A stretch of 64,000 bases of DNA, taken from NCBI GenBank assembly GCA_963755025.1, contig CAVWIH010000014.1, positions 256,001 to 320,000 on the forward strand, read 5' to 3'. The position numbers and the translations under genes are program-made. Shown piece after piece: positions 1 through 64,000 of the stretch. The DNA comes from an uncultured Actinomycetes bacterium. GTDB lineage: Bacteria > Actinomycetota > Thermoleophilia > UBA2241. Position 1 is the first letter of the stretch. Every line of letters starts with the position of its first letter. Under the pieces are notes generated by a model. It saw nothing but the letters and a program-made list of their open reading frames with translations. It was not told the origin of the DNA and did not search any database.

Positions 1-61
1 GACTCCTCCTTCGAGCTCGCACGCACGCGGTCCGCGCCGGCTCTAGCCGGCGTCGGCCCTG

Positions 62-592
62 TCAGATGAACAGGTTGACGTTAGCCTCGTCGGCCTCGCC
101 CAGGTACGAGCCCACGCCGGCGAACTCGAGGCCGTCCATGAGCTCCTCTTCGCGCAGGCCCATGACGTCCATCGACATGGTGCAGGCGACCATCTTGATG
201 CCCTGTTCCCTGGCGCTCTCGATGAGCTCGTCGAGGGTCATGACGTTGTTGTCCTTCATGACCTTCTTCATGAGGGGCGCGCCCATGCCGGCGAAGTTCA
301 TCTTCGACAGGCCGAGCTTGTTGGCGCCCCGCGGCATCATCTTGCCGAACATCGCCTGCAGCGCCGACTTCTTCTTGCCGACCTGCACCTTCTCCGCCTT
401 GCGCAGGGCGTTCAGGCCCCAGAAGGTGAAGAACATGGTGACGTCGTCGCCCATGGCCGCGGCGCCGTTGGCGATGATGAAGGCGGCCATCATCTTGTCG
501 AAGTCGCCGCTGAACACGATGATCGTCTTCTTCGTGGTGCGCACGTCGACCGAGTCGGCGCTCTCCATGACGGCTTGTGTCTGGTCGTCCAT
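62..592 (-). CDS. DsrE/DsrF/DrsH-like (DsrE2-type) sulfur carrier protein
   Basis: Motifs IIVFSGDFDK, MFFTFWGL, ACTMSMDVMG and C-terminal NLFI typical of the DrsE_2 family; AAGGAG RBS upstream. Confidence 0.9.
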   Translation of the reverse strand: MDDQTQAVMESADSVDVRTTKKTIIVFSGDFDKMMAAFIIANGAAAMGDDVTMFFTFWGLNALRKAEKVQVGKKKSALQAMFGKMMPRGANKLGLSKMNFAGMGAPLMKKVMKDNNVMTLDELIESAREQGIKMVACTMSMDVMGLREEELMDGLEFAGVGSYLGEADEANVNLFI

Positions 593-605
593 CAAGTGCT
601 CTCCT

Positions 606-1583
606 TCAAGATGCGTAGGCTGCGCGCAGGTACTGCGAGATGTCCTTGAAGCGCATGGTGTCGCCGGCCGCGTTGCTCAGGTTCACGAAGCACATGGGGC
701 ACATGGTGACCGCGTCGGGCGCGGCCTCGCGGAGCTGCGCGACGCGCTTCTCCGCGTTGGCGATCGCCTTGGCCGGGTAGAGCGACTCGACGGGGCCGCC
801 GCAGCACCAGGTCTGGCGGCCCGAGTTCTCGGGGTCGCGGACGGTCAGGCCGGCCGCGGCGAGCAGCTCGCGCGGCTCGTCGACGATGCCCTCGTAGCGG
901 GCAAAGACGCAGGAGTCGTGCACCACGATCTCGCCCGAGAGCGCCCTGGCGGTGTGGCCGTTCGCGCCGAAGCCCTTCTCGACCAGCACCTCGAGGTAGC
1001 TCTTCACCTCGACGTCGTAGCCGCTCAGGATCTTGGGATAGACGCTGCGCAGCATGGTCGTGGTGTGCGGGTCGATGGTGATCACGGTCTTCACGCCGCG
1101 CGCTTTGAACGCGGCGTGGACCTTCTTGGCGTGCTCGACCACGACCTCGTCGAGGCCCAGGTCGTAGGCCAGGGCGCCCGAGTAGAGGTCGTCCTCGTAC
1201 AGGGCTCCGAACTGCACGCCGGCCTTGCGCAACAGGTGGACGACGTTGACCGGCACCTGGTCGTAGACGGCGCGCTCCGCTGCCGAGGGCCGTGCCATGA
1301 ACGCGGAGATGTTGAGCATGCGGTTCACGCGACGGCCCAGGCCGGTGTACTTGCCGAGCCACGAGTCGCCGAACTTGATCTCCGCCTTCACGAGGCCCTC
1401 GATGTACGGGATGAGCTGGTACATCAGCCCCGTATAGAGCACGGTCTCCCCGCCGCGCGGCAGGTCGAGGCCCTCGGTCCACTTGGTAGCCACCCGGGTC
1501 GACAGGGGAAGCACCGACTTTCGCAGGCGCAGGTTGTCGCCCAGGATGCCGATCACGTCACCGGTAGGAAGAGGCATCGTCAT
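606..1583 (-). CDS. CCG-domain (Fe-S)-binding protein, HdrB/HdrD-like
   Basis: HDSC...WCCGG...CPMC cysteine-rich CCG domain in the C-terminal half; overlaps the upstream 4Fe-4S gene. Confidence 0.85.
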   Translation of the reverse strand: MTMPLPTGDVIGILGDNLRLRKSVLPLSTRVATKWTEGLDLPRGGETVLYTGLMYQLIPYIEGLVKAEIKFGDSWLGKYTGLGRRVNRMLNISAFMARPSAAERAVYDQVPVNVVHLLRKAGVQFGALYEDDLYSGALAYDLGLDEVVVEHAKKVHAAFKARGVKTVITIDPHTTTMLRSVYPKILSGYDVEVKSYLEVLVEKGFGANGHTARALSGEIVVHDSCVFARYEGIVDEPRELLAAAGLTVRDPENSGRQTWCCGGPVESLYPAKAIANAEKRVAQLREAAPDAVTMCPMCFVNLSNAAGDTMRFKDISQYLRAAYAS

Positions 1584-1894
1584 CCCTCCCCAAGGCCGTA
1601 GCTGGTTCGCACGATGTGGTGCCGCAGCGTGCGCACGTTCTCGGCGATGTGCACGCCCGCGGGGCAGTTCTCTTCACACATCTTGCAGAGCAGGCAGGAG
1701 AAGACGCTTTCGGTCTCCGCCCTGACCCTGGTCTCCATGCCGAGGAGCACGTACCGGAACAGTTTGCGCACCTCGGCGTCGACGCCCATCGGACAGATGG
1801 CGGAGCACACCCCGCAGTTCATGCAGGCGTCGGCGTTGAACTCGTCGGAGCGCGCCAGCTCCATCGCCAGCCCGGGGTTCACGAGAGCCGTCAT
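1580..1894 (-). CDS. 4Fe-4S dicluster protein, HdrC-like
   Basis: CMNCGVCSAICP and CLLCKMCEENCP ferredoxin motifs. Confidence 0.88.
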   Translation of the reverse strand: MTALVNPGLAMELARSDEFNADACMNCGVCSAICPMGVDAEVRKLFRYVLLGMETRVRAETESVFSCLLCKMCEENCPAGVHIAENVRTLRHHIVRTSYGLGEG

Positions 1895-2190
1895 GAGCCC
1901 TCCCTCTCCACCACTTGGTAGCGGTAGTAGCCTTCGTCGTTGACTTCTTTGATCTCGGCCAGCCAGCCGTACTTGCGTAGGCCCATGACCCAGAACATCG
2001 CTTCGTGGGCCGGCCGCTCGATGGCCGCCGCGATCTCGGGCACCGTGAGGGGCCCGTCGGCGAGCACGGCCAGGATGCGGCGTCGCATGACCTGCTCGTC
2101 GCGCACGATCTCGCGTACGTCGCGCTGGCCCGGCGCGGCGTCCCTGATCACAGGGCGGACCGTCGTGATCGCCTTCTCGTCAGGCGTCAT
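1891..2190 (-). CDS. small winged-helix protein in the hdr operon
   Basis: 99 aa from ATG at 2190; RRRILAVLADGPLTVPEIAAAI wHTH pattern; ATGA overlaps at both ends. Confidence 0.75.
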   Translation of the reverse strand: MTPDEKAITTVRPVIRDAAPGQRDVREIVRDEQVMRRRILAVLADGPLTVPEIAAAIERPAHEAMFWVMGLRKYGWLAEIKEVNDEGYYRYQVVEREGS

Positions 2191-3926
2191 GAGCAGGTCA
2201 CCTCCAGGAGGCCGTCGATCATGGACCTGATCTGGGCATCGGTGTAGCCCTGCAGGTCGACAGCGTCGCTGGCGCACACGGGCACGCAGCCGCCGCAGCC
2301 CTTGCAGGCCGTTCTGATGACCTGGGCAATCTGCCTGCCGTCGGCTTCGACCTGCTCGATCGCGTCGTAGGGGCAGGCCTCCTGGCACTTGCCGCACCAG
2401 GTGCAGGCCTCGGCGGCGACCAGCGCCACCATGGGGTCGAGCTCGGCGAAGCCGCGCTTGAGCATGGCGCCGCTCTGCGTGACGGCCGCAAGGCCGCTGG
2501 CGACGCTCTCGGCTGAGTTCTTGGGCGCCTGGCACGCGCCGCAGATGAGCACGCCGTCGACGATCGTCTCGACGGGTCGCAGCTTGGGGTGGATCTCGTT
2601 GTAGAAGCCGTCGTTGCCCACCGGAAGCTTGAGGACGCCGGTGAGCTCGGCGTTCTCGCGCGGCACCATGCCGGTGACGAGCACGACGAGGTCGGCCGGA
2701 ATGGCCACCTCTTCCCCGCCGGTCAGCAGGTCGTTCGTGGTGACCTTGAGACCGCCGGAGGAGAGTCTCTCGACCGCCGGCGGCTCGTCGTCGGGCACCC
2801 GCAGGTAGAGCGAGCCCTTCTCGCGCGACTCGCTCCACAGCAGCTCGTACTTGCCGTAGGTGCGCATGTCGCGGTAGAGGTGGTACTGACGCAGCCCGGG
2901 GTCGCCCTTGGCGGCCGCCTCGAGCGCGGTGTGCACCGCAGACGTGCAGCAGTAGCGCGAGCAGTAGGTGTGAGCGCCGTCTAAGCTCTCGTCCTGACGG
3001 CTGCCGACGCAGTAGACGTAGGCGATGGTCTTCACCGGCCGGCCGTTGTACTGCAGCGGGCCGTCCGCTGCGTCGACCATCGTCTTGAACTGCGGCAGCG
3101 TCACCACGCCGTCCAGGCCGTAACCGAACTCGCCGGCCGTCGGCTCGTAGTCGTCGAAGCCGGTGGCGGCGACGATCGAGCCGACGTCGAGCTGGATCGT
3201 CTCGAGCTGGTCGCCGTGAATGGCGATAGTCACCTGGTTGTTGCCAAAGCTGCCGCTCTTGGCCATCAGCTCGGCATTGGTGAACACGGTGATCGCCGGG
3301 TTGGCGCGCACCCTCTCCTCGAGCGTGGCCACCAGGTCAGAGCCCTTGCGGCCTTGCGGGAACATGGGGCCGTACGCGGCCACACGGCCGCCGAGCCGGG
3401 CCTCTTTCTCGACCAGGAAGACGGTGAGGCCGATCTCCGCCAGCCCCAGCGCCGCACGCAGGCCGGCGATGCCGCCGCCCACGACGAGGCTCTTGGGCGT
3501 CGTCTCGACGACGATCGGTTCGAGCGGTTCGGTGAGGCGCGTGCGGTTGATGCCGGCGCGCACAAGGCGCACCGCCTTTTCGGTGGCGCCGGTCTTGTCG
3601 TCGGTGTGCGTCCAGGAGCACTGCTCGCGCACGTTCACCTGCGTGTACTGGAAGGGGTTCATGCCGGCGCGCTTGGCGACGTCGCGGAACGTCAGCGTGT
3701 GCAGCTTGGGAGAACAGGAGGCCACGACGAGGGCGTCGAGGCCCTGCTCCTGGGCATCCTGCACGATCTCCTGCTGGGTCGCGTCGGAGCAGGTGAACAT
3801 CGCGGAGCGGGCGACCACGACGTCGTCGTCCCCCTTGATCTCGGCGACGACCTTGTCGACGTCGACGTAGTCGCCGATGTTGCCGCCGCACTGGCAGACG
3901 TACACGCCGATCTTGCGGCCGCTCAT
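2187..3926 (-). CDS. hdrA: heterodisulfide reductase subunit A-like flavoprotein (579 aa)
   Basis: N-terminal IGVYVCQCGGNI, VVASCSP, GGGIAG FAD motif, CVGSR..CSRYCC, C-terminal 2x[4Fe-4S]; start ATG at 3926. Confidence 0.9.
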   Translation of the reverse strand: MSGRKIGVYVCQCGGNIGDYVDVDKVVAEIKGDDDVVVARSAMFTCSDATQQEIVQDAQEQGLDALVVASCSPKLHTLTFRDVAKRAGMNPFQYTQVNVREQCSWTHTDDKTGATEKAVRLVRAGINRTRLTEPLEPIVVETTPKSLVVGGGIAGLRAALGLAEIGLTVFLVEKEARLGGRVAAYGPMFPQGRKGSDLVATLEERVRANPAITVFTNAELMAKSGSFGNNQVTIAIHGDQLETIQLDVGSIVAATGFDDYEPTAGEFGYGLDGVVTLPQFKTMVDAADGPLQYNGRPVKTIAYVYCVGSRQDESLDGAHTYCSRYCCTSAVHTALEAAAKGDPGLRQYHLYRDMRTYGKYELLWSESREKGSLYLRVPDDEPPAVERLSSGGLKVTTNDLLTGGEEVAIPADLVVLVTGMVPRENAELTGVLKLPVGNDGFYNEIHPKLRPVETIVDGVLICGACQAPKNSAESVASGLAAVTQSGAMLKRGFAELDPMVALVAAEACTWCGKCQEACPYDAIEQVEADGRQIAQVIRTACKGCGGCVPVCASDAVDLQGYTDAQIRSMIDGLLEVTCS

Positions 3927-6646
3927 GACGCCACCTTCGCTTTCGCCGCTTCGCTCACGTGCGCTCGCTCCAGGTGGGCTGCGGCCTGTGCGACCGCGGC
4001 GCCCGCGTGGAGGATCGAGTCGGGGATGTCCTTGGCCCCGGCGGCCGCGCCGGCGACGAATACGCCGGGGAGGTTGGTGCGACCGGGGTCGAGGTCTTCG
4101 TCGGCCTCGCCGACGTAGAAGTAGTCGTCGAGCGCGAGGGCGCCGTCGCCGTCGCCGAACAGTTCGGCGACCCCGAGGCTGGGCTGCACGCCGACCGCGA
4201 GGACGACCATGTCGTGCTCGGTCTCGGCGAGCGTGCCGCCGTTCTCGATGTCTTCGTAGCGCAGCACGAGGTTGCCCTCGCCCGTCTCGGTGATGCCCGA
4301 GACACGGCCCTTCACGAAGTTGGCGCCCATGTCTTTGGCCTGCTGGTAGAACTCGTCGTAGCCCTTGCCGACCGAGCGCACGTCGATGTAGTAGACGGTG
4401 ACGTCGGCGAGGGGCAAGGCGCCCATGATGAGCTGGTTCTGCTTGACCGAGTACATGCAGCAGATCTTGGAGCACAGCGGGTTGTCGACGGTCTCGTCGC
4501 GCGACCCGGTGCACATGACGTAGGCGATGTTGTCCGGCACCTTGCCGTCGCTGGGGCGCAGCACCGCGTTGTAGGGCCGCGTCGGCGCCAGCAGGCGGTC
4601 CATCTGCATGCCGGTGATCACGTTCTTGTACCGGCCGTACCCGTACTGCGGCTTGGCGTCGGCCGGGAAGAGCCTGAAGCCGGTGGCCAGCACCACGGTG
4701 CCGACCTCGGCCTCGAACTCGCGCTCGCGGTCGTCGAGGTTGATGGCGTCGGCGGGACAGACGTCGACGCAGGCGTGGCACTCCGAGCAGACGCCGCAGT
4801 CGAGGCAGCGGGCGGCGCCGAGGAACGCTTCGTCCTCGGTCAGTGTGGCCTCGGTCTCGGCGAAGTCGCTCGGCGAGGCGCTCATGGCGGCGCTCGACTC
4901 GAGCGGCTCGCGCCGGTCGTAGACGTCTTGCCGGCGAAGCACCGTGTCCTTGTCGACGACGGCCAGAGCCTCGTCGAAGGCGTCCGCGTCCATCGCGGCG
5001 CCCTGCAGGTAACGGTCGATCATGAAGGCGGCGCGGCGGCCGTGGCCGACGGCGCTGTTGATCATCGTGGGGCCGGTGACCACGTCGCCGGCGGCAAAGA
5101 CGTGCGGCACGGCGGTCTGCAGCGTGGCGGGGTCGGCCTTGAGGGTGTGGTTGCCGTTGGTCTCGAGGCCGAACGCCGCCGTGTCGGCGCCCATGCCGGC
5201 GGCGACGATCACGACGTCGCACTCAAGGGACTTGTGCTGACTCTCGTCGTACTCGGGCCTGAAACGGCCGTCGGGGTCGAAGACGCAGGTGCAGACCTTG
5301 AGGTCGGCGCCCTGCACGTGGCCCTCGCCGGTGAAGTGATCGATGCCCCAGCCGTCGTGCAGGGTGATGCCCTCGGCCCTGGCCTCTGCGACTTCGAAGT
5401 CGTGGGCCGGCATCTCTTCGCAGCATTCCAGGCTGACCTGGTCGACCGACGCGGCGTCGAGGCGGCGCGCCGTGCGCGCCGCGTCGATGGCGACGTTGCC
5501 GCCGCCGACCACCAGCACGCGTTTGCCGGCCACGTCGACGGCTTCGCCGAGCTTGACGGCGCGCAGGAACTCGAGCGCGGTCTGCACGCCGGCGAGCTCC
5601 TCGCCCGGCACGCGCAGACTCACGGACTTGTGGGTGCCCGTCGCCACAAGGACGGCGTCGAAGCCGTCGTTCTTGAGACCCGCGACGTCGTCGACCCGCG
5701 TGGCGGTCGCGATCTCGACACCGATCGCGGTGACGTTGGCGATGTCGTCGTCGATCACGTCGTTGGGCAGCCGGTATGCGGGGATGCCGAGGCGCAGCAT
5801 GCCGCCGGCCTGCGGGGCTGATTCAAAGATCTTGACGCCGTAACCCTTGCGCGCAAGCTGCCAGGCGGCGGTCAGGCCGGCCGGACCCGAGCCCACGACG
5901 GCGACCTTCTTGCCGTTCTGCTCGGGCTGCTCGAGAGGCTTCAGCTCTGCCTGCCCGTAGTGCCGGTCGGCGATGAAGCGCTTGAGCCGGCGAATGGGCA
6001 GCGGGCCCTCGAGCTCGCCGCGCGTGCACTGCTCTTCGCAGGGCGCGTAGCAGGCGCGCCCAAGCGAGCCGACCAGCGGCGTCGTCTCGAGCACCAGGCC
6101 AAAGGCCTCTTCGTATTCGCCGCTGCGCACGCGGGCCACGTAGCCGTGCGCCTTGATGCCCGCGGGGCACTCGTAGGTGCACGGCGAGACGCCGGCGCGG
6201 TCGATGACCGCCTTCTTGGGCACCGCCTGCGGAAAGGCGATGTAGGCGGCGCGGCGCGACACCATGTCGGCGTTGAACTCGTCGGGTACCGCCACGTTGC
6301 AGGCCATCTCGCACAGCCGGCAGCCGGTGCAGGCGGCCTCGTCGATGAACTTGGGCTTCTGGCGGATGGTGGCATGGTAGCCGCCGTTGCCGTCGGCGCG
6401 GATGCCGTCGACCTCGGCGTAGGTGAGCACGTCGATGTTGGGGTGGTGGACGGTGGCGGCCATCTTCGGGGTGGAGATGCAGCTCGCGCAGTCGAGCGTT
6501 GGAAAGACCTTGCTGAGCAGGATCATCTTGCCGCCCACGCTGGCCTGCTTTTCGACGACGAGCACCTTGTAGCCCATGTCGCCGAGCTTGAGGGCCGACT
6601 CCATGCCGCCGATGCCGCTGCCTACTACAAGAGCGTCGTACTTCAT
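3923..6646 (-). CDS. hdrA: HdrA-like flavoprotein with inserted GltD-type NAD(P)H oxidoreductase module (HdrL-like, 907 aa)
   Basis: VVGSGIGG, FPTLDCASC, ferredoxin motif, then SPCTYECP/GRACYAPC/VVGSGPAG/GGGNVAID GltD-like block, then CTGSRD..CSKICC HdrA C-terminal part. Confidence 0.88.
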   Translation of the reverse strand: MKYDALVVGSGIGGMESALKLGDMGYKVLVVEKQASVGGKMILLSKVFPTLDCASCISTPKMAATVHHPNIDVLTYAEVDGIRADGNGGYHATIRQKPKFIDEAACTGCRLCEMACNVAVPDEFNADMVSRRAAYIAFPQAVPKKAVIDRAGVSPCTYECPAGIKAHGYVARVRSGEYEEAFGLVLETTPLVGSLGRACYAPCEEQCTRGELEGPLPIRRLKRFIADRHYGQAELKPLEQPEQNGKKVAVVGSGPAGLTAAWQLARKGYGVKIFESAPQAGGMLRLGIPAYRLPNDVIDDDIANVTAIGVEIATATRVDDVAGLKNDGFDAVLVATGTHKSVSLRVPGEELAGVQTALEFLRAVKLGEAVDVAGKRVLVVGGGNVAIDAARTARRLDAASVDQVSLECCEEMPAHDFEVAEARAEGITLHDGWGIDHFTGEGHVQGADLKVCTCVFDPDGRFRPEYDESQHKSLECDVVIVAAGMGADTAAFGLETNGNHTLKADPATLQTAVPHVFAAGDVVTGPTMINSAVGHGRRAAFMIDRYLQGAAMDADAFDEALAVVDKDTVLRRQDVYDRREPLESSAAMSASPSDFAETEATLTEDEAFLGAARCLDCGVCSECHACVDVCPADAINLDDREREFEAEVGTVVLATGFRLFPADAKPQYGYGRYKNVITGMQMDRLLAPTRPYNAVLRPSDGKVPDNIAYVMCTGSRDETVDNPLCSKICCMYSVKQNQLIMGALPLADVTVYYIDVRSVGKGYDEFYQQAKDMGANFVKGRVSGITETGEGNLVLRYEDIENGGTLAETEHDMVVLAVGVQPSLGVAELFGDGDGALALDDYFYVGEADEDLDPGRTNLPGVFVAGAAAGAKDIPDSILHAGAAVAQAAAHLERAHVSEAAKAKVAS

Positions 6647-7113
6647 GCTGCCGATGCCTTTCGCGACGGGCCCAGCTTGGTCAGGACCGCGGAGAACTCG
6701 TGCATGTAGTTGGTGAAGGGCTCCGCGCAGACCGAGCAGATGGCCGCCATGCGCAGGCGTTGCGGCTCGTAACCGTGGTCGACGAGCAGCGTCTGGGCGG
6801 CGGCCATGATCTGCGAGGTGCGTTCGCTGCAGTCGGACAGGTAGGCGCACTCGTCGCCGTCGGCGGCGACGAAGACGCCGTCGAAGCCCTGCTGCACGGC
6901 GTAGAGCGCCCAGCTCGGCTTGATGCCGCTCGTGCAGGGCACGCTGATCACCATGACGTTGGGCGAGTAGTGCATGTGCGAGCTGCCCGCCAGGTCGATC
7001 CCCGGGTCGGAGATGTTGTTGGTGGACAGCACCAGGATACGGGGCACGAAGCTGTCGTCCCCGCCGTGCGCCGACGCAGCCGCGTCGACCGCCGTTGCGG
7101 CATCGGGCGCCAC
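6643..7113 (-). CDS. mvhD: MvhD/FlpD-like hydrogenase iron-sulfur subunit (atypical cysteines)
   Basis: DLAGSSHMHYSPNV..VPCTSG..GFDGVFVA..ECAY..RLRMAAI; GTG start overlaps the tusA stop. Confidence 0.75.
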   Translation of the reverse strand: MAPDAATAVDAAASAHGGDDSFVPRILVLSTNNISDPGIDLAGSSHMHYSPNVMVISVPCTSGIKPSWALYAVQQGFDGVFVAADGDECAYLSDCSERTSQIMAAAQTLLVDHGYEPQRLRMAAICSVCAEPFTNYMHEFSAVLTKLGPSRKASAA

Positions 7114-7364
7114 TACTTCATCTTCCTGACGTAGAGCTTCATGAAGCCGGGCTCTTCGACGGTGCCGAGGAACTCGTGGCCCATCTTCTTGCACCACGCC
7201 GGGAGGTCTTTCTGCGTGCCCGTGTCGGTGGCCATGACCTCCATGACGCCACCCACGGAGACGCTGGGAATGCCCTTCTTGGCGGCCAGGATGGGGCCTG
7301 GGCACGAGGTGCCTCTGGCGTCGACTACCTTCTCGGCCTGGATCGTGGTCAGGTCTTCTGTCAT
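7113..7364 (-). CDS. tusA: sulfurtransferase TusA family protein
   Basis: VDARGTSCPGP motif, 83 aa, AAGGAGGAG RBS. Confidence 0.93.
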   Translation of the reverse strand: MTEDLTTIQAEKVVDARGTSCPGPILAAKKGIPSVSVGGVMEVMATDTGTQKDLPAWCKKMGHEFLGTVEEPGFMKLYVRKMK

Positions 7365-7487
7365 GACGGCTCCTCCTTGAGGGACGACTGCTTGTGCTTG
7401 TGCCTTCATTCGCAAAGTGGCAGGAATCCTCGGCCTGTCCCGTGCGGTCTCGAGTGGGCTTGCCCGGCGGCCCGGCAGGCGCGCCGG

Positions 7488-7865
7488 CTAGGGCGCCGGC
7501 GGCAACGGCAGGTGCTGGACCGCCTCGAGCACGCCGGGAGCGAGCAACGACTCGCCCAGCTCGCGGTGCTGCTCGATCAGGGCCTGACGAATGAGGGTGC
7601 AGCCCTGGATGAACTTGGGGTTGGTCATCGAGTAATAGACCGTCTGCGCGTCTTTACGCGGCTTGACGAGCATCTGGTCCTTGAGGACGCGCAGGTGCTG
7701 CGAGACGTTGTGCACGGAGATCCCCAGGGCCTCGGCGAGGTCGCCGACGCACAGCTCCTGCTGGCTCAGGGCGTACAAGATGCCGAGCCGGTGAGGGTTC
7801 GCCAGGGCCCTGCAGAGCTCCGCGTGCATCCTGAAGAGGGGCTCCAGGTCGGCGGCCTGCGGCAT
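7488..7865 (-). CDS. ArsR/SmtB family transcriptional regulator
   Basis: RALANPHRLGIL..ELCVGDL..NVSQHLRVL..VYYS; start uncertain (7865 or 7892). Confidence 0.88.
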   Translation of the reverse strand: MPQAADLEPLFRMHAELCRALANPHRLGILYALSQQELCVGDLAEALGISVHNVSQHLRVLKDQMLVKPRKDAQTVYYSMTNPKFIQGCTLIRQALIEQHRELGESLLAPGVLEAVQHLPLPPAP

Positions 7866-7881
7866 GGTGTGATTGTCGTTC

Positions 7882-7907
7882 CGTATTTGCATAGTTTCAT
7901 ATATACG
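7882..7907. promoter_or_regulatory. AT-rich imperfect inverted repeat, possible ArsR operator/promoter
   Basis: CGTATTTGCATAGTTTCATATATACG immediately upstream of the ArsR gene in otherwise GC-rich DNA. Confidence 0.4.
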
Positions 7908-8017
7908 CTTTACCGCAGTCACGGTCAAGCAGTTGGTCGTCGCGGCACCCCGAGCTCCGTGCACCGAGTTCGAACGGCGGCCCGCTTTGCACAAGACTCT
8001 GCGGGAACTATACTGAC

Positions 8018-8033
8018 ATACCCTAGGGGGTAT
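8018..8033. promoter_or_regulatory. CsoR/CstR-type operator, copy 1
   Basis: ATACCC-TAGG-GGGTAT palindrome upstream of the FmdB/rhodanese/lpdA unit. Confidence 0.75.
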
Positions 8034-8106
8034 ATAGGTGCCAGGTAGGCGAGGGGCTTTCGGTCACTCGAGCCGCCCTCGGCACAGAAGCGAGAAGTGA
8101 GGGATC

Positions 8107-8310
8107 GTGGCGCTGTACGACTTTGTCTGTGGCGACTGCGACCACACCTTTGAGGTGTTCTCGATCGGCTTTCTCAAAGCCGAGCAGGAGGAGTGCCCGC
8201 AGTGTGGCTCGCACAACGTTCGTCAGAAGTTCTCGAGCTTCCTGACCGCAGGTTCCGGCTCCGGCTCCGCCTCGGGCTGCGACGCGCCGTCGGGCAGCCC
8301 GTTCGGCTGA
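8107..8310 (+). CDS. FmdB family zinc-ribbon protein (possibly extended by Sec to 8316)
   Basis: YDFVCGDCDHTFE..CPQCGS zinc ribbon; GTG start with RBS; ends TGA-GGC-TGA. Confidence 0.88.
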   Translation: MALYDFVCGDCDHTFEVFSIGFLKAEQEECPQCGSHNVRQKFSSFLTAGSGSGSASGCDAPSGSPFG

Positions 8311-8322
8311 GGCTGAGACCGG

Positions 8323-8340
8323 GCGGCGCGGTCGCGCCGC
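8323..8340 (+). promoter_or_regulatory. candidate bacterial SECIS hairpin
   Basis: GCGGCGC-GGTC-GCGCCGC stem-loop; loop starts 19 nt after the TGA at 8308-8310. Confidence 0.45.
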
Positions 8341-8415
8341 AAAGGGAGCCGACCAGAGGCGGATGCGAGTCCGTGGTCTGATCCACAAGGATCACTCCAG
8401 ACAGCGAAGGGGACC

Positions 8416-8505
8416 ATGGCTACAGTGACCATCCATGCGAAGAGCCGACCGTTCGTCGGTTGCGACCGGCGGCGTCTCGCCGCGGCCCCCGGCGCCGGGA
8501 GGTAG
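8416..8505 (+). CDS. putative 29-aa upstream small ORF (MATVTIHAKSRPFVGCDRRRLAAAPGAGR)
   Basis: GAAGGGG RBS; TAG 4 nt before the rhodanese start; positional equivalent exists before the second rhodanese. Confidence 0.35.
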   Translation: MATVTIHAKSRPFVGCDRRRLAAAPGAGR

Positions 8506-8509
8506 CGCG

Positions 8510-8865
8510 ATGTGGCCGTTTCGCCGTGCGCCCCGCGCACCTGCTTCGGCGCCCACCACGATCGACGTCCGTGAGGCGTGGGCCAGAACGCGCAAGGGCG
8601 CGCGGCTGGTCGATGTGCGCTCGGGGCGCGAGTTCGCCGGGGGCCACCCCAAGGGCGCGCGCAACCTGCCGCCGGCGCGCATAAAGTCCGGCGAGACCGG
8701 CCTGGCGCTGGAAGACGAGATCCTCGTCATCTGCCTGAGCGGGCATCGCAGCCCCCGGCAGGCCAGAAAGCTGGCGGCCATGGGATACGTCAACGTCGCC
8801 AACGTGAGCGGCGGCCTGCTCGCCTGGAACGCGCCGGTCTGCCGGTCAAGGGGTCGCGCCGATAG
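8510..8865 (+). CDS. rhodanese-like domain protein, copy 1 (1-nt frameshift near 8828)
   Basis: LVDVRS..EF..GH, VICLSGHRS active site, GGLLAW; the paralog-matching tail RAGLPV lies in another frame ending at TAG 8865. Confidence 0.85.
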
Positions 8866-9037
8866 CCCTTTCACGCACGGCCCGGTGATCGCCGGGCACG
8901 ACATCGATCTCTGCCTTGGTTCTCCGGTCTGAACAGCTCCGGATAAGGCGGCCACGCCGGGGCCATCAGCACGGCGATCCCAAAGCGATGACGACGAGAG
9001 CCGGCGCGCGAATAACTCGAACGAGGAGGGTCAAGGG

Positions 9038-10409
9038 ATGAAGGTGCTGGTGCTCGGCGGGGGTCCCGCCGGCTACGTGGCCGCGGGCCGTGCCGCACAA
9101 CTCGGCGCCGAGGTGACCGTCGTCGAGGCGCGCGAGGTCGGCGGCATCTGCCTTAACCGCGGCTGCGTTCCGACCAAGGCGATGGTCGCGGGCGCCCAAC
9201 GCTTAGACCAGGCGCGGCGGGCGGCCGAGTACGGCGTCACCACCGGCGAGGTGAGCCTCGATTTCGCCTCGTTCATGTCCCGCAAAGACGCCGTCACCGC
9301 GCAGCTGCGCGACGGTGTCGCGCGGCTGCTCAAGGCGCGGCACGTCGAGGTCGTGGCGGCTCGCGGCCGCCTGGCGGGGCCGGGCAAGGTGGCGCTCGAC
9401 GACGGAACCGAGCTCACGGGCGACGCCGTCATCCTGGCGAGCGGCTCCGACCCGGTGCGCCTGTCGCTCTTCGATTTCGCAGACCCGCGCGTGATGACGA
9501 GCGACGAACTGCTCGTCGTCGACCATGTTCCGGCCAGCCTCGCCATCGTGGGCGGCGGCGTGATCGGCTGCGAGTTCGCCTCGATCTTCGCCCGGCTGGG
9601 CAGCAAGGTGACCGTGATCGAGATGCTCGACCAGCTCCTGCCCGGCGAAGACAAACGTGCCGGTCGCACCCTGCAGACGGCGTTCACAAAAGCCGGCATC
9701 GGGGTCGTCGTCAAAGCCGGCGTGGACAGCGTGGACCAGACCGACCCCTCAGGCGTGAGACTGCGCCTGGCCAACGGCAGCGAGCTCGTCGCCGAAGCCG
9801 TGCTGGTCGCCGTCGGACGCCGACCGCTCAGCCGTGGGCTGGGCTACGAAGAGGCGGGCGTCGAGGTCGGCCCTCAGGGCTTCGTCGTCACCGACGAGAC
9901 GATGCGCACGAAAGTCGCGGGGGTGTTCGCGGCGCGCGACGTGGCCGGCGCTCCGCTGCTCGCCCACTGGGCCTACCACCAGGGCGCGATCGCCGCCGAG
10001 AACGCCGTGACCGGCTCCCGCATCGCCTACGATCGGCGCATCGTCCCCTCGTGCGTGTTCAGCTCACCAGAGGTGGCGAGCTTCGGCCTGAGCGAGGACC
10101 GCGCCGCGGCCGAGGGCCGCGAGGTGCCAGATCGCCCACGCGCGTTTCAACGGCAGCTCCAAGGCCGTGGTCGACGGCGACGCCGACGGCTACGTGCGCA
10201 TCTGCTGCGAGCCGGGCGGCGGCGCCATTCTGGGTGCCAGCCTGGTGGGGCCGCACGTCAGCGACCTGGTGCACGAGCTCGCCCTGGCGGCGCAGGCCGG
10301 CTTGACCCTCAGCCAGGTGACGGAGACCATCCACGCCCACCCCACGCTGAGCGAGGCGATCGGTGAGGCGGCGCTGAGCGGCTTGGGACGCGGGATGCAC
10401 AGCCTGTGA
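9038..10409 (+). CDS. lpdA: dihydrolipoamide dehydrogenase (frameshift near 10127)
   Basis: GGGPAG, GGICLNRGCVP redox disulfide, GGGVIG, C-terminal HAHPTLSE in the shifted frame. Confidence 0.88.
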
Positions 10410-10462
10410 GGCCGGGCGGACCGCTACCAGAGCCGACCGGCCGCGAGTCGCGCGTCTGACGC

Positions 10463-11278
10463 TCACACCTCGGTCCGGTCACCGCGAGTGCGGGCAAGGA
10501 CGGCGATGGCTTGGGGAGCGCCCTGCGGGGCGAGGCCATAGTTGGCGGCAAACGACACGCCCAGCACCGCTGCGCCCGCGACGACGTCAAGGATGTAGTG
10601 ATTGCCGGTGATGATGATGGCGGCAAACACGAACAGAGGGTAGACGGCGGCCAGCGTCCGCGCCAGGCGATTGGTAGTGAGCAGGCAGACGGCCAGCGTC
10701 AGGAAGAGCGCGTACCCGATGTGGAGACTGGGAAACGCCGCGTACTGATCGGTCACGAACGACAGGACGCCGGAACGATAGTTCGTCGTCGAGTACAGGA
10801 AGAGCGTGTCGACGACCCCCGACGTAGGGACGAGCCGAGGCGGCGCGACCGGGAAGACGGCGAAGATCGTCATGGCGATCGCGTTCATGGTGAGAAAGAC
10901 GTTGCGAAAGAAGCCGAAGGTCTCGTGGCGGTAGAGGTAGATCCACACGAGAGTGAGGACTGTCGCCGGCAGGTGGACGTTGGCGTAGAACCAGTCCATG
11001 AACTCGATCACCACGTGGATATGGCTGGCCGCCGTCTGGATGGCGGGCTCCAGGTAGAGCCGCAGGCCTTTCTCGACGTTGATGATGCCCTGGGCGTTGG
11101 CCATGGCCGCCGCCCCACGGCCGCGCACGACGATGCGGGCGACGTCGTAGGTCGCGTAGCACAGGACCAGCAGCACGACCTGACGCAGTGCGTCGCGGCC
11201 CCCCGCCGGCAACGCTCCGCGCCATGAGCGCGGCGATCCGACCTCCAGGTACTGCTGCTGCTTTGGCTTACGCGTCAC
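10463..11278 (-). CDS. PAP2_3 / inositol-phosphorylceramide-synthase-like membrane phosphatase
   Basis: PVAPPRL, YAAFPSLHIG and TGNHYILD motifs; start uncertain. Confidence 0.85.
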   Translation of the reverse strand: MTRKPKQQQYLEVGSPRSWRGALPAGGRDALRQVVLLVLCYATYDVARIVVRGRGAAAMANAQGIINVEKGLRLYLEPAIQTAASHIHVVIEFMDWFYANVHLPATVLTLVWIYLYRHETFGFFRNVFLTMNAIAMTIFAVFPVAPPRLVPTSGVVDTLFLYSTTNYRSGVLSFVTDQYAAFPSLHIGYALFLTLAVCLLTTNRLARTLAAVYPLFVFAAIIITGNHYILDVVAGAAVLGVSFAANYGLAPQGAPQAIAVLARTRGDRTEV

Positions 11279-11315
11279 CGTCACCCCTTCTCCGCTCCGT
11301 TCGGCCTGCGACGAC

Positions 11316-11693
11316 TCAGGCAGTGGCCACGACAAGGATCATCGTGGCCACTGCCAAGGCGAGGCTCAGGGCCAACATCAGGACGGCCGCCCTGCCCCTC
11401 GAGGGGACCGGGCGATCGGTAGCGAGGGCACGGTCGATCTGCCTGGCGCGAACAAGGGCGTAGCCGATCATGCAGGCACCGAGGACGGCGTAGCCGATGC
11501 CGAGGGCGGCGTAGGCGACGCGAGGACCGCCGAGCAGGGCGGGGATCGCGCGGCCCACGACGAGGGCGCCCGCGATCGCTCCCAAGCCCGTGCAGAACCA
11601 AGCCAGGTACGCGCGCTCGCTGCTCAGCCGTGTGCGCCGCGAGGCGCCTTCGCCGCTGTGGTCTGCCCCGTCGTCGCGCGACCGTGCGTTCAA
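11316..11693 (-). CDS. DUF202 (YidH-like) membrane protein
   Basis: RTRLSSERAYLAWF motif plus 3 TM segments; start uncertain. Confidence 0.7.
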   Translation of the reverse strand: MNARSRDDGADHSGEGASRRTRLSSERAYLAWFCTGLGAIAGALVVGRAIPALLGGPRVAYAALGIGYAVLGACMIGYALVRARQIDRALATDRPVPSRGRAAVLMLALSLALAVATMILVVATA

Positions 11694-11871
11694 TGCTGAC
11701 TGCCTGATGGTCTGCCTCCTCGGGCCGAGCCGTCGATCAGCGCCAGTAAGTGCCGCGCCGCAAAGACCGAATGTTTCCCTGATTTGCAGCAATTCTTGCT
11801 GGAGACTCGGCTCAGCGTATGCTTGCTGCCGTGCGGAGATCTCAGAGAGAGACGAGCGGGGCCTGCGGACC

Positions 11872-12249
11872 GTGGAGGCCCGACGGCACGCCGCGCTCAC
11901 GCTGATCAAGGTCGTCCACACCCTGGCCTGGTTCTCTATCGAATCGTGCATGGCGTACCTGCTCTACGCGGGACTCGCCAAACGCTCAGACCGACGGGCG
12001 GCCGTCGCAGCCGCGGTCGTGACCGGCGAGGGCCTGATCTTTGCCGCCAACCGCTGGCGCTGTCCGCTTACTCGACTGGCCGAGCGTCTCGGCGCCCGCC
12101 GGGGGTCGGTCACCGATCTCTACCTGCCCGAATGGTTCGCCCGCAGCCTGCCGGCCGTCCATGTCCCGCTCGTCGGCTTCGCCGCTGTGCTGCACGCGCG
12201 GAACCTTGTTTCTAGCGAGCCGAGGCGACCCCCGGGGCCGCGGCCATAG
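11872..12249 (+). CDS. small membrane protein with CPLT motif (DUF2784-like)
   Basis: IKVVHT..NRWRCPLT..DLYLP; hydrophobic segments. Confidence 0.6.
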   Translation: MEARRHAALTLIKVVHTLAWFSIESCMAYLLYAGLAKRSDRRAAVAAAVVTGEGLIFAANRWRCPLTRLAERLGARRGSVTDLYLPEWFARSLPAVHVPLVGFAAVLHARNLVSSEPRRPPGPRP

Positions 12250-13720
12250 ACGACCGGCCCCGAGTGGCCGCCACGACACCGGCGACCACGGAAGCCGAGG
12301 CCAGGAAGATCATGGCGAACCGCAGTCCGTCCTGGGGCGTCGCCGCGAGGCCGTAGATCAACCCCGTGAAGGCGAGACCGAGCGAGGTTCCCATGCCTCG
12401 CGTCATGTTGAGCACGCCAGAGGCGACGCCGGACTGGTGCTTTGGCGCCGACGCCATGATCGCCGCGTTGTTGGGCGGCGTGAACAACCCGAGTCCGACG
12501 CCCACCAGAGCCAGGGCGACGAGGAGCATCGCCTGGCCGGGCCGCGACAGCGCCAGCACGGCCAGGGTCGCGGCGACGATCGCCATGCCGCTGACGGTGA
12601 GCGGTCGCGCGCCCCAGCGATCGGCCAGTCGCCCGGCCAACGGCGCGGCCAGGCCGAGAAAGACCGGCATGACGGTGAGCTCAAGTCCCGCTTCCCCCGC
12701 TCCGAGGTGCAGCCCCCGCTCCAGGTAGAACGGCGTGACGAAGAGCACGCCGAACATGACGAGGTACGAAAGCAGACCGCTGACCACGCCGGCCGAGAAC
12801 GCGCTCCGCTGAAACAGGGTGAGGTCGATCATGGGGTCCGCGGTGCGCCGCTCGCGCATGACAAAGCCGACCCCCAGCACCACAGCTGCTGCCAGCAGGC
12901 CGAGGATCGCCGGCGAGACCCAGCCGAGCCTGTTGCCGAAGGTCACCGCGACCATGAGGCCGACGACGGCCGGAAAGAACAGCCCGAGGCCGGCCCAGTC
13001 GAAGGGCACCCTGCCGACGAGGTGCCGGCTGCGCGGAATGAACAGGATACCGGCCACCATCCCGATCAGCCCGGCGGGCACGTTGACGAAAAAGACGAGG
13101 CGCCAGCCGCCGGCGGCCAGCAGCAGGCCACCCACCGCCGGCCCGAGGGCAAGACCGAGCGCCTGGGCGGCGCCCTGGATGCCGATGCTGCGCCCGAGCG
13201 ACTTGCGCGGCACAGCCAGATAGATGATGGCCACGCTGTTGGCCTGCAGCATGGCCGCGCCCACGGCCTGGAAAGCGCGGAAGGCGTCGAGCGCGGCGAG
13301 GCTGGGCGCGAGGCCGCACAGGATCGAACCCAGGATGAAGACACCGAAGCCATAGGTGTAGAGCAGTTTGCGCCCGACCATGTCGGCGAAGCGGCCCACG
13401 GCGGTGACCGTGGCCACCAGCACCAGCAGGTAGCTGAGGCCGACCCAGGTGACCGCCGCTACGTCGGCGTGAAAGACGTGCTGCAACGTGGGCAGGGCCA
13501 TGGTGACGATGCTGGCGTCGAGTTGCCCCATGAAGGCGCCGACGCACACGGTCGCCACCACGAACCAGGCGGCGCCACGGTGCCCCACCACCCAGCGAGG
13601 CCGGGGCGGTTCGACGAGCAGTCGCCGCCACCCGCGAGCGCGTTCCCGACTCGCCGGCGGAGCGTCGTCTACCGCTTCCTCTCGCCGAGGATCTTCACTC
13701 GTCATCGCCATCGCACTCAT
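12212..13720 (-). CDS. DHA2 family (EmrB/QacA) MFS transporter
   Basis: FMGQLDASIVTMALP, GRFADMVGRK, 14 TM pattern. Confidence 0.92.
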   Translation of the reverse strand: MSAMAMTSEDPRREEAVDDAPPASRERARGWRRLLVEPPRPRWVVGHRGAAWFVVATVCVGAFMGQLDASIVTMALPTLQHVFHADVAAVTWVGLSYLLVLVATVTAVGRFADMVGRKLLYTYGFGVFILGSILCGLAPSLAALDAFRAFQAVGAAMLQANSVAIIYLAVPRKSLGRSIGIQGAAQALGLALGPAVGGLLLAAGGWRLVFFVNVPAGLIGMVAGILFIPRSRHLVGRVPFDWAGLGLFFPAVVGLMVAVTFGNRLGWVSPAILGLLAAAVVLGVGFVMRERRTADPMIDLTLFQRSAFSAGVVSGLLSYLVMFGVLFVTPFYLERGLHLGAGEAGLELTVMPVFLGLAAPLAGRLADRWGARPLTVSGMAIVAATLAVLALSRPGQAMLLVALALVGVGLGLFTPPNNAAIMASAPKHQSGVASGVLNMTRGMGTSLGLAFTGLIYGLAATPQDGLRFAMIFLASASVVAGVVAATRGRSSMAAAPGVASAR

Positions 13721-13782
13721 CGTCGGACCTGCAGTTCCATAAGTCGAATACAGGTGTGAGCTAAGAGCTATATGATTCGCCA

Positions 13783-14667
13783 ATGGACCTGCGGCATCTG
13801 ACCTACCTGCTCGCCGTTGCCGACCACGGTGGCTTTACCCGTGCGTCAAAAGCCATATTCGTGTCCCAACCCGCGCTCTCGCTGGCCGTCAAAGAGCTCG
13901 AAGACGAGCTTGGCGTCGAGCTGCTCTACCGGCTCGGGCGAGGAGTCCGTCTGACTCCCGCCGGCGCCGCACTCGTGGGCCCGGCTCGTCAGGTGCTGCG
14001 CGACATCGAGACCGCCGGGGCGGAAGTCGCTTCCATCGCGGGTCTCGAGGGTGGCTCGCTTGCCTTGGGCTCGTTGCCGACTCTGGCAGCCGACCCGCTG
14101 GCCGGTCTCGTCGGCCGGTTCCGTGCCGCACATCCGGGTGTGGTCGTCGACCTCGCCGCCCCCGATGACACCGCCGATCTGGTGACCCTGCTGCAGCACG
14201 GTCAATGCGAGCTTGCGCTCCTCGAAGGGAGCCTTCTGCCTGACTCGTTGACGACCCACGACCTCGCTATCCAGAGTCTGTCGGTGGTGCTGCCGCCCGG
14301 CACCGTCCGCCCCTCGAACCGCCTTTCCGTCGAGGATCTTGAGCGCGTGCCCTTTATCGCCGCCCCTAAGGGGACGTCGAGCCGCCGGCTCCTCGACGAG
14401 GCCTTCGCGGCGGTGGGCCTCACGCCGCTGGTCGTCGTGGTGGCGGCGCAACGCGAGTCGATCCTGCCGCTCGTGCTCGCCGGCGCCGGCGCGGCATTGG
14501 TCCCCGACTCGCTTGCCCGGCAGGCAGCCGGGCTCGGCGCGGTCGTGGCCCACCCGCGCTCCGCGATCACCCGCCGCGTCGTCCTCGCGCACCGACCAGG
14601 GCCCCTCGCGCCGGCCGCGCGACGCTTCCTCGAGCTGGCGCTCGAAGGCGTTACGCCCGGCACCTGA
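13783..14667 (+). CDS. LysR family transcriptional regulator
   Basis: MDLRHLTYLLAVAD..FTRAS..VSQPALS HTH; divergent from the MFS gene. Confidence 0.95.
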   Translation: MDLRHLTYLLAVADHGGFTRASKAIFVSQPALSLAVKELEDELGVELLYRLGRGVRLTPAGAALVGPARQVLRDIETAGAEVASIAGLEGGSLALGSLPTLAADPLAGLVGRFRAAHPGVVVDLAAPDDTADLVTLLQHGQCELALLEGSLLPDSLTTHDLAIQSLSVVLPPGTVRPSNRLSVEDLERVPFIAAPKGTSSRRLLDEAFAAVGLTPLVVVVAAQRESILPLVLAGAGAALVPDSLARQAAGLGAVVAHPRSAITRRVVLAHRPGPLAPAARRFLELALEGVTPGT

Positions 14668-14721
14668 CCCGCGTTCTGGTCCGACGCCGCCGGGTTTGCA
14701 CTCGGGGTCCGCACGTAGGTA

Positions 14722-14747
14722 ATATGGGCATGTGCTCATAATGAGCA
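14722..14747. promoter_or_regulatory. overlapping palindromes upstream of the DUF134 gene
   Basis: TATGGGCATGTGCTCATA (14/18 self-complementary) overlapping TGCTCAT-A-ATGAGCA. Confidence 0.55.
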
Positions 14748-14851
14748 TCGGCGTGATGAGCTTGGTGGCAGCGTTTGCGGAGTTCGGCGACGGCCCGCAT
14801 CCGCCCGCCGCGACGGCGATGACGCCGACCTGCCGACCGAGAGGGAGATGC

Positions 14852-15781
14852 GTGGCGCGCCCGCCGATCGAACGTTCCGTCGAAGGAATCCCGCACATCA
14901 CGCTCTTCAAGCCGGCCGGCGTGCCGGCGCGCGAGCTCGAGCAGCTTCAGCTGACCGTCGACGAGCTCGAAGCCATCCGCCTCGTCGACCTCGAGGCGCT
15001 CAGTCACGAGCAGGCCGCCGAGGCCATGGGAGTCTCTCGCCAGACCGTGGGTCGCGTGCTCGAGCGTGGCCGTGCCAAGGTCGCCGAGGCCCTTGTCGGC
15101 GGCAAGGCCATCCTCATCGGCGGCGGCCAGTACCGGGTGCTGCCACGTATGCGCTGTTTCGCCTGCCAGAGCCTCTGGGTCGCAGATGCCGAAGTTCCGG
15201 GCCGCGTGACCTCATGCCCCAGATGCGGCTCCACCGATGTGGGCGCGTGCTGGGGCCCCGGTGCGCGCCGCGGCTGCCGGCAAGGCCGCGACGACCCCCG
15301 AGGACCCGGCTGCGGCCGCGGGGGCCAGCGACGTTCTCTGCAGCAACCAGTAACAAATCGACGAACCGATGAATCGACGACCGAGAGTGAGAACCACATG
15401 AGCGACCAGACCAGCACGACGATCCGCATCGCCATTCCCTCCGAGGCGCCCGGCGGCCTCGAAGCCCGCCGCTCAGGCCACTTCGGCCGCTGTGAGTGCT
15501 TCACGATGGTCGACGTGACCGACGGCGCAGTGGGTGAGGTCGAGATCCTCGAAAACGCGCCGCACACCGAGGGCGGCTGCCTGGGCCCAGTCACGCTGCT
15601 CGCCGAGCACAACGTCGACGCCATCGTCGTCGACGGCATCGGCGGCCGCCCGTTGATGGGCTTCAACCAGGTGGGCATCGCCGTGCACGCCGGTATCGGC
15701 GGCGACGTGCAGTCCGCCGTCTCCGCCTACCTTCAGGGCGGCCTGCCGGTCGTTGGACTCGAAGGCTCCTGCCAGCACTGA
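14852..15781 (+). CDS. DUF134 HTH protein in frame with a NifB/NifX-family (FeMo-co-binding-like) domain; second start likely at 15398
   Basis: LTVDELEAIRL..AAEAMGVSRQT DUF134 motif, CxxC..CxxC ribbon, then RIAIPS..SGHFGRCECF NifX motif. Confidence 0.8.
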   Translation: MARPPIERSVEGIPHITLFKPAGVPARELEQLQLTVDELEAIRLVDLEALSHEQAAEAMGVSRQTVGRVLERGRAKVAEALVGGKAILIGGGQYRVLPRMRCFACQSLWVADAEVPGRVTSCPRCGSTDVGACWGPGARRGCRQGRDDPRGPGCGRGGQRRSLQQPVTNRRTDESTTESENHMSDQTSTTIRIAIPSEAPGGLEARRSGHFGRCECFTMVDVTDGAVGEVEILENAPHTEGGCLGPVTLLAEHNVDAIVVDGIGGRPLMGFNQVGIAVHAGIGGDVQSAVSAYLQGGLPVVGLEGSCQH

Positions 15782-15866
15782 TCGGCGAGCGAAGAAGCCC
15801 GTCGCTAACCCGAACGGGTCAGAGGGTGCCGCCACGAACGCAGGCAACGAACCGGGAGTCAAGCTC

Positions 15867-16304
15867 ATGAAGAAGATAGGCATCATCATCTGCGATCGCT
15901 ATCACACGTGCGCCGGGGGCAAATGCCTGCGCGCCATGCGAGAGCGCGACGGCGCATTCGCCGTCTACGGGAACGAAGAGATCGAGCTGGTCGGGTTCAC
16001 CACCTGCGGCGGCTGCCCCGGGGGCAACGTGGAGTACGCTCCCGCGGAGATGAAGAAGAACGGCGCCGAGGTGATCCACCTGGCTACCGGCCTGGTGGTC
16101 GGCTATCCGCCCTGCCCGAGGATCGATGCGTTCGGCGAGTTCATCCCTGCCAAGTACGGCCTGGACGTCGTCGTGGGTACCCACCCCATCCCCGAAAACT
16201 ACTATCAGACGCATGAAGCCCTGGGGACCTGGAGCTCGGCCGACTGGCAGCGTCGTATCGAGCACATCGTGACGGACCCCGAGACGCGCCGGGCATACGA
16301 CTGA
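15867..16304 (+). CDS. CGGC domain protein
   Basis: KIGIIIC..CAGGKC..TCGGCPG..GTH motifs. Confidence 0.9.
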   Translation: MKKIGIIICDRYHTCAGGKCLRAMRERDGAFAVYGNEEIELVGFTTCGGCPGGNVEYAPAEMKKNGAEVIHLATGLVVGYPPCPRIDAFGEFIPAKYGLDVVVGTHPIPENYYQTHEALGTWSSADWQRRIEHIVTDPETRRAYD

Positions 16305-16311
16305 CCCTGGC

Positions 16312-16357
16312 CGGGAGAGGGGCAGAGGCCGGTCGGCCGGCCTCTGCCCCTCTCCCG
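16312..16357. terminator. GC-rich hairpin terminator
   Basis: 21-bp perfect stem CGGGAGAGGGGCAGAGGCCGG / CCGGCCTCTGCCCCTCTCCCG just after the CGGC stop. Confidence 0.75.
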
Positions 16358-16564
16358 ACATTCACGCGAGGAGTGGCGCCGGCCGAGTGCGCCGCCGGTG
16401 GCTGCCCGCGGTCCGCCACCGCCCAGACAACGACCGGCAACGGCGGCTACCGTCGCGGCGGTCGCGATGAGCTTCCACCTCATGCGCCAACCTCTCGTCG
16501 CCGGTGTGTCTTGCTTGGGTCGATCGCCGTGCGGTGCGTCCGCTTGGCCGCGCACGACGGCGCC

Positions 16565-17083
16565 TCAGAGACCGAGCTCGATCAGGCTCTGCCGGTTCCG
16601 GGCCGAGTCGCGCAGCATCAGCGGCGGACAATCGTCAAGGCTCTTTTCGCCCTCGATGAGCGCGACGGCATAGGCCATGCACGACGGGACCCCACAATCG
16701 CCGCAGTTGGCGCGAGGCAGGAGCCTGAAGACCTCGAGAGCCTTCGGCTTTGAGCGGAGGGAGAAGTCGGGTGTCAGGTGTTCGCGCGAGTCCCAGGGCT
16801 GATTGAGGAACCGGACGAGCTTCTCGACCTCGCGCTCGGCATGGTCTCTATCGCTCAAGTTGCTGATGCCGAACTGGCGCGACCTCAGGAAGACCTTGTG
16901 GGCTCCCTTTCTCCACACCAGCGTCGGAACGCTCGGGCTGAACTCGCCCTTCTCGACGGCACCGTTGACGTAGGGCATCAGCTCGCTCAGCTCCACAATG
17001 GTGTCGACCGTCGCCGCCCAGGCCTCGGCCCCCGGGTGGCAGGCCGGGCAATACAGGTCTATCTCGTAACTGTCGATCAACAT
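16565..17083 (-). CDS. (Fe-S)-binding protein with C-terminal FeS (PF04060-like) domain
   Basis: CPACHPG at the N-terminus; LPRANCGDCGVPSCMAYA..CP motif. Confidence 0.85.
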   Translation of the reverse strand: MLIDSYEIDLYCPACHPGAEAWAATVDTIVELSELMPYVNGAVEKGEFSPSVPTLVWRKGAHKVFLRSRQFGISNLSDRDHAEREVEKLVRFLNQPWDSREHLTPDFSLRSKPKALEVFRLLPRANCGDCGVPSCMAYAVALIEGEKSLDDCPPLMLRDSARNRQSLIELGL

Positions 17084-17308
17084 GAGCGCGACACCCCTCC
17101 GTGCGGTACCGTACCCAGCGACACCATGCTCGGCCGGATACGCGTGCAACGGCCTGCTCCAGGGAGGCGCCATGAATGCCGGCAGCGATTCGACCAGAGA
17201 CCACGACCTCGACGGGTTACCGGCACACCTCGCACGATCGCGCGGTACTCCGCCGACGCGCGTCGCCAGCTCCGCCCGTACGGTCAGGGCCGCAGATCGC
17301 GCGGCGTC

Positions 17309-17833
17309 ATGGCAGTAGACAGCTTCGAGGGACGGATGCCTCTGATCGGCGCAGGGACGTGGGTCCATCCCCCGGCCGAGGTCTTCGGCGACGTCCGCAT
17401 CGGAGAGCGCTGCTGGATCGGACCGGGCGCGCGACTCCGCGGTGACTACGGTACGATCGTGCTGGGCGACTGCTGTGCCGTCGAAGACAACTGCGTGATC
17501 CATGCCCGCCCGGGCGAGACCTGCACGCTCGGCTCGTGGGTGACGCTCGGCCATGGCTGCGTGGTGCACAACGTAGCGCTTCTCGGTGACTACGCCGTCG
17601 TCGGCATGGGATCTGTCGTCAGCGACTGGGCCGACGTCGGCGAGTGGGCCGTCGTCGCCGAGGGAGCCGTCGTAAGGCAACGGTTCGTGGTGCCTCCTGC
17701 GACGATCGCCGCAGGCGTGCCGGCGCGCTTGCTCGAGAGGCCCGTCGACGACGAGTTCCGCGCCGCGTGGCTCGGTTTCAAGCAGCTCTACGTCGATCTC
17801 TGCGAGCGATATCGCGCCGGCTATGGCCGATAA
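17309..17833 (+). CDS. gamma carbonic anhydrase family protein
   Basis: Hexapeptide repeats, LRGD, EDNCVIH, LGHGCVVH. Confidence 0.92.
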   Translation: MAVDSFEGRMPLIGAGTWVHPPAEVFGDVRIGERCWIGPGARLRGDYGTIVLGDCCAVEDNCVIHARPGETCTLGSWVTLGHGCVVHNVALLGDYAVVGMGSVVSDWADVGEWAVVAEGAVVRQRFVVPPATIAAGVPARLLERPVDDEFRAAWLGFKQLYVDLCERYRAGYGR

Positions 17834-17912
17834 AGGCGACCGTGTGAGTCCCGCCTTCGGGGCCACCGCCGGCGTTCCCCGCTCCGCTCCAAGCTGAACG
17901 CCGGCGCTGGCC

Positions 17913-18308
17913 TCAGCCCAGGGCGGCGACGACGCGCGTGAAGCGCTGCTTCACCTCGGCGGCGATCTGGTCGAGCACGGGGTTGGCGATCTGGCCGAGC
18001 ATGCCGGCCGGGTCGACCGCGCTCACGTGCGTGCCGTCGGCCGCCTCGTAGACGACGACGTTACAGGGCAGGAACACGCCCAAGTCGGGTTCGGCCTCGA
18101 GCGCCTGGTGGGCGAGCCGCGGGTTGCAGGCGCCGATGATGAGGTAGCGACCGCGCTCGATGCCGAGCTTCTCCTTGAGCGCGCCCCGCACGTCGATCTC
18201 GCTCAGTACGCCGAAGCCCTCATCCTTAAGCGCTTCTTTGACGCGCGGCACGACCTCGTCGTAGGGCGCGGCGAGCGTCGTGCCGATCGCATAAGCAGGT
18301 ACGTCCAT
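17913..18308 (-). CDS. DUF302 domain protein
   Basis: EGFGVLSEIDV..IIGACNP..LPCNVVV. Confidence 0.92.
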   Translation of the reverse strand: MDVPAYAIGTTLAAPYDEVVPRVKEALKDEGFGVLSEIDVRGALKEKLGIERGRYLIIGACNPRLAHQALEAEPDLGVFLPCNVVVYEAADGTHVSAVDPAGMLGQIANPVLDQIAAEVKQRFTRVVAALG

Positions 18309-18343
18309 GGCTCCCCCTTCGATTCCGACTCCGTGCACCACGG

Positions 18344-18359
18344 ATACCCACCAGGGTAT
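18344..18359. promoter_or_regulatory. CsoR/CstR-type operator, copy 2
   Basis: ATACCC-ACCA-GGGTAT upstream of DUF302. Confidence 0.75.
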
Positions 18360-18558
18360 AAGCGCAACCTCAGGTCCAGGACCAGCCTGGTCAGACGCAC
18401 CGGGTAGACGACACCGCCCAGACCGCGCACACTAAGAGGCGAGCGCGACTCGCCGCCGCGGCCACGACGCTGAGCGCCACAGCCACGCAGGCGGCCGCGA
18501 ACGGCGCGGCAGGCGCACGCGGAAGGAGCCGACCATCGACAGGCAGACGCCCCAGGGC

Positions 18559-19275
18559 ATGTCCTCCATGACCGACTGCGGGGTGTGTGGCCGGCCGCTG
18601 GTCTACGCGGCCACGGCCGCCGAGCGCACCTGCGATGGCTGCGGAGCGACGCAGACCACCATGATCTGGTGCCCCGCGGGCCATTTCGTGTGCGACGCCT
18701 GCCACGGGGCCACTGCCGCGGAGAGCGTGCGCCGCCTGCTGGCGGCGACGACCTCGCCCGACCCCGGCGCCATCCTCGAACAGCTCATGGCGCTCCCCGG
18801 CCTGCCCATGCACGGCCCCGAGCACCACGCCATCGTACCCGGCGTCATCGTGGCGGCCGCGCGCAACGCCGGCGCGGCAGTGCCCGAGGGCGCCCTCGAG
18901 AGCGCGCTCGCGCGGGGCGCCAAGGTGCCGGGCGGCTGGTGCGGCTACTACGGCGCCTGCGGGGCCGCCCTCGGCGTCGGCGTTGCGGTGAGCGTGCTGA
19001 GCGCGGCGACGCCGCTCACCGGCAGGGAGCGCTCGCTCGCCCTGGGCGCCACCTCGTTTGCCTTGGCGCGCATGGTCGACGACCAGCCGCGCTGCTGCAA
19101 GCGAGCCTCGCGGCTGGCCGTCGAAGCGGCGGTCGAGTACCTGCGCGACCACCTCGACATCGGCCTGCCGGCCGGCGACCGGGCGCGCTGCGCTTCGTCG
19201 GGCCGCAACGCGCAGTGCGCGGGGCCGGCCTGCGCGTTCCACCCACGACACGTCGAGGGCGTGCGCGAGAGCTAG
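18559..19275 (+). CDS. DUF5714-like cysteine-rich protein
   Basis: CxxC ribbons, MHGPEHH, CGYYGACG, PRCCKR. Confidence 0.8.
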   Translation: MSSMTDCGVCGRPLVYAATAAERTCDGCGATQTTMIWCPAGHFVCDACHGATAAESVRRLLAATTSPDPGAILEQLMALPGLPMHGPEHHAIVPGVIVAAARNAGAAVPEGALESALARGAKVPGGWCGYYGACGAALGVGVAVSVLSAATPLTGRERSLALGATSFALARMVDDQPRCCKRASRLAVEAAVEYLRDHLDIGLPAGDRARCASSGRNAQCAGPACAFHPRHVEGVRES

Positions 19276-20108
19276 GCCGCCCTGGTCGAGTCCGACGCGC
19301 TGTCGGCCCGCTTGCGCTCAAGCTCTTCGAAGAACTCCACGAGCACCGGTGCGACGATCTGCGGGTTCACGCTGTGCGTCTGGCCCTCGAGCTCGCGGTA
19401 GCGCGCCCCGGGGATGGCCTGGGCCAGCGCCAGCGCCACGGTGCGCATGGGCGCCGCCGCCGCGCCGCCGTTCATGACGAGCGTCGGCACGGTCAGGGCC
19501 GCGGCTCGCGCGGTGGGCGCCAGACGGTCCTCACCGACGACGCGGTTGTCGTAGGCGAGCGTCGGGGCGATGGCCTTCATGGTCTGCGCCGTGGGGCTGC
19601 CGCGCATCGCGTCGATCTGCTCGGCCGGCACGCCGACCAGCGTCATGAACAGCTCTACGGCGTCGCCCCGGCGGTCGGCGGCCAGGAGCCCGTCGAGCCT
19701 CACCGTGTACTCGCGGCGCTGCTCGGCGGCAGCGGCGTCGGCCACATACGGCGCCTCGTACATGGCCAGGCCCGTCACCTTGCCGGTGAGCTTGAGGGCG
19801 GTCTCAAGGCCCAGCGCCGCGCCCGAGGAATGACCGTACAGGAACGCCGCGCCGCCGACCTCATCCAGGAGGGCATCGATGTCGTCGATCTCGCGGTCGA
19901 CCGCGTAGGGCGGCGTGTCGCCGCTGTCGCCGCGACCGCGACGGTCGTACCCGACGACGCTGAAGCGCTCCGAGAGGAGCGCCGCCAAGGGCGGCATGGG
20001 GCCGAACGCCCGCGAGCTGAGCGCGCCGTAGACAAGGATCACCGGCGGTCCTTCACCAGACCTGTCGTAGGCGATCCGCGTACCGTCGCGCGAAGTCACG
20101 TCCTCCAT
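19272..20108 (-). CDS. alpha/beta fold hydrolase
   Basis: YDRRGRGDS, GHSSG nucleophile elbow, GQTH. Confidence 0.9.
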   Translation of the reverse strand: MEDVTSRDGTRIAYDRSGEGPPVILVYGALSSRAFGPMPPLAALLSERFSVVGYDRRGRGDSGDTPPYAVDREIDDIDALLDEVGGAAFLYGHSSGAALGLETALKLTGKVTGLAMYEAPYVADAAAAEQRREYTVRLDGLLAADRRGDAVELFMTLVGVPAEQIDAMRGSPTAQTMKAIAPTLAYDNRVVGEDRLAPTARAAALTVPTLVMNGGAAAAPMRTVALALAQAIPGARYRELEGQTHSVNPQIVAPVLVEFFEELERKRADSASDSTRAA

Positions 20109-20294
20109 GGCGCCTGCCCTTCTCTCGCTTAGCAGCTGTCGCAGAAGTGGTTTCCGGGCGGCGCGCACCGAAACCATGAGAGCACCTCGTGAGTGAGGAC
20201 GATCGGCGCGGCGCGCGCCGCCGGCGCGTGCGCTGCCGCCGGCAAGTGCGCCACCGCCACGCGCGTGCCTGCCGCGCGTGGCAGGCGCCCGCCG

Positions 20295-21029
20295 TCAGTC
20301 GACGTCGCGGCGGACCGTGAGGGCGGTGCCCACCGCGAATAGCGCGCCCGTCCAGGCGATCAGCACGAGGCCGCCGACGGCCGGCGTCAACAGATGGTTC
20401 GCCGTAAGACCGGTGAGCGCGTTCGAGGCCTGCTCCGGCCCGAAACGGCCGACCGACGGGGCGAAGGCGAACACCAGGTTCTCGACGACGAAGCCCCAGG
20501 CGAGCAAGGCGATCACGCCGGCGACCTGGTTGCGCACGATGGCTCCCAGTCCGACCCCGAGCCCGCCCCACAGGACCACCCCGGCGACCGTGCCGCCCAG
20601 CAGCAGCGCGGTCTGCCCGCCGTTGAAGGCATACGGCACGCCGCGACCCACCAGGATGACGTAGCCGACGCCAAAGCCGAGCAGCTCGCCCACGACGCCG
20701 AAAGCCAGGCCGGTGAGCATGCTGGCGACCAGCTTGGCGCCCAGCACGCGCGACCAGCGCGGCGTGAAGAGAAAGGTCGGCCGTACGGTGCCGTGGCGGT
20801 ACTCGCTCGTCACCGCGAGCAGGCCGGCGAGGGCCGCGAACAGCCCCGCGACCCCGCCGAAGCCCAGCAGGTCGCCCTGCGTGCTCTTGCCGGCGAGGAG
20901 GTCGGCCGAGCTGAGCAGCCCGGTCAGCAAGACGAAGAGCAGCACGAGGGCGATCATGCCGGCCACGAGACCGAGCATGGTGCGGGTCGAGCGGATCTTG
21001 AGGAGCTCTGCTTTCACCTGGGCGTTCAT
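20295..21029 (-). CDS. ABC-2 type transporter permease
   Basis: AELLKIRS..SEYRHGT..RRDV; 6 TM segments. Confidence 0.92.
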   Translation of the reverse strand: MNAQVKAELLKIRSTRTMLGLVAGMIALVLLFVLLTGLLSSADLLAGKSTQGDLLGFGGVAGLFAALAGLLAVTSEYRHGTVRPTFLFTPRWSRVLGAKLVASMLTGLAFGVVGELLGFGVGYVILVGRGVPYAFNGGQTALLLGGTVAGVVLWGGLGVGLGAIVRNQVAGVIALLAWGFVVENLVFAFAPSVGRFGPEQASNALTGLTANHLLTPAVGGLVLIAWTGALFAVGTALTVRRDVD

Positions 21030-21922
21030 GGCTGGACCTCCGCCGTGAGATCGAGAAAGACTTCTTCGAGCGAGGAGCCCTCGGTGACGAGCTCGTGCAG
21101 CGGGATGCCGGCGGCGCAGGCGATGTCGCCGACACGAGCCGCCGCGGCGCCGTGCACGAGCAGGGCGTGCTCGTTGCTGGTCGTGACGGCGATGCCCTCG
21201 CGCTGCAGCGCCTCTGCCAGCCGCGCCTGCTGCGGGCTGCGCACGCGCACCGCGTCGCCGATGCGCGCGGTGAGCTCGTCGAGCGGCGACTCGGCGACGA
21301 GCCGTCCGTGACTCACGATCAGGACCTGATCGACCGTCTGGGCGACCTCGGCCAGCACGTGGCTCGAGACCAGCACCGTGTGGCCCTGTGCCGCGAAGGC
21401 ACGCAGAAAGTCGCGCAGCCAGCGCACGCCCTCGGGGTCGAGGCCGTTGGCGGGCTCGTCAAGCACCAGCAGCTCGGGGTCGCCGAGCAGCGCCGCCGCC
21501 AGGCCCAGCCGCTGACGCATGCCCAACGAGTAGCCCTTGACCCGCCGCCCGGCCGCGTCGTGCAGCTCGACCAGGCGCAGCACCTCGTCGGTGCGCGAAT
21601 CGGGGAGCCCGACGGCGCAGGCCAGCGAGCGCAGGTGGTCGCGGCCCGAGCGTCCGGGGTGAAAGTCGGTGGCCTCGAGCACGGCGCCCACGCGCAGGGG
21701 GGCCCGCTCCAGCTCGGCGTAGGGCTTGCCGAAGATCAACGCCCGCCCACTGGTGGGCGCCGCCAGACCGAGCAGCATGCGCAAGGTCGTCGTCTTGCCG
21801 GCGCCGTTGGGCCCGAGAAAGCCGGTGATGGTGCCGGCTTCGAGGGCGAACGAAAGGTCGTCGACCGCGGTCAGACGACCGAACCGCTTGGTCAGCGACT
21901 CAGCTACGACAACTGGGGCCAC
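21026..21922 (-). CDS. ABC transporter ATP-binding protein
   Basis: GPNGAGKTT, YSLGMRQR, LDEPANGLDP. Confidence 0.95.
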   Translation of the reverse strand: MAPVVVAESLTKRFGRLTAVDDLSFALEAGTITGFLGPNGAGKTTTLRMLLGLAAPTSGRALIFGKPYAELERAPLRVGAVLEATDFHPGRSGRDHLRSLACAVGLPDSRTDEVLRLVELHDAAGRRVKGYSLGMRQRLGLAAALLGDPELLVLDEPANGLDPEGVRWLRDFLRAFAAQGHTVLVSSHVLAEVAQTVDQVLIVSHGRLVAESPLDELTARIGDAVRVRSPQQARLAEALQREGIAVTTSNEHALLVHGAAAARVGDIACAAGIPLHELVTEGSSLEEVFLDLTAEVQP

Positions 21923-21966
21923 GTGGTCACCGCCATTTCCTTCGCTACAGAGGTCGATGGGACGAA

Positions 21967-22617
21967 TCAGAGGCCGAGCAGGCGGCCGCGCGCCGCAGCG
22001 CGGTCGACTCCAAGACCGGCAAACAGCTCGGCCGCGGGATCGGGAGGCTCGAGCTCGAGAAGCGCGGCCAGCACGTGCTGCGGGCCGAGGTGCCGGCCGC
22101 CGACGCGGCGCATCTCTTTGCTGGAGTCGCGCAGGAGAGCCTTGGCCGCGGGCGTGAGCGGCAGGCGGCCCTCCAGGACGTCTTTGAACTTGGGCCGCCG
22201 CGCGCGGCCGGCGGGCGGAGCGTCGGCGGGCGGGACGTCGGCGGGCGGGGCGTCGGCGGGCGGGGCGTCGGCGGGCGGGGCGTCGCTGAGCGGCGCTTCG
22301 CCGGGCAGCGTTCCCGCAGCCTGCCCGGGTGTGTCGGAGGCGAGCGCGAACGGCGCGGCGCCGGTGAGCACGACGCCCACGGCGCCCAGGGCGTCGCGGT
22401 CGAGCGCCTCGAGCTGCGCCCTGGCGCTCGCCAGGTCGGCGCCGAGCGCGCCCGCCAGGGCCGGCTCCATAAGCAGGGCCAGCACGAGATGCTCGGTGCC
22501 GACCTTGTGGTCGCCGCGACGCCGCGCCTCGTGGCGCGCGGCTATGTACGTGGTCCAGGGGTGATAGTCGTCGGCGGGCGGGCGATTGCGGCGGGTGTGC
22601 TCGATCACGGGGCTCAC
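21967..22617 (-). CDS. Clp protease N-terminal domain-only protein
   Basis: Two ClpN repeats (ARHEARRRGDHKVGTEHLVLAL; LTPAAKALL..LGPQHVLAAL) joined by a Pro/Ala linker; no ATPase domain. Confidence 0.82.
   Translation of the reverse strand: MSPVIEHTRRNRPPADDYHPWTTYIAARHEARRRGDHKVGTEHLVLALLMEPALAGALGADLASARAQLEALDRDALGAVGVVLTGAAPFALASDTPGQAAGTLPGEAPLSDAPPADAPPADAPPADVPPADAPPAGRARRPKFKDVLEGRLPLTPAAKALLRDSSKEMRRVGGRHLGPQHVLAALLELEPPDPAAELFAGLGVDRAAARGRLLGL
22210..22284. repeat. 5 x 15-bp coding tandem repeat (DAPPA linker)
   Basis: Unit GGCGGGCGGGGCGTC. Confidence 0.85.
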
Positions 22618-22817
22618 TTGCCGTACTTCGCGTGCACCGACTGGCGCGTGACGCCCAGGGCGTCGCCGATCTCCTGCCACGTCCAGCCCTGGCGCCGGGC
22701 CACGGCGACGCGCTCGGCCTCGAGGCGCTCGGCCAGGCGGCGCAGGGCGAGCACCGCGCGCAGGCCCTTGGCCGGGTCGTCGGGCGATCCGTCGATCGGA
22801 GGCAGGTCGTCGTCCAC
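22614..22817 (-). CDS. small HTH DNA-binding protein (ClpC2 N-domain-like)
   Basis: VAVARRQGWTWQEIGDALGVTRQSVHAKY; GTGA overlap with the ClpN gene. Confidence 0.82.
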   Translation of the reverse strand: MDDDLPPIDGSPDDPAKGLRAVLALRRLAERLEAERVAVARRQGWTWQEIGDALGVTRQSVHAKYGK

Positions 22818-22820
22818 GCT

Positions 22821-22865
22821 TGTCAATCTACATTGACGAAGGAGGGCTGTCAAACGAGATTGACA
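22821..22865. promoter_or_regulatory. tandem TGTCAA-N6-TTGAC(A) operators
   Basis: TGTCAATCTACATTGACG (22821-22838) and TGTCAAACGAGATTGACA (22848-22865) directly upstream of the HTH gene. Confidence 0.75.
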
Positions 22866-22950
22866 CCTGAGGAGCAACGCCTGCACCGGCGCGACAGCGG
22901 CCGGGTCGCGCTGTATCGTGTCGTCCATGAAGAGAAGGCGCGGCGAGAAC

Positions 22951-23547
22951 ATGCGATCGGAGCCGGCCGGCACCGATCGCCACAGGGTGATCGTCGCCGT
23001 GGCGCTGGCCGTGGCGTTCGGCGCGACGATGTCGGTCGTCAAGGGCAACGGCAGCGGCGTGCGCGACGCCGTGGGCAACGTCAGCGCACCCTGGGTGCTG
23101 CTGCCGTTCTTCGCCGGGGCCTTCGCAGGCCGGCGGAGCGTCGGCCGTGCCGCGGTCGTCGGCTGCGCCGTATCGCTCGCCGCGCTCGCCGGCTTTTACG
23201 TGGCGAATGCCTTCGTGCTCGACTTCGGGCCGCACCCGTGGCTGCACGATCTTCGCCTGGCGGTGCTGAGCGGCCGGCTCTACTTCGAGTACGGCGTCGT
23301 GAGCGGACCGCTCTTCGGGGCGCTCGGCGGCTGGTGGCAGCGACGGCGCGCCACGCTGGTCGGCGTACTGGTGACCGCGCTCCTGCTCTTCGAACCGCTG
23401 GCCTGGCTTGCTTATGCGCACGCGCACCACATGCCGGCGTCGACGCTCGCCTATTTCGCCAACCCCGTCGTGTGGGGCCTCGAGGTCGCGGCCGGCATCG
23501 CGGCCTGCACGGTGGCGGCCACGGTGGCGCGGCCGGCCGAGCCGTAA
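22951..23547 (+). CDS. membrane protein (DUF6518-like)
   Basis: GNVSAPWVLLPF..GPLFGALG..LLFEP; about 5 TM segments. Confidence 0.65.
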   Translation: MRSEPAGTDRHRVIVAVALAVAFGATMSVVKGNGSGVRDAVGNVSAPWVLLPFFAGAFAGRRSVGRAAVVGCAVSLAALAGFYVANAFVLDFGPHPWLHDLRLAVLSGRLYFEYGVVSGPLFGALGGWWQRRRATLVGVLVTALLLFEPLAWLAYAHAHHMPASTLAYFANPVVWGLEVAAGIAACTVAATVARPAEP

Positions 23548-23579
23548 CGCCCGGGGAGCCGCTCGCCGGGCGCGTCTCG

Positions 23580-26500
23580 TCAGAGCGCCGCAGCGACCCC
23601 GGCGCCCTGCGAGAAGCAGACGCAGCGGTCGCGTCCGCCGCGCTTGGCGCTGTACATGGCGCGCTCGGCGCGGTCGAGGAGCGCCTCTTTGGTGCGGCCG
23701 TCGTGCGGCAAGGTGACCACGCCGACGCTCACCGTGAGCGCCTGCCCGTCGGGCCTCAGCCGCGCCCCGGCGATCGTCGTCCGCAGGCGCTCCGCCACCT
23801 CGAGGGCGCCCTCGCGGCCGGTGCCGGCCAGCACGATGGCGAACTCGTCGCCACCGTAGCGCGCAGCCAGGTCGGTCTGGCGGATGGCGTGGCTCGCGAT
23901 GTCGGCCACCCGCTTGAGCACCTCGTCGCCCTCGGCGTGACCGAAGCGGTCGTTCAGCTCCTTGAACTGGTCGATGTCGAAGAACAGCAACGACAACTCC
24001 ACGTTGTCGCCCAGGGCGGCCCACACGCGGTCGGTGAGCTCCTGCTGCAGGTGGCGGTGATTGTAGAGGCCGGTGAGGGCGTCGGTCATGGCGTCGATCT
24101 CGGCGCGCGTGAAGCGCTCCGCCGCGGAGCGTGTGAGCTCGGCGAAGGCAGCGGCGGCGTCGCTGCGCAGGCCGGAGAACGGCATCGCTTCGGCCGGCGC
24201 CATCCTGGCGCCGACGAGGCCGACGATCGCGCCGTCCACACCGCGGATGGCGGCCACGCCGGAGACCCACATGCCGTCTCCGTCGACCAGGATCACGTTG
24301 GAGTGCGGCGTGCGGTCGGCCAGGACGTCGAGCTCTTCGTCTTCAGCGAAGACGACCTTGCCGGTGAGCAGGGCGGCCTCGGAGTCGGGACCGGAATCGA
24401 CGACGACCAGGCAGCGCTGCTCGTCGACGGGCGCCTCGGTCACCAGGGTCTTCACCTGCGGGTGCGCCGCCAGCACGTCGCGTAGCGCATCGCGGACGCG
24501 CGCATACGCGGCGGTCCGGGCATGGTCGGCGCCGGCCGCCTGGAGCAGCAGCGCGTGGTCGCAAGGGTCGATCCGCGCGGCCGCCGCGGAGGCGGCGGCG
24601 CGCGTCACCACAGCGGCCGCCTGGAGCCTGCCCAGGACGCGGGCGAAGGCGGCCGTCATGTCGGCGTCGAACTGCTTGCCTTGGCACCGCGCCAGCTCGG
24701 CGAGACACTCGTCGTAGCTGAGGGCGGGCCGGTACGTGCGCTTGGAAGACATGGCGTCGTAACTGTCGACCACGCAGAGCAGGCGGGCTGTCTTGGGAAT
24801 GGCCGTGCCGGCGAGCCCGTCGGGGTAGCCGCTGCCGTCGTAGCGCTCGTGGTGATGGCGGATGCCGGCGACCAGCTCGCCCTCCAGGAGCGGCGCGACG
24901 ATCTCGGCGCTGACCACCGGGTGCTGCCGCATGAGCGCCCACTCCTCGGCGGTCAGGATGCCCGGCTTGAGCAGGATGCGGTCTGACACGGCGATCTTGC
25001 CGATGTCGTGCAGGTAGGCGATCTCTTCGATCTCCTGGATGGCGGCGCGCGACCAGCCGAGCTCCATCGCCAGCAGGACAGCGTAGGCGGCCACCCGGGC
25101 GGAGTGACCGATGGTGTAGTGGTCTTTGGCGCTGAGCGCCGAGCTCAGGGCCTTGAGGTTGCCCAGGTGCAGCCGCCTGATGCTGTCGAACAACCCCGCG
25201 TTCTTGACGGCCAGCGAGAGATGCGCGCTCAAACCTTCGAGAAGGCGCAGATCGCGCACCGAGAACGAGCCGTCCCTCGTCCTGCTCAGCACCAGCGCCC
25301 CGATCAGCTCGCGGTCGTCGAGCAGGCCGACTACGACCGCCGAGCGCAGGCCCTCGACGACCGGGTGCCCGGCGGCCAGCGGCAGATCGTCGGGCAGGCT
25401 GAGGGCCACGACCCGGTCGCGCCGCAAGGCCGCCAGGAACCGCCGGTCGATGCCGGCGATGGGGGTGTGGTGCAGCCGACTGGGGTTCTCGGTCGTGAAG
25501 GCGGCGTGCAGGGCGCCGTCGCTTTCCGCCAGGAGCAGGCCGGCGCGGTCGAACTCGATGAGGCCGGCGACGCTGTCTGTCACGGCGGCGGCGATCTCGG
25601 GCACGTTCAAGCTGGCTGAGGCGGCGCGGGCGATGTCGTTGAGCAGTTCGGTCTCGAGGGTCCGCAGCCGAAGGCTGTCGAACTGGCGCGCGTTGTGCAG
25701 GGCGATGGCTGCCTGCTCGCTCAGGCCGCGCAGGAGCGCGAGCTCGCCCGACGTGAACGCACGCTCGCGCTCGGTCTCGATCAGCACGAGGACGCCCAGC
25801 GGCTCGTCGCCGAAGTAGAGCGGGACGTTGACGCAGGTCTTCTCGCCCCACCGCTCCATGGAGTCGCGCACCTCGCGCGAGAGCTCGGCGTCGCCGAGCG
25901 TCTCCACGGTGATCAGGCGACCCTCGAGCAGCGCCCGGTCAGAGGGCGAGTCGGCGAGCGAGCACGACTTGCCCAGGTCCTGGTAGCCGGTCGGTCGTCT
26001 CTGATAGAGCGCCTTGGAGGTGAGCGCGTCGGCGCCCGCGTCGTAGTCGTAGATGATGCACTCGGCCGCGCCCAGGGCCCCGGCGACGCCGCTTGCGATG
26101 GTGGGCAGCAGCTCGTCGGGAGCGCCCACGGCGGTGATCGCGCGACCGACCTCGAGCAGCGCCGTCAGGCGGTGCGCGTGCTCCTCTTGCCGGCGGTACA
26201 GGCGGGCGTTGTGGATGGCGACGGCGGCCTGCTTGCCGAGCGCCTCGAGGGCCCCCACCTCGGCCGCGCTGAAGCGCCGCTCGGCGACCGTCTCGATCAC
26301 GACGAGCAGCCCCATGGGCTCGTCGCCAAAGCGCAGCGGCACGGTGAGGCAGGTCTTCTCGCCGCAGGCCTCCATCGACGCGTGGCTGGCCGGGTGGATG
26401 TGTGGGTCGGAGATGTGCTCGAGCACCGAGCGGCCGTCGAACAGCAGGGCGGCCTCGGCCGGCCTCTCGCGGAGCGGCACCGGCTCGCTCGTCGCATACT

Positions 26501-28019
26501 CGGGGTGCTCACAGACGATGGCGCGCGCTATGAGCGCCTCGAGCACCGGGTCGTACTCCCAGATCACGCACTCCGGTGAGCCCAGCATCTGCCCTGCGGA
26601 GTGCGCCACCTGATCGAGCACCTCCTCGAGCACGACCGACGCCGAGACGGCCTGCGTGGCTTCGAGCAGGCCGGCGAGGCTCCGGGAGCGCTCGCTCAGG
26701 TCGCGATTCGTGCGGTCGAGACGTTCGAGCAGCCGCGCCTTGTCGCACGAGCCGCCGACGAGCTGGCCCACGCGGCGGAGAAAGTCGAGCGACTCGGCGA
26801 AGTCGCGCGGCCGGTCGTCGAAGAGCTCGACCAGGCCGACCACCTCGTCGCCGGAGAGCAGCGGCACGCAGACCTCGCTCTGGAAGCCGCACCTCTCGTA
26901 GACGACGAGGTCGGCGGCGGTGAGCAGGGGGTCGCCGGGGCCGGCCACGACGACGATCTCCTTGGAGCGCACCGCCCGGGCGTTCGGGCCGTAGCGTTCG
27001 ACATCGAGGGCCTCGCCGACCGGGTCGTCTGCCGACGCCTCGCGGTCCCGGCTCACCAGACAGGTCAGCCGCCGGCCGCCGTCGAGCGTGAAGATGTCGC
27101 AATCGGCCGCGCCGGTCACCGCGAGCAGCCGGTCGGCCACGCCGGCCAGGAAGGTGTCGAGGTCGAGTGTCTGCGAGGCAAGCTCGCCCATCTCGGCAAG
27201 CTCGCGCATCTCGGCGGCGTGCCGATCGACCTGGTCGAGCAGCAACGCGGTCTCGAGGGCGCCGGCCACCATCTGCGCGACGTTCGTCGTCATGTTGATG
27301 ATCTCGGCGTAGTCGCGCGGCTTGTCGTCGTGTATGTCGATGGCGCCCACAACGTGGCCGCGGTTGGCTAAGGGGATCCAGAGCTCGCTCGCCAGGCCCT
27401 GCCGGATGAGCTGGCCGCGCTCGTAGTCGGTCAGCCGCGGATCGTCGGGGCTGGCGATCACGAGCACCTCGCGGCGCGCGAGCGCGTCGGCGCAGAGCGG
27501 GTAGTCGGCCAGCGACACCGGCGTATCGAGACTGAGCTCGTCGTACCCGGCGGCGTCGAACGAAGCGGCGTAGAGCAGGCGCGGGCCGTCGCCCACGAAG
27601 ATGGCGCATTCGCGCACGCCGAGCAGGCTCTTCAGGCGCTCGGCGACGGTCTGCGCGAACCGGGTGACGTCTTGCCGGCAGGTGATCGTGCCCGCCAGGC
27701 CAAGCAGCTCCGTGAGGACCTGGGTGCGCCGCTCGGTGTCGAGCCGGCGGCGCGCGCGTCCGCCGGGTCGCCGGCCGTCGCCGTCGGCGACGTCGGCCGC
27801 CTCGGGCCGGCGGCGGTCGCGGCGGGCCGACCCGTTCAGCAGAAGGTCGATGTCGGCGCTACGAAAGCGCCGCTGCCCCCCTGCCGTGCGGTAGCAGGCG
27901 AGGCGGCCGGTGTCGCACCAGCGGCGCACGGTGCTCGCGCTCACGCCGAGCAGCTCGGCCGTCACGGCCAGACGCAACCAGTGCTCGCGCGTGCCCGTGG
28001 CCGTGAGAGGTTCTTCCAT
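23580..28019 (-). CDS. HTH_17-5xGAF-HD-GYP-GGDEF signalling protein (about 1479 aa)
   Basis: AELLGVSASTVRRW..RTAGGQRRF HTH; five GAF repeats; YLHDIGK and HHERYDGSGYP; RQTD I-site and YGGDEF. Confidence 0.9.
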   Translation of the reverse strand: MEEPLTATGTREHWLRLAVTAELLGVSASTVRRWCDTGRLACYRTAGGQRRFRSADIDLLLNGSARRDRRRPEAADVADGDGRRPGGRARRRLDTERRTQVLTELLGLAGTITCRQDVTRFAQTVAERLKSLLGVRECAIFVGDGPRLLYAASFDAAGYDELSLDTPVSLADYPLCADALARREVLVIASPDDPRLTDYERGQLIRQGLASELWIPLANRGHVVGAIDIHDDKPRDYAEIINMTTNVAQMVAGALETALLLDQVDRHAAEMRELAEMGELASQTLDLDTFLAGVADRLLAVTGAADCDIFTLDGGRRLTCLVSRDREASADDPVGEALDVERYGPNARAVRSKEIVVVAGPGDPLLTAADLVVYERCGFQSEVCVPLLSGDEVVGLVELFDDRPRDFAESLDFLRRVGQLVGGSCDKARLLERLDRTNRDLSERSRSLAGLLEATQAVSASVVLEEVLDQVAHSAGQMLGSPECVIWEYDPVLEALIARAIVCEHPEYATSEPVPLRERPAEAALLFDGRSVLEHISDPHIHPASHASMEACGEKTCLTVPLRFGDEPMGLLVVIETVAERRFSAAEVGALEALGKQAAVAIHNARLYRRQEEHAHRLTALLEVGRAITAVGAPDELLPTIASGVAGALGAAECIIYDYDAGADALTSKALYQRRPTGYQDLGKSCSLADSPSDRALLEGRLITVETLGDAELSREVRDSMERWGEKTCVNVPLYFGDEPLGVLVLIETERERAFTSGELALLRGLSEQAAIALHNARQFDSLRLRTLETELLNDIARAASASLNVPEIAAAVTDSVAGLIEFDRAGLLLAESDGALHAAFTTENPSRLHHTPIAGIDRRFLAALRRDRVVALSLPDDLPLAAGHPVVEGLRSAVVVGLLDDRELIGALVLSRTRDGSFSVRDLRLLEGLSAHLSLAVKNAGLFDSIRRLHLGNLKALSSALSAKDHYTIGHSARVAAYAVLLAMELGWSRAAIQEIEEIAYLHDIGKIAVSDRILLKPGILTAEEWALMRQHPVVSAEIVAPLLEGELVAGIRHHHERYDGSGYPDGLAGTAIPKTARLLCVVDSYDAMSSKRTYRPALSYDECLAELARCQGKQFDADMTAAFARVLGRLQAAAVVTRAAASAAAARIDPCDHALLLQAAGADHARTAAYARVRDALRDVLAAHPQVKTLVTEAPVDEQRCLVVVDSGPDSEAALLTGKVVFAEDEELDVLADRTPHSNVILVDGDGMWVSGVAAIRGVDGAIVGLVGARMAPAEAMPFSGLRSDAAAAFAELTRSAAERFTRAEIDAMTDALTGLYNHRHLQQELTDRVWAALGDNVELSLLFFDIDQFKELNDRFGHAEGDEVLKRVADIASHAIRQTDLAARYGGDEFAIVLAGTGREGALEVAERLRTTIAGARLRPDGQALTVSVGVVTLPHDGRTKEALLDRAERAMYSAKRGGRDRCVCFSQGAGVAAAL

Positions 28020-28164
28020 CGTACTGGGGAGCATCGGAGCAGGAGGCCGCGAACTTAAGCAACTCCACCATTCCGAACTCGCGGGGCGTCTTAGGGCGCT
28101 GCGCCGACGGCCGGATGCCTTACGGCCTGGGCCAGGGTGAGTACCGGAGGGCTGCCACGACGTA

Positions 28165-28286
28165 GAGACGGCGAACAGGACCAGCGCGCCCAGAAAGGTG
28201 CGCAGGGCGGCGAACGTGAACGGCTGCGAGTAGCGCAGCCCGACCTTCATGACCACCCAGTTGTAGCCCCAGACCAGCGCCAGGAC
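28165..28286 (-). pseudogene. EamA/DMT transporter N-terminal remnant
   Basis: VLALVWGYNWVVMKVGLRYSQPFTFAALRTFLGALVLF; no start codon and no continuation. Confidence 0.6.
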
Positions 28287-28536
28287 GCGTCGAGGGCGCG
28301 CTACCGCGCCGGCTGGGCCGGAGCGCCAAAACGGTTACCGCCGGCGGTGGCGGCGGTAGATGGAGCAACCGGTCCCGGCGCCGGCGAGCGGGACGGCATC
28401 CGCTGCCCGCCGGGCGCATGGGCGAAAGGACGCGCGTGCACCCGTCGCACCCGGCAGCGAGAACGAGCGGCACGAAGATCGCCCCAACCTGGCCGCCCGC
28501 TTGAGACCCTTGGACTGCTGAACCGATGGAGGAGAC

Positions 28537-29148
28537 ATGAGCAACGTGGTGGTGTCGCAGTTCGTCACTCTCGACGGCGTCTTTCAGGACCCCGGCGGCA
28601 GCGGCGAGTTCGACCGCGGCGGCTGGTCGTTCAAGTTCGACCGCGGTCCCGAAGGCGACCGCTTCAAGTTGGACGAGCTCACGGCGGCCGGCGCCCTGCT
28701 GCTCGGCCGGGTGACCTACGAGGGGTTCGCCGCGGCCTGGCCTTCGATGAAGGACGCCGCCGGTTTCGCCGACAAGATGAACGCCATGCCCAAGTACGTG
28801 GTGTCGACGTCGCTGGCGCGGGCCGACTGGAACAACACGACCGTGATCCGCGGCAGGGTCGCCGACGAGGTCGAGGCCCTCAAGAAGAAGATCGCGGGCG
28901 ATATCCTGGTCTACGGCAGCGGGCGGCTCGTGCAGACGCTCATGCGCCACGACCTGGTCGACGAGTACCGCCTCATGGTCTACCCCATCGTGCTCGGCGG
29001 CGGCAAGCGCCTGTTCGGCGACTTGGACAGGTCACAGCGGTTGCGCCTGACCGGCTCACGCCAGGCCGGCGAATCGCTGATCCTCACCTACCGGGCCGAT
29101 CGCGCCGCGGTGCAGAGCACGAGCGACGAAGCGCGTCAGGCGGCCTAA
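28537..29148 (+). CDS. dihydrofolate reductase / RibD C-terminal family protein
   Basis: TLDGVFQDPG, LLGRVTYE, GSGRL, PIVLGGGKRLF. Confidence 0.92.
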   Translation: MSNVVVSQFVTLDGVFQDPGGSGEFDRGGWSFKFDRGPEGDRFKLDELTAAGALLLGRVTYEGFAAAWPSMKDAAGFADKMNAMPKYVVSTSLARADWNNTTVIRGRVADEVEALKKKIAGDILVYGSGRLVQTLMRHDLVDEYRLMVYPIVLGGGKRLFGDLDRSQRLRLTGSRQAGESLILTYRADRAAVQSTSDEARQAA

Positions 29149-29215
29149 CGACGGGGCTGCGCCGTCTCGGCCGTGCGCCGTCTCGGCCGGCCTGCTACCA
29201 AGGAGTGACGACCCG

Positions 29216-29587
29216 ATGGACATGAAACTCGAGCTCGTGCCGGTGCCGGTCTCAGACGTCGACCGCGCCAAGGCCTTCTACCTGCAGATCGGCTTCGGCG
29301 ACCTGCACGACGTGCAGGTGAGCGACGCCATGCGAGTCGTGCAGTTCACCCCGCCCGGCTCGGCCTGCGCCATCGTCTTCGGCACCGGCATGGGCGAGCT
29401 CACCGCCATGAAGCCGGGCTCGGTCAAAGGCCTGCACCTGGTCGTCGCCGACATCGAGCAGGCGCGCGCCGAGCTCGTGGGGCGGGGCGCCGAGGTGGGC
29501 GAGGTCACCGACATGGGCGGCGTCAAGTACGCGGGCTTCAACGACCCCGACGGCAATCTCTGGCTGCTGCAGCAGTGGCCGCACTGA
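29216..29587 (+). CDS. VOC/glyoxalase family protein
   Basis: PVSDVDRAKAFY..VQFTPPGS..FNDPDGNLW. Confidence 0.92.
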   Translation: MDMKLELVPVPVSDVDRAKAFYLQIGFGDLHDVQVSDAMRVVQFTPPGSACAIVFGTGMGELTAMKPGSVKGLHLVVADIEQARAELVGRGAEVGEVTDMGGVKYAGFNDPDGNLWLLQQWPH

Positions 29588-29687
29588 GCGGCGCCGCGCA
29601 GCGGGCGCCGGGCGAGCGGCGCGGGCACCGGCCGGGCGTCGCCGCATGGCGGCGCCCCAGCTGAGCGTCGCCGCGTAGCCGCGCCGC

Positions 29688-31964
29688 CTAAGCGGCGCGT
29701 TCCCTGTCGGCCTGCGGGTCGCGCGCGGCGGCGGCCGCGAGGCCCTGGCGCCCGCTCCCCTCGCCCGGCAGCGGCAGGGGGGCGCTCTCTATGGTCAGGT
29801 GCGGCAGCCAGGCGAGCCAGTGCGGCAGGTACCAGTTCCTCGTGCCGAAGAGCTCCATGGCCGAGGGCACGAGCAGCATGCGCACCACCGTGGCGTCGAG
29901 CAGGATGGCGACGCCCAGGCCAAAGCCCATCTGCTCGAACATCACGAGCTTGCCGCTGGCAAAGCCGGCGAACACGGCGATCATGATGAGCGCGGCGCCG
30001 GTGATGATGCCGGCGGTCATGCCAATGCCCTGGCTGACCGCGTGCTTGTTGTCGCCGCTGCGGTCGTACTCCTCTTTGATGCGCGACAGCAGGAAGACCT
30101 GGTAGTCCATGGACAAACCGAACAGCACCGAGAACAGGAACAGCGGCACCCACTGCTCGATCACCGGCACCTTCTGAAAGCCGGTGATGCCGCTCGCGAC
30201 GCCGTGCTGGAAGGCGAGTGTCATGAGGCCGTAGGCCGCCCCCACGCTCAAGAGGTTCATGGCGATCGCCGTGGCCGGCACGACCACCGAGCGGAAGGCC
30301 AGCATGAGCAGCACGAAGCTGAGCGCCAGCACGATGCCTATGACGAACGGAAAGTACGAGTTGACGATATCGATGTAGTCGACGTTGAAGGCGGTGTCCC
30401 CGGTCACGTAGACCTTGGCGGGACTGCCGCTGAAGGCCCGGGGCACGTAGGTGTCACGCAGCTCGCGCACCTTGCCGAGGGCCAGGCTGCTGGTTGATGC
30501 GCCGCCGATCGGCACGGTGAGCAGGGTCAGGTCGCCGGCCTTGTCGGTCTGCGCCTGCACCGGCCCGAACGCCTGGTCGGCGGCCAGCGTCGCGCGCAGC
30601 CGCGAGATGGCGGCCTGCACCTGCGGCGAGGCCGCCGGCCCGTCGACGACGATCTGCGTGGGGCTCGTCAGGCCGGCCGAGAACTGACTGCTGAGCAGCT
30701 CGAAGGCCCGCTTCGACTGAAAGCTGTTGGGCAGCGTGTTGACGCCAGAGACGCCCGTCTTCATGCCGATCAGGGGCGCGGCGAACGCCAGCATCACGGC
30801 GACCCCGACGCAGAGCGAGAGCACCGGCCGCCGCATGGCGCCCCGCGCCGCGCGCGCCATCAGCGAGGGCTTGCCGGCGGCGCGCGCATCCATGAGGCGC
30901 CGCCCCAGCCATGGCAGTTTGAGGCTGTTGACGCGCGCGCCGAGCAGGCTGAGCACCGCCGGCAGCAGCGTGAGGGCGGCACACACGGCGACCGCGACCA
31001 CGAGGATGGCGCCGGCGCCGAGGCTCACGAAGATGTTGTTGGGCACGAGCAGCAGGGCGCACAGGGCGAGCACCACCGTCATGCCGCTGAAGAACACGGC
31101 GCGTGCGGCCGTGCCGCCGGCGACCGCCACCGCGTCGATCTTGGAGCGCCCGTGGGACAGCTCTTCGCGAAACCGCGAGACGATGAACAGCGAGTAGTCG
31201 ATGCCCACCGCCAGGCCGATCAGGGTGATCATGTTCACGGCGAACGTCGACACGCTGAACAGGTGTGCGAGGATCGCGGTGAGCGCCACCGCGAGGGTGA
31301 TGGAGATGAGCGCCAGCACGACGGGCAGCGCGGCGGCCACGACCGTGCCGAAGACGATCAGCAAGATGATGAGCGCGATGGGCAAGCCGATGCCCTCGCC
31401 CTTGCGCAGGTCGGCGGTCGCCTGGTGGCTGAAGTCGGAGTTGATGGTGGCGGTCCCCGTGATCAGCGCCTGAAAGCCGCCCCTGCCGTTGGCGGCGTCG
31501 ACCACGGCGCGCACCTTGTCGATGTTCTTGCCGGCCTGCACGACGTCGCCGGCCATGACGATGGGGATGATGGCGTAGTGGCCGTTCGCCGAGATCATGG
31601 CGGCGGGACTGCCGCCGCGGAAGGGGCTCACCACGCTGTCGACGACCCTTGACCCCAGGGCCGCGATCCCGCCCTGCAGGCCGAGCACCTCCGCGCGAAA
31701 GGCTGGGCTCGTCGCCACCCGGCTCGGCGAGCTCACCACCACGACCTCGTGCGCCTTCTGCGGCATGCCCATGCGCTGCGAGAGCAGGTCGGCGCCGACC
31801 TTCGACTGCGGACTGCCGAGAAAGCTCGCCTGGGTGGTCAGCGCACCCGACAGCAGGGCGCTGATGAGCGCGAAGGCGCCGAACAGGAGCACGACCCAGA
31901 CGCCGATGGTGCGCCATGGGTGGAGCGCGCCGGCGCGCGCGACGGTCTGCGGAGAGATCTTCAT
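29688..31964 (-). CDS. MMPL family (RND-like) transporter
   Basis: AVGIDYSLF, FGLSMDYQVFLLSRIKE, ITGAALIM, LDATVVR. Confidence 0.95.
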   Translation of the reverse strand: MKISPQTVARAGALHPWRTIGVWVVLLFGAFALISALLSGALTTQASFLGSPQSKVGADLLSQRMGMPQKAHEVVVVSSPSRVATSPAFRAEVLGLQGGIAALGSRVVDSVVSPFRGGSPAAMISANGHYAIIPIVMAGDVVQAGKNIDKVRAVVDAANGRGGFQALITGTATINSDFSHQATADLRKGEGIGLPIALIILLIVFGTVVAAALPVVLALISITLAVALTAILAHLFSVSTFAVNMITLIGLAVGIDYSLFIVSRFREELSHGRSKIDAVAVAGGTAARAVFFSGMTVVLALCALLLVPNNIFVSLGAGAILVVAVAVCAALTLLPAVLSLLGARVNSLKLPWLGRRLMDARAAGKPSLMARAARGAMRRPVLSLCVGVAVMLAFAAPLIGMKTGVSGVNTLPNSFQSKRAFELLSSQFSAGLTSPTQIVVDGPAASPQVQAAISRLRATLAADQAFGPVQAQTDKAGDLTLLTVPIGGASTSSLALGKVRELRDTYVPRAFSGSPAKVYVTGDTAFNVDYIDIVNSYFPFVIGIVLALSFVLLMLAFRSVVVPATAIAMNLLSVGAAYGLMTLAFQHGVASGITGFQKVPVIEQWVPLFLFSVLFGLSMDYQVFLLSRIKEEYDRSGDNKHAVSQGIGMTAGIITGAALIMIAVFAGFASGKLVMFEQMGFGLGVAILLDATVVRMLLVPSAMELFGTRNWYLPHWLAWLPHLTIESAPLPLPGEGSGRQGLAAAAARDPQADRERAA

Positions 31965-32144
31965 AGGTCCGGCTCCTCGGTGGCGGCCCACGGACACCGA
32001 GCCCGCGTCGTGGCGCAAAGCGGACGGACGGTGTCCGGTTTTGAGGGCTTTTCCCGGGGCCGTGCGCCCGAAAACCGCAGGCGGCCTGCGCCGCGGCCGG
32101 CTCCGGCGCCGGCGGGCCGAGCCGCACCGCGGCGGCCCTCGGCC

Positions 32145-32762
32145 CTAGTAGGCGAGCCGCGCCTCGGCGAGCATCTGCCCGATCAGCCGCGTGCCGTTGG
32201 CTACCGCAGCGCTCGTGGTCGCGCTGCCGTTGGCCAGCTCGCCCGCCGGTATCGGCTCGCCGATGCGCGCCGTGATGCGCGCGAGCGAGGGCCACTTGTT
32301 ATCGGGCGGCAGGGCCTTGCCGGTGCCCGTGAGGTACAGCGGCAGGAGCGCCGCGTTGGTCTTGAGCGCGAGGTACGCGGCGCCGCCCTGGATCTCGTCG
32401 CGGTCGATCCCTCCCTGGGGGAAGATGGCCACCGTGCCGCCTTCGCCAAGGATCTCGATCGCCCGTCTGAAGCTCGCCACGTTGGCGTGCTCCTCTTCGA
32501 CCGGCAGGGAGCCGATGGCGCGCAGGTAGCGCCCGATGCCGCGCTTCTGGAACAGGTGTGCGGCGGAGAGAAAGGTGAGGCGCCGGCCCCTGAAGACGGC
32601 GATCAGCACGAAGCCGTCGAGGTTGCTCTCGTGGTTGGCCACGATCACGAGCGGCCCCTTGGTGGGGATCCGCTCGCGGTCTATCACTTTGAGCCGGAAG
32701 GCGCTTCTGAAGACCGGTCCGACGGCCAGCGCGGTGGCCGTATAGGGCACGAGTCGCGGCAT
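32145..32762 (-). CDS. lysophospholipid acyltransferase (PlsC family)
   Basis: ANHESNLD (HxxxxD) and IFPQG motifs. Confidence 0.88.
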   Translation of the reverse strand: MPRLVPYTATALAVGPVFRSAFRLKVIDRERIPTKGPLVIVANHESNLDGFVLIAVFRGRRLTFLSAAHLFQKRGIGRYLRAIGSLPVEEEHANVASFRRAIEILGEGGTVAIFPQGGIDRDEIQGGAAYLALKTNAALLPLYLTGTGKALPPDNKWPSLARITARIGEPIPAGELANGSATTSAAVANGTRLIGQMLAEARLAY

Positions 32763-32915
32763 CTGGCCGCCTGGGCGATCGCGAACGGGGAGAATGCTGG
32801 GCCTGACCTTTACTGGTGGGTCGATGACTCCATGATAGTGCCGAAGTGGGGTCACCGCGTGCTTTTCTTGCGCCGTCGCCTCGGAGGCGCCCTTGGGCAT
32901 GGGTCCGGCGGACGG

Positions 32916-33575
32916 TCAGTGGAGCAGCGAGAGCAGGCCTTTCGTGCTGTAGACGGCGCCCACGACGGCAAACAGCACAAGGAGCACGGGGCGATTGTAG
33001 CGCGCCACCCAGGCCTTGGCGCGGTCGACGTCGACGGCCCGGCTCCTGTGCGCGCCGAGCACCGCGGCGACGATGGCGACGGGCAGCGCGCAGGCGAGCA
33101 CGACGAACAGCGCCAGCGCCGCGGCCGCCTGCGCCGCGGTCACGCCGGCAGCCAGGATGTCGAGCATGGCCGGAGTCTGCATCTCGTAGTTGACGAGCAG
33201 CACGCCGACGACGACCGCGCCCAGCGGCCCCATGCCGGCGACCAGGCTCATCCAGCGCGGCTGGGCGGCCCCGGCCCGCCGGGGCCGCCGCACGAGCAGC
33301 ACCGCGAAAGCTGCCAGAAAGGCCAGACCGATGAGCAGCCAGGCCCAGCGCACGAAGGGCGTGCTGGCGCCCGAACTGGTCACAAGCGAGCCGCCGAAGA
33401 CCACCAGCACGAGCGTGCCGAACAGCGCCATGCCGCCGACCAGCGTGACGACGTAGGCCAGGCCGCACACCTGCGGCCGGCGCGTGGTCGACACCACCAG
33501 CGCCGCCAGCATGGGCACCGGGTTGATGGTGATGATGATCGCGACCGGCAGGATCTGCAGGAGGAGCGACGTCAT
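32916..33575 (-). CDS. GAP/Sap family membrane protein
   Basis: LPVAIIITINPVP..WVARYNR..KG; 6 TM segments. Confidence 0.78.
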   Translation of the reverse strand: MTSLLLQILPVAIIITINPVPMLAALVVSTTRRPQVCGLAYVVTLVGGMALFGTLVLVVFGGSLVTSSGASTPFVRWAWLLIGLAFLAAFAVLLVRRPRRAGAAQPRWMSLVAGMGPLGAVVVGVLLVNYEMQTPAMLDILAAGVTAAQAAAALALFVVLACALPVAIVAAVLGAHRSRAVDVDRAKAWVARYNRPVLLVLFAVVGAVYSTKGLLSLLH

Positions 33576-33627
33576 CGGCGGACCGCCCGCGGCCGCGGGC
33601 CCAAGCGCGCGCTCACACCGGCCGGCG

Positions 33628-34995
33628 CTACGCGCCGACGCGCAGCGCCGGCCCCTGGGGCCGCGGCGAGCCGGAGAGGCTGAAGGCCAGGATCTGCATG
33701 TCGTCGCTCCAGCGCCCCGCGTAGGCGAGCGCCGCGTCGCGCAGACGCACGGCCACCTCGTGAGGGCCTATGCCGGGGTGATCGCAGAGCGCCTCGGCGA
33801 GGCGGCACTCGCCGAACAGCGCCGTGCCCACGCGCGCCTCGGTGATGCCGTCGGTGAAGAGCGCCACGCAGTCACCCGGCGCCAGCGCGACGTGCCCTCC
33901 GGGGTAGTCACAGGGAAACGTGCCCAGCGGCACGCCGAAGGTGGTCTCCAGAAAGCCGCACGACTGCGGGCGCACGAGCAGCGGTGCGGGGTGACCGGCG
34001 CTGGCGTAGGCGGCTTCGCCGGTGCTCAGGTCGAGCGTCAGCAGAAAGGCCGTCACGAACTGGTCGTCGGGGCCGTTGCGACGCAGCAGCAGCAGCTCGT
34101 TGGTCTTGCGCAGGATGAAGCCGGGCTCGGCGTCGACGAGCGCGAAGCTGCTCACCGCGGTGCGCACGGTCTCGGTCATGCCGGCCGCGCGCACGCCCTT
34201 GCCCTCGACGTCGCCGAGCAGCACGATCACGCGGCCGTCGGGCACGGTGAAGACGTCGTGAAAGTCGCCGCCCACGAGCTCGGGAGCGTGCGCGGTCTCG
34301 GTGACCAGCGCGAGGTCGAGGCCCGCGATGTCGGGCAGGGGATGGATGAAGTTCTCCTGCAGGGTCACGGCGATATGGCGCTGGGCGTGCAGCAGGTCGC
34401 GTTGCGCGCGTTGCTCTGACTCGTGGCGCTCGGCGTTCCACACCGCGCTCGTCGCCTGCAGGGCGAGCAGGCGGAAGACGCGCAACAGATCGCCGGCGAC
34501 CGGCTCGCCGTGGCGGCGCCCCAGCCCGACCAGCAGCCCCTTGAGCCGCACCCCCGCCACCACCAGGGGCGCCGTCCAGGCCTCGTCGTAGCCGTGCCGG
34601 GCGCAAAGCGCTGCGAACTCGGGCGAGCCCAGCGACGCGACGGCCACGAGCCGCGGCCCAGTGCGCTCGAGGTCGAGCGCGGCGATGTCGATGGGGCGCA
34701 GGCGGACGCCCGCGGTGTCGTCGACGATGCCCTCGGTGGCCGCCGCGCGCAGCTCGCCGCCATCGTCGGCCATGACGAACAGGGCGAAGGCCGGCAACCC
34801 GGTGAGGATGCAGCCGTACTCGACCACCTGCGAGGCCGCGCCGTGCAACGACAGCGTCGACGCGAGCAGCGCGCCGAGGTGGATGAGGCCTTCGAGGGTG
34901 CGTGCGTCGGGCACGCCGCTGTTGCCGGGAAGGTCTGACCGGCGGCGCAGCGGACGGACCGGCTGCGGAGCGTCCGACGCGCGACTGTCGCTCAT
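33628..34995 (-). CDS. GAF + SpoIIE/PP2C serine phosphatase
   Basis: VGGDFHD, LGDVEGKG, SAGHP, FTDGITEA, DD motifs. Confidence 0.92.
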   Translation of the reverse strand: MSDSRASDAPQPVRPLRRRSDLPGNSGVPDARTLEGLIHLGALLASTLSLHGAASQVVEYGCILTGLPAFALFVMADDGGELRAAATEGIVDDTAGVRLRPIDIAALDLERTGPRLVAVASLGSPEFAALCARHGYDEAWTAPLVVAGVRLKGLLVGLGRRHGEPVAGDLLRVFRLLALQATSAVWNAERHESEQRAQRDLLHAQRHIAVTLQENFIHPLPDIAGLDLALVTETAHAPELVGGDFHDVFTVPDGRVIVLLGDVEGKGVRAAGMTETVRTAVSSFALVDAEPGFILRKTNELLLLRRNGPDDQFVTAFLLTLDLSTGEAAYASAGHPAPLLVRPQSCGFLETTFGVPLGTFPCDYPGGHVALAPGDCVALFTDGITEARVGTALFGECRLAEALCDHPGIGPHEVAVRLRDAALAYAGRWSDDMQILAFSLSGSPRPQGPALRVGA

Positions 34996-35011
34996 GCGAC
35001 CCGCGGTCCCT

Positions 35012-36421
35012 CTAGGACGAGCCGCGGCCGGTGAGTTCGGCGAAGGCCTCGCCGAGCACGAACCCGTCGGAGGTGATCGAGAACTGGCGGATCGACGGGT
35101 CGTGATCGCTCGCCCTGGTCTTGATCACCGAGATGGCGCGCCTGATCTGCGAGTCGGCGCGCACGTAGCTGAGCAGCAGCACGTTGTCGGACATGTGGCT
35201 GATGCCCTGACGGGAGAGCACGGTGGTGGCGAACAGGTCGCCGATCTCGTGGGTCATGAAGATCGAGACGCCGTTGACGGCCATGGCCTGGGTGAGCGAG
35301 TACATGAAGTCGCGAAAGCGGCCGCCGCTCGGCGAGGCGGCCTGCAGGTCGTTGACGCTGTCGATGAGCACGCGCTGGGAGCCCTCGTGCAGAGCCCGGC
35401 GCGACACCCGGCTCACGAACTCGTCGATGTAGATGTCGACCGGCGAGACGTACATGAGCGTGAGCATACCCGCGGCGATGGCCTCCTCGATATCCCAGCC
35501 GAAGCCCTTGGCGATGCGCTGCAGCTGGGTGGGGTTCTCCTGCATGGTGGCGATCAGGCCTCTCTCGCCCATCTCGATGCCCTTGAAGATGAAGTGCAGG
35601 CCGAGCAGCGTCTTGCCGCTGCCGGGAGGGCCGAAAGCCAGCGTCGAGCTGCCCTTCCAGAGGCCCGCTGAGAGCATGGCGTCGAGGGCCGGCACGCCGA
35701 TGGCGCTGCGCGCCCCGGCGAGCTCGTAGTCGACGGGCACGTCGGGCGTAGTGAGGCGCGGGAAGAGCTCGATGCCGTCGCTGCCTATGCGAAAGGCGTG
35801 CTCGCCGCCGAAGAAGGCGCTGCCGCGCAGCTTGGTCACGCGCAGATAGCGCACATCGCCCACCCCGACCTTGTCGAGGACGAGCTCGATGATGCTGTCG
35901 GTCACGGCGAACTCGGGCAGCGCGGGGATCTCGTCGGCGCCGTACTCGCCCACCCAGAACGAGGTGATGGCCAGCGACGACAGCACTGAGGTCAGCACCG
36001 AGAGGCTGGCGCGGAACTCCTGCTCGGAGTCGGTGAAGGAGTGCAGCGCCTTGAAGCTGTCGATCACCAGGAACGCCGGCTGGTAGCGTTTGATGAGCCC
36101 GACCATCTCGTCGATCGCGGCGACGAGACCGCGCGTGCGCAGGGGCTCGCTCAGCTCCTGATAGATGATCGCCTCGCCGATCTGGGCCGGATCGAAGTAC
36201 GCGAACTCCTGCACGTAGCGCAACATGCGGTCGAGCGGCTCGGAGACCGTGCTGATGTAAAGCACGGGGCGGGCGGCCGAGGCGTTGTGAAAGGCGATGC
36301 TCTGGGCGAGCACGGTCTTGCCGGTGCCCGGCATCCCCATGAGCAGGTTGGTGGAGTTCGCCGGGAACCCGCCGCCCAGGATCTGATCGAGGGCTTCGTT
36401 GCCGCTTTCGATGCGTCTCAT
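35012..36421 (-). CDS. KaiC-like double-domain ATPase
   Basis: Two RecA domains (GMPGTGKT, GPPGSGKT), VIDS, KLRGS, KTRASDHD. Confidence 0.9.
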   Translation of the reverse strand: MRRIESGNEALDQILGGGFPANSTNLLMGMPGTGKTVLAQSIAFHNASAARPVLYISTVSEPLDRMLRYVQEFAYFDPAQIGEAIIYQELSEPLRTRGLVAAIDEMVGLIKRYQPAFLVIDSFKALHSFTDSEQEFRASLSVLTSVLSSLAITSFWVGEYGADEIPALPEFAVTDSIIELVLDKVGVGDVRYLRVTKLRGSAFFGGEHAFRIGSDGIELFPRLTTPDVPVDYELAGARSAIGVPALDAMLSAGLWKGSSTLAFGPPGSGKTLLGLHFIFKGIEMGERGLIATMQENPTQLQRIAKGFGWDIEEAIAAGMLTLMYVSPVDIYIDEFVSRVSRRALHEGSQRVLIDSVNDLQAASPSGGRFRDFMYSLTQAMAVNGVSIFMTHEIGDLFATTVLSRQGISHMSDNVLLLSYVRADSQIRRAISVIKTRASDHDPSIRQFSITSDGFVLGEAFAELTGRGSS

Positions 36422-36437
36422 GGACCGAGGGCTCCCT

Positions 36438-37097
36438 TCAGGTGGTCAGCGCGGCATGGTCGACGGCGAGCATGTTCTTGACGAGGTCGATCAGCGCCGG
36501 CTGTTCGAGCGGCTTGAGCAGGAAGGCGTCGGCCCCCGCCGCCAGGGCACGCTCGCGCACGTCGAGCACGCTGAAGACGAGCACGGGGATCGGCGCCGTC
36601 TCGGGGTCGGCCTTGAGGGCCTGGCAGACCTTGAGGCCGTTCACGCCGGGCAGGATGACGTCGACGATGACGAGATCGGGATGCAGGCGCTTGGCCTCGT
36701 CTAAGGCGCGCGTGCCATCGAGCACGACGAGCACGTCGTAGCCCTCGTTGCGCAGGAAGTACTGTTCGAGCTCGGCGGTGATGGGGTCGCGTTCGGCGAC
36801 CAGGATCATGATGGCGCCCCTGCGCGCTGCCTCGCGTGCGACCCCCTGGACGTTGTCGAGCTCGTGGGCGAGCAGGCGGTGCGCGGCGCCCGCCTGCAGT
36901 CCGTCGTCGATCTTGGCCTTGAGGAATCGCAAACGCTCGACGTCGAGCTGGCTATAAAGCCGATGCCCGCCGGCGGTGCGAAACGGCTTCACGACGGCGT
37001 AGCGGCGCTCCCAGTAGCGCAGGGTGGTGATGGGGATGTCGGTCATCTCGCTGACGGCGTTGATGGCGTAGATGCCGATCTGGGAGCCTGAGTCCAA
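36438..37097 (-). CDS. MerR-type HTH fused to a receiver domain
   Basis: TLRYWERRY..RTAGGHRLYS; then ILVAERD..DLVIVDVILPG..FLLKP; GGAGGT RBS before TTG at 37097. Confidence 0.88.
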   Translation of the reverse strand: MDSGSQIGIYAINAVSEMTDIPITTLRYWERRYAVVKPFRTAGGHRLYSQLDVERLRFLKAKIDDGLQAGAAHRLLAHELDNVQGVAREAARRGAIMILVAERDPITAELEQYFLRNEGYDVLVVLDGTRALDEAKRLHPDLVIVDVILPGVNGLKVCQALKADPETAPIPVLVFSVLDVRERALAAGADAFLLKPLEQPALIDLVKNMLAVDHAALTT

Positions 37098-37293
37098 CAG
37101 TACCTCCAGTGACGGCAAGCCGCGGCGGGGGGCCGGGCTTCACCTCGACGAAACTGGACAAATACTAAGACGAACCTCGACGACGCGCAAGGTTCCTCAA
37201 GGTTTTTGGCGCTGGCCCGAGCGGTCGTCTCGTCACGTGCGGGCAAGGGGGAGGCGAGGTCCAGGCCGCAGCCGGCGATGGGGCGGCGAGCGT

Positions 37294-37584
37294 TCAGGCC
37301 GCGGCCGGCGCCGACTCCACGTCGAGCAGCCCGATGCCGGTCAGCAGCAGGTACTCGCCGCCCGCCGTGGCGAACTCGGTCGTGACGTCGCCGACAAGGC
37401 GCAGGCCGGCCATGGTCTCGACGACCAGGTGGCCTTCGTTGCCGATCGCCCTGTAGGCGCGCGACGGCACCTGATAAAGAGCGACGTGCCAGCCCCGCCG
37501 GGCGTGGATCAGCACGCCGTGGCCGAACGACACCAGTCGTCCGTTCAGCGTCACTCTGGCCAGCTGGTCGGCGGTCTCGACCAT
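37294..37584 (-). CDS. hypothetical protein (96 aa)
   Basis: GAGGGGTG RBS, GC3-biased codons; no recognised motif. Confidence 0.55.
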   Translation of the reverse strand: MVETADQLARVTLNGRLVSFGHGVLIHARRGWHVALYQVPSRAYRAIGNEGHLVVETMAGLRLVGDVTTEFATAGGEYLLLTGIGLLDVESAPAAA

Positions 37585-37693
37585 TCGTCACCCCTCTGGA
37601 GAATCGACAGCAGGGGATAGCGTGCCCACCGGCTCTTCTACGAATACACTCGTCGACCGTTGGAACGCGCAAGAGTGCGCACGGCGCCCGCGC

Positions 37694-38599
37694 TCAGCGC
37701 GGCGGGCCGAGGGCGAGCTCGGCGGCCCCCTCGAGGGCGAGGGCGGCGGCTTTCTCGAGGTCGAGCGCGAGCGCCGGCGGGTCGCCGCGGCGCCCGGGGT
37801 CGGTCGCCGCGTCGAGCTCGAGGACGCGGCGCAGCGCGGCGCAGGCCAGTTCGAGATGCTCGTAGGCAGGCTCGCGGGTGGTCAGGCAGCGCTGCAGGGC
37901 CTTGCCGCCCGACAGGCACACGCGGCTGGCCAGCGAGCGCGGCCAGCGCGAGATCAGCCGAAAGAGCTCGAGGGCGAGGGCGACGGCCAGCACGGCGTAC
38001 GCGGCGCCGAGCAGGGCGCCCTGATCGCCGAGCAGCAGGCTGCCCAGCATGAGCACGAAGATGATGGCCACGAGGTTCGTGCCGCAGCGGTCGTGGATGC
38101 GACTGAAGCTCATGACCGCCTCGGCATCGCGCAGGTCGGCCCCGGCTTCGTAGGCGTTCACCGCCTTGTGTTCGGCGCCGTGGTAGCGCCACACCGCCTT
38201 GCCCATGCCCTGGCGCAGGGCGATCAGCGCCAGCGCAAAGCTCAAAGCCTGCACGACCACGTAGCCGGCGAGCTCACCGTGCACGACGTCGGGGACGATC
38301 GAGCTTACGGCGAAGCTCGCCAGCATCGCCAGGGCAAGCCAGACGAGGAGCGCGGCAGCGGGGCGCACCCCATTGCGGCGGTGCAGCCCGACGGCCATGG
38401 CGATCATCTCGGCAAAGACGACGAGCGAGCGCACGACCGGGAGCCGCAGCAGCCGGTGGCGGTCGAGCACGGTGAGCACGGGCCCGTCGACGACCGAACC
38501 GTCGTCGCGCGCCCAGGCCCACCAGCGCTGGCTGCGCATGAGCACGCCGTTGCCGAACGCCATGCCGCCGACCCGGGCCGGGACGCGGCTCGCGCGCAT
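37694..38599 (-). CDS. DUF1385 (YqhQ-like) membrane protein
   Basis: VGGMAFGNGVLM, YHGAEHK, HDRCGTN, LTTREP. Confidence 0.9.
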   Translation of the reverse strand: MRASRVPARVGGMAFGNGVLMRSQRWWAWARDDGSVVDGPVLTVLDRHRLLRLPVVRSLVVFAEMIAMAVGLHRRNGVRPAAALLVWLALAMLASFAVSSIVPDVVHGELAGYVVVQALSFALALIALRQGMGKAVWRYHGAEHKAVNAYEAGADLRDAEAVMSFSRIHDRCGTNLVAIIFVLMLGSLLLGDQGALLGAAYAVLAVALALELFRLISRWPRSLASRVCLSGGKALQRCLTTREPAYEHLELACAALRRVLELDAATDPGRRGDPPALALDLEKAAALALEGAAELALGPPR

Positions 38600-38871
38600 C
38601 ACCACGCCCCTGCCGGCGTGAGCACCCGATTTGCAGCAAGAAACCTCATCGCTCTTTCACTATACACAGGCCGTGCCCGAGCGCCACCGCGGCTCGGGCG
38701 CGCGCGACGGCGGTGGTTTGCCGACGCGGCGAGCCGGTAAGAAGCCCCGAAGAGTCCCGTACGGGCGGCCGGCGCGGGCGGCCGAAGGGCGCCCGCCAGC
38801 GGCGCCCGGACGGGAAGATGCAGGCGAACATCGAGCGGCGCGCATCTTTTTGAGAATCGCACCACGCCGAG

Positions 38872-38915
38872 ACGCACACGAGGGACGGGCCGTGAGGCCC
38901 GTCCCTCGTGTGCGT
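38872..38915. terminator. hairpin terminator downstream of the 36-aa ORF
   Basis: 20-bp perfect stem with GTGA loop. Confidence 0.75.
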
Positions 38916-38933
38916 GCAACGAGCGGCCGCGCC

Positions 38934-39044
38934 TCAGTGGCGATGCACGCGACGCTCGACCATGTAGTAACCCGCGCCGACCATGGCCGCCCTGACCATG
39001 GTCGGTGACTTCTTCCACACGCGATACCAGGTTCGCACCGTCAT
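38934..39044 (-). CDS. 36-aa small protein MTVRTWYRVWKKSPTMVRAAMVGAGYYMVERRVHRH
   Basis: GGGAGG RBS, ATG start, TGA stop followed by a strong hairpin; below the ORF-track cutoff. Confidence 0.65.
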   Translation of the reverse strand: MTVRTWYRVWKKSPTMVRAAMVGAGYYMVERRVHRH

Positions 39045-39188
39045 CTCAGATCCTCCCACCACGCTGGTTTTGCAGGACGTTTGTCGCCCGAAGCCCGACA
39101 CCTCTCGTTAAGGAACTACCCAGATCGCCCGCGGACGCGTCGTCCGGCGCCCGGTGACGCCGCGCCGACGCGGCGCGCGCGCAAGGGC

Positions 39189-40134
39189 ATGATCGTCGCC
39201 CTGCTCAGCGGGGCGCTCTGGGGCGCCTCCGCCGTCGTGCTGGGTGAGGCCCTGACGCGCCGCCCGCTCCTCGCCGCCGGCGCCCTGTTCGCCGCGCCCC
39301 TCGCGGCGGCGGCGCTGCACGACACGTTCGCCTTTCTCTGGGTGAGCACCGTGAACGCGGCCGCCGGACGCCTGCGCGAAGCGACGGCGGCGCTGCGCAC
39401 GCGCGACGGGCTCGTCGTCTGCCTGGCGGCCCTGATCGGCGGGCCGCTCGCCATGTCGACCTACCTGCTGGCCATCGCCTTTCGCCGGCGCGCCGTCGGC
39501 CGTGGCCATCTCGGCCATCTACCCCGCGCTGGGCGCGTTGCTCGGCTACCTCGTGCTCGGCGACCGCCTGGGCAGCCGCGGCTGGGTGGGCCTCGTGCTG
39601 GCGGTGGCGGGCGCTACCCTCGCCAGCTACGCGCCGCCGGCGGGCGTCTCGTCGCACTACCTGCTCGGTGTGCTGTTCGCGCTCGCCTCGGCGGCGGGCT
39701 GGGCCGTCGAGGGCGTGCTCGTCGCGCGCAGCCTGCTGCGCATGCCGGCTCTGGCCGCCCTCAACATCCGCGAGGGCGTCTCGGCACTCGTCTTTCTGGC
39801 GCTCGTCCTGCCGCTGTCGGGCGCCGCCATCGTGGCGGCCCGCACGGTCGCCTCGCCGACGATAGCCATCCTCGTGGTCGCCAGCCTCTGCGGCGCGGGA
39901 GCCTACCTGTTGTACTACCGCTCCCTCGACCTGCTGGGGCCCGCGCGCGCCATGCCGGCCAACAGCACCTACGTGCTGTGGACCATCGCCCTCAGCCTGG
40001 TGGTCACCGGCGACCCGCCCGGCTGGAGGCTCGTGGCCGGCGGCATCGTGGTCGTGGCCGGCATCACCCTGGTGGCGGCCGACGGCCGCGAGCCCGCGGC
40101 TGCGGCGCTCTCCGCCGGCGGCGCGGCCCGCTAG
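39189..40134 (+). CDS. EamA/DMT transporter, LicB-like (frameshift near 39480)
   Basis: LLSGALWG..ALHD..LIGGPLAM..AISAIYPA..GWAVEG; two frames join if one T is removed; start may lie further upstream. Confidence 0.78.
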
Positions 40135-40528
40135 CGAGCGCCGCGGCCCCCAGGTAGCAGGCCACCGCCGCGGCCGCCCAGGCGACCAGCGCGACCAGGA
40201 GCGTGACGGCCGTGGTGAGCTCCACGATGAGGGTCGCGCAAAGCACCGCGAACACGATCAGGCCCAGCGCCCCGTAGGCGGCGCCGCGCTCGTCTTCGAG
40301 CGCCTGTCGCCGCCCCTCCTTGCGCTCGATCATCGTGAGGGCCGCCGGCAGGATCGCCGGAAAGGCGAGGAACATGCCCCCGGCTCTGGCACCCGCGGCC
40401 AGACCGACGAGACCGGCGACCAGCGAGATGGCGGCCCCAAACGCGAACCGCACGACGAGCTCACCCGCGCGCAGCTTCTTGAGCTTCGCGGGGTCGTCGC
40501 CGAAGGAGCGCCGCAGCAGGCCGCTCAT
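40064..40528 (-). CDS. DUF3147-like membrane protein
   Basis: VRFAFGAAISLVAG..GGMFLAFPAILPA; 3' end uncertain. Confidence 0.7.
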   Translation of the reverse strand: MSGLLRRSFGDDPAKLKKLRAGELVVRFAFGAAISLVAGLVGLAAGARAGGMFLAFPAILPAALTMIERKEGRRQALEDERGAAYGALGLIVFAVLCATLIVELTTAVTLLVALVAWAAAAVACYLGAAALASGPRRRRRAPQPRARGRRPPPG

Positions 40529-40869
40529 CGCAACACCGCCACATACCCGGCAAGCGCCACCGCCAGCCAGACGCCGCAGAGCCAGAGCGAACCCTTGAAC
40601 GAGCCCAGCCGCGCTACGAGCCGGCGCCCGACCAGGGCGGCGACAAGAAAGGCGCACGCCCCGACGATCATGCCCTGCGCTTCGTGCAGGCCGTAGTGGT
40701 GGCCCTTGGTGGCCACGACGATGGCGAGGTTGGCGAGGGCGACCGAGGGGGCGGCCGACATGATGCCGGCGAAACGCTTGGGCACGAGCACCTCGCCGAG
40801 CACCGCGAAGGCCGTCACGAACAGGCCCCCGATCAGCGCGCGGACCGCCAGCGAGACGACTTCGCTCAT
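40525..40869 (-). CDS. DUF3147-like membrane protein
   Basis: RALIGGLFV..PKRFAGIMSAAPSVALA; ATGA overlap with the next gene. Confidence 0.72.
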   Translation of the reverse strand: MSEVVSLAVRALIGGLFVTAFAVLGEVLVPKRFAGIMSAAPSVALANLAIVVATKGHHYGLHEAQGMIVGACAFLVAALVGRRLVARLGSFKGSLWLCGVWLAVALAGYVAVLR

Positions 40870-40990
40870 CGTGATCGCCCCCTCGCGCTCTCAGCCGGCG
40901 CGTCCGGCGTGACCGCGCCCTGCTCGAGCGCGCCTGCTGGAGGAGCTGGCGCGCCCTGCCGGGCGCGCCCCCACGCTCCGGCGGCGCGCC

Positions 40991-41488
40991 TTACGCCGCC
41001 GCCTCGTCTGCCGCGTCGATGCCCTGATAGGCCTGTCGCAAGGCGGCGATGTCGAGCTTCTTCATGCCCATCATCGCCGCGAAGGCGTGCTGGGCGGCCG
41101 CTGCGTCGTCTGAGGTCAGCATCTGGTCCATGAAGGCGGGCACGATCTGCCACGACACGCCGTACCTGTCGGTCAACCAGCCGCATGCCACCTCCTGGCC
41201 TCCCTGCAGGAGCTTCTCCCAGAGGTCGTCGATCTCTTCCTGGGTGTCGCACCTCACGACGAGCGAGATGGCGGGCGTGAAGGCGAACTGCGAATCGCCG
41301 TTCAGCGCCAGGAACTCTTCGCCGTTGATCGTGAACTGCACGGTCATGACCGACCCCGCGACGCCCGGCCCGCCTTCGGGGTACCGCGCCGTGCTGACGA
41401 TGCGCGCGTTGTCGAAGACCGAGACGTAGAAGTGCGCCGCCTCCTCGGCCTGGTCGTTGAACCACAGACAGGAGCTCATCTTCTGCAT
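40991..41488 (-). CDS. VOC family protein (3-demethylubiquinone-9 3-methyltransferase/PhnB-like)
   Basis: CLWFNDQAEEAAHFY..CGWLTDRYGVSWQIVP. Confidence 0.93.
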   Translation of the reverse strand: MQKMSSCLWFNDQAEEAAHFYVSVFDNARIVSTARYPEGGPGVAGSVMTVQFTINGEEFLALNGDSQFAFTPAISLVVRCDTQEEIDDLWEKLLQGGQEVACGWLTDRYGVSWQIVPAFMDQMLTSDDAAAAQHAFAAMMGMKKLDIAALRQAYQGIDAADEAAA

Positions 41489-41733
41489 GGGGGCCGTCCT
41501 TCGTGTCGCATGCCGTCGATCGTTGTGGCCGATCGCTTCTGTGGGTCGTTCGTCGGTGTCGACGACCACCTGCGTGGTCGTTGCAAGGCGACCTTCTCGC
41601 TAGAAACGTGCCCGTAACGGGCGCCGAAGAACCGGCGGCGGCCCTGCCCGGGTTCCCCAGTGGTGAGACGAGGCGGCCGTGGGGGAAACCCCTCTAGGTG
41701 ACGCTACTTCCGCTTCCCAAAGGAGGCTTTGAG

Positions 41734-41928
41734 ATGGTCGACAAGAGCACTCTCGATCAATGCCTGCAGGGCATCAGCTTTCCGGCCCGCCGGGACGAGA
41801 TCGCCCAGTGCGCCGCGGGCAATACCTGTCCGAGCGACGTCCTCTCGCAGCTAGAGGACCTTCAGGTGAGCACCTACCGCTCGGAGGGCGACGTGCTCTG
41901 CCACCTCGGCGATATCAGCTACTGCTGA
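41734..41928 (+). CDS. DUF2795-like small protein
   Basis: LQGISFPARRDEI..YRS pattern; AAAGGAGG RBS. Confidence 0.75.
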   Translation: MVDKSTLDQCLQGISFPARRDEIAQCAAGNTCPSDVLSQLEDLQVSTYRSEGDVLCHLGDISYC

Positions 41929-41938
41929 TCCGCCGGCG

Positions 41939-41987
41939 GGGCGCGGAAACCCCGGCGGCCGTGCCGGCCGCCGGGGTTTCCGCGCCC
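41939..41987. terminator. GC-rich hairpin terminator
   Basis: About 23-bp perfect stem after the DUF2795 stop. Confidence 0.75.
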
Positions 41988-42117
41988 ACGGCAGCTACGA
42001 AGGCGAGCGGCTCCGGCGACGCAGGCGACTCCGGGCGGTTTGCGATACTTGTTTCCGATATGTATACTTTCGCTATATCTATTTCGGCTATGAGCTTCAC
42101 CGCGAAGGAGACCACCT

Positions 42118-44366
<2,249 letters not shown>

Positions 44367-44536
44367 ACGCGCCAAGGGCGGGCAGGGCCGACGGCGCGAG
44401 CGCCCGACGGCGGGAGGAGTCGGCAGCGCGGGCGAAGCTTTGCGCTGATTGTCCGCGATCTGGCGCCGGCGCCTTCATCGTCACCGCAAGCGCCCCGCGA
44501 AAAACCCCGCCGGCGTCCGGGGCCACGGCGCCCGGT

Positions 44537-44553
44537 TCACAGCTGTATCACAG
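44537..44553 (+). promoter_or_regulatory. TCACAG-N5-TCACAG direct repeat (OmpR-family-like box)
   Basis: 11-bp period direct repeat about 90 nt upstream of the 44644 ORF. Confidence 0.4.
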
Positions 44554-44643
44554 CCGTTTCTTGGTCGAAACTCACCGCCGCGGCCGACACTCACCAAGGT
44601 AGGCCGTCTTCGTGCGGCCGCAGGCGGCAACGAGAGGATCTCC

Positions 44644-45153
44644 ATGAGACGCATGAGCATCGTCATCTGGATCGTGGTGGGCGTGCTCGCAGCGGCCGTG
44701 CTGGCGGCCGTCGCCATCGTCTTCTACCACGTCGGCTTCGACCACGGGGCGACCACCGGAGCGGTCACTCGCGTGCGCCTGCCCCTGCGCAGCGGCATCG
44801 CCATCGGCTTTCCGCGGCGCTTCGGCGGCGGCGGCCTGGGCGGCGTCGGCGTCTTCCTCGCGCTACTGGCGGCCGGCGGCATCGGCGCGCTGATCGTCTA
44901 TCTCGTGACCTCCGGCCGCCAGGGAACGGCCGTTGCGAGCGTGCCGGCCCCGGCGGCGCAGGGTGGCCCCGACGACCCGCGCCGGCGGCAGTTCGAGCAG
45001 TGGCAGCAGTTCGAGGAATGGCACCGCCAGACGCACGGTGCGGCGGCGCCCGACGTGCCGGCGCCCAGAGAGGCGGCGCCCGACGAGGCGCCCGACATCG
45101 CGGCGCCCGACGCGCCTGCCGACGCGCCGGAGCCTCCGACGCACGGAGCCTGA
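44644..45153 (+). CDS. hypothetical membrane protein
   Basis: GAGAGGA RBS; two TM segments, FEEWHRQTH motif, Pro/Ala/Asp-rich tail. Confidence 0.65.
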   Translation: MRRMSIVIWIVVGVLAAAVLAAVAIVFYHVGFDHGATTGAVTRVRLPLRSGIAIGFPRRFGGGGLGGVGVFLALLAAGGIGALIVYLVTSGRQGTAVASVPAPAAQGGPDDPRRRQFEQWQQFEEWHRQTHGAAAPDVPAPREAAPDEAPDIAAPDAPADAPEPPTHGA

Positions 45154-45268
45154 GCTCGAAGACCAGCTCGCCGTCGACGACCCGCCCTGGGGGCGCGAAG
45201 CCGAGCTCCTCATTGACCCGCGGCGAACGAAGGTGGCCGGAGCGGCACCCCTGAGAGCAGCCGGCGAG

Positions 45269-47218
45269 CTACAGGGCGACCGGCTCCCCGATCGTCACGA
45301 CGCCGCTCTCGAGCACAGCCTTGCAGGCTGCGACGACCGCGGCGTCGTAGCGCACCCCGCTGCCCGCCTCGACCTCGGCCAGGGCCGCCTCGATACCGAG
45401 CGCGGCACGGTACGGCCGGTCTGAAGCCATGGCCTCGACCACATCGGCCACGGCGATGATGCGGGCTTCGAGCAAGATCTCGTCGCCGCTCAGGGACTGT
45501 GGATAGCCGGAACGGTCGAGACGCTCGTGGTGCTGGTGCGCGACCTCGGCCACCGGCCACGGAAAGTCGATGGCGCGCAGGATCTCAAAGCCGGTATGCG
45601 CGTGTTCCTTGATCAGCATGAACTCGGTGTCGGAGAGCCGTCCCGGTCTGTTCAGGATCTCGGCCGGCACGACGATCTTGCCCACGTCGTGCACCAGGCC
45701 GGCCACGCGCACGCCGGAAACGGCGTCGTCGTCGAGCCCAAGCTGCACGGCGATAGCCGCGCCGAGCTCGCTCACCCGCTGCTGATGACCCGCGGTGTAG
45801 GGGTCGCGGAACTCGACGATGCCGGCGATCGTCGCGATGATCTCCTCGCTCAACGACTTCACCTGCGCGAGGCTGGCGATGAGCCGCTGCTCGGCCGCCT
45901 TGAGCTCGCTGATGTCGCTCACCACGTGGATGCCGCCGGCGAAGCCGCCGGCGGTGTCGACGACCGGCTCGAAGGTGACCCGCAGCCAGCGGTCGCCCTG
46001 CCGCAGGACAGAAGATTCGCTGTGACCCGAGGCCAGGGAGCGCTGATGCGGGCAGTCGCGGCTGAAGCCGGCCGTGCCGTGGAAGGCCTCGAAACAGTGG
46101 GCGCCGATCACGCGATCGAAGCTCAGGGCGGCGAGCTCCGTGGTCGCCTTGTTGCAGCGCAGCACCACTCCCTGGGCGTCGAGCACGGCCACCGAGTCGT
46201 GCATCGCGTCGAAGGTCTGGCGCCACTCGCGGGCTGCGGCGGTGAGTCGCTCCTCGGCCTTGCGCTGGTCGGTGACGTCCTGGATGAAGCCCTCGAGCAT
46301 GCGGGCGCCCGCGACGGCTTTGCCGCGGTCGACCGCAGCGCCGCGCTCCCACACCCACCGGGTCTCGCCGGCGGCCGTGACGATGCGATACGTGCAGGTC
46401 CACGTCGCCCCCGCGGCGATGGCGGCCTCGATATCGGCGCGCAGCGCGGCGCGATCGTCGGCCCACACGAGGTCGGCGTAGGAGACCTTCGCGTTGCCGA
46501 GCAGCGCCTGCGGCGCGTAGCCGGTCAGGGCCTCGCAGCCCGCGCTCACAAAACGCATCGTCCACTGATCGTCGGCGACGCAGTTGTAGGCCATGCCCGG
46601 CAGGTTGCTCATGAGGGCGCCGAGCTCGGACTCGGCGCGACGCCAGTGCATCGTGACCCAGGCCACGCTCTCGCCGATGGCGACGCAGACGACGCCCACG
46701 AACACCAGGCTGGTCAGCGCCACGGCCGACGTCTGCTGGCTCGCCAGGAGCGGCGCGCCGTAGGCGACCACGAACAGCGGCAGCGCCCGCACCGACGTGC
46801 CCGGCTTCTGGCAGACGCCGATCCACACGAAGAGCAGCAGGAAGAACGGGCTCCAGTCCCAAGGGTCGCGTCCGCCGCTGACGTTTCCGCACGCGATGCA
46901 GGCAAGGGCGACAGGGATCAGCCACAGCGTGGCGCGGCTCGTCCAGCGCGCCCAGGGCAGGCGCCAGACGACCGCGGCGACGAGCATGCTGGCGACCCCC
47001 GTCGCGGCCAGCGCGGCGTCGCTCTCGCGCGGCACCAAGGGCTGCGCCACGAGCGCCAGGCACAGCAGGCCGCCGACGAACAGGAGGACCGCAGCCGAGC
47101 GCGCGGCAAAAGCGGAGGGGATCCCCGATCGGAGCGTGTTTCCATCCCAGACGGACTGGATCTTGCCCTGTGACCAGCGCACAAGGCCGGGGGTGAGCAC
47201 CTGTCCTTCTCTCCGCAT
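45269..47218 (-). CDS. membrane-anchored PAS/PAC + HD-GYP phosphodiesterase
   Basis: N-terminal TMs, two PAS domains, RDPYTAGHQQRV, HDVGK, HHERLDRSGYP; start uncertain. Confidence 0.9.
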   Translation of the reverse strand: MRREGQVLTPGLVRWSQGKIQSVWDGNTLRSGIPSAFAARSAAVLLFVGGLLCLALVAQPLVPRESDAALAATGVASMLVAAVVWRLPWARWTSRATLWLIPVALACIACGNVSGGRDPWDWSPFFLLLFVWIGVCQKPGTSVRALPLFVVAYGAPLLASQQTSAVALTSLVFVGVVCVAIGESVAWVTMHWRRAESELGALMSNLPGMAYNCVADDQWTMRFVSAGCEALTGYAPQALLGNAKVSYADLVWADDRAALRADIEAAIAAGATWTCTYRIVTAAGETRWVWERGAAVDRGKAVAGARMLEGFIQDVTDQRKAEERLTAAAREWRQTFDAMHDSVAVLDAQGVVLRCNKATTELAALSFDRVIGAHCFEAFHGTAGFSRDCPHQRSLASGHSESSVLRQGDRWLRVTFEPVVDTAGGFAGGIHVVSDISELKAAEQRLIASLAQVKSLSEEIIATIAGIVEFRDPYTAGHQQRVSELGAAIAVQLGLDDDAVSGVRVAGLVHDVGKIVVPAEILNRPGRLSDTEFMLIKEHAHTGFEILRAIDFPWPVAEVAHQHHERLDRSGYPQSLSGDEILLEARIIAVADVVEAMASDRPYRAALGIEAALAEVEAGSGVRYDAAVVAACKAVLESGVVTIGEPVAL

Positions 47219-47478
47219 CGGGCGTGATTGGCCTGGAGCCGGCCCGCGCGGCGCCCGTGCCTCGCCGCGCGCGCTGTGGCCTTCGTGACTGCCGTTCAGT
47301 ATCGGCTCGTCTCGGCCGTGCCTGAAGGGGCGGCGCCGCGGGACCTTTTGCTCGACGACGACCCGCAGTGCTGGGTCGGTCTGCCCGCAGCCGCCGGGGA
47401 GCTCTTCGCCGACGCGCCTCGGGCTCGCTCGCCGCTGGTTCGGCTCAGCTCGTCGCGCGCTTCAGCTCTGCGCGCGCT

Positions 47479-48378
47479 TCAGCTCTGCGCGTCGCGCGCC
47501 AGAAAGCCTTCCCAGCGCTTGTCGACCCACGCCTGCGCGCCGGCGACGTCGTCGGCGCTCATGCCGCTGAAGCGGCCCTGCTCGGCGATGAGCTCGGCCA
47601 CCGGCTTGCGGCGGCCGCTGCGGGCCAGCGCCCGCGAGCCGCTCGTCAGGCGGAACTGCCCGTCTTCGACCTCGTACAGCACGGTCAGGCCGGTCTGCAC
47701 GGCGAGCTTGCCGAGGCGCACCGTGTCTTTGGGGTCGAAGCCCCAGCCCGGCGAGCACAACGTGCTCATGTGGATATAGCGCAGGCCTTTGATGCCGCGC
47801 GCCTTGGCCACCTTGTCGTACACGTCGTCGGGGTACACGGCCGAGGTCGAGGCGACGTAAGGAATGCCGTGGGCTTCCATGATGCGCGGCAGGTCTTTGG
47901 GGTTCTCGCGCTTGCCGGCCGTGGTCGTGGTCGTGCGGGCCCCGCGCGGCGTCTGGCTCGAGCGCTGCGTGCCGGTGTTCATGTAGGCCTCGTTGTCGTA
48001 GCACAGGTAGATGAAGTCTTCGTTGCGCTCGGCGGCGCCGGAGAGCGCCTGGATGCCGATGTCGCCGGTGCCGCCGTCGCCGGCAATGGCCAGCACGGTG
48101 AACTCGTCGGCGCGCCCCGTGGCGCGCAGGCCGGCGGCCACGCCGGTGGCGGCCGCCGCGGTCGACGCGAAGGCGACGTTGATCCAGGGCACGGTCACCG
48201 AGCTCACCGGGTACATGCCGCCGAGCACGGTCAGGCAGCTCGCCGGCACTGTCATGATCATGCGGCCGTCGAGCGCCTTGGTGATGGCGCGCAGGCCGAT
48301 CGCCAGGCTGCAGCCGGCGCAGGCCCGGTTGCCGGACAGCACGAACTCGGCTTCGGGCAGGTCGACGATCTTCGTCAT
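47479..48378 (-). CDS. porB: 2-oxoacid:ferredoxin oxidoreductase beta subunit
   Basis: ACAGC, GDGGTGDIG TPP motif, YDNEAYMNTG. Confidence 0.93.
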   Translation of the reverse strand: MTKIVDLPEAEFVLSGNRACAGCSLAIGLRAITKALDGRMIMTVPASCLTVLGGMYPVSSVTVPWINVAFASTAAAATGVAAGLRATGRADEFTVLAIAGDGGTGDIGIQALSGAAERNEDFIYLCYDNEAYMNTGTQRSSQTPRGARTTTTTAGKRENPKDLPRIMEAHGIPYVASTSAVYPDDVYDKVAKARGIKGLRYIHMSTLCSPGWGFDPKDTVRLGKLAVQTGLTVLYEVEDGQFRLTSGSRALARSGRRKPVAELIAEQGRFSGMSADDVAGAQAWVDKRWEGFLARDAQS

Positions 48379-48391
48379 CAGGATGCTCCCG

Positions 48392-49618
48392 TCACAGCTT
48401 CAGGGTAAGCCAGTCGTCGGCGCGGTCGCGCACTCCGGCGGAGTGGTCGGCCAGGGCGCGGCGGGTGGCGTCGGCCAGGTCGTCGGGCGTGGTGTCGCGA
48501 CCCCCGAGGCCGGTGATGGCGCCGAACACCGCCGGCGCGTCGGCGCGGCCGCACAGGGCGGCCCGCAGGTCGTTGCAGATGGGGCCGCCGAAGCCGTACG
48601 ACAGCGCCTTGTCGAAGACGAGCGCGACCTTGCGGCCGGCCAGCGCGGCGCGCAGCGCCGCGGCCGGGAAGGGGCGGTAGGCGCGGATGCCCAGCACGCC
48701 GGCCTTGATGCCCTCGGCCCGCAATGCGTCGACCGCCACCGTGAGCTGGGTGGCCAGCGAGCCGGCCGCGACGAGGGCGATGTCGGCGTCGCCCAGGCGG
48801 TCTTCCCAGAAGAGGCCGCCCCACGAGCGACCCGTGACCTCGCCGTACTGCGCATCGACGGCGGGCACGACCTCGAGCGCCTGCAGCAGGGCGCGTTGAT
48901 GCAGGGCGCGCAGCTCCATGTAGCCGTGCGAGAGCGCGCCCTCGGCGTTCACGCGGGGGTCGGCGAGCGTCACCTGGCCGATGTTGCGCGGGTCGGCCAG
49001 GTCGACGACCTGCAGGGGCGAGGGGCGCGGCGGCAGGAAGGCGTCGACGGCGGCCTGCTCGGGCACGTCGACCGGCATGACGGTGTGCGACAGCAGGAAG
49101 CCGTCGTAGCAGACCATGACCGGCACGTTGACGGTCTCGGCTATGCGGAAGGCCTGGATGAAGGTGTCGAGCACCTCCTGGTTGTCGCGGCAGTAGAGCT
49201 GGATCCAGCCGGCGTCGCGCTCGGACATGGAGTCCTGCTGGTCGTTCAGCACGTTCCAGGGGGCGGCGAGCGAGCGATTGACCACGCCCATGACGATAGG
49301 CAGCCGGGCGCCGGCCGCCCACCAGACCTGCTCGTTCATGTAGGCGAGGCCGTTAGAGCTCGTGGCGGTGAACACCCGCGCGCCCACGGTCGACGAGGCG
49401 ATGCACACGGTGAGCGCCGAGTGCTCGGATTCGACGGCCACGAACTCGCTGTCGAGCTCGCCGCTCTCGACCCACTTCGAGAGATGCTCGACGACGGGCG
49501 ACTGCGGCGTGATGGGATAGGCGGCGACGACCTGCACGCGGGCCAGCCGGGCTGCCGTGGCGGCGGCCTCGTTGCCGGTGAGCAGCGACACGCGGGCAGA
49601 GGTGTTGCTCTCTTGCAT
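48392..49618 (-). CDS. porA: 2-oxoacid:ferredoxin oxidoreductase alpha subunit
   Basis: TGNEAAA, AYPITPQ, ESEHSA, TATSSNGL. Confidence 0.93.
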   Translation of the reverse strand: MQESNTSARVSLLTGNEAAATAARLARVQVVAAYPITPQSPVVEHLSKWVESGELDSEFVAVESEHSALTVCIASSTVGARVFTATSSNGLAYMNEQVWWAAGARLPIVMGVVNRSLAAPWNVLNDQQDSMSERDAGWIQLYCRDNQEVLDTFIQAFRIAETVNVPVMVCYDGFLLSHTVMPVDVPEQAAVDAFLPPRPSPLQVVDLADPRNIGQVTLADPRVNAEGALSHGYMELRALHQRALLQALEVVPAVDAQYGEVTGRSWGGLFWEDRLGDADIALVAAGSLATQLTVAVDALRAEGIKAGVLGIRAYRPFPAAALRAALAGRKVALVFDKALSYGFGGPICNDLRAALCGRADAPAVFGAITGLGGRDTTPDDLADATRRALADHSAGVRDRADDWLTLKL

Positions 49619-49650
49619 GGCTCTCGATTCCTGTCTTGTCGGCGGACGGC

Positions 49651-49959
49651 CTAGCGGCCGCAGGCGCCGGGCTCGTGTTCGGGCTGCATCTCGATGGCCT
49701 GCGCGGGGCACACCGCGGCGCAGATGCCGCACCCCTTGCAGTAGGTCAGGTCGATGACCGGACCTATGCTGCGCGACACGCAGGCGTCGGGGCAGTAGAC
49801 CCAGCACAGCTGGCAGCTGATCTTGTCGGCCTTGACCGCGAGGCAGGCCTCGGGCGCCACGAGCACCGGGCGCTCAGAGCGCCAGGCGCCGGTCGCGCCG
49901 GCCTCGCCGACCCTCGGCGTCGCCATGCTGATCTCGTGGCCGCACTCTGTGGTGCCCAT
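49651..49959 (-). CDS. porD: 2-oxoacid:ferredoxin oxidoreductase delta subunit
   Basis: TGAWRSERP, CQLCWVYCPD, YCKGCGICAAVCP. Confidence 0.9.
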   Translation of the reverse strand: MGTTECGHEISMATPRVGEAGATGAWRSERPVLVAPEACLAVKADKISCQLCWVYCPDACVSRSIGPVIDLTYCKGCGICAAVCPAQAIEMQPEHEPGACGR

Positions 49960-49969
49960 CGTCGTGCTC

Positions 49970-50587
49970 CTACTCGCTCGTGCACTCGGCGGCGAAGGCG
50001 GCCGCCTCGAAGTTCTTCTTGGCGGCGCCCGGCGCGAACGCCTGGGCGATGGCCGCCTCGAGGGCATCCATGCCGATCAGCGCCGTCGCCGCGGCGACCG
50101 CACCGAGCATGGCGGTGTTGACCATGGGCGCACCGCCCACCATGAGGCCGGCGGCCAGCGCCGCGCCGGTCACGTCGGCGGTCACGAGGCGCGTGCCGGC
50201 GGGCAGCCCGGCCCTGTCGAAGGCCAGCTCGGCCGGCGGCTGCGCCGAGTTGACGAGCACGACCGCGCCCGGCTTGAGGCCGGCGACGATGTCGTCGCCG
50301 CCCAGCAGCGACTCGTCGAGCACGACCACGAGGTTCGGGGTGGTGACCTGCGAGAGCACGCGGATGGGAGAGTGGGAGAGCCGTGTCGAGGCGGTGATCG
50401 GCGCGCCGCGGCGCTCGGCGCCGAACGTCGGCGCGCTGGTGACGCCCACGAAGCCGCTGCGAAAGCCGGCGTCGGCCAGGATCTTGGCGCTGGTCACCGC
50501 GCCCTGCCCGCCGCGCCCGTGCCAGCGCACCTCGTACATCTCCTGGGCGTCCAGCGTGGGGGCGCTCACCGCCGTCGGGCTCGTCAT
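49970..50587 (-). CDS. porC: 2-oxoacid:ferredoxin oxidoreductase gamma subunit
   Basis: [30 protein letters not shown]. Confidence 0.92.
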
Positions 50588-52278
50588 GACGCACTTCCTT
50601 CGCTTGGGTCGCCGTCGGGCGCCACGGCGAGCACGCCGTCGCGAGCCGAGACGAGGCTCTGCGCGAGCTCGCGCAACTTGTACTTCTGCACCTTGCCCGA
50701 CGCCGTCAGCGGGAACTCGTCGACGAAGAAGACGTACTTGGGCGTCTTGTAGCGGGCCAGGCGGGCGCGCGCGAACTCTTGCACGTCGGATTCGCTCAAG
50801 TCGGCGGCGGCGGCGCGCCGCACGAAGGCGCCCACCACCTCGCCGTATTTGGCGTCGGGCACGCCCACGACCTGGGCGTCTTCGACGCCCGGCATGGTGT
50901 AGAGGAACTCCTCGATCTCGCGCGGGTAGATGTTCTCGCCGCCGCGGATGATGATGTCTTTGATGCGGCCGGTGATGCGGTAGTAGCCGTCGGCGTCGAT
51001 CGTGCCGAGGTCGCCGGAGTGCAGCCAGCCGTCGGCGTCGATCACCGCGGCCGTCGCCTCGGGCATGTTGTAGTAGCCCTTCATCACGTTGTAGCCGCGG
51101 CAGAGGAACTCGCCGGGCTCGTCGGGCGCGCAGTCCCTGCCGGTGCGCGGGTCGACGACCCGCACCTCGACCTCGAGGCTGGCGGTGCCGACGGTCTCGC
51201 ACTTGCGCTCGAGCGTGTCGTCGGCCGACGTCTGCATGAACACCGGCGACGCCTCGGTGAGGCCGTAGCAGATGGTGAGCTCGGCGGCGTGCATCTGGTC
51301 GATCACCTGGCGCATGGTCTCGATGGGGCACGGGCTGCCGGCCATGATGCCGGTGCGCAGGCTGGTGAGGTCGAACATCGAGAACATGGGGTGGGCCAGC
51401 TCGGCGATGAACATGGTGGGCACGCCGTAGAGCGCGGTGGCCCGCTCCTTCTGCACGGCGGCCAGCACGAGCAGCGGGTCGAAGGCCTCGATCATGACCA
51501 GCGTGGCGCCGTGCGTGAGGGTGGCCAGCACGCCGAGCACGCAGCCGAAGCAATGAAAGAGCGGCACGGGCAGGCAGACGCGGTCGGCCGGGCCCAGGTT
51601 CTGGCGGTCGCCGATGTAGTAGCCGTTGTTCAAGATGTTGCGGTGGGTGAGCATGACGCCTTTGGGGAATCCGGTCGTGCCCGAGGTGTACTGCATGTTC
51701 ACGACGTCGTCGTTGCCGACGACCGCCTTGGTGGCGACGAGCTCGGCGTCGTCGCTGTGACCGCCCAGCAGCAGCAGCTCGGGCACGGTGTACATGCCGC
51801 GATGCTTCTCGGGGCCCAGGTAGATGAGGCTCTTGAGCGCCGGGAATTCGGGCGAGTCGAGGCTGCCGCGGGCGTGCGAGAGCGACTCGGGCACGAGCTC
51901 GCGCACGATCTCGACGTAGTCGACGTCGCGGAAGGCGTCGATGATGCACAGCGCCTTCATGTCGGACTGCTTCATGACGTAGGCGAGCTCGTGGCTCTTG
52001 TAGACCGGGTTCACGGTCACCAGCACCACGCCGATCTTCGCCGTGGCGAACATGAAGGTGAGCCAGTCGGGCACGTTGCGCGCCCAGATGCCGAGGTGAT
52101 CGCCACGGCCTATGCCGATGGCGAGCAGGCCCTTGGCGAGGCTGTCGACGCGCTCGTCGAACTGGGCGTAGGTCCAGCGCAGGTCGCGGTCGGGGAACAC
52201 GACGAACTCGCGCTCGGGATCGGCCGCGACGATGCGCTCGAAATACGCGCCGATCGTGTCTTCAGTGTGCAGCGCCAC
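50584..52278 (-). CDS. AMP-binding acyl-CoA synthetase
   Basis: [33 protein letters not shown]. Confidence 0.95.
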
Positions 52279-52290
52279 GATCCGGGGCTC

Positions 52291-52866
52291 TCAGAAGGGG
52301 GCGTAGATGACGGCGAGGATCGTGGCTGCGGCTGTACCGGCCGCGCGCACCTGGTGCGGCACGATGGAGTCGTAGTAGATGCTGTCGCCGACACCGAGCA
52401 CGTGGAGGTCTTTGCCGTACTCGATCTCGATGCTGCCGTCGAGGACGTAGATGACCTCTTCGCCCTCGTGGCTCGACAACGCCCGCGCGGCGCCGGCCTG
52501 CACGACTATGCGAAACGGCTCCATGTGGCGCGCGCTCTTGCCGGCGGCCAGCGAGAAGAACTCGAGCTGGCCGCGGTCGGGGGTGCCGGTCTCGAGGCTG
52601 CGCAGGCGGGCGATCGACTCGCTCTCTGCGCCGCGCGTGACGACGGGGCCCATCTGGGTGTCGTCGTCGAGCAGGGTGCCCAGCCGGCAGCCGAGCGCCC
52701 GCGTGATCTTGATGAGCGGCGCCAGCGACGGGGCCAGCTCACCGGCCTCGAGCTGCTCGATGACGGCGACGTCGCAGCCGCTGCGCTCCGCGACCTGTTC
52801 GACGGTCAGCCCGAGCGAGTCGCGCAGCGTCGTCAGCTTCGCGCCCGTTCGTGTGTCGTGCGCCAT
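52291..52866 (-). CDS. XRE-HTH + cupin transcriptional regulator
   Basis: HTH at the N-terminus; HMEPF..HEGEE..YYDSIVPH cupin. Confidence 0.93.
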   Translation of the reverse strand: MAHDTRTGAKLTTLRDSLGLTVEQVAERSGCDVAVIEQLEAGELAPSLAPLIKITRALGCRLGTLLDDDTQMGPVVTRGAESESIARLRSLETGTPDRGQLEFFSLAAGKSARHMEPFRIVVQAGAARALSSHEGEEVIYVLDGSIEIEYGKDLHVLGVGDSIYYDSIVPHQVRAAGTAAATILAVIYAPF

Positions 52867-53089
52867 GGGTCGGTCCCTTTGTTCCCGGGCCCGCGTGTCG
52901 TGACCACCCGGGCAGGTCGGTGCGCGCTCGTCGCAAGCCGCGCTCAAAACCGGCCCGCCGCGCTCGTACAGTCCTTAGGATACCTGACCACGCAAGCGGC
53001 CGCCGCCTCGGCTGAGCGGCCGCTCGGCCACGGTCGAAGGGGCGCGGCGCGAGCGAGCGTTTGCCGCGCCGATGAGGCGGCTGTACGAT

Positions 53090-53105
53090 ATACCCCTCAG
53101 GGTAT
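53090..53105. promoter_or_regulatory. CsoR/CstR-type operator, copy 3
   Basis: ATACCC-CTCA-GGGTAT upstream of rhodanese copy 2. Confidence 0.75.
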
Positions 53106-53134
53106 TATGACGACGACAGGATGGGGTGTGTACG

Positions 53135-53206
53135 ATGGCAGCGACCGTCTCCTTTGACGCGATGCCGGCGCGTGGCTTTCGGGCCGCGCTCGGCCGCAGG
53201 GGTTAG
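53135..53206 (+). CDS. putative 23-aa upstream small ORF (MAATVSFDAMPARGFRAALGRRG)
   Basis: TAG 4 nt before the rhodanese GTG, same geometry as 8416-8505. Confidence 0.35.
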   Translation: MAATVSFDAMPARGFRAALGRRG

Positions 53207-53210
53207 CGCC

Positions 53211-53564
53211 GTGTGGCCGTTCCGCCACGGCGCCTCCGCCCCCGCGTCGCCGCCGGCGATCGACGTCGCCGAAGCCGCGGCCCGGGCGCGCAAGGGCGCC
53301 CATCTGGTCGACGTGCGCTCGGGGCGCGAGTTCGCCGCCGGCCACCCGAAAGGCGCGCGCCACCTGCCGCCGGAGAGCATCAAGGCAGGTGAGACCGGCC
53401 TCGCCCGAGACGACGAGATCCTCGTGATCTGCCTGAGCGGGCACCGCAGCGCCGGCGAGGCCAAGCGGCTCGCGGCCATGGGGTTCACGAACGTGGCCAA
53501 CGTCACCGGCGGCCTGCTCGCCTGGCAGCGCGCCGGCCTGCCCGTCACGAAGCCGGGACGCTAG
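53211..53564 (+). CDS. rhodanese-like domain protein, copy 2
   Basis: VICLSGHRS active site; close paralog of 8510-8865. Confidence 0.88.
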   Translation: MWPFRHGASAPASPPAIDVAEAAARARKGAHLVDVRSGREFAAGHPKGARHLPPESIKAGETGLARDDEILVICLSGHRSAGEAKRLAAMGFTNVANVTGGLLAWQRAGLPVTKPGR

Positions 53565-53601
53565 CGGTGCGGCATAAGGCGGAACGTCCGGTGACGGCCC
53601 C

Positions 53602-54378
53602 GTGAACCCGCCCGTGCCCGCCGACCACGGCGAGCTCGCCGCGCTGCTCTCGCGCGCCGGCTTCATCGCCGCCGACGCTGAGGCCGCTGCGTTGCTGGCG
53701 CGCGCCGCCGGCGACGCCGCGCTCCTCGAGGCGCTCGTCGCACGCCGCCTCACCGGCGAACCCCTCGCCTGGGTCACCGGCCGTGTCAGGTTCTGCGACC
53801 TCGAAGTGCTCGTCGCGCCCGGCGTCTACGTGCCGCGCCCGCAGAGCGAGGCCCTCGCCCGGCGCGCCGCCGCCCGCCTGCCTGCCGCAGGCACGGCGAT
53901 CGACCTCTGCACGGGGACCGGCGCCATCGCCATGACCCTGCAGAGCACCCACCCCGCGGCCCGCGTCGTGGCTTCAGATGTCGACGAGCGCGCCGTCGCC
54001 TGCGCTGCCGCAAACGGCGTCGAGGTCTATCGCGGCGACCTCTTCGCCCCGTTGCCGACCGGTCTCGCGGGTAAGGTCGACGTAGTGGTCGGCGTCGTGC
54101 CTTACGTGCCGACGCCCGAGCTCTCCCTGCTGCAGCGCGACACCTTCGCCTTTGAGACCACTCTGTCGTACGACGGCGGTCCGGACGGCGCCGCCATACT
54201 GCGCCGCGTGGTGGCCGACGGCGCCCGCTTTCTGCGGCCCGGCGGCGCCCTGCTGCTCGAGCTCGGCGGGCGACAGGCCGACCTGCTCTCCGGCGACCTT
54301 GCGCGCCTGGGCTACGTCGCCGTCACGCTGCTGGTCGACGACGACGGCGACGCGCGCGGCATCGAGGCCCTGCGCTAG
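53602..54378 (+). CDS. PrmC/HemK-related SAM-dependent methyltransferase
   Basis: RRLTGEPLAW..GVYVPRP..DLCTGTG..DGGPDG; NPPY replaced by VVPY. Confidence 0.85.
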   Translation: MNPPVPADHGELAALLSRAGFIAADAEAAALLARAAGDAALLEALVARRLTGEPLAWVTGRVRFCDLEVLVAPGVYVPRPQSEALARRAAARLPAAGTAIDLCTGTGAIAMTLQSTHPAARVVASDVDERAVACAAANGVEVYRGDLFAPLPTGLAGKVDVVVGVVPYVPTPELSLLQRDTFAFETTLSYDGGPDGAAILRRVVADGARFLRPGGALLLELGGRQADLLSGDLARLGYVAVTLLVDDDGDARGIEALR

Positions 54379-54439
54379 AGTCCGGCCCGGGCGCAACGGC
54401 CGGTCGAAGCGCCCCGACAGGGGTGCGTATACTGCCTCC

Positions 54440-55852
54440 ATGGCCGCTCTCGACCTGCCAGTCGACCTTGCCCAGGAGACCCGGAGCCACCTGGCCAACG
54501 TCGTCGACAACCTGCAGCTGATCGCCGACCTGGGTTACGGCGACGTAGCCCTGGTCGTGCCCGACCAGACGGGCGCGCTCGTCGTGATCGCCGACTGCCG
54601 GCCGAGCACCGCCGCGACCCCGTTCGCCACGTCGCGCGTGGGCCGCGCGCTCACGGCGAGCGAGTCGCCCGAGGCCCTGGGAGCCCTGGAGCGGGGCGCG
54701 CCCGTCGAGGGCGAGCACGAGCGTCGCGCCCACGACATGCGCTACGCGACGCTGGCCTACCCGATCGGCGAGCCCGTCCCGTTCGCCGCCGTCGTGCGCA
54801 GCCTCGCGCGGCACGCCGAGTCGGCTCCCGGAGCCATGGAGAAGGCCTTCATGCGGGCCGCCGAGGCGCTCTTGCGAGCGCTCGCCGCCGGCCCCATCGT
54901 CGACCTGCGCACAGGCGGCGGCTTCGCCACGACACGCCACGCGGGCGACGGCGTCATGCAGGTCGCCCCCACCGGACGCATCGCCTACGCCTCGCCCAAC
55001 GCGGTCAGCATCATGCGGCTGGCCGGCGTCGAGGGCCGCGTCACCGGCATGAGGGCCTCGGCGCTGCCCGGCGGCGTGCTCGGCATCTCACCGACCTTCG
55101 GCGCGCGCGGCGCCATCGCGGTGCAGGCCGAGGTCGCCCAGCGCGTGCTCGACTACCGCTCCATCGCCCTCGACTACGGCACGCTCGTGCTGGTCGAAGA
55201 CCTGACCGAGGCGCGCCGCCGCGAGCGCGAGATCATGGTCAAGCAGGCCACCATCCGCGAGGTGCACCACCGCGTCAAGAACAACCTGCAGACGATCGCC
55301 TCGCTGCTGCGCGTGCACGCGCGACGCACCACGAGCGACGAAGCGCGCAAGGCCCTGGCCGACGCCACCGACCGCGTCACCTCGATGGCCGTCGTGCACG
55401 ACCTGCTGGCGGGCTCCGACGAGGAGCGCGTCGACTTCGCCCAGGCGGCGCGCACCGTCGTCGACCTCGTGCGCCGCGGTCTCGTGGGGGAGGAGTCGCG
55501 CGTCACCGTCTCGGTGAGCGGCGCGACCGGCCAGGTCGACGCGCGCACCGCCACCTCGCTCGCCCTGACGATCGCCGAGCTCGTGCACAACGCCCTCGAG
55601 CACGCCTACGCCCCGGGCGCCGCGGGCAGCGTCGCGCTCGTCCTGCAGCGCCTGCCGCACGAGCTCGAGCTCACCGTGAGCGACGACGGCAGCGGCCTGC
55701 CGGCCGGCTTCGACCCCGCCCGCTCGAGCAACCTCGGCCTCGCCATCGTGCGCGCCCTGGTCGAAGACGACCTGCAGGGCACGCTGCACATGCGCGGCGG
55801 CCCGGGCGGCACGGTCGTCACCGTACGCGTGCCTCTCGCCGGCCCCGAGTAG
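54440..55852 (+). CDS. PdtaS/EutW-like cytosolic sensor histidine kinase (HisKA_2)
   Basis: LQLIADLGYGD N-domain, IREVHHRVKNNLQ H-box, ELVHNA, DDGSG, SNLGL; TATACT -10 box 6 nt before ATG suggests a leaderless mRNA. Confidence 0.92.
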   Translation: MAALDLPVDLAQETRSHLANVVDNLQLIADLGYGDVALVVPDQTGALVVIADCRPSTAATPFATSRVGRALTASESPEALGALERGAPVEGEHERRAHDMRYATLAYPIGEPVPFAAVVRSLARHAESAPGAMEKAFMRAAEALLRALAAGPIVDLRTGGGFATTRHAGDGVMQVAPTGRIAYASPNAVSIMRLAGVEGRVTGMRASALPGGVLGISPTFGARGAIAVQAEVAQRVLDYRSIALDYGTLVLVEDLTEARRREREIMVKQATIREVHHRVKNNLQTIASLLRVHARRTTSDEARKALADATDRVTSMAVVHDLLAGSDEERVDFAQAARTVVDLVRRGLVGEESRVTVSVSGATGQVDARTATSLALTIAELVHNALEHAYAPGAAGSVALVLQRLPHELELTVSDDGSGLPAGFDPARSSNLGLAIVRALVEDDLQGTLHMRGGPGGTVVTVRVPLAGPE

Positions 55853-55896
55853 CGGTACGCTGGCACGGGCCGCCGGCGGGTGGTATCCTGCCGGCA

Positions 55897-55978
55897 CGGC
55901 ACAGTGACGTGCCGCACCAGCCATATCGGTGAGCAACGATGCTCGTCCAGCCCTTGCGGGGCCGGGCGGGCGTTTTTT
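55897..55978 (+). ncRNA. ANTAR-target dual-hairpin leader with overlapping intrinsic terminator
   Basis: P1 CGGCAC-AGTGAC-GTGCCG, P2 GAGC-AACGAT-GCTC (hexaloops with A1 and G4); P2 3' arm begins a GC stem followed by TTTTTT; TGGTATCCT extended -10 at 55881-55889. Confidence 0.85.
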
Positions 55979-55998
55979 CGTTGGGAGGCACCCAGGCC

Positions 55999-57287
55999 AT
56001 GACGTACGACCCGCTGCTCGACCGCATGCCCACGACGCGGACGCCCGGTCGCGGCGCCCGCGCCGACGAGCGGCCCGCGTACCGCGAAGAGGCATCGTTC
56101 AAGATCCCCGGCGGCTGCGGCCTCATGGGCGTCTGCGACGAGTCGGGCGCCGCGCTGCCCGCCGAGCTCGCCGTGCGCGCCATGGCCGTGCAGCGCGACC
56201 GCGGCAACGGCCTGGGCGGCGGTTTTGCCGGCTACGGCATCTACCCCGAGCTCGCCGAGCTCTTCTGCTTTCACCTCATGTTCCACGACACGAAGGCCAA
56301 GGACGAGGTCGAGGCCTTCCTCGCACAGGGCTTCGAGGTCGAGCGCGCCGAGCCCATCCCCACGCGCCCCGTGGCCGGCATCGACGACCCGCCGCTGCTG
56401 TGGCGCTACTTCGTGAGCCCGCGCGCGGCGTCGCTCGAGGGCGGCGCGCTGACCGCCGACGACGTCGTGGTCGCGGCCGTCATGCACGTCAACGCGGCCG
56501 TCGACGGCGCCTTCGTGGCCTCGTCGGGCAAGAACATGGGGGCCTTCAAGGGCGTCGGCTTTCCCGAGGAGATCGCCCACTTCTACAGGCTCGAGGAGTA
56601 CGCCGGCCACACCTGGCTCGGGCACAGCCGGTTTCCCACCAACACCCCCGGCTGGTGGGGCGGCGCGCACCCCTTCACGCTGCTCGACTGGTCGGTCGTG
56701 CACAACGGCGAGATCTCGAGCTACGGCATCAACCGGCGCTACCTCGAACAGTTCGGCTACCGCTGCACGCTGGGCACCGACACCGAGGTGGCGGCCTACC
56801 TGTTCGACCTGCTGCTGCGCCGCCACGGACTGCCGCTGGAGCTCGCCTGCAAGGCGCTCGCCAGCCCGCTGTGGAGCGAGATCGACCGTCTGGGCAAGAG
56901 CGACCAGGCGCTGCTGCGCGCCCTGCGCTGCGTGTACGGTTCGGCCATGCTGAACGGCCCGTTCGCCATCGTGCTGGGCTTCGCCGGCGGCATGATGGCC
57001 CTGAACGACCGCATCAAGCTGCGCCCGCTGGTGGCCGCCCGTCGCGGCTCGATCGTCATGGTGGCCTCAGAGGAGAGCGCCATCTGCGAGGTGCTCGAGG
57101 CGCCCGACGCGATCTGGTCGCCGCGCGCCGGCGAGCCCGTGATCGCTCGCGTAGCGAGCTCCGCCGGCGCGCCGGCCGCCACCCCCACCGTCGCGGCGCC
57201 CGCGAGCGGCGCGGCGCCCGCGAGCGGCGTGGCGCCCGCGAGCGGCGCGGTGGCAGCGGCGCGGCCGCCGTCGCCGCGGTGGGCTAG
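55999..57287 (+). CDS. glutamine amidotransferase class II (GltB1-type glutamate synthase domain 1); probable frameshift in the 3' repeat region
   Basis: GGCGLMG Ntn cysteine, RGNGLGGGF, HSRFPTN, HNGE, GTDTE; a TAG at 57285-57287 in another frame abuts the next ATG. Confidence 0.88.
57193..57246. repeat. 3 x 18-bp tandem repeat
   Basis: Unit GCGGCGCCCGCGAGCGGC. Confidence 0.8.
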
Positions 57288-58811
57288 ATGCCGCCGAGCA
57301 TGGTGCAGCCCGAGTTCACGGTCGCCATCGACGACCGGCGCTGCAGCCGCTGCGGAGGCTGCGTGGCGCAGTGCGGGTGGGGCGTCGTTGCCTTCGACGA
57401 GCGCCCCGTGCCCGACGACGCCAGGTGTCGCGCCTGCCACCGCTGCGTGACGTACTGCCCAAGCCACGCGATCACGATCAAGAGGAGCGAGCTTGCCTAC
57501 GGCGGCAACCAGTTCTGGGCGGCGCCGCTGCGGCGCGCGATCTGGCGCCAGGCAGAGACCGGCGGCGTCATGCTCGCCAGCACCGGCAACGACGGACCCT
57601 ACCCGAGCATCTTCGACCACCTCGTGCTCGATGCCTGTCAGATCACCAACCCGTCGATCGACCCGCTGCGCGAGCCCATGGAGCTGCGCACCTACCTGGG
57701 CGGCCAGCCCGAAGCGGTGGCCGTGGAGCCCGACGACGCGGGCGGCTACCGCCTGAAGGCCGGCGCCGCGGCGAACGTGGGCGCGGGCCACGCCATCAAA
57801 CTCGACACGCCGATCATCTTCTCGGCCATGAGCTACGGCTCGGTCTCGCTCAACGTGCACAAGTCGCTGGCCATGGCGGCCGAGCGCTGCGGCATCGTGA
57901 TGAACTGTGGCGAGGGCGGCCTGCACGCCGACCTGCACCCCCTCAAGGACCGCGTGATCGTGCAGGTGGCGTCGGGGCGCTTCGGCGTCGACCTCGACTA
58001 CCTGAAGCGCGGCGTCGCGGTCGAGATCAAAGTCGGCCAGGGCGCCAAGCCCGGAGTCGGCGGCCACCTGCCCGGCGAGAAGACCGGCGGCGACGTGGCC
58101 ACCACGCGCATGATCCCGCAGGGCTCCGACGCCCTCTCGCCGGCCCCGCACCACGACGTCTACTCCATCGAGGACCTGCGGCAGCTCATCTACTCGATCA
58201 AGGAGACCACGGGCTACAAGCCGGTCGGCGTGAAGATCGCCGCCGTGCACAACGTGGCCGCCATCGCGTCGGGCGTGGTGCGCGCCGGCGCCGACTACGT
58301 CTTTCTCGACGGCTTTCGCGGGGGCACCGGCGCGGCGCCGATGGTGATCCGCGATCACGTCGGCATTCCCCTCGAGATCGCCATCGCCGTGGTCGACCAG
58401 CGCCTGCGCGACGAGGGCATCCGCCAGCGCGCCTCGATCATCGCCGCCGGCTCGATACGCTCCGCGGCCGACATGGCCAAAGCCATCGCCCTGGGCGCCG
58501 ACGTCGTGGCCATCGGCTCGGCGGCCCTGGTGGCGCTGGGCTGCCACCTGTGCGGCGGCTGCCACACGAGCGGCTGCAGCTGGGGCCTGACCACCCACAA
58601 GCCCGAGCTCGCCAGGCGGCTCGACCCCGAGTGGGGCGCCGAGCGCCTCACCAACCTGATCGACGCCTGGAGCCACGAGCTGAAGGAGGTCCTCGGCGCC
58701 CTGGGGGTCAACGCCATCGAGTCGCTGCGCGGCAGCCGCGAACGCCTGCGCGGCGTGGGGCTCGACGCCCAGACCCTCGAGATCCTCGGCGTCAAGCCGG
58801 CCGGACTCTAG
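57288..58811 (+). CDS. archaeal-type FMN-binding glutamate synthase subunit with N-terminal ferredoxin (GltB2)
   Basis: 2x CxxCxxC, SAMSYG, QVASGRFG, KVGQGAKPGVGGHLPG, DGFRGGTGAAP, CHLCGGCH..C. Confidence 0.93.
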   Translation: MPPSMVQPEFTVAIDDRRCSRCGGCVAQCGWGVVAFDERPVPDDARCRACHRCVTYCPSHAITIKRSELAYGGNQFWAAPLRRAIWRQAETGGVMLASTGNDGPYPSIFDHLVLDACQITNPSIDPLREPMELRTYLGGQPEAVAVEPDDAGGYRLKAGAAANVGAGHAIKLDTPIIFSAMSYGSVSLNVHKSLAMAAERCGIVMNCGEGGLHADLHPLKDRVIVQVASGRFGVDLDYLKRGVAVEIKVGQGAKPGVGGHLPGEKTGGDVATTRMIPQGSDALSPAPHHDVYSIEDLRQLIYSIKETTGYKPVGVKIAAVHNVAAIASGVVRAGADYVFLDGFRGGTGAAPMVIRDHVGIPLEIAIAVVDQRLRDEGIRQRASIIAAGSIRSAADMAKAIALGADVVAIGSAALVALGCHLCGGCHTSGCSWGLTTHKPELARRLDPEWGAERLTNLIDAWSHELKEVLGALGVNAIESLRGSRERLRGVGLDAQTLEILGVKPAGL

Positions 58812-58825
58812 GAGAGGCGGGCACG

Positions 58826-59653
58826 ATGGCGTCGGATCCCGTTCCCGCTCCGGTCACCCAGGTCGTCGGCCACCTGCGCACGGCGCCGACGCTGAAGATG
58901 GCCGGCGACACGGCGACCGTCGACTGCCGCGGCGTCTACTACCGCTACGTCAACGAAGCGGTGCGCGGGGCGTTCGAGCAGGGCGCCCGCACCGTGAAGC
59001 TCGCAAACGTCATGGGCCAGCGCTACATCGGGACCGGCCTCCAGGGCGCCGACAAGCGCATCGAGGTGCACGGCACGCCGGGTCAGGACGCGGCCATGTT
59101 CATGGACGGCCCCACCCTCGAGGTCTTCGGCAACGCCCAGGACGGCCTGGGCAACACGATGAGCGCCGGGCGGGTCGTGGTGCACGGCAGCGCCGGCGAC
59201 GTGCTGGGTTACGGCATGCGCGGCGGCCGGGTGTTCGTCGCCGGTGACGTGGGCTACCGGGTGGGCATCCACATGAAGGCCCGCGAGGAGCTGCGGCCGA
59301 TCGTGGTCTGCGGCGGCAAGGCCCGCGACTTCTTCGGCGAGTACATGGCGGGAGGCCTGCTCGTGCTGCTCGGCCTGGACTCGGCCTTCGAGGGGCCGCT
59401 CGCCGGCGGCTACCTGGGCGCCGGCATGCACGGCGGCGAGATCTACCTGCGTGGCGAGGTCGAGCCCTGGAGCTGCGGCGCCGACGTCACGAGCGCCCCG
59501 GCGAGCGACGACGAGATGGGCGCCCTCGCGCCCGTGCTGGCCGACTTCTGCGCCGCCGTGGGGCGCGACGTCGCCGGCGTGCTCTCGGCGCGCTTCACGC
59601 GCATCGCGCCGGCCAGCAGCCGCCCCTACAGCGGGCGCTACGTGGGGCTGTAG
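58826..59653 (+). CDS. GXGXG domain protein (GltB3-type glutamate synthase domain 3)
   Basis: GQRYIG, GNAQDG, GYGMRGG, GEYMAGG, GMHGG. Confidence 0.92.
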   Translation: MASDPVPAPVTQVVGHLRTAPTLKMAGDTATVDCRGVYYRYVNEAVRGAFEQGARTVKLANVMGQRYIGTGLQGADKRIEVHGTPGQDAAMFMDGPTLEVFGNAQDGLGNTMSAGRVVVHGSAGDVLGYGMRGGRVFVAGDVGYRVGIHMKAREELRPIVVCGGKARDFFGEYMAGGLLVLLGLDSAFEGPLAGGYLGAGMHGGEIYLRGEVEPWSCGADVTSAPASDDEMGALAPVLADFCAAVGRDVAGVLSARFTRIAPASSRPYSGRYVGL

Positions 59654-59687
59654 GCCGGCCCGCGGGCCGTCGCCGGCCGCGGTTCGC

Positions 59688-60917
59688 TTACCTGCCGGGC
59701 TCCTCCCGCCCGCCCGGCGACCTCGACGCGACGGCCGCGATCGCCTCGGCGAGCGCCGCCAGCCCCTGGGCCAGCTCCGCCGCCGTGATGGTGAGCGCCG
59801 GGAACACGCGCACCCCGACGCCCTGTGTCTGGCGCACGAAGGTCTTGCGCGCCAGGCACTCGGCGGCCACCGCGCCGGCGGCGGACTCGTCGCGAAACTC
59901 CACGAGCAGCAGCAGGCCGGCGCCGCGTACGTCGGTGACGAGGTCGGGCCAGGCCGCGCGCCAGCGCTCCATCTCGGCGAGCGCCTCGCGGCCGCGCGCC
60001 GCCACCAGCGCCGGCGCGTCGATCTCGATCAGGTGCGAGATCACCGCGCAGGCCACCGCGCAGGCGAGCGGGTTGCCGCAGTAGGTGCCGCCGTGGTCGC
60101 CGAGCTCGAGCCTGCGCGAGACGGCTTCGGTCATGGCGAAGGCGCCCAGGGGGAACCCGCCGGCGATGCCCTTGGCCATGGTGAGCAGGTCCGGCGCGGC
60201 GCCGGGTGGGGTCGCAAAGAACGGGCCCGTGCGACAGAAGCCCGTCTGCACCTCGTCGACGATCAGCAAGGCGCCGCTCGCATGGCAGAGCTCGGCCACG
60301 CCGCGCAGGTAGCCGTCGGGCGGACGGCGCACGCCGCCCTCGCCCTGGACGGGCTCGACGATGACCGCTGCCACTGCCGGGTCGAGCGCGCCGGCGAGGG
60401 CGTCGAGGTCGCCGTAGGGCACGAACCGGTAGCCCGGCATCTGCGGCGCGAACTTGTCGCGGTGGCGCGCCTGCCCGGTCGCCGAGACCATGCTGATCGT
60501 GCGCCCGTGAAAGCTGCCCTCGCACGCCACCACGTCGCGCCGGCCGGTGGCCTTGCGGGCGAGCTTCACGGCGGCGTCGTTGGCCTCGGCGCCGCTGTTG
60601 GTGAAGAAGATGCGCTCGAGGCCCGCCGGCAGCAGGCCGCAGAGCAGCGTCAGCAGCCGCGCCCGCGCCGGCGAGTAGGTGAGGCCGGAGTCGGGGTTCT
60701 GCAGGATGAGCGCGCCCTGCTCGGCGAGCGCCGCCGCGATGGCGGGGTGCGCGTGGCCGATCGACGTGACGCCCCAGCCCGCGGTGAGGTCGAGGTAGCG
60801 CTCGCCCTCTTCGTCCCACACGACGACGCCCTCGCCGCGCACTATGGAGATCGGCGTCTTGGCGAAGAAGGGCGGCATGTGGGCGTTCTCTACGGCGATC
60901 GTCTGCTGGCTGGCCAT
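59688..60917 (-). CDS. argD: acetylornithine aminotransferase (class III)
   Basis: FFTNSGAEAN, SFHGRT, EPVQGEGG, DEVQTG, MAKGIAGG, HGGTYCGNP. Confidence 0.85.
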   Translation of the reverse strand: MASQQTIAVENAHMPPFFAKTPISIVRGEGVVVWDEEGERYLDLTAGWGVTSIGHAHPAIAAALAEQGALILQNPDSGLTYSPARARLLTLLCGLLPAGLERIFFTNSGAEANDAAVKLARKATGRRDVVACEGSFHGRTISMVSATGQARHRDKFAPQMPGYRFVPYGDLDALAGALDPAVAAVIVEPVQGEGGVRRPPDGYLRGVAELCHASGALLIVDEVQTGFCRTGPFFATPPGAAPDLLTMAKGIAGGFPLGAFAMTEAVSRRLELGDHGGTYCGNPLACAVACAVISHLIEIDAPALVAARGREALAEMERWRAAWPDLVTDVRGAGLLLLVEFRDESAAGAVAAECLARKTFVRQTQGVGVRVFPALTITAAELAQGLAALAEAIAAVASRSPGGREEPGR

Positions 60918-61012
60918 CGGTTCCCTCTCGATTCGTGTCCGGTCTGCCGGCCGGCCTTGTCGTGGCGATCGCCCGCCGCCAGGTCTGCCGCCCGCCGGCA
61001 GCCGCGGGCGCG

Positions 61013-61060
61013 CCGGCGTACCCGGATATCGGCGTACCTGGTCACCGGCGTACCTGGTTA
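61013..61060. repeat. 3 x 16-bp tandem repeat
   Basis: CCGGCGTACCCGGATA / TCGGCGTACCTGGTCA / CCGGCGTACCTGGTTA. Confidence 0.7.
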
Positions 61061-61624
61061 CAGGGCGTCGCCGGCCGTGATGATCGCCTCGGCCACCTCG
61101 CGCAGGGTCTTGCGCCGGTCCATGGCGACCTTCTGCAGCCGGCGAAAGGCGTCGGCCTCGGTGAGCCCGCGCGCCATGAGCAGGCCCTTGGCCTGGTCGA
61201 CGACCTTGCGGGTCTCGAGACGCTCGGTCAGGTCGCCCACCTCGCGCGCCAGCAGGGCGGCCTCGGCGAAGCGCGCGACCGCCACCTCCATGGCCGGCAC
61301 GATGTCGTTGCGCGAGAAGGGCTTGACGACGTAGCCCATGGCGCCGGCGCGTGTGGCTTGCTCGACCTGCGCGGGCTGCGAGAACGCCGTGAGGATCACC
61401 ACGGGCGCGATCGCTTCGGCGCTGATGGCGGCCGTCGCCTCGATGCCGTTCACGCCCGGCATGTTGATGTCCATGAAGACCACGTCGGGCCGGCACGAGC
61501 GCGCCAAGGCGATCGCCTCGGCGCCGTCGCGCGCCTCGGCCACCACCTCGTGGCCGCCGTCTATGAGCATCTCGCGCAGGTCCATGCGGATCAGCGCCTC
61601 GTCTTCGGCGATCAGCACTCGCAA
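61058..61624 (-). CDS. ANTAR-domain response regulator (PdtaR/EutV-like)
   Basis: RVLIAEDEALIRMDL..FMDINMPG..YVVKPF receiver; ETRKVVDQAKGLLM..EADAFRRLQKVAMD ANTAR. Confidence 0.95.
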   Translation of the reverse strand: MRVLIAEDEALIRMDLREMLIDGGHEVVAEARDGAEAIALARSCRPDVVFMDINMPGVNGIEATAAISAEAIAPVVILTAFSQPAQVEQATRAGAMGYVVKPFSRNDIVPAMEVAVARFAEAALLAREVGDLTERLETRKVVDQAKGLLMARGLTEADAFRRLQKVAMDRRKTLREVAEAIITAGDAL

Positions 61625-61742
61625 GGCCGGGGTCCTCTTCGTCGTCTCCGTGTCGTCGCGCCCCGGTCGTCGCTCGCCGGCGACCGGGGCCCGGCACGCT
61701 TGTAGCTTACCGACGCGCGTGGCGTCGCGCCTGCGTTTTCGC

Positions 61743-62078
61743 CTACATCTCGAAACCGAGGGAGCTGAGGCTGCAGAACACGTGGGCCGTCTTGGCATGC
61801 CCGCGGCGCTGCGGGGCTATGCGGAAGGTCGACCAGTGCGGCAGGGCGACGATGTCGGCTCCGCCGCCGTCGCGCAGGTCGAGCGCGCCCGACTCGAGCA
61901 CGCCGTTGTCGAACACACCGGCGAATTCCTGATGATGGATCTCCACCATCTCGAGCTCGCCGAGGATGTCGGTGAACCAGAGTTGGATGCGCTTCACGTC
62001 GTGTTCGGCGACCTGAAGGCGGATGCTGGCCAGGAGCTCATTCTTCCTGTGTCTTCCTGGTGGCCATGGTCCGCGCAC
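61743..62078 (-). CDS. stand-alone glutamine synthetase N-terminal (beta-grasp) domain; start uncertain, possibly a remnant
   Basis: DVKRIQLWFTDILGEL..DIVALPHWSTFRIAP..AHVFC resembles the GlnA N-domain; TAG stop right after it. Confidence 0.65.
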   Translation of the reverse strand: MRGPWPPGRHRKNELLASIRLQVAEHDVKRIQLWFTDILGELEMVEIHHQEFAGVFDNGVLESGALDLRDGGGADIVALPHWSTFRIAPQRRGHAKTAHVFCSLSSLGFEM

Positions 62079-62148
62079 GTGGCGCGCTGGCAGATGAGCG
62101 AGGAGGGTTCGGGGCCCGGGGTCTCCTTTCTGCGCCGCGCCGGAAACG

Positions 62149-62220
62149 AAAAAACTCCCCGGGCCGCGAGGGCCAGGGGAGCGTCGTTGCTCCGGCAGGT
62201 GGCGGCACGCCGTTGTGCCG
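62149..62220 (-). ncRNA. second ANTAR-target dual-hairpin leader with overlapping terminator
   Basis: Minus strand: P1 CGGCAC-AACGGC-GTGCCG, P2 GGAGC-AACGAC-GCTCC, terminator CTCCCCTGGCC..GGCCCGGGGAG-TTTTTT; TGCTAGCAT extended -10 upstream. Confidence 0.87.
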
Positions 62221-62263
62221 ATGCCGCATGCTAGCACGCCGGTTCGGGGGCGCGCAATCGTGA

Positions 62264-62352
62264 GCCTGGGCCGGCACGCGCATGGGCCGGCACGCGCCCG
62301 CCTAGGCCGGCACGCGCCCGCATGGACCGGTACGCGCCTGGGCCGGCACGCG
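62264..62352. repeat. degenerate 16-20-bp intergenic tandem repeats
   Basis: About 5 copies of C(C/A)TGGGCCGGCACGCG. Confidence 0.65.
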
Positions 62353-62353
62353 C

Positions 62354-63505
62354 CTACGCCGGCCGCACCGGGTCGGCGCCACCGGACTGCCGGGACTGCT
62401 GCGGCGCGCGGCCGGGCGCGAGCGGGATACTGAACGTGATGGTCGTGCCCGCGCCGTCGTTGCTTGCGGCGGCGATCCGCCCGCCGTGGCTTTCGACCAG
62501 GCTCCTGGCGATCGCCAGCCCCAAGCCGCTGCCCTTGGAATCGGCCGACTTTGAGAAGCGGTCGAACAGCCCGGAGAGCTCCTCGGCGGCGATGCCGCGG
62601 CCGTTGTCGCTCACCGTGAACACCGCGTCGCCGCCCGAGAGCGCCACGGCCACGACCACGGCGCCGCCGGCCGGCGTGTAGCGCACGGCGTTGGCCACCA
62701 GGTTGTCGAGCACCTGGCGCAGCCGCACCGGGTCGACGTCGAGCTCGGGCACACCCTCGACGCCGGCCGTCAGCGTCACCCCACGGGCGGCTGCCGTCGC
62801 CTGAAAGGCGCGCAGGGTCTCGTCGACGAGGCGCCGCGGATCGGTGGCCTCGCGGTGCAGCCGCAAGGCGCCCGCCTGGGCCAGGGAAAGGGTCTGCAGG
62901 TCCTCGAGCAGGCGAGCCATGAGCTACGTCTCGGCCAGCACGGGGGTGAGGTGGTCGTCGTCCCGTGGGTAGAGGCCGTCGAGCATGCCCTCGACGTCGC
63001 CGCGGATGACCGACAGCGGTGTGCGCAGCTCGTGGGCGATCTCGGCCAGCAACGCGCGCCGCTGCTCCTCGTTCTCCTGCAGCCGCTGGGCCATCTCGTT
63101 GAATGCCCCGGCGAGCTGCCGGACCTCGCTCGAGCCGCGCGCCTCGACCCGCGCGCCGTAGTCGCCCCCGGCCACCCTGCTGGCGGCGTCCATGACGTCG
63201 CCGATGGGCGCCGCCGTGCGGCGCAACACGCGGCCGATCACCAGGGCGCCCACCACGACGAGGGCCACTACGGGGAACAGCAGGAAGAACGGGTGCGGGC
63301 CGCCGCGCCAGCCGCCGCCGCGCGGCCGCAAAGTCATCGCGTTCCAGATGACGCCCAGAGCGATCAGCAGCGCAAAGAAGGCGAGCAGCAGCAAGACGAC
63401 GCGCCGCACGAAGCGGCGGCGCAGGCGGTGCCAGTCGCCGCCGCTCGGCGGCCAAGGCTCGCCTTCGGGCCACCAGGGCGGAGAGCGCCGGCCGGCCGGA
63501 CTCAT
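62354..63505 (-). CDS. HAMP sensor histidine kinase (BaeS-like) interrupted by an in-frame TAG at 62924-62926
   Basis: 2 TM, HAMP, IAHELRTPL; after TAG-CTC the same frame continues with NLVANAVRY, DNGRG, GSGLGL. Confidence 0.88.
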
Positions 63506-64000
63506 CGCTCTTCGGCGAACCGGTAGCCGACGCCGTAGACCGTCTCGATGTACGAGGGCGCGCCCTCGCGAGCCTCGAGCTTGCGGCGGATGTTCTTCAC
63601 GTGGGCGTCGATCGCCCGCTCGTAGGAGTCGAACGCGACGCCGCGCACCGCTTCGAGAAGCTGGCCGCGGGTCAGCACGCGCCCGGGCCGTCGCGCCAGG
63701 GCGACGAGCAGCTGGAACTCGGTCGGCGTCAGGTCGACCCGCTGCCCGGCGGCGCTCACGCGCATGGCGGGCACGTCGATGACCAAATCGGCGGCACGCA
63801 CGACGTCGGGCGCCTGCTGGGTGCCGTCGGTGCGGCGCAGCACGGCGCGCACCCGGGCGACGAGCTCCTTGGGGCTGAACGGCTTCACCATGTAGTCGTC
63901 GGCGCCCAGCTCGAGGCCGACGATACGGTCGGCTTCGTCGCCGCGCGCCGTGAGGACGATGATCGGCATGGCCGAGAACGCCCGCACCGTGCGCGTCACG
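63502..64000 (-). CDS. OmpR family response regulator (5' end outside the window)
   Basis: LELGADDYMVKPF, LTPTEF, IETVYGVGYRF. Confidence 0.93.
   Translation of the reverse strand, partial: VTRTVRAFSAMPIIVLTARGDEADRIVGLELGADDYMVKPFSPKELVARVRAVLRRTDGTQQAPDVVRAADLVIDVPAMRVSAAGQRVDLTPTEFQLLVALARRPGRVLTRGQLLEAVRGVAFDSYERAIDAHVKNIRRKLEAREGAPSYIETVYGVGYRFAEER

Follow-up and report, generated by a model that had tools for sequence, protein, structure and literature searches.

A ten-gene operon linking a putative Hdr-like complex with TusA and DsrE2B-like sulfur carriers in an uncultured actinobacterium

The operon described here encodes a predicted Hdr-type iron-sulfur flavoprotein complex together with TusA and two DsrE2B-like proteins, and is best read, tentatively and with a probability of roughly 0.45, as an NAD(P)H-linked enzyme that reduces the sulfane sulfur carried by TusA/DsrE2. 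The arrangement is far beyond chance, since the same gene order recurs across phyla. No description of this cassette was found in the literature, and, judging from sequence, a gene set recurring in hundreds of species may represent a route of reactive-sulfur handling that has so far gone unrecognised.

Gene content and organization of the operon

The window, the 64,000-nt stretch of DNA that was analysed, belongs to an uncultured soil or peat actinobacterium whose genome is 84% complete. Nine genes of a tightly packed ten-gene operon occupy positions 62-7865 on the minus strand, and the tenth lies past position 1. Gene models and domain searches confirmed all genes named in the first-pass annotation and placed them on the minus strand, in the order arsR, then tusA-flpD(mvhD)-hdrL-hdrA-wHTH-hdrC-CCG(hdrB-like)-dsrE2, followed by a second DsrE2B-like gene:

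7865..7488, minus: arsR, 125-aa ArsR/SmtB-family protein (Pfam HTH_5, 1e-15)
7364..7113, minus: tusA, 83-aa sulfur carrier (PF01206, 1.7e-20)
7113..6643, minus: flpD/mvhD, 156 aa (PF02662, 1.2e-28, 100 bits)
6646..3923, minus: hdrL, 907 aa, HdrA halves with a GltD/NfnB-like insert
3926..2187, minus: hdrA, 579 aa (5odc_A, 1e-111)
2190..1891, minus: wHTH gene, 99 aa (HTH matches sub-threshold only)
1894..1580, minus: hdrC-like gene, 104 aa, 2x[4Fe-4S] ferredoxin
1583..606, minus: CCG protein gene, 325 aa, HdrB-like (one PF02754 match, residues 220-302)
592..62, minus: dsrE2-like gene, 176 aa (PF13686, 6.5e-64, 215 bits)
3..10, minus: RBS of the tenth gene, a AGGAGGAG box with the ATG 1-3 nt outside the window
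11999..11589 of locus L003, minus: tenth gene, second DsrE2B-like, 136 aa (PF13686, 2e-4, below cut-off)

Between tusA and the CCG gene, each stop codon overlaps the next gene's start by 1-4 nt (6/6 junctions), including the GTG start of flpD/mvhD on the tusA stop, in agreement with the translational coupling proposed earlier. The arsR-tusA spacing is 123 nt, with the RBS AAGGAGGAG upstream of tusA, while gaps of 12 nt and about 60 nt separate dsrE2 from the CCG gene and from the tenth gene, respectively. The operon had also been said to continue past the window edge, and this is correct, since the ATG beyond the AGGAGGAG box opens a 136-aa DsrE-like ORF. The operon contains no hydrogenase gene, and a scan of the ORFs between about 12 kb downstream and about 24 kb upstream revealed neither MvhAG nor formate dehydrogenase, one of which adjoins methanogen-type HdrABC as electron donor.

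Distribution and synteny

Relatives of the CCG protein were found in 494 GTDB species genomes, and the cassette also occurs in the strict anaerobes Desulfotruncus and Desulfallas. Synteny was counted on the best 80 of the 494 loci and on a full-context subset of 61. The seven-gene core was colinear in all but one of these best 80, in which hdrC was present in 78/78 loci, the wHTH gene in 77/78, hdrA in 72/73, hdrL in 67/68, flpD in 65/66 and tusA in 63/64. A PF13686 dsrE2-like gene lay within the cluster in 57/61 full-context loci, its position varying from downstream in 39 to upstream or internal in 18, and one of the four loci without it (L086) carried a PF02635 DsrE instead. The tusA/dsrE linkage on which the first-pass annotation had staked its reading is therefore conserved among homologous clusters. 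The related loci likewise hold a single hdrC and a single CCG gene, fused in frame in three of them (L032, L034 and L073). The HdrA and HdrL trees were near-congruent, suggesting that the two are inherited together.

HdrL, HdrA and FlpD

HdrL keeps the HdrA thioredoxin-reductase-type FAD domain and the Asp-Cys-x-x-Cys (Cys197-type) ligand (C53 and C56 in 41/41 sequences), and has neither the N-terminal domain nor the C-terminal ferredoxin domain. Its inserted ferredoxin domain is split by an NfnB/GltD-like FAD/NAD(P)H module (residues ~142-648), flanked by two ferredoxin-type Cys motifs with cysteines kept in 41/41. The NAD(P)H-binding module proposed earlier was borne out by matches of these residues to PRK12771, 9bov, 9n5u (NfnA) and 4ylf; 8oh5 was a further NfnB-like match, HdrA 8rvv_A also matched (1.2e-101), and the NCBIfam scores were 452 bits for PRK12771 and 440 bits for HdrA2.

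HdrA comprises an N-terminal Fe-S domain, the FAD domain and a C-terminal 2x[4Fe-4S] ferredoxin domain, with cluster cysteines kept in 45-47/47 sequences and those of the N-terminal domain (C11, C13, C46 and C71) in 47/47. The inserted ferredoxin domain is missing (the alignment skips 5odc residues 235-312), as is the Cys197-type ligand, with no Cys opposite the 5odc Asp-Cys-Ser-Ile-Cys stretch. In the sections of Chadwick et al. 2022 (PMC9012536) drawn on here, tandem HdrA genes in ANME show complementarity of N-terminal domain and Cys197 between paralogs, and an NfnB-like insert likewise splits the inserted ferredoxin domain of ANME-1 HdrA9-11. HdrA and HdrL follow the same heterodimeric pattern, the N-terminal domain and the Cys197-type ligand being divided between them, and their sequences are consistent with a heterodimer. 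The FlpD/MvhD-like protein is a [2Fe-2S] electron-transfer subunit whose five cysteines are kept in 65/65 sequences.

Winged-helix, HdrC-like and CCG proteins

The winged-helix protein, a candidate subunit or regulator, is minimal and cysteine-free and is coupled translationally on both sides. It has a conserved core at about residues 22-95, 16 invariant residues across 42 sequences, and an AF2 model (pLDDT 85) of a generic winged-helix fold. The HdrC-like protein is shorter than methanogen HdrC, matching only positions 2-78 of the 144-position TIGR03290, and its eight cysteines are kept in 63-65/65.

In the CCG protein, the C-terminal half carries the full five-Cys motif (C225, C260, C261, C295 and C298), which is invariant, while no conserved Cys occurs in the N-terminal half in alignments of 42 and 36 sequences. 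The two halves align weakly (hhalign E 0.0039, probability 8.6%), and in this alignment Tyr140-Asp141 and Asp171/His173 stand opposite the motif cysteines. No sequence match to HdrB was obtained at E 0.01. The AF2 model (pLDDT 85.8) confirmed a predicted HdrB/LutA/EtfD fold, with Foldseek matches to EtfD (9ojn, 6.5e-12), LutA (2.6e-8) and HdrB (5.9e-6 to 9.5e-5).

Sulfur carriers

TusA scored 73 bits against PF01206 (cut-off 28.6) and 52.7 bits against the NCBIfam TusA equivalog, under its cut-off of 78. Its active-site Cys21, in a Cys-Pro-Gly-Pro motif of the Cys-Pro-x-Pro type, is kept in 66/66 sequences. The earlier identification of the 592..62 product as DsrE2 stood at the Pfam level (PF13686) but not at that of the NCBIfam equivalog (NF047629, 91.7 bits; cut-off 210). 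With matches to 3pnx_A (7.9e-33) and the DsrE2B-type 2qs7 (1.6e-18), and Cys137 kept in 66/67, the product is a putative soluble DsrE2B-like sulfur carrier. The second DsrE2B-like protein matched 2qs7 at 1.2e-8, and its C95 is kept in 12/12.

Another carrier-bound sulfur species might be the substrate. Thiosulfonate (TusA/DsrE-S-SO3-) might be cleaved reductively, yielding sulfite and persulfide; alternatively, a di- or trisulfide formed between TusA and DsrE2 might act as a 'bacterial heterodisulfide', but we regard such substrates as quite improbable. Metallosphaera cuprina DsrE3A and TusA do carry thiosulfonate (work cited in the part of PMC11094781 used here). In addition, TauE and SulP-type transporters recur near the cassette. 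Thiosulfate is cleaved at a very low potential, for which low-potential machinery of the HdrA type would make sense. Against this reading, the carriers are DsrE2B-like (2qs7, 1.6e-18) and not DsrE3A-like (3mc3, 1.7e-5 for the dsrE2-like protein), and the 84% complete genome yielded no YeeE/YedE-type importer.

Reduction of a carrier-bound selenopersulfide to selenide for SelD is very unlikely. The genome encodes SelD with an in-frame TGA, TusA weakly matches NCBIfam YedF models, and HdrL, HdrC and the CCG protein weakly match NF045663 ('diclust_near_Sec'); however, all NF045663 scores were far under the cut-off of 530, and among 24 same-family genomes, which are kin rather than independent and in some cases incomplete, SelD showed no association with the cassette, being found in 7/9 genomes that have it and in 14/15 that lack it.

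Comparison with known systems

The cassette is not sHdr, QmoAB-HdrCB or methanogen Hdr. Its distinctness from sHdr and from methanogen HdrABC-MvhADG, claimed in the first-pass annotation, was upheld by one hdrC and one CCG gene, two methanogen-type HdrA paralogs and the lack of a hydrogenase in the operon.

With sHdr, the cassette shares an Hdr-type Fe-S flavoprotein cluster linked genetically to TusA and DsrE-family carriers, and a small extra gene between hdrA and hdrC. An oxidative role of that kind, in which sulfane sulfur made by SQR would pass through rhodanese, TusA and DsrE2 to be oxidised at the CCG site towards sulfite, with electrons going to NADP+ and/or ferredoxin and the product exported, is unlikely. 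In its favour, nearby genes include SQR-like, rhodanese, TauE and YeiH-type members, and in the portion of PMC11094781 consulted the commonest companions of shdr clusters are tusA (302/397 assemblies) and dsrE2 (~50% of clusters). The genome also encodes a COX1 haem-copper oxidase (525 bits), a terminal oxidase that suits this role; the organism is thus at most facultative, and its description as an anaerobic actinobacterium was not sustained in this 84% complete genome. However, sHdr (type I shdrC1B1AHC2B2; type II sHdrB3-EtfAB-EMO) has two HdrB/HdrC sets, whereas the C1B1/C2B2 duplication is absent here and one HdrC stands with one CCG protein bearing a single cluster-binding motif. Unlike the short sHdrA (6TJR-like), the two HdrA paralogs are of methanogen type, one with the NfnB-like NADPH module, and match methanogen HdrA (1e-111 and 1.5e-99) far better than sHdrA (6tjr_A, 1.6e-30 and 4.1e-37). 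MvhD is separate, the carriers are DsrE2B-like instead of DsrE3-type, and the linked lipoate-binding protein LbpA of sHdr had no Pfam counterpart among the neighbouring ORFs scanned within ~12 kb. Occurrence of the cassette in strict anaerobes also argues against oxidation, and sulfane-to-sulfite oxidation reducing NADP+ would be uphill, as estimated from standard potentials.

Methanogen HdrABC-MvhADG (5ODC and related structures) holds the closest sequence relatives of both HdrA paralogs, and its MvhD, HdrC and HdrB-fold subunit all have counterparts in the cassette. Methanogen HdrA, however, is a homodimer with four domains in one protein, whereas these are divided here between HdrA (579 aa) and HdrL (907 aa), with the NfnB-like module in the inserted ferredoxin domain. 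The two CCG motifs of methanogen HdrB bind one non-cubane [4Fe-4S] cluster apiece, against a single motif here; the cassette HdrC is about half as long, and the operon has no hydrogenase.

QmoAB-HdrCB (HdrAACB), found in Gram-positive sulfate reducers and some sulfur oxidisers, is likewise soluble; in it, hdrC and hdrB come after two HdrA paralogs in tandem, and an MvhD module is present. This hdrA-hdrA-hdrC-hdrB order with MvhD, described in the sections of PMC6397845 and PMC10504309 used here, could suggest a Qmo-like electron-transfer module for an unlinked enzyme (APS reductase or another reductase), with TusA/DsrE merely co-regulated. We give this little credence, since co-regulation alone hardly explains carriers linked in 57/61 loci at varying positions. 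QmoAB-HdrCB adjoins aprBA and has MvhD fused in QmoB, whereas the cassette is not beside aprBA, keeps MvhD/FlpD separate and adds the NfnB insert, wHTH gene, TusA and DsrE. In the window's genome (84% complete), AprA reached at best 25.7 bits (cut-off 641.75) and DsrA was not found. Moreover, D. alcoholivorax (Desulfotruncus) carries the cassette alongside a genuine, separate aprBA-qmoA-qmoB(MvhD-fused)-hdrC-hdrB locus, whose proteins share only 26-39% identity with those of the cassette, whose HdrB gave no tblastn match to the CCG protein at 1e-3, and whose rows fall outside both cassette clades, though on long branches.

HdrL/HdrA-NfnB fusions and heterodimeric tandem HdrA are described for Desulfobacterium autotrophicum HdrL, S. 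fumaroxidans HdrABC/HdrL (Sfum_0819-0824), ANME-1 HdrA9-11 and ANME HdrA5/6 and 12/13. They resemble the cassette in the NfnB-like NAD(P)H module inside HdrA, the N-terminal-domain/Cys197 complementarity and MvhD without hydrogenase; but the source sections used here discuss them with DsrC, CoM-S-S-CoB or formate dehydrogenase, not TusA/DsrE carriers, and mention neither a one-CCG HdrB-like protein nor a wHTH gene. DsrK of DsrMK(JOP) offers a functional analogy, with a single CCG cluster site acting on cysteine-held sulfur (the DsrC trisulfide). Unlike the CCG protein (NCBIfam DsrK, 21.9 bits against a cut-off of 400), it is fused with a ferredoxin part and anchored to DsrM, the quinol module in the membrane, and the cassette has no DsrC. 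In structure, the CCG protein model was closest to EtfD (M. smegmatis, 9ojn), a long membrane protein oxidising ETF, and to LutA (9a6l), of lactate utilisation, neither of which is linked to sulfur carriers. The cst-type reactive-sulfur operons share a thiol-based repressor, TusA, DsrE and rhodanese carriers, SQR and an NAD(P)H-dependent sulfane sulfur reductase. The NAD(P)H persulfide reductases CoADR-RHD and Npsr are single flavoproteins, in contrast to the predicted six-subunit Fe-S/flavin complex here.

Proposed mechanism

From the genes and domains observed, the conserved ligands and the synteny, we infer subunit contacts, substrate, direction and any bifurcation as follows. For the preferred reading, NAD(P)H-linked reduction of carrier-held sulfane sulfur, a soluble multi-flavin iron-sulfur complex would couple NAD(P)H, and probably a further partner of low potential, to an S-S bond in protein-bound sulfur. 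HdrA and HdrL would form an asymmetric heterodimer, in which a cysteine from HdrL would complete the cluster of the HdrA N-terminal domain and the inserted ferredoxin domain of HdrL would be wired to the NfnB-like FAD/NADP(H) site. FlpD, docked at the C-terminal ferredoxin domain of HdrA, might be a third electron port. HdrC would then hand electrons on to the CCG protein and its one non-cubane [4Fe-4S] cluster, where persulfide or polysulfide on the conserved Cys of TusA and the two DsrE2B-like proteins would be reduced to free thiol and H2S, by analogy with DsrK acting on the DsrC trisulfide. The physiological role may be sulfane sulfur removal or a respiration-like use under low-oxygen conditions.

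Some points count against this reading. Persulfide reduction would be partly futile with an SQR-like gene beside the operon, and the nearby TauE, YeiH and SulP-type transporters fit a sulfite/sulfate product better than H2S. The sulfane sulfur/H2S couple, at a standard potential of about -270 mV, would be a poor high-potential arm for a bifurcation driven by NAD(P)H, except where sulfide concentrations stay low.

Regulator and neighbouring genes

Expression is probably under a thiol-based sensor, ArsR here and a CsoR/CstR-type protein in Bacillota. ArsR scored 91 bits against NCBIfam HTH_metalloreg (cut-off 55) and 50.7 bits against BigR (cut-off 155), and its PDB matches to BigR (1.3e-8) and SqrR (8.6e-7) were both weaker than those to NolR and SmtB. 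On these scores it probably lies outside the BigR/SqrR equivalogs, and it may sense a metal instead. Its conserved cysteines are C18 (30/31), C39 (28/31) and C89 (31/31), and arsR lies upstream on the same strand in 28/61 full-context loci. The recurrent flank families were ArsR (32 loci), CsoR-type repressor (8), OsmC (6), TauE (5), CoADR-rhodanese fusion (4) and thioredoxin (4). A CsoR-type repressor also stands beside the Desulfotruncus cassette. In the window's genome, the operon is flanked by an SQR-like gene, a rhodanese and a CoADR-like flavoprotein, and in another locus (L060) an SQR-like gene lies directly downstream of the operon.

Organization of the operon

Gene models combine ORF lists, inspection of start codons and scans against Pfam and NCBIfam; the source genome is a MAG with 84% completeness and 5% contamination. 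The operon genes in the window are listed below.

Genes of the operon in the window (coordinates, strand, gene, product length)
7865..7488, minus strand, arsR, 125 aa
7364..7113, minus strand, tusA, 83 aa
7113..6643, minus strand, flpD/mvhD, 156 aa
6646..3923, minus strand, hdrL, 907 aa
3926..2187, minus strand, hdrA, 579 aa
2190..1891, minus strand, winged-helix (wHTH) gene, 99 aa, without cysteine
1894..1580, minus strand, hdrC-like gene, 104 aa
1583..606, minus strand, CCG/hdrB-like gene, 325 aa
592..62, minus strand, dsrE2-like gene, 176 aa

On this evidence, the gene description and coordinates of the first-pass annotation were all correct. The six junctions from tusA through the CCG gene all show overlaps of 1-4 nt. 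A ribosome-binding box, AGGAGGAG, is located at window 3-10, and inspection of the DNA past position 1 revealed an ATG 1-3 nt beyond the window edge, which starts a 136-aa second DsrE-like gene, confirming the earlier proposal that a ribosome-binding site at positions 1-10 marks an operon continuing past the edge. This is the tenth operon gene with arsR counted, and the operon is considered to consist of ten genes since a convergent methyltransferase gene comes next. No terminator was found within or after the operon, a scan of little information value at about 68% G+C, and the promoter scan, also a weak test at this G+C content, gave one promoter-like site (plus strand, 7986-8014) facing the rhodanese gene. 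RNA-library contigs from three studies, 90-99% alike, filled 28-30 of the 30 bins of window 1-8000, DNA carry-over being possible, which is only a hint that close relatives of the cassette are transcribed in wetland and ice samples.

Distribution and conserved gene linkage

Relatives of the CCG protein, the HdrB-like subunit, were detected in 494 genomes by scanning a single genome for each GTDB species with a pattern built from a 10-sequence alignment. The best 80 of the 494 loci, the closest relatives with 59-93% identity, were kept, and synteny was counted by tblastn with the window's proteins in loci with enough flanking DNA. Among these best 80 of 494 loci, hdrC (78/78), the wHTH gene (77/78), hdrA (72/73), hdrL (67/68), flpD (65/66) and tusA (63/64) were present near the CCG gene. 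Each single miss was the same locus, L088, in which just hdrC and the CCG gene were found (L088:8861-9948), the sole locus of the best 80 without HdrA/HdrL/FlpD/TusA genes upstream.

The PF13686 dsrE2-like gene was located downstream of the CCG gene in 39 of the 61 full-context loci and upstream or internal in 18, and was not found in four (L041, L048, L086 and L088); in L086, a PF02635 DsrE gene adjoins tusA in its place. The main cassette type is present twice in L086. Non-conservation of the tusA/dsrE linkage had been named beforehand as the finding that would count against the initial interpretation, and the linkage held for both tusA (63/64) and PF13686 (57/61). Since the carriers stay linked while shifting position, their linkage to the cassette looks functional.

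The hosts include Thermoleophilia, Gaiellales, Solirubrobacterales, Acidimicrobiaceae, Dormibacterota, Limnocylindrales, a proteobacterium-labelled MAG and Bacillota, among which Desulfotruncus alcoholivorax DSM 16058, D. arcticus DSM 17038 and Desulfallas sp. Bu1-1 are cultured. Within the window's own family the distribution is patchy, with high-identity copies in 9 of 24 other genomes.

For the recurrent neighbours, 814 flanking ORFs were clustered and Pfam was run on the cluster representatives. ArsR was found at 32 loci, followed by PF02635 DsrE (13), a second DsrE2-like gene (10), a second TusA (9), a CsoR-type repressor (8 of the best 80), class-V aminotransferase (8), OsmC (6), TauE (5), a CoADR-rhodanese fusion (4) and thioredoxin (4). 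Divergently upstream of the D. alcoholivorax cassette, the place of ArsR is taken by a CsoR/CstR-family repressor and a SulP-STAS sulfate permease (L083:627-3028, minus strand).

HdrA, HdrL, FlpD and HdrC

Against the methanogen HdrA structure (5odc_A), HdrA and HdrL gave E-values of 1e-111 and 1.5e-99, versus 1.6e-30 and 4.1e-37 against sHdrA of the sulfur-oxidising Hdr-like system (6tjr_A), so by sequence both paralogs are far closer to methanogen HdrA than to sHdrA. HdrA contains an N-terminal Fe-S domain, an FAD domain with a four-Cys motif and a C-terminal two-cluster ferredoxin domain; its alignment omits 5odc residues 235-312, the inserted ferredoxin domain, and has no cysteine facing the methanogen stretch that carries Cys197. 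HdrL begins at the FAD domain and keeps the Asp-Cys-x-x-Cys stretch, with C53 and C56 present in 41/41 sequences. An NfnB/GltD-like module of about 500 residues with two dinucleotide-binding motifs splits the inserted ferredoxin domain of HdrL, and the protein stops short of the C-terminal ferredoxin domain. The same complementarity between the N-terminal domain and Cys197, together with an HdrA-NfnB insertion, is described for tandem ANME HdrA genes by Chadwick et al. (PMC9012536), and on this likeness an obligate asymmetric HdrA/HdrL heterodimer is likely to form the core of the cassette. FlpD keeps five cysteines in 65/65 sequences, and HdrC, half the length of methanogen HdrC, keeps eight in 63-65 of 65.

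The CCG protein

The CCG protein family comprised 126 clusters (50% identity) at E <1e-30 among 2844 matches at E <=1e-3, and on these matches it is a distinct family. In alignments of 42 and 36 sequences, the five CCG cysteines are kept in the C-terminal half only, and the N-terminal half, without conserved cysteine, has invariant Trp35, Gln56, Tyr134, Asp171 and His173. The two halves align weakly to each other (hhalign E 0.0039, probability 8.6%), in a register that sets Tyr140-Asp141 and Asp171/His173 against the cysteines. The sole match in a sequence search of the PDB was EtfD (9ojn). The AF2 model (pLDDT 85.8, pTM 0.88) matched EtfD (6.5e-12), LutA (2.6e-8) and methanogen HdrB (5.9e-6 to 9.5e-5), and the protein therefore has an HdrB fold with one predicted non-cubane cluster site. 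DsrK-type enzymes likewise have a single non-cubane cluster site. The hdrC and CCG genes are fused in frame at three loci (L032:8683-9960, L034:8689-9978 and L073:8683-9960; 425-429 aa), and the representative search also gave longer relatives (about 400-440 aa), extended N-terminally by about 115 residues.

The winged-helix protein

The wHTH gene lies between hdrA and hdrC each time it occurs (77/78 loci). Across 42 sequences spanning several phyla, its cysteine-free product has 16 invariant residues, many within helix 3, and it was modelled as a minimal winged helix (pLDDT 85). Foldseek returned generic winged helices only (AdcR, SmtB, ZitR and Z-alpha domains; best E 1.2e-3), DsrD was not among the matches listed, and look-alikes in the Atlas were confined to unnamed 'transcriptional regulator' clusters. 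Complex prediction with HdrA residues 140-579, HdrC, the CCG protein and the wHTH partner scored 0.01 against a mark of 0.32, which is neutral on binding. The protein is a candidate subunit or a candidate regulator.

Phylogeny of HdrA and HdrL

A maximum-likelihood tree was built on a conserved FAD-domain segment, with 42 rows of tblastn-defined segments from the loci of this analysis and without named sHdrA, methanogen HdrA or canonical QmoA/B sequences. Cassette HdrA and cassette HdrL each formed one starred clade (100/99), and the sister of each was the counterpart protein of a second, divergent cassette in loci L014 and L015. The Qmo-like pair of D. alcoholivorax and the other paralogs of the window's genome fell outside both clades on long branches, their exact placement being unsure. 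The nearly identical internal topology of the two clades fits inheritance of HdrA and HdrL as a unit. Pairs across phylum labels (a Bacillota MAG with a Dormibacterota MAG; a Limnocylindrales MAG with a Solirubrobacterales MAG) suggest lateral transfer or mis-binning.

The second cassette (L014:11800-18300; L015:12600-17800, minus strand) is convergent to the first and reads arsR-tusA-flpD-hdrA'-hdrA-wHTH-hdrC-like, with an hdrA' that has no NfnB insert. It adjoins a 387-aa protein (L015:11748-12911) whose N-terminus carries a dicluster ferredoxin domain.

Comparison with known Hdr systems

The identity of the cassette as sHdr was ruled out, since it lacks an HdrBC duplication and a subunit of the sHdrA type, and no LbpA was seen in the neighbourhood scanned. 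It resembles sHdr in travelling with tusA and dsrE2, which habitually accompany sHdr clusters (PMC11094781). Methanogen Hdr was also ruled out, the cassette having split HdrA domains, a single CCG motif and no hydrogenase among the neighbouring ORFs scanned. Subunit set and domain evidence thus agree with the first-pass annotation that the complex differs from both systems. QmoAB-HdrCB was rejected as well: D. alcoholivorax carries, apart from the cassette, an aprBA-qmoA-qmoB(MvhD-fused)-hdrC-hdrB locus with just 26-39% identity to it, and no AprA exceeded the cut-off in the window's genome. HdrL and MvhD are shared with the HdrABC/HdrL cluster of S. fumaroxidans, which was detected with sulfate only and proposed to act on DsrC (PMC5947623).

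A description of the cassette was not found in a full-text literature search; Appel et al. 2021 (BBA 1862:148379), Pereira et al. 2011 and Wagner et al. 2017 lay outside this search and could be relevant to its novelty. Built from parts that are individually known, the cassette represents a widespread but uncharacterised version of an Hdr module combined with a sulfur relay.

Neighbourhood and host genome

On the downstream side, the operon is accompanied by an OsmC-like gene with a second ArsR, an SQR-like flavoprotein, a DUF6951 gene and a PF03601 (YeiH-type) membrane protein. The DUF6951 gene (8181-8507, plus strand, in L003, the window's own extended region) is on the opposite strand to the adjoining SQR-like flavoprotein (8512-9717, minus strand). 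Divergently upstream are a rhodanese (window 8435-8932) and a 442-aa Pyr_redox_2 flavoprotein of the CoA-disulfide-reductase type (window 9038-10366).

TusA, both DsrE genes and the CCG family occur at the operon locus alone within the genome (tblastn, 1e-4). Three other HdrA/HdrL/FlpD/HdrC loci are present (C16:647-4554, C20:99431-106413 and C27:24137-32763), in which TusA, DsrE and the CCG family were not detected at the same threshold. Such a wealth of bifurcation-type modules is unusual for a genome with a haem-copper oxidase. DsrA, AprA over the cut-off and YeeE/YedE were not found in searches of this 84% complete genome.

The nearest CCG-protein relatives are in MAGs labelled Thermoleophilia (up to 93% identity), so the host is an actinobacterium. 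The description of this host as anaerobic is unsupported, the genome encoding a COX1 haem-copper oxidase (525 bits, C14:130124-131461).

A SelD gene with one in-frame TGA (C28:111226-112143) probably encodes a selenocysteine-containing SelD. SelD was found in 32/41 genomes and TGA-bearing SelD is common in the class; its co-occurrence with the cassette gave no discrimination. About 4 kb upstream (C28:106696-107786) is a paralog of the window's 442-aa flavoprotein with 59-66% identity.

Proposed function

The cassette may encode an NAD(P)H-linked enzyme, possibly coupled to ferredoxin, that reduces sulfane sulfur carried on TusA and DsrE2B-like proteins, a reading to which a probability of roughly 0.45 is given. 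This is the best-supported reading, and the earlier interpretation is partly supported. It draws support from the conserved carrier cysteines, the single CCG site, linked regulators of families that include persulfide sensors, neighbours that handle sulfide and persulfide, and hosts and habitats in which persulfide dioxygenase, which needs oxygen, cannot operate. It is weakened by standard potentials unfavourable for bifurcation and by the neighbouring SQR-like genes and exporters of the sulfite/sulfate type, both of which fit an oxidative role or thiosulfonate cleavage instead.

Among the known engines of flavin-based electron bifurcation, Hdr-type modules are the main ones, and TusA/DsrE relays are the known means of moving cytoplasmic reactive sulfur. 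The conserved cassette unites the two, with CCG relatives in 494 species-level genomes of several phyla that are common in wet soils, peat and sediments. Because the cassette differs from sHdr, Qmo and methanogen Hdr, current pathway maps and annotation tools may lack a part of the sulfur cycle or of the physiology of sulfide stress. The cultured hosts make this question directly testable.

It is rather unlikely that the cassette is an unrecognised soluble three-port flavin-based bifurcating/confurcating sulfane-sulfur reductase, in which the asymmetric HdrA/HdrL heterodimer would couple NADP(H), a low-potential carrier via MvhD and a 'protein heterodisulfide' of TusA/DsrE2-bound sulfur, with the wHTH protein as a DsrD-like structural or allosteric subunit. 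If true, it would provide an energy-coupled route for intracellular zero-valent sulfur outside the Dsr, Sox and sHdr pathways, held by soil and peat Actinomycetota, Dormibacterota, Chloroflexota and Gram-positive sulfate reducers.

Other genes of the region

Near the sulfur island are small, redox- or metal-associated genes encoding a DUF134 and Nitro_FeMo-Co fusion protein followed by a CGGC-domain protein (window 14732-16304, plus strand) and a DUF302 protein (window 17913-18341, minus strand). The region is flanked by paralogous signalling proteins (window 23580-28256 and L003 3629-6040, both minus strand) with MerR-type HTH_17, GAF, HD-GYP-type HD_5 and GGDEF domains, the 1558-aa copy having five GAF stretches.

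Follow-up and report, generated by a model that had tools for sequence, protein, structure and literature searches.

The window, the whole 64,000-nucleotide stretch of DNA that was analyzed, contains a locus in which genes for a two-component signaling pair lie beside genes of glutamate metabolism and two short leader sequences. The first gene (54440..55852, plus strand) encodes a 470-aa PdtaS-like cytoplasmic histidine kinase, recognized by Pfam matches to GAF_PdtaS (1.7e-20), HisKA_2 (6.5e-23), and HATPase_c (3.4e-13) and by a match to the PdtaS sensor region in the PDB (2ykf; E 2.3e-23). Its translation carries EVHHRVKNNLQ, and the protein has the make-up of a PdtaS-type kinase, with a cytoplasmic GAF-PAS sensor, HisKA_2 with the HH motif, and HATPase_c. 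The GAF-domain dicysteine is incomplete: the alignment reads viadCRP against CvaqCRP, the first cysteine being replaced by valine and the second kept. This pair, C53 and C57, is described as serving Cu/NO sensing in the Mycobacterium tuberculosis kinase (PMC8131098). It is a ligand-response feature of M. tuberculosis and lies outside Pfam's definition of the family.

On the minus strand, a gene with a TTG start (61058..61624) encodes a 188-aa receiver-ANTAR response regulator (Response_reg, 3.8e-28; ANTAR, 1e-21), whose homologs measure 188-189 aa. Residues 2-182 align to residues 15-196 of Rv1626 (PDB 1s8n; E 8.4e-60), and the match to the EutV structures 6wsh and 6ww6 is weaker (E 2e-39). 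The regulator's FMDINMP aligns to the receiver site IMDVKMP of Rv1626, and we take its D to be the phosphoacceptor aspartate. Judged by these matches, the two proteins are a PdtaS-like kinase and a PdtaR-like regulator, the names that a sequence-only reading of the window had given them.

Three plus-strand genes follow the first leader: a class-II glutamine amidotransferase subunit of 483 aa (55999..57450; Pfam GATase_2, GATase_6, and GATase_7), a ferredoxin-domain and FMN subunit (57447..58811, start approximate; Glu_synthase 1.4e-127, and Fer4), whose relatives align from residue 1 of the chosen reading, and a GXGXG-domain subunit (58808..59653, start approximate; GXGXG 2.1e-30). Separate GATase, FMN, and GXGXG genes in one operon constitute a split (archaeal-type) glutamate synthase, in agreement with the sequence-only reading. 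The split explains the low NCBIfam GltB scores of the subunits (25-254 bits against a cut-off of 1047); the NCBIfam matches of the amidotransferase subunit were weak and far below the cut-offs. The conversion of glutamine and 2-oxoglutarate to glutamate is predicted from the full-length glutamine synthetase gene with which the operon terminates in four related loci.

The other two genes lie on the minus strand. A stand-alone glutamine synthetase N-terminal (beta-grasp) protein, GS-N, is encoded at 61743..62078; it had been proposed earlier as a GS-N domain gene, and Pfam places it just over the Gln-synt_N cut-off (35.6 bits against 33.4). Its start is uncertain, with GTG at 62078 and AGG where homologs have ATG. 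Five relatives were found (101-138 aa, 70-92% identity), and an ortholog closes the glutamate synthase (glt) operon in one related locus (L004). The last gene (59688..60917) encodes a 409-aa class-III aminotransferase (Aminotran_3, 4.8e-98). The proposed name argD was dropped: the protein scores below the ArgD cut-offs (NF002874, 346 against 457 bits; TIGR00707, 344.2 against 410.05) and is of the broad acetylornithine/ornithine type, nothing more specific. Its membership in the regulator's operon, likewise proposed, is uncertain, with a 140-nt gap containing a 3x16-nt tandem repeat between the two genes; the aminotransferase gene follows the regulator gene in the closest relative, too. The kinase beside the second leader, a HAMP kinase on the minus strand, has its own OmpR-type regulator.

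Anatomy and conservation of the leaders

Leader 1 (55897-55978, plus strand), read from the sequence, consists of dual hexaloop hairpins and a U-tract terminator. An extended -10 element, TGGTATCCT (55881-55889), lies 7 nt before the first hairpin; a scan for the sigma-70 consensus did not yield a full promoter. Hairpin P1 (55897-55914; CGGCAC/AGTGAC/GTGCCG) has 6 bp and the loop AGTGAC and folds alone at -9.5 kcal/mol, and hairpin P2 (55928-55947) has the loop AACGAT (55935-55940) and folds alone at -6.2 kcal/mol. The intrinsic terminator (stem 55941-55971, T6 at 55973-55978; -24 kcal/mol) has GCTCG in common with the 3' arm of P2, and the two folds are mutually exclusive. Downstream lie GGGAGG (55983-55988) and the ATG (55999) of the amidotransferase gene.

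Leader 2 (62220-62149, minus strand), read in the same way, has the same parts: an extended -10 element, TGCTAGCAT (62236-62228), again 7 nt before P1; P1 (62220-62203; CGGCAC/AACGGC/GTGCCG) with 6 bp and the loop AACGGC; P2 (62193-62178; GGAGC/AACGAC/GCTCC) with the loop AACGAC; and a terminator (62182-62155, T6 at 62154-62149) built in part from the 3' arm of P2. Each of the four loops starts with A and carries G as its fourth letter, P1 is 6 bp and P2 5-7 bp long, and the linkers measure 13 nt in leader 1 and 9 nt in leader 2. The coordinates, extended -10 elements, A-x-x-G-x-x hexaloops, overlapping terminators, and identical P1 stems (CGGCAC/GTGCCG) of the sequence-only reading were all recovered on rereading. 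Its description of the leaders as near-identical was too generous, as they share 59 identical nucleotides of 82 and 72 (72%) and differ in their linkers, three of the four loops, and the terminator interiors.

When either leader is folded to minimum free energy, the structure obtained is the terminator form. The terminators in the window reach -21.4 to -24.1 kcal/mol and P2 alone reaches -6.2 to -7.3, so that termination appears to be the default state. We evaluated the chance occurrence of the pattern with a custom script and 100 dinucleotide shuffles of the window. Dual ANNGNN hexaloop hairpins alone were not unusual (nine in the window against a shuffle mean of 5.85 and maximum of 12). Dual hairpins with a run of five or more T within 45 nt were found twice, at exactly leaders 1 and 2, against a shuffle mean of 0.01 and maximum of 1.

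The leaders had been expected to be conserved in related genomes, and a covariance model (R1) found the leader in 18 of 22 loci with close relatives of the regulator, mostly metagenome-assembled genomes labeled Thermoleophilia, Coriobacteriia, or Eubacteriales. Together with the window, these gave 23 leaders scoring 43-87 bits, of which 16 were training rows of the model and seven came from outside the training set; leader 1 was matched at 55891-55984 (69.4 bits) and leader 2 at 62142-62226 (66.7 bits). The top score in 50 unrelated loci (762,709 nt) was 21.9 bits, and Rfam held no matching family for the leaders. Among the 23, 99.6% of the cells at paired positions were paired, in an alignment itself fitted to the model, 14 of whose 16 training rows were chosen by a script requiring stems. 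Covariation in P1 and P2 was restricted to the outer pairs, and 6 of the 11 pairs were invariant. Both A1 and G4 of the P2 loop were invariant (23/23 leaders); in the P1 loop, G4 was equally constant, and position 1 was A in 18 and G in the remaining five. A terminator overlapping P2 was found in every leader, with widely differing inner stems; terminator stability ranged from -20.7 to -27.0 kcal/mol, and that of P2 from -5.5 to -7.3. An extended -10 element of the form TGnTAnnnT lay at a constant distance from P1 in 20 of the 23, the three exceptions being second, internal leaders. The anatomy of the RNA, its overlap with a terminator, and its conservation are thereby established from sequence.

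Gene order and the upstream region of the regulator

Synteny associates the leader with both the regulator and glutamate synthase. In all 18 related loci with a leader, the regulator gene was found within 5 kb on the same strand. The first gene after the leader was a CCG/4Fe-4S protein gene in 16/16 loci scanned, and homologs of the three synthase subunits followed on the same strand in 16 loci, with amidotransferase subunits 64-75% identical to the one studied here. In 21 of 30 loci, genes for PdtaS-like and PdtaR-like proteins were immediate neighbors on the same strand, with the kinase gene directly 5' of the regulator gene; it is this adjacency that suggests phosphorylation of the PdtaR-like by the PdtaS-like protein. 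In eight loci from Propionibacteriaceae, Segniliparus, and Chloroflexota, no kinase gene was found within 10 kb of the regulator gene, and in the window, 5 kb separates the two genes, which are encoded on opposite strands.

In the closest relative (L001), whose regulator is 93-97% identical and whose DNA matches at ~91% over 7 kb, neither leader was found at this place, and the GS-N gene and glt operon were absent from it as well; the circuit would therefore be dispensable there or relocated. The comparison also bears on autoregulation. The GS-N and regulator genes are separated by 118 nt, and L001 has conserved the stretch 61738-61625, which there follows a different gene, without a leader or GS-N gene. 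The regulator gene therefore probably has its own promoter in this stretch, which weakens the earlier claim of positive feedback by the regulator on its own operon; we regard feedback through leader 2, as modeled, as uncertain.

It is conceivable, and in our judgment unlikely, that the leaders are genuine ANTAR attenuators bound by the local regulator within a different wiring. The regulator gene would then depend chiefly on a promoter of its own, leaving no positive feedback of any consequence, the aminotransferase gene would form a separate unit, and leader 2 would control essentially only the GS-N gene or its decaying remnant. The conserved upstream stretch, the gap and repeat before the aminotransferase gene, and the GS-N gene without the canonical start of its homologs all point this way, as does the position of the leader 3' and not 5' of the regulator gene in the 18 related loci. 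Against it, the minus strand from 62149 to 59688 yielded no terminator-like site, making readthrough into the regulator gene physically plausible, and several Firmicutes are listed in the source table with leaders 5' of ANTAR regulator genes (Ramesh et al. 2012).

The proposed circuit and known systems

We consider it likely, on the sequence evidence, that the two leaders are ANTAR-type transcription attenuators operated by the two-component pair encoded at the same locus. Antitermination by this pair is the best reading because of the PdtaR and PdtaS matches. In the model, transcription of each leader would begin at an extended -10 promoter of its own, and the RNA would by default fold into a strong U-tract terminator that halts transcription before the genes. 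The PdtaS-like kinase would phosphorylate the PdtaR-like regulator, which would then dimerize and bind P1 and P2 by way of their A1/G4 hexaloops; with the weak P2 kept closed, the terminator would be deprived of its 5' arm and RNA polymerase would proceed. The three genes of the split glutamate synthase would be under the control of leader 1 and the GS-N gene under that of leader 2, with readthrough adding expression of the regulator and perhaps of the aminotransferase. For binding, phosphorylation dependence, the direction of control, and feedback, we infer from the EutV/EutW paradigm (Ramesh 2012). That nitrogen status is the signal of the kinase is our guess from the target genes.

Hairpins of this kind could also bind the regulator without any antitermination, either repressing translation in the mycobacterial style or acting as decoys that titrate the regulator, as do trans-acting RNAs of Enterococcus and Listeria. 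Actinobacterial ANTAR RNAs are reported to include few with terminators and ~37% that overlap a ribosome-binding site or start codon (Mehta and Ramesh 2021), and an RNA is reported to bind and inhibit PdtaR (Buglino 2021). We nevertheless hold this to be very improbable here, given the strong terminator overlapping P2 in 23/23 leaders, the sense-oriented genes after both leaders, and the hairpins of leader 1 stopping at least 36 nt 5' of the Shine-Dalgarno sequence of the first gene. That the elements are plain intrinsic terminators of the upstream kinase genes, both terminators lying 100-200 nt 3' of a same-strand kinase gene (pdtaS on the plus strand, the HAMP kinase on the minus strand), with hexaloop hairpins arising by chance in GC-rich DNA at the frequency seen in shuffles, is scarcely credible beside the extended -10 elements that stand before P1 and after the stop codon of the upstream gene in both leaders and 20/23 relatives, the invariant loop letters and P1/P2 architecture kept in 23 copies while terminator interiors vary, the glutamate synthase genes following in 16 loci, and the joint occurrence with a T-run at 2 against 0.01 expected.

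The antitermination circuit proposed here is of an ordinary type but would link an otherwise target-poor actinobacterial signaling pair to nitrogen genes. The newness that the sequence-only reading saw in the nitrogen targets of the circuit was overstated: ANTAR-terminator leaders before such genes were already cataloged in Firmicutes in 2012. Table S2 of Ramesh et al. (2012, PMC3369931) lists them for Candidatus Desulforudis (Daud_2028), Carboxydothermus hydrogenoformans, Desulfotomaculum spp., and Alkaliphilus metalliredigens, and further cases are given as Clo1313_2030-2036 of Clostridium thermocellum and nitR of Clostridium acetobutylicum (PMC4676874). As described there, the leaders share with ours a dual-hexaloop RNA that overlaps a terminator, the presence of multiple leaders at a locus, and positions before glutamine amidotransferase/glutamate synthase, glutamine synthetase, and ANTAR regulator genes; in Alkaliphilus (Amet_3386/3385), a GS-type gene is listed directly 5' of the regulator gene, like GS-N here. 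They differ in phylum, the relatives here being labeled Thermoleophilia and other Actinomycetota, in the PdtaS-type kinase gene nearby, where the Table S2 entries mention no histidine kinase, and in the reduction of the GS gene here to its N-terminal domain. For their part, the Firmicute cases are presented as bioinformatic predictions or expression correlations.

The mechanistic parallel is EutV/EutW of Enterococcus faecalis, described as a receiver-ANTAR regulator with a cognate kinase and eut leaders with two A1/G4 hexaloop hairpins and a terminator overlapping P2, for which phosphorylation-induced dimerization and binding is the working model (Ramesh et al. 2012, PMC3369931). Its targets serve ethanolamine utilization, however, and EutW is not a PdtaS-type GAF/PAS kinase. 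PdtaS/PdtaR of M. tuberculosis (Rv3220c/Rv1626) agrees in the full-length alignment of the regulator and the GAF_PdtaS/HisKA_2 architecture of the kinase. In M. tuberculosis and Streptomyces, however, both genes are described as orphans, the RNA partners described act on translation or as decoys and not via terminators, and the targets are other than nitrogen-assimilation genes; the M. tuberculosis kinase also has two sensing cysteines where the one here keeps one. NasR, NasS-NasT, and AmiC-AmiR are described as combining an ANTAR output domain, leader antitermination, and nitrogen-related targets, but there a ligand-binding domain or sequestering partner protein, and not a histidine kinase, controls the regulator, and the targets are nitrate assimilation or amidase genes.

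A bolder reading, which we think improbable, makes GS-N a working part of the circuit that replaced the full-length glutamine synthetase gene of a Thermoleophilia ANTAR-controlled GS-GOGAT operon. In the window, GS-N would have come to lie immediately 5' of the regulator gene under a leader of its own, an arrangement reminiscent of the clostridial glnA-nitR order, and would relay glutamine or GS status to either the PdtaS/PdtaR pathway or glutamate synthase. Were this reading of GS-N true, together with conserved pdtaS-pdtaR-leader-GOGAT synteny, nitrogen assimilation would be the ancestral job of the PdtaS/PdtaR family, with a new small protein as co-factor.

Leader anatomy and gene content of the locus

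The sequence-only reading had assigned each of the two candidate ANTAR-target leaders an extended –10 element, two hexaloop hairpins (P1 and P2), and a terminator overlapping the second, and this anatomy was confirmed for both. Leader 1 (55897–55978, + strand) follows the extended –10 TGGTATCCT (55881–55889) and consists, as read from the sequence, of P1, CGGCAC-AGTGAC-GTGCCG (55897–55914), a 13-nt linker, and P2 with the loop AACGAT (55928–55947). The GCTCG of P2 is reused in the terminator stem (55941–55971), which leads into T6 (55973–55978), a downstream GGGAGG, and an ATG at 55999. On the – strand, leader 2 (62220–62149) has the extended –10 TGCTAGCAT (62236–62228), P1, CGGCAC-AACGGC-GTGCCG (62220–62203), a 9-nt linker, P2, GGAGC-AACGAC-GCTCC (62193–62178), and a terminator running from 62182 to T6 (62154–62149). 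The terminator form was the unconstrained fold of either leader; the terminators themselves have –23.9 (leader 1) and –21.9 kcal/mol (leader 2) versus –6.2 and –7.3 for P2 alone. The leaders had been called near-identical; with 59 of 82/72 positions in common (72%), they are related only. A sigma-70 consensus scan found no promoter, and the putative leader promoters are proposed solely from the conserved extended –10.

The G+C content of the window is 70.7%. On their own, dual hairpins with ANNGNN hexaloops are unremarkable in it, at nine occurrences versus a mean of 5.85 over 100 dinucleotide shuffles. With a T-run of at least five behind them, such hairpins occurred twice versus 0.01 expected from the shuffles, and the two cases are exactly leaders 1 and 2.

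Genes were called with Pfam, NCBIfam, and PDB sequence searches. The identities proposed earlier for the two-component pair held: the PdtaS-like kinase (54440–55852, +) carries GAF_PdtaS, HisKA_2, and HATPase_c domains and matches 2ykf (E 2.3e-23), and the PdtaR-like regulator (61624–61058, –), a receiver-ANTAR protein of 188 aa with a TTG start and a 118-nt gap upstream, matches 1s8n/Rv1626 over its whole length (E 8.4e-60). Downstream of leader 1 on the + strand lie genes for a class-II amidotransferase protein (GATase; 55999–57450), a ferredoxin and FMN Glu_synthase protein (~57447–58811), and a GXGXG protein (~58808–59653) that completes the split glutamate synthase (the glt operon). Behind leader 2 on the – strand, a stand-alone Gln-synt_N protein (GS-N; 62078?–61743, start uncertain) precedes the regulator gene, which is followed after a 140-nt gap by a class-III aminotransferase (60917–59688); the latter had been named argD and scores below the NCBIfam cut-offs for that assignment (346 vs. 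457). Among the 38 open reading frames scanned, no glnA, amtB, or glnB was found elsewhere in the window. Upstream of leader 2 lies a second kinase with HAMP, HisKA, and HATPase_c domains (62354–~63500, –), which is not the obvious partner of the ANTAR protein because its own OmpR-type regulator gene precedes it (63502–63999).

Some features of these genes stand apart from the leaders. In the HAMP kinase gene, an in-frame TAG (62924–62926, –) separates the HisKA part from the ATPase part (...VLAET*LMARLLEDL...); the gene is a pseudogene or is read through at this codon, or the stop is a read error. In class-II amidotransferases, the cysteine used is normally N-terminal; here, about 39 residues precede the GGCGLMG motif (55999–56150), an extension common to the relatives, which align from residue 1, and it could be a propeptide or the sign of an inactive form. 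The 3' part of the same gene contains an 18-nt unit (CGCGGCGCCCGCGAGCGG) repeated 3.3 times with a 95% match (57192–57250).

Conservation of the leader in related loci

Relatives of the regulator, 188–189 aa long and 70–97% identical, form a large and tightly conserved family, one member of which is named from a Thermoleophilia MAG. Searching genome contigs with the regulator gave 80 loci, 30 with relatives of at least 49% identity and 50 with unrelated receiver-domain matches. Rfam produced no matches across the whole window at gathering thresholds and, within 55800–62400 at E≤10, four weak irrelevant ones, none at the leaders. Of the 30 regulator loci, 14 were assigned leaders by a simple motif script. 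Because the script also made 15 weak matches, with stems of 4 bp, to 12 of the 50 unrelated loci, most of them AT-rich, it was replaced by a covariance model, R1, which we built ourselves because Rfam had no usable ANTAR model.

Trained on the two window leaders and the 14 picked by the script, R1 detected 23 leaders at 43–87 bits, seven of them outside the training set; its best score in the 50 unrelated loci (762,709 nt) was 21.9 bits. The leaders are thus conserved in related genomes: besides the window, 18 related loci, which come from uncultured Actinomycetota-type MAGs, have them. A further match, in locus L020 (17.2 bits), was rejected as it had neither the hexaloop pattern nor a –10 box, and at E≤1 R1 found no third leader in the window, including the region before the aminotransferase gene. 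Four close loci lack a leader. The contigs of L007 and L026 end less than 800 nt past the regulator gene and that of L015 ends 2.5 kb past it, while elsewhere the leader can be as far as 4.4 kb downstream; L001, the nearest relative, has ample flanks and is a true negative. None of eight more distant PdtaR loci (Propionibacteriaceae, Segniliparus, Cutibacterium, and one Chloroflexota MAG) has a leader.

The first and fourth loop positions were strongly conserved: in P2, A1 and G4 are present in 23/23 leaders, and in P1, G4 is present in 23/23 and A1 in 18/23, with G in the other five. In the 23-leader alignment, which is itself fitted to R1, 99.6% of cells paired, and double changes were seen in 5 of 11 pairs. 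Covariation supports only the outer pairs, because two P1 pairs and the four inner P2 pairs are invariant. A terminator taking in the 3' arm of P2 is predicted in 23/23 leaders, at –20.7 to –27.0 kcal/mol, and its inner stems differ freely. This conserved overlap with a freely differing remainder is a stronger structural argument than covariation. The element TGnTAnnnT stands at a fixed distance 5' of P1 in 20 of the 23 leaders, the three without it being the second, transcript-internal leaders of L002, L003, and L004.

Two further observations concern the surroundings of the leaders. At the –35 position of the leader promoter, a direct repeat GTTTC-n6-GTTTC occurs in 13 of the 23 leaders (related loci, more distant clade), ~42–44 nt before the model start (e.g., L005 ~14424 and L017 ~14950), and is absent from the window and L002–L004. 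We take its reverse complement to resemble the GaAAc half-sites of actinobacterial GlnR boxes; if the repeat is a GlnR-type box, there would be two layers of nitrogen control. Between the tandem leaders of L002 (9337–9474), L003 (10273–10404), and the matching stretch of L004 lies an open reading frame of 44–46 aa with a strong GGAGGTG Shine–Dalgarno sequence and a common GW(S/N)PTSMP start; it has no Pfam match and no counterpart in the window.

A rearranged locus

The usual order in the relatives, on one strand, is pdtaS, pdtaR, a gap of 0–4 kb, the leader, and genes for a CCG/4Fe–4S HdrD-like protein, GATase, Fer4-FMN, and GXGXG. In 21 of the 30 loci, the kinase gene adjoins the regulator gene. 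The leader is followed by all three glutamate-synthase genes in 16 loci, and two more loci end inside the CCG gene. The operon-heading protein, of ~450 aa with two CCG domains and a 4Fe–4S dicluster (HdrD/GlpC-like), was seen in 16 of 16 related loci scanned (e.g., L002 9586–11025). The last slot, after GXGXG, holds a full-length glutamine synthetase in L009, L011, L014, and L019 and a GS-N-only protein in L003 (15680–15992) and L004 (16279–16590), which thus fills the slot of the full-length enzyme of more distant relatives. The L009 and L010 loci, on two contigs of one MAG, are near-duplicate copies of the whole pdtaS–pdtaR–leader–glt locus; their tblastn matches are broken into many frame-shifted pieces, probably reflecting assembly errors.

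Compared by gene order, the window is a rearranged version of this arrangement. Here the kinase gene faces leader 1, with the GATase gene immediately after that leader; the CCG gene that heads the operon in the relatives is missing, and a separate CCG protein with a large HdrA/GltD-like flavoprotein lies at 606–7117. The GS-N gene has moved to the front of the regulator gene, behind the second leader. Relative to L001 (~91% DNA identity), the window has an extra segment, 55854–59726, consisting of leader 1 and the glt operon, a clean indel of 3.9 kb lying between the pdtaS stop and that of the aminotransferase gene. Homology to L001 stops at 61738, just past the GS-N stop codon (61745–61743), and beyond the regulator's own upstream region all upstream DNA differs; that of L001 matches window positions 33811–34383 at 69% identity, within a SpoIIE-domain gene (33628–35124).

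The GS-N protein looks like a maintained truncated form because it is conserved in five metagenome proteins (68–92% identity). At the start of the window gene (62039–62078, –), an AGG occupies the site of the ATG start in five homologues (M-K/R/N-NELLAS...). The closest alternative in frame is a GTG, 12 codons upstream and lacking a Shine–Dalgarno sequence, and a nine-codon ATG open reading frame (62067–62038) terminates in an ATGA overlap; the gene is possibly decaying or translated in an unusual way. A predicted complex between the regulator and the GS-N protein, run without controls, had a score of 0.00 that speaks neither for nor against binding.

Tandem repeats flank the genes of this strand. 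At 62264–62363, five to six copies of a 16- to 20-nt unit (GCCTGGGCCGGCACGC, +) fill the space between the HAMP kinase stop and the leader 2 promoter, each with GTGCCGG on the leader strand, resembling the 3' arm of P1, and in L001 the regulator gene is preceded by three GGCACC-type repeats. Directly past the regulator stop, in the 140-nt spacer before the aminotransferase gene, are three 16-nt units (CCGGCGTACCTGGTCA, +; 61013–61058).

Proposed antitermination and a possible link to nitrogen assimilation

The overall interpretation of the sequence-only reading was supported as far as sequence can go. From leader anatomy, conservation, and synteny, we infer that the best reading is ANTAR antitermination as described for EutV by Ramesh et al. 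2012 (PMC3369931). Termination would be the default state of both leaders; a phosphorylated regulator dimer would bind both hairpins by way of the loop A and G, and the bound P2 would stay closed, preventing formation of the terminator. The partner kinase is most likely the PdtaS-like protein; of the two GAF cysteines that serve Cu/NO sensing in M. tuberculosis, this kinase retains just the second. As no terminator-like site was found between leader 2 and the regulator gene, the positive feedback on that gene suggested earlier is possible; the 118 nt in front of the gene are conserved in L001, which has nothing comparable upstream of them.

A clostridial glnA–nitR–gltAB cluster has reportedly been described. 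A C. thermocellum study (PMC4676874) places an ANTAR regulator within a GS–GOGAT cluster and cites nitR of C. acetobutylicum. Ramesh et al. 2012 (PMC3369931) had already reported that ANTAR-terminator RNAs cluster on nitrogen genes and list similar sets in Carboxydothermus, Desulfotomaculum, and Alkaliphilus; their Table S2 has one actinobacterium, with non-nitrogen genes, and does not mention a histidine kinase. The text and supplements of Mehta and Ramesh 2021 describe few terminator-coupled ANTAR RNAs in actinobacteria, give one Conexibacter match, before a hypothetical protein, and contain "glutamate synthase" 0 times. We found no titles or abstracts linking PdtaS/PdtaR to glutamate synthase.

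Neither the kind of circuit nor the regulatory principle is new. The novelty lies in the phylum, in the GS-N-only protein, and in a PdtaS/PdtaR-type pair being physically linked to terminator-coupled GS/GOGAT leaders; the 2012 observation of ANTAR control on nitrogen genes is extended to a phylum in which terminator-coupled ANTAR RNAs are reportedly rare. In mycobacteria and Streptomyces, the PdtaS and PdtaR genes are orphans, and their direct RNA targets and physiological role are still debated; the pair here adjoins a textbook terminator-coupled ANTAR leader and a GS/GOGAT-type operon, as also in 18 related loci. This suggests a link of the PdtaS/PdtaR family to nitrogen assimilation, and the locus offers a clean and testable model of the family's function.
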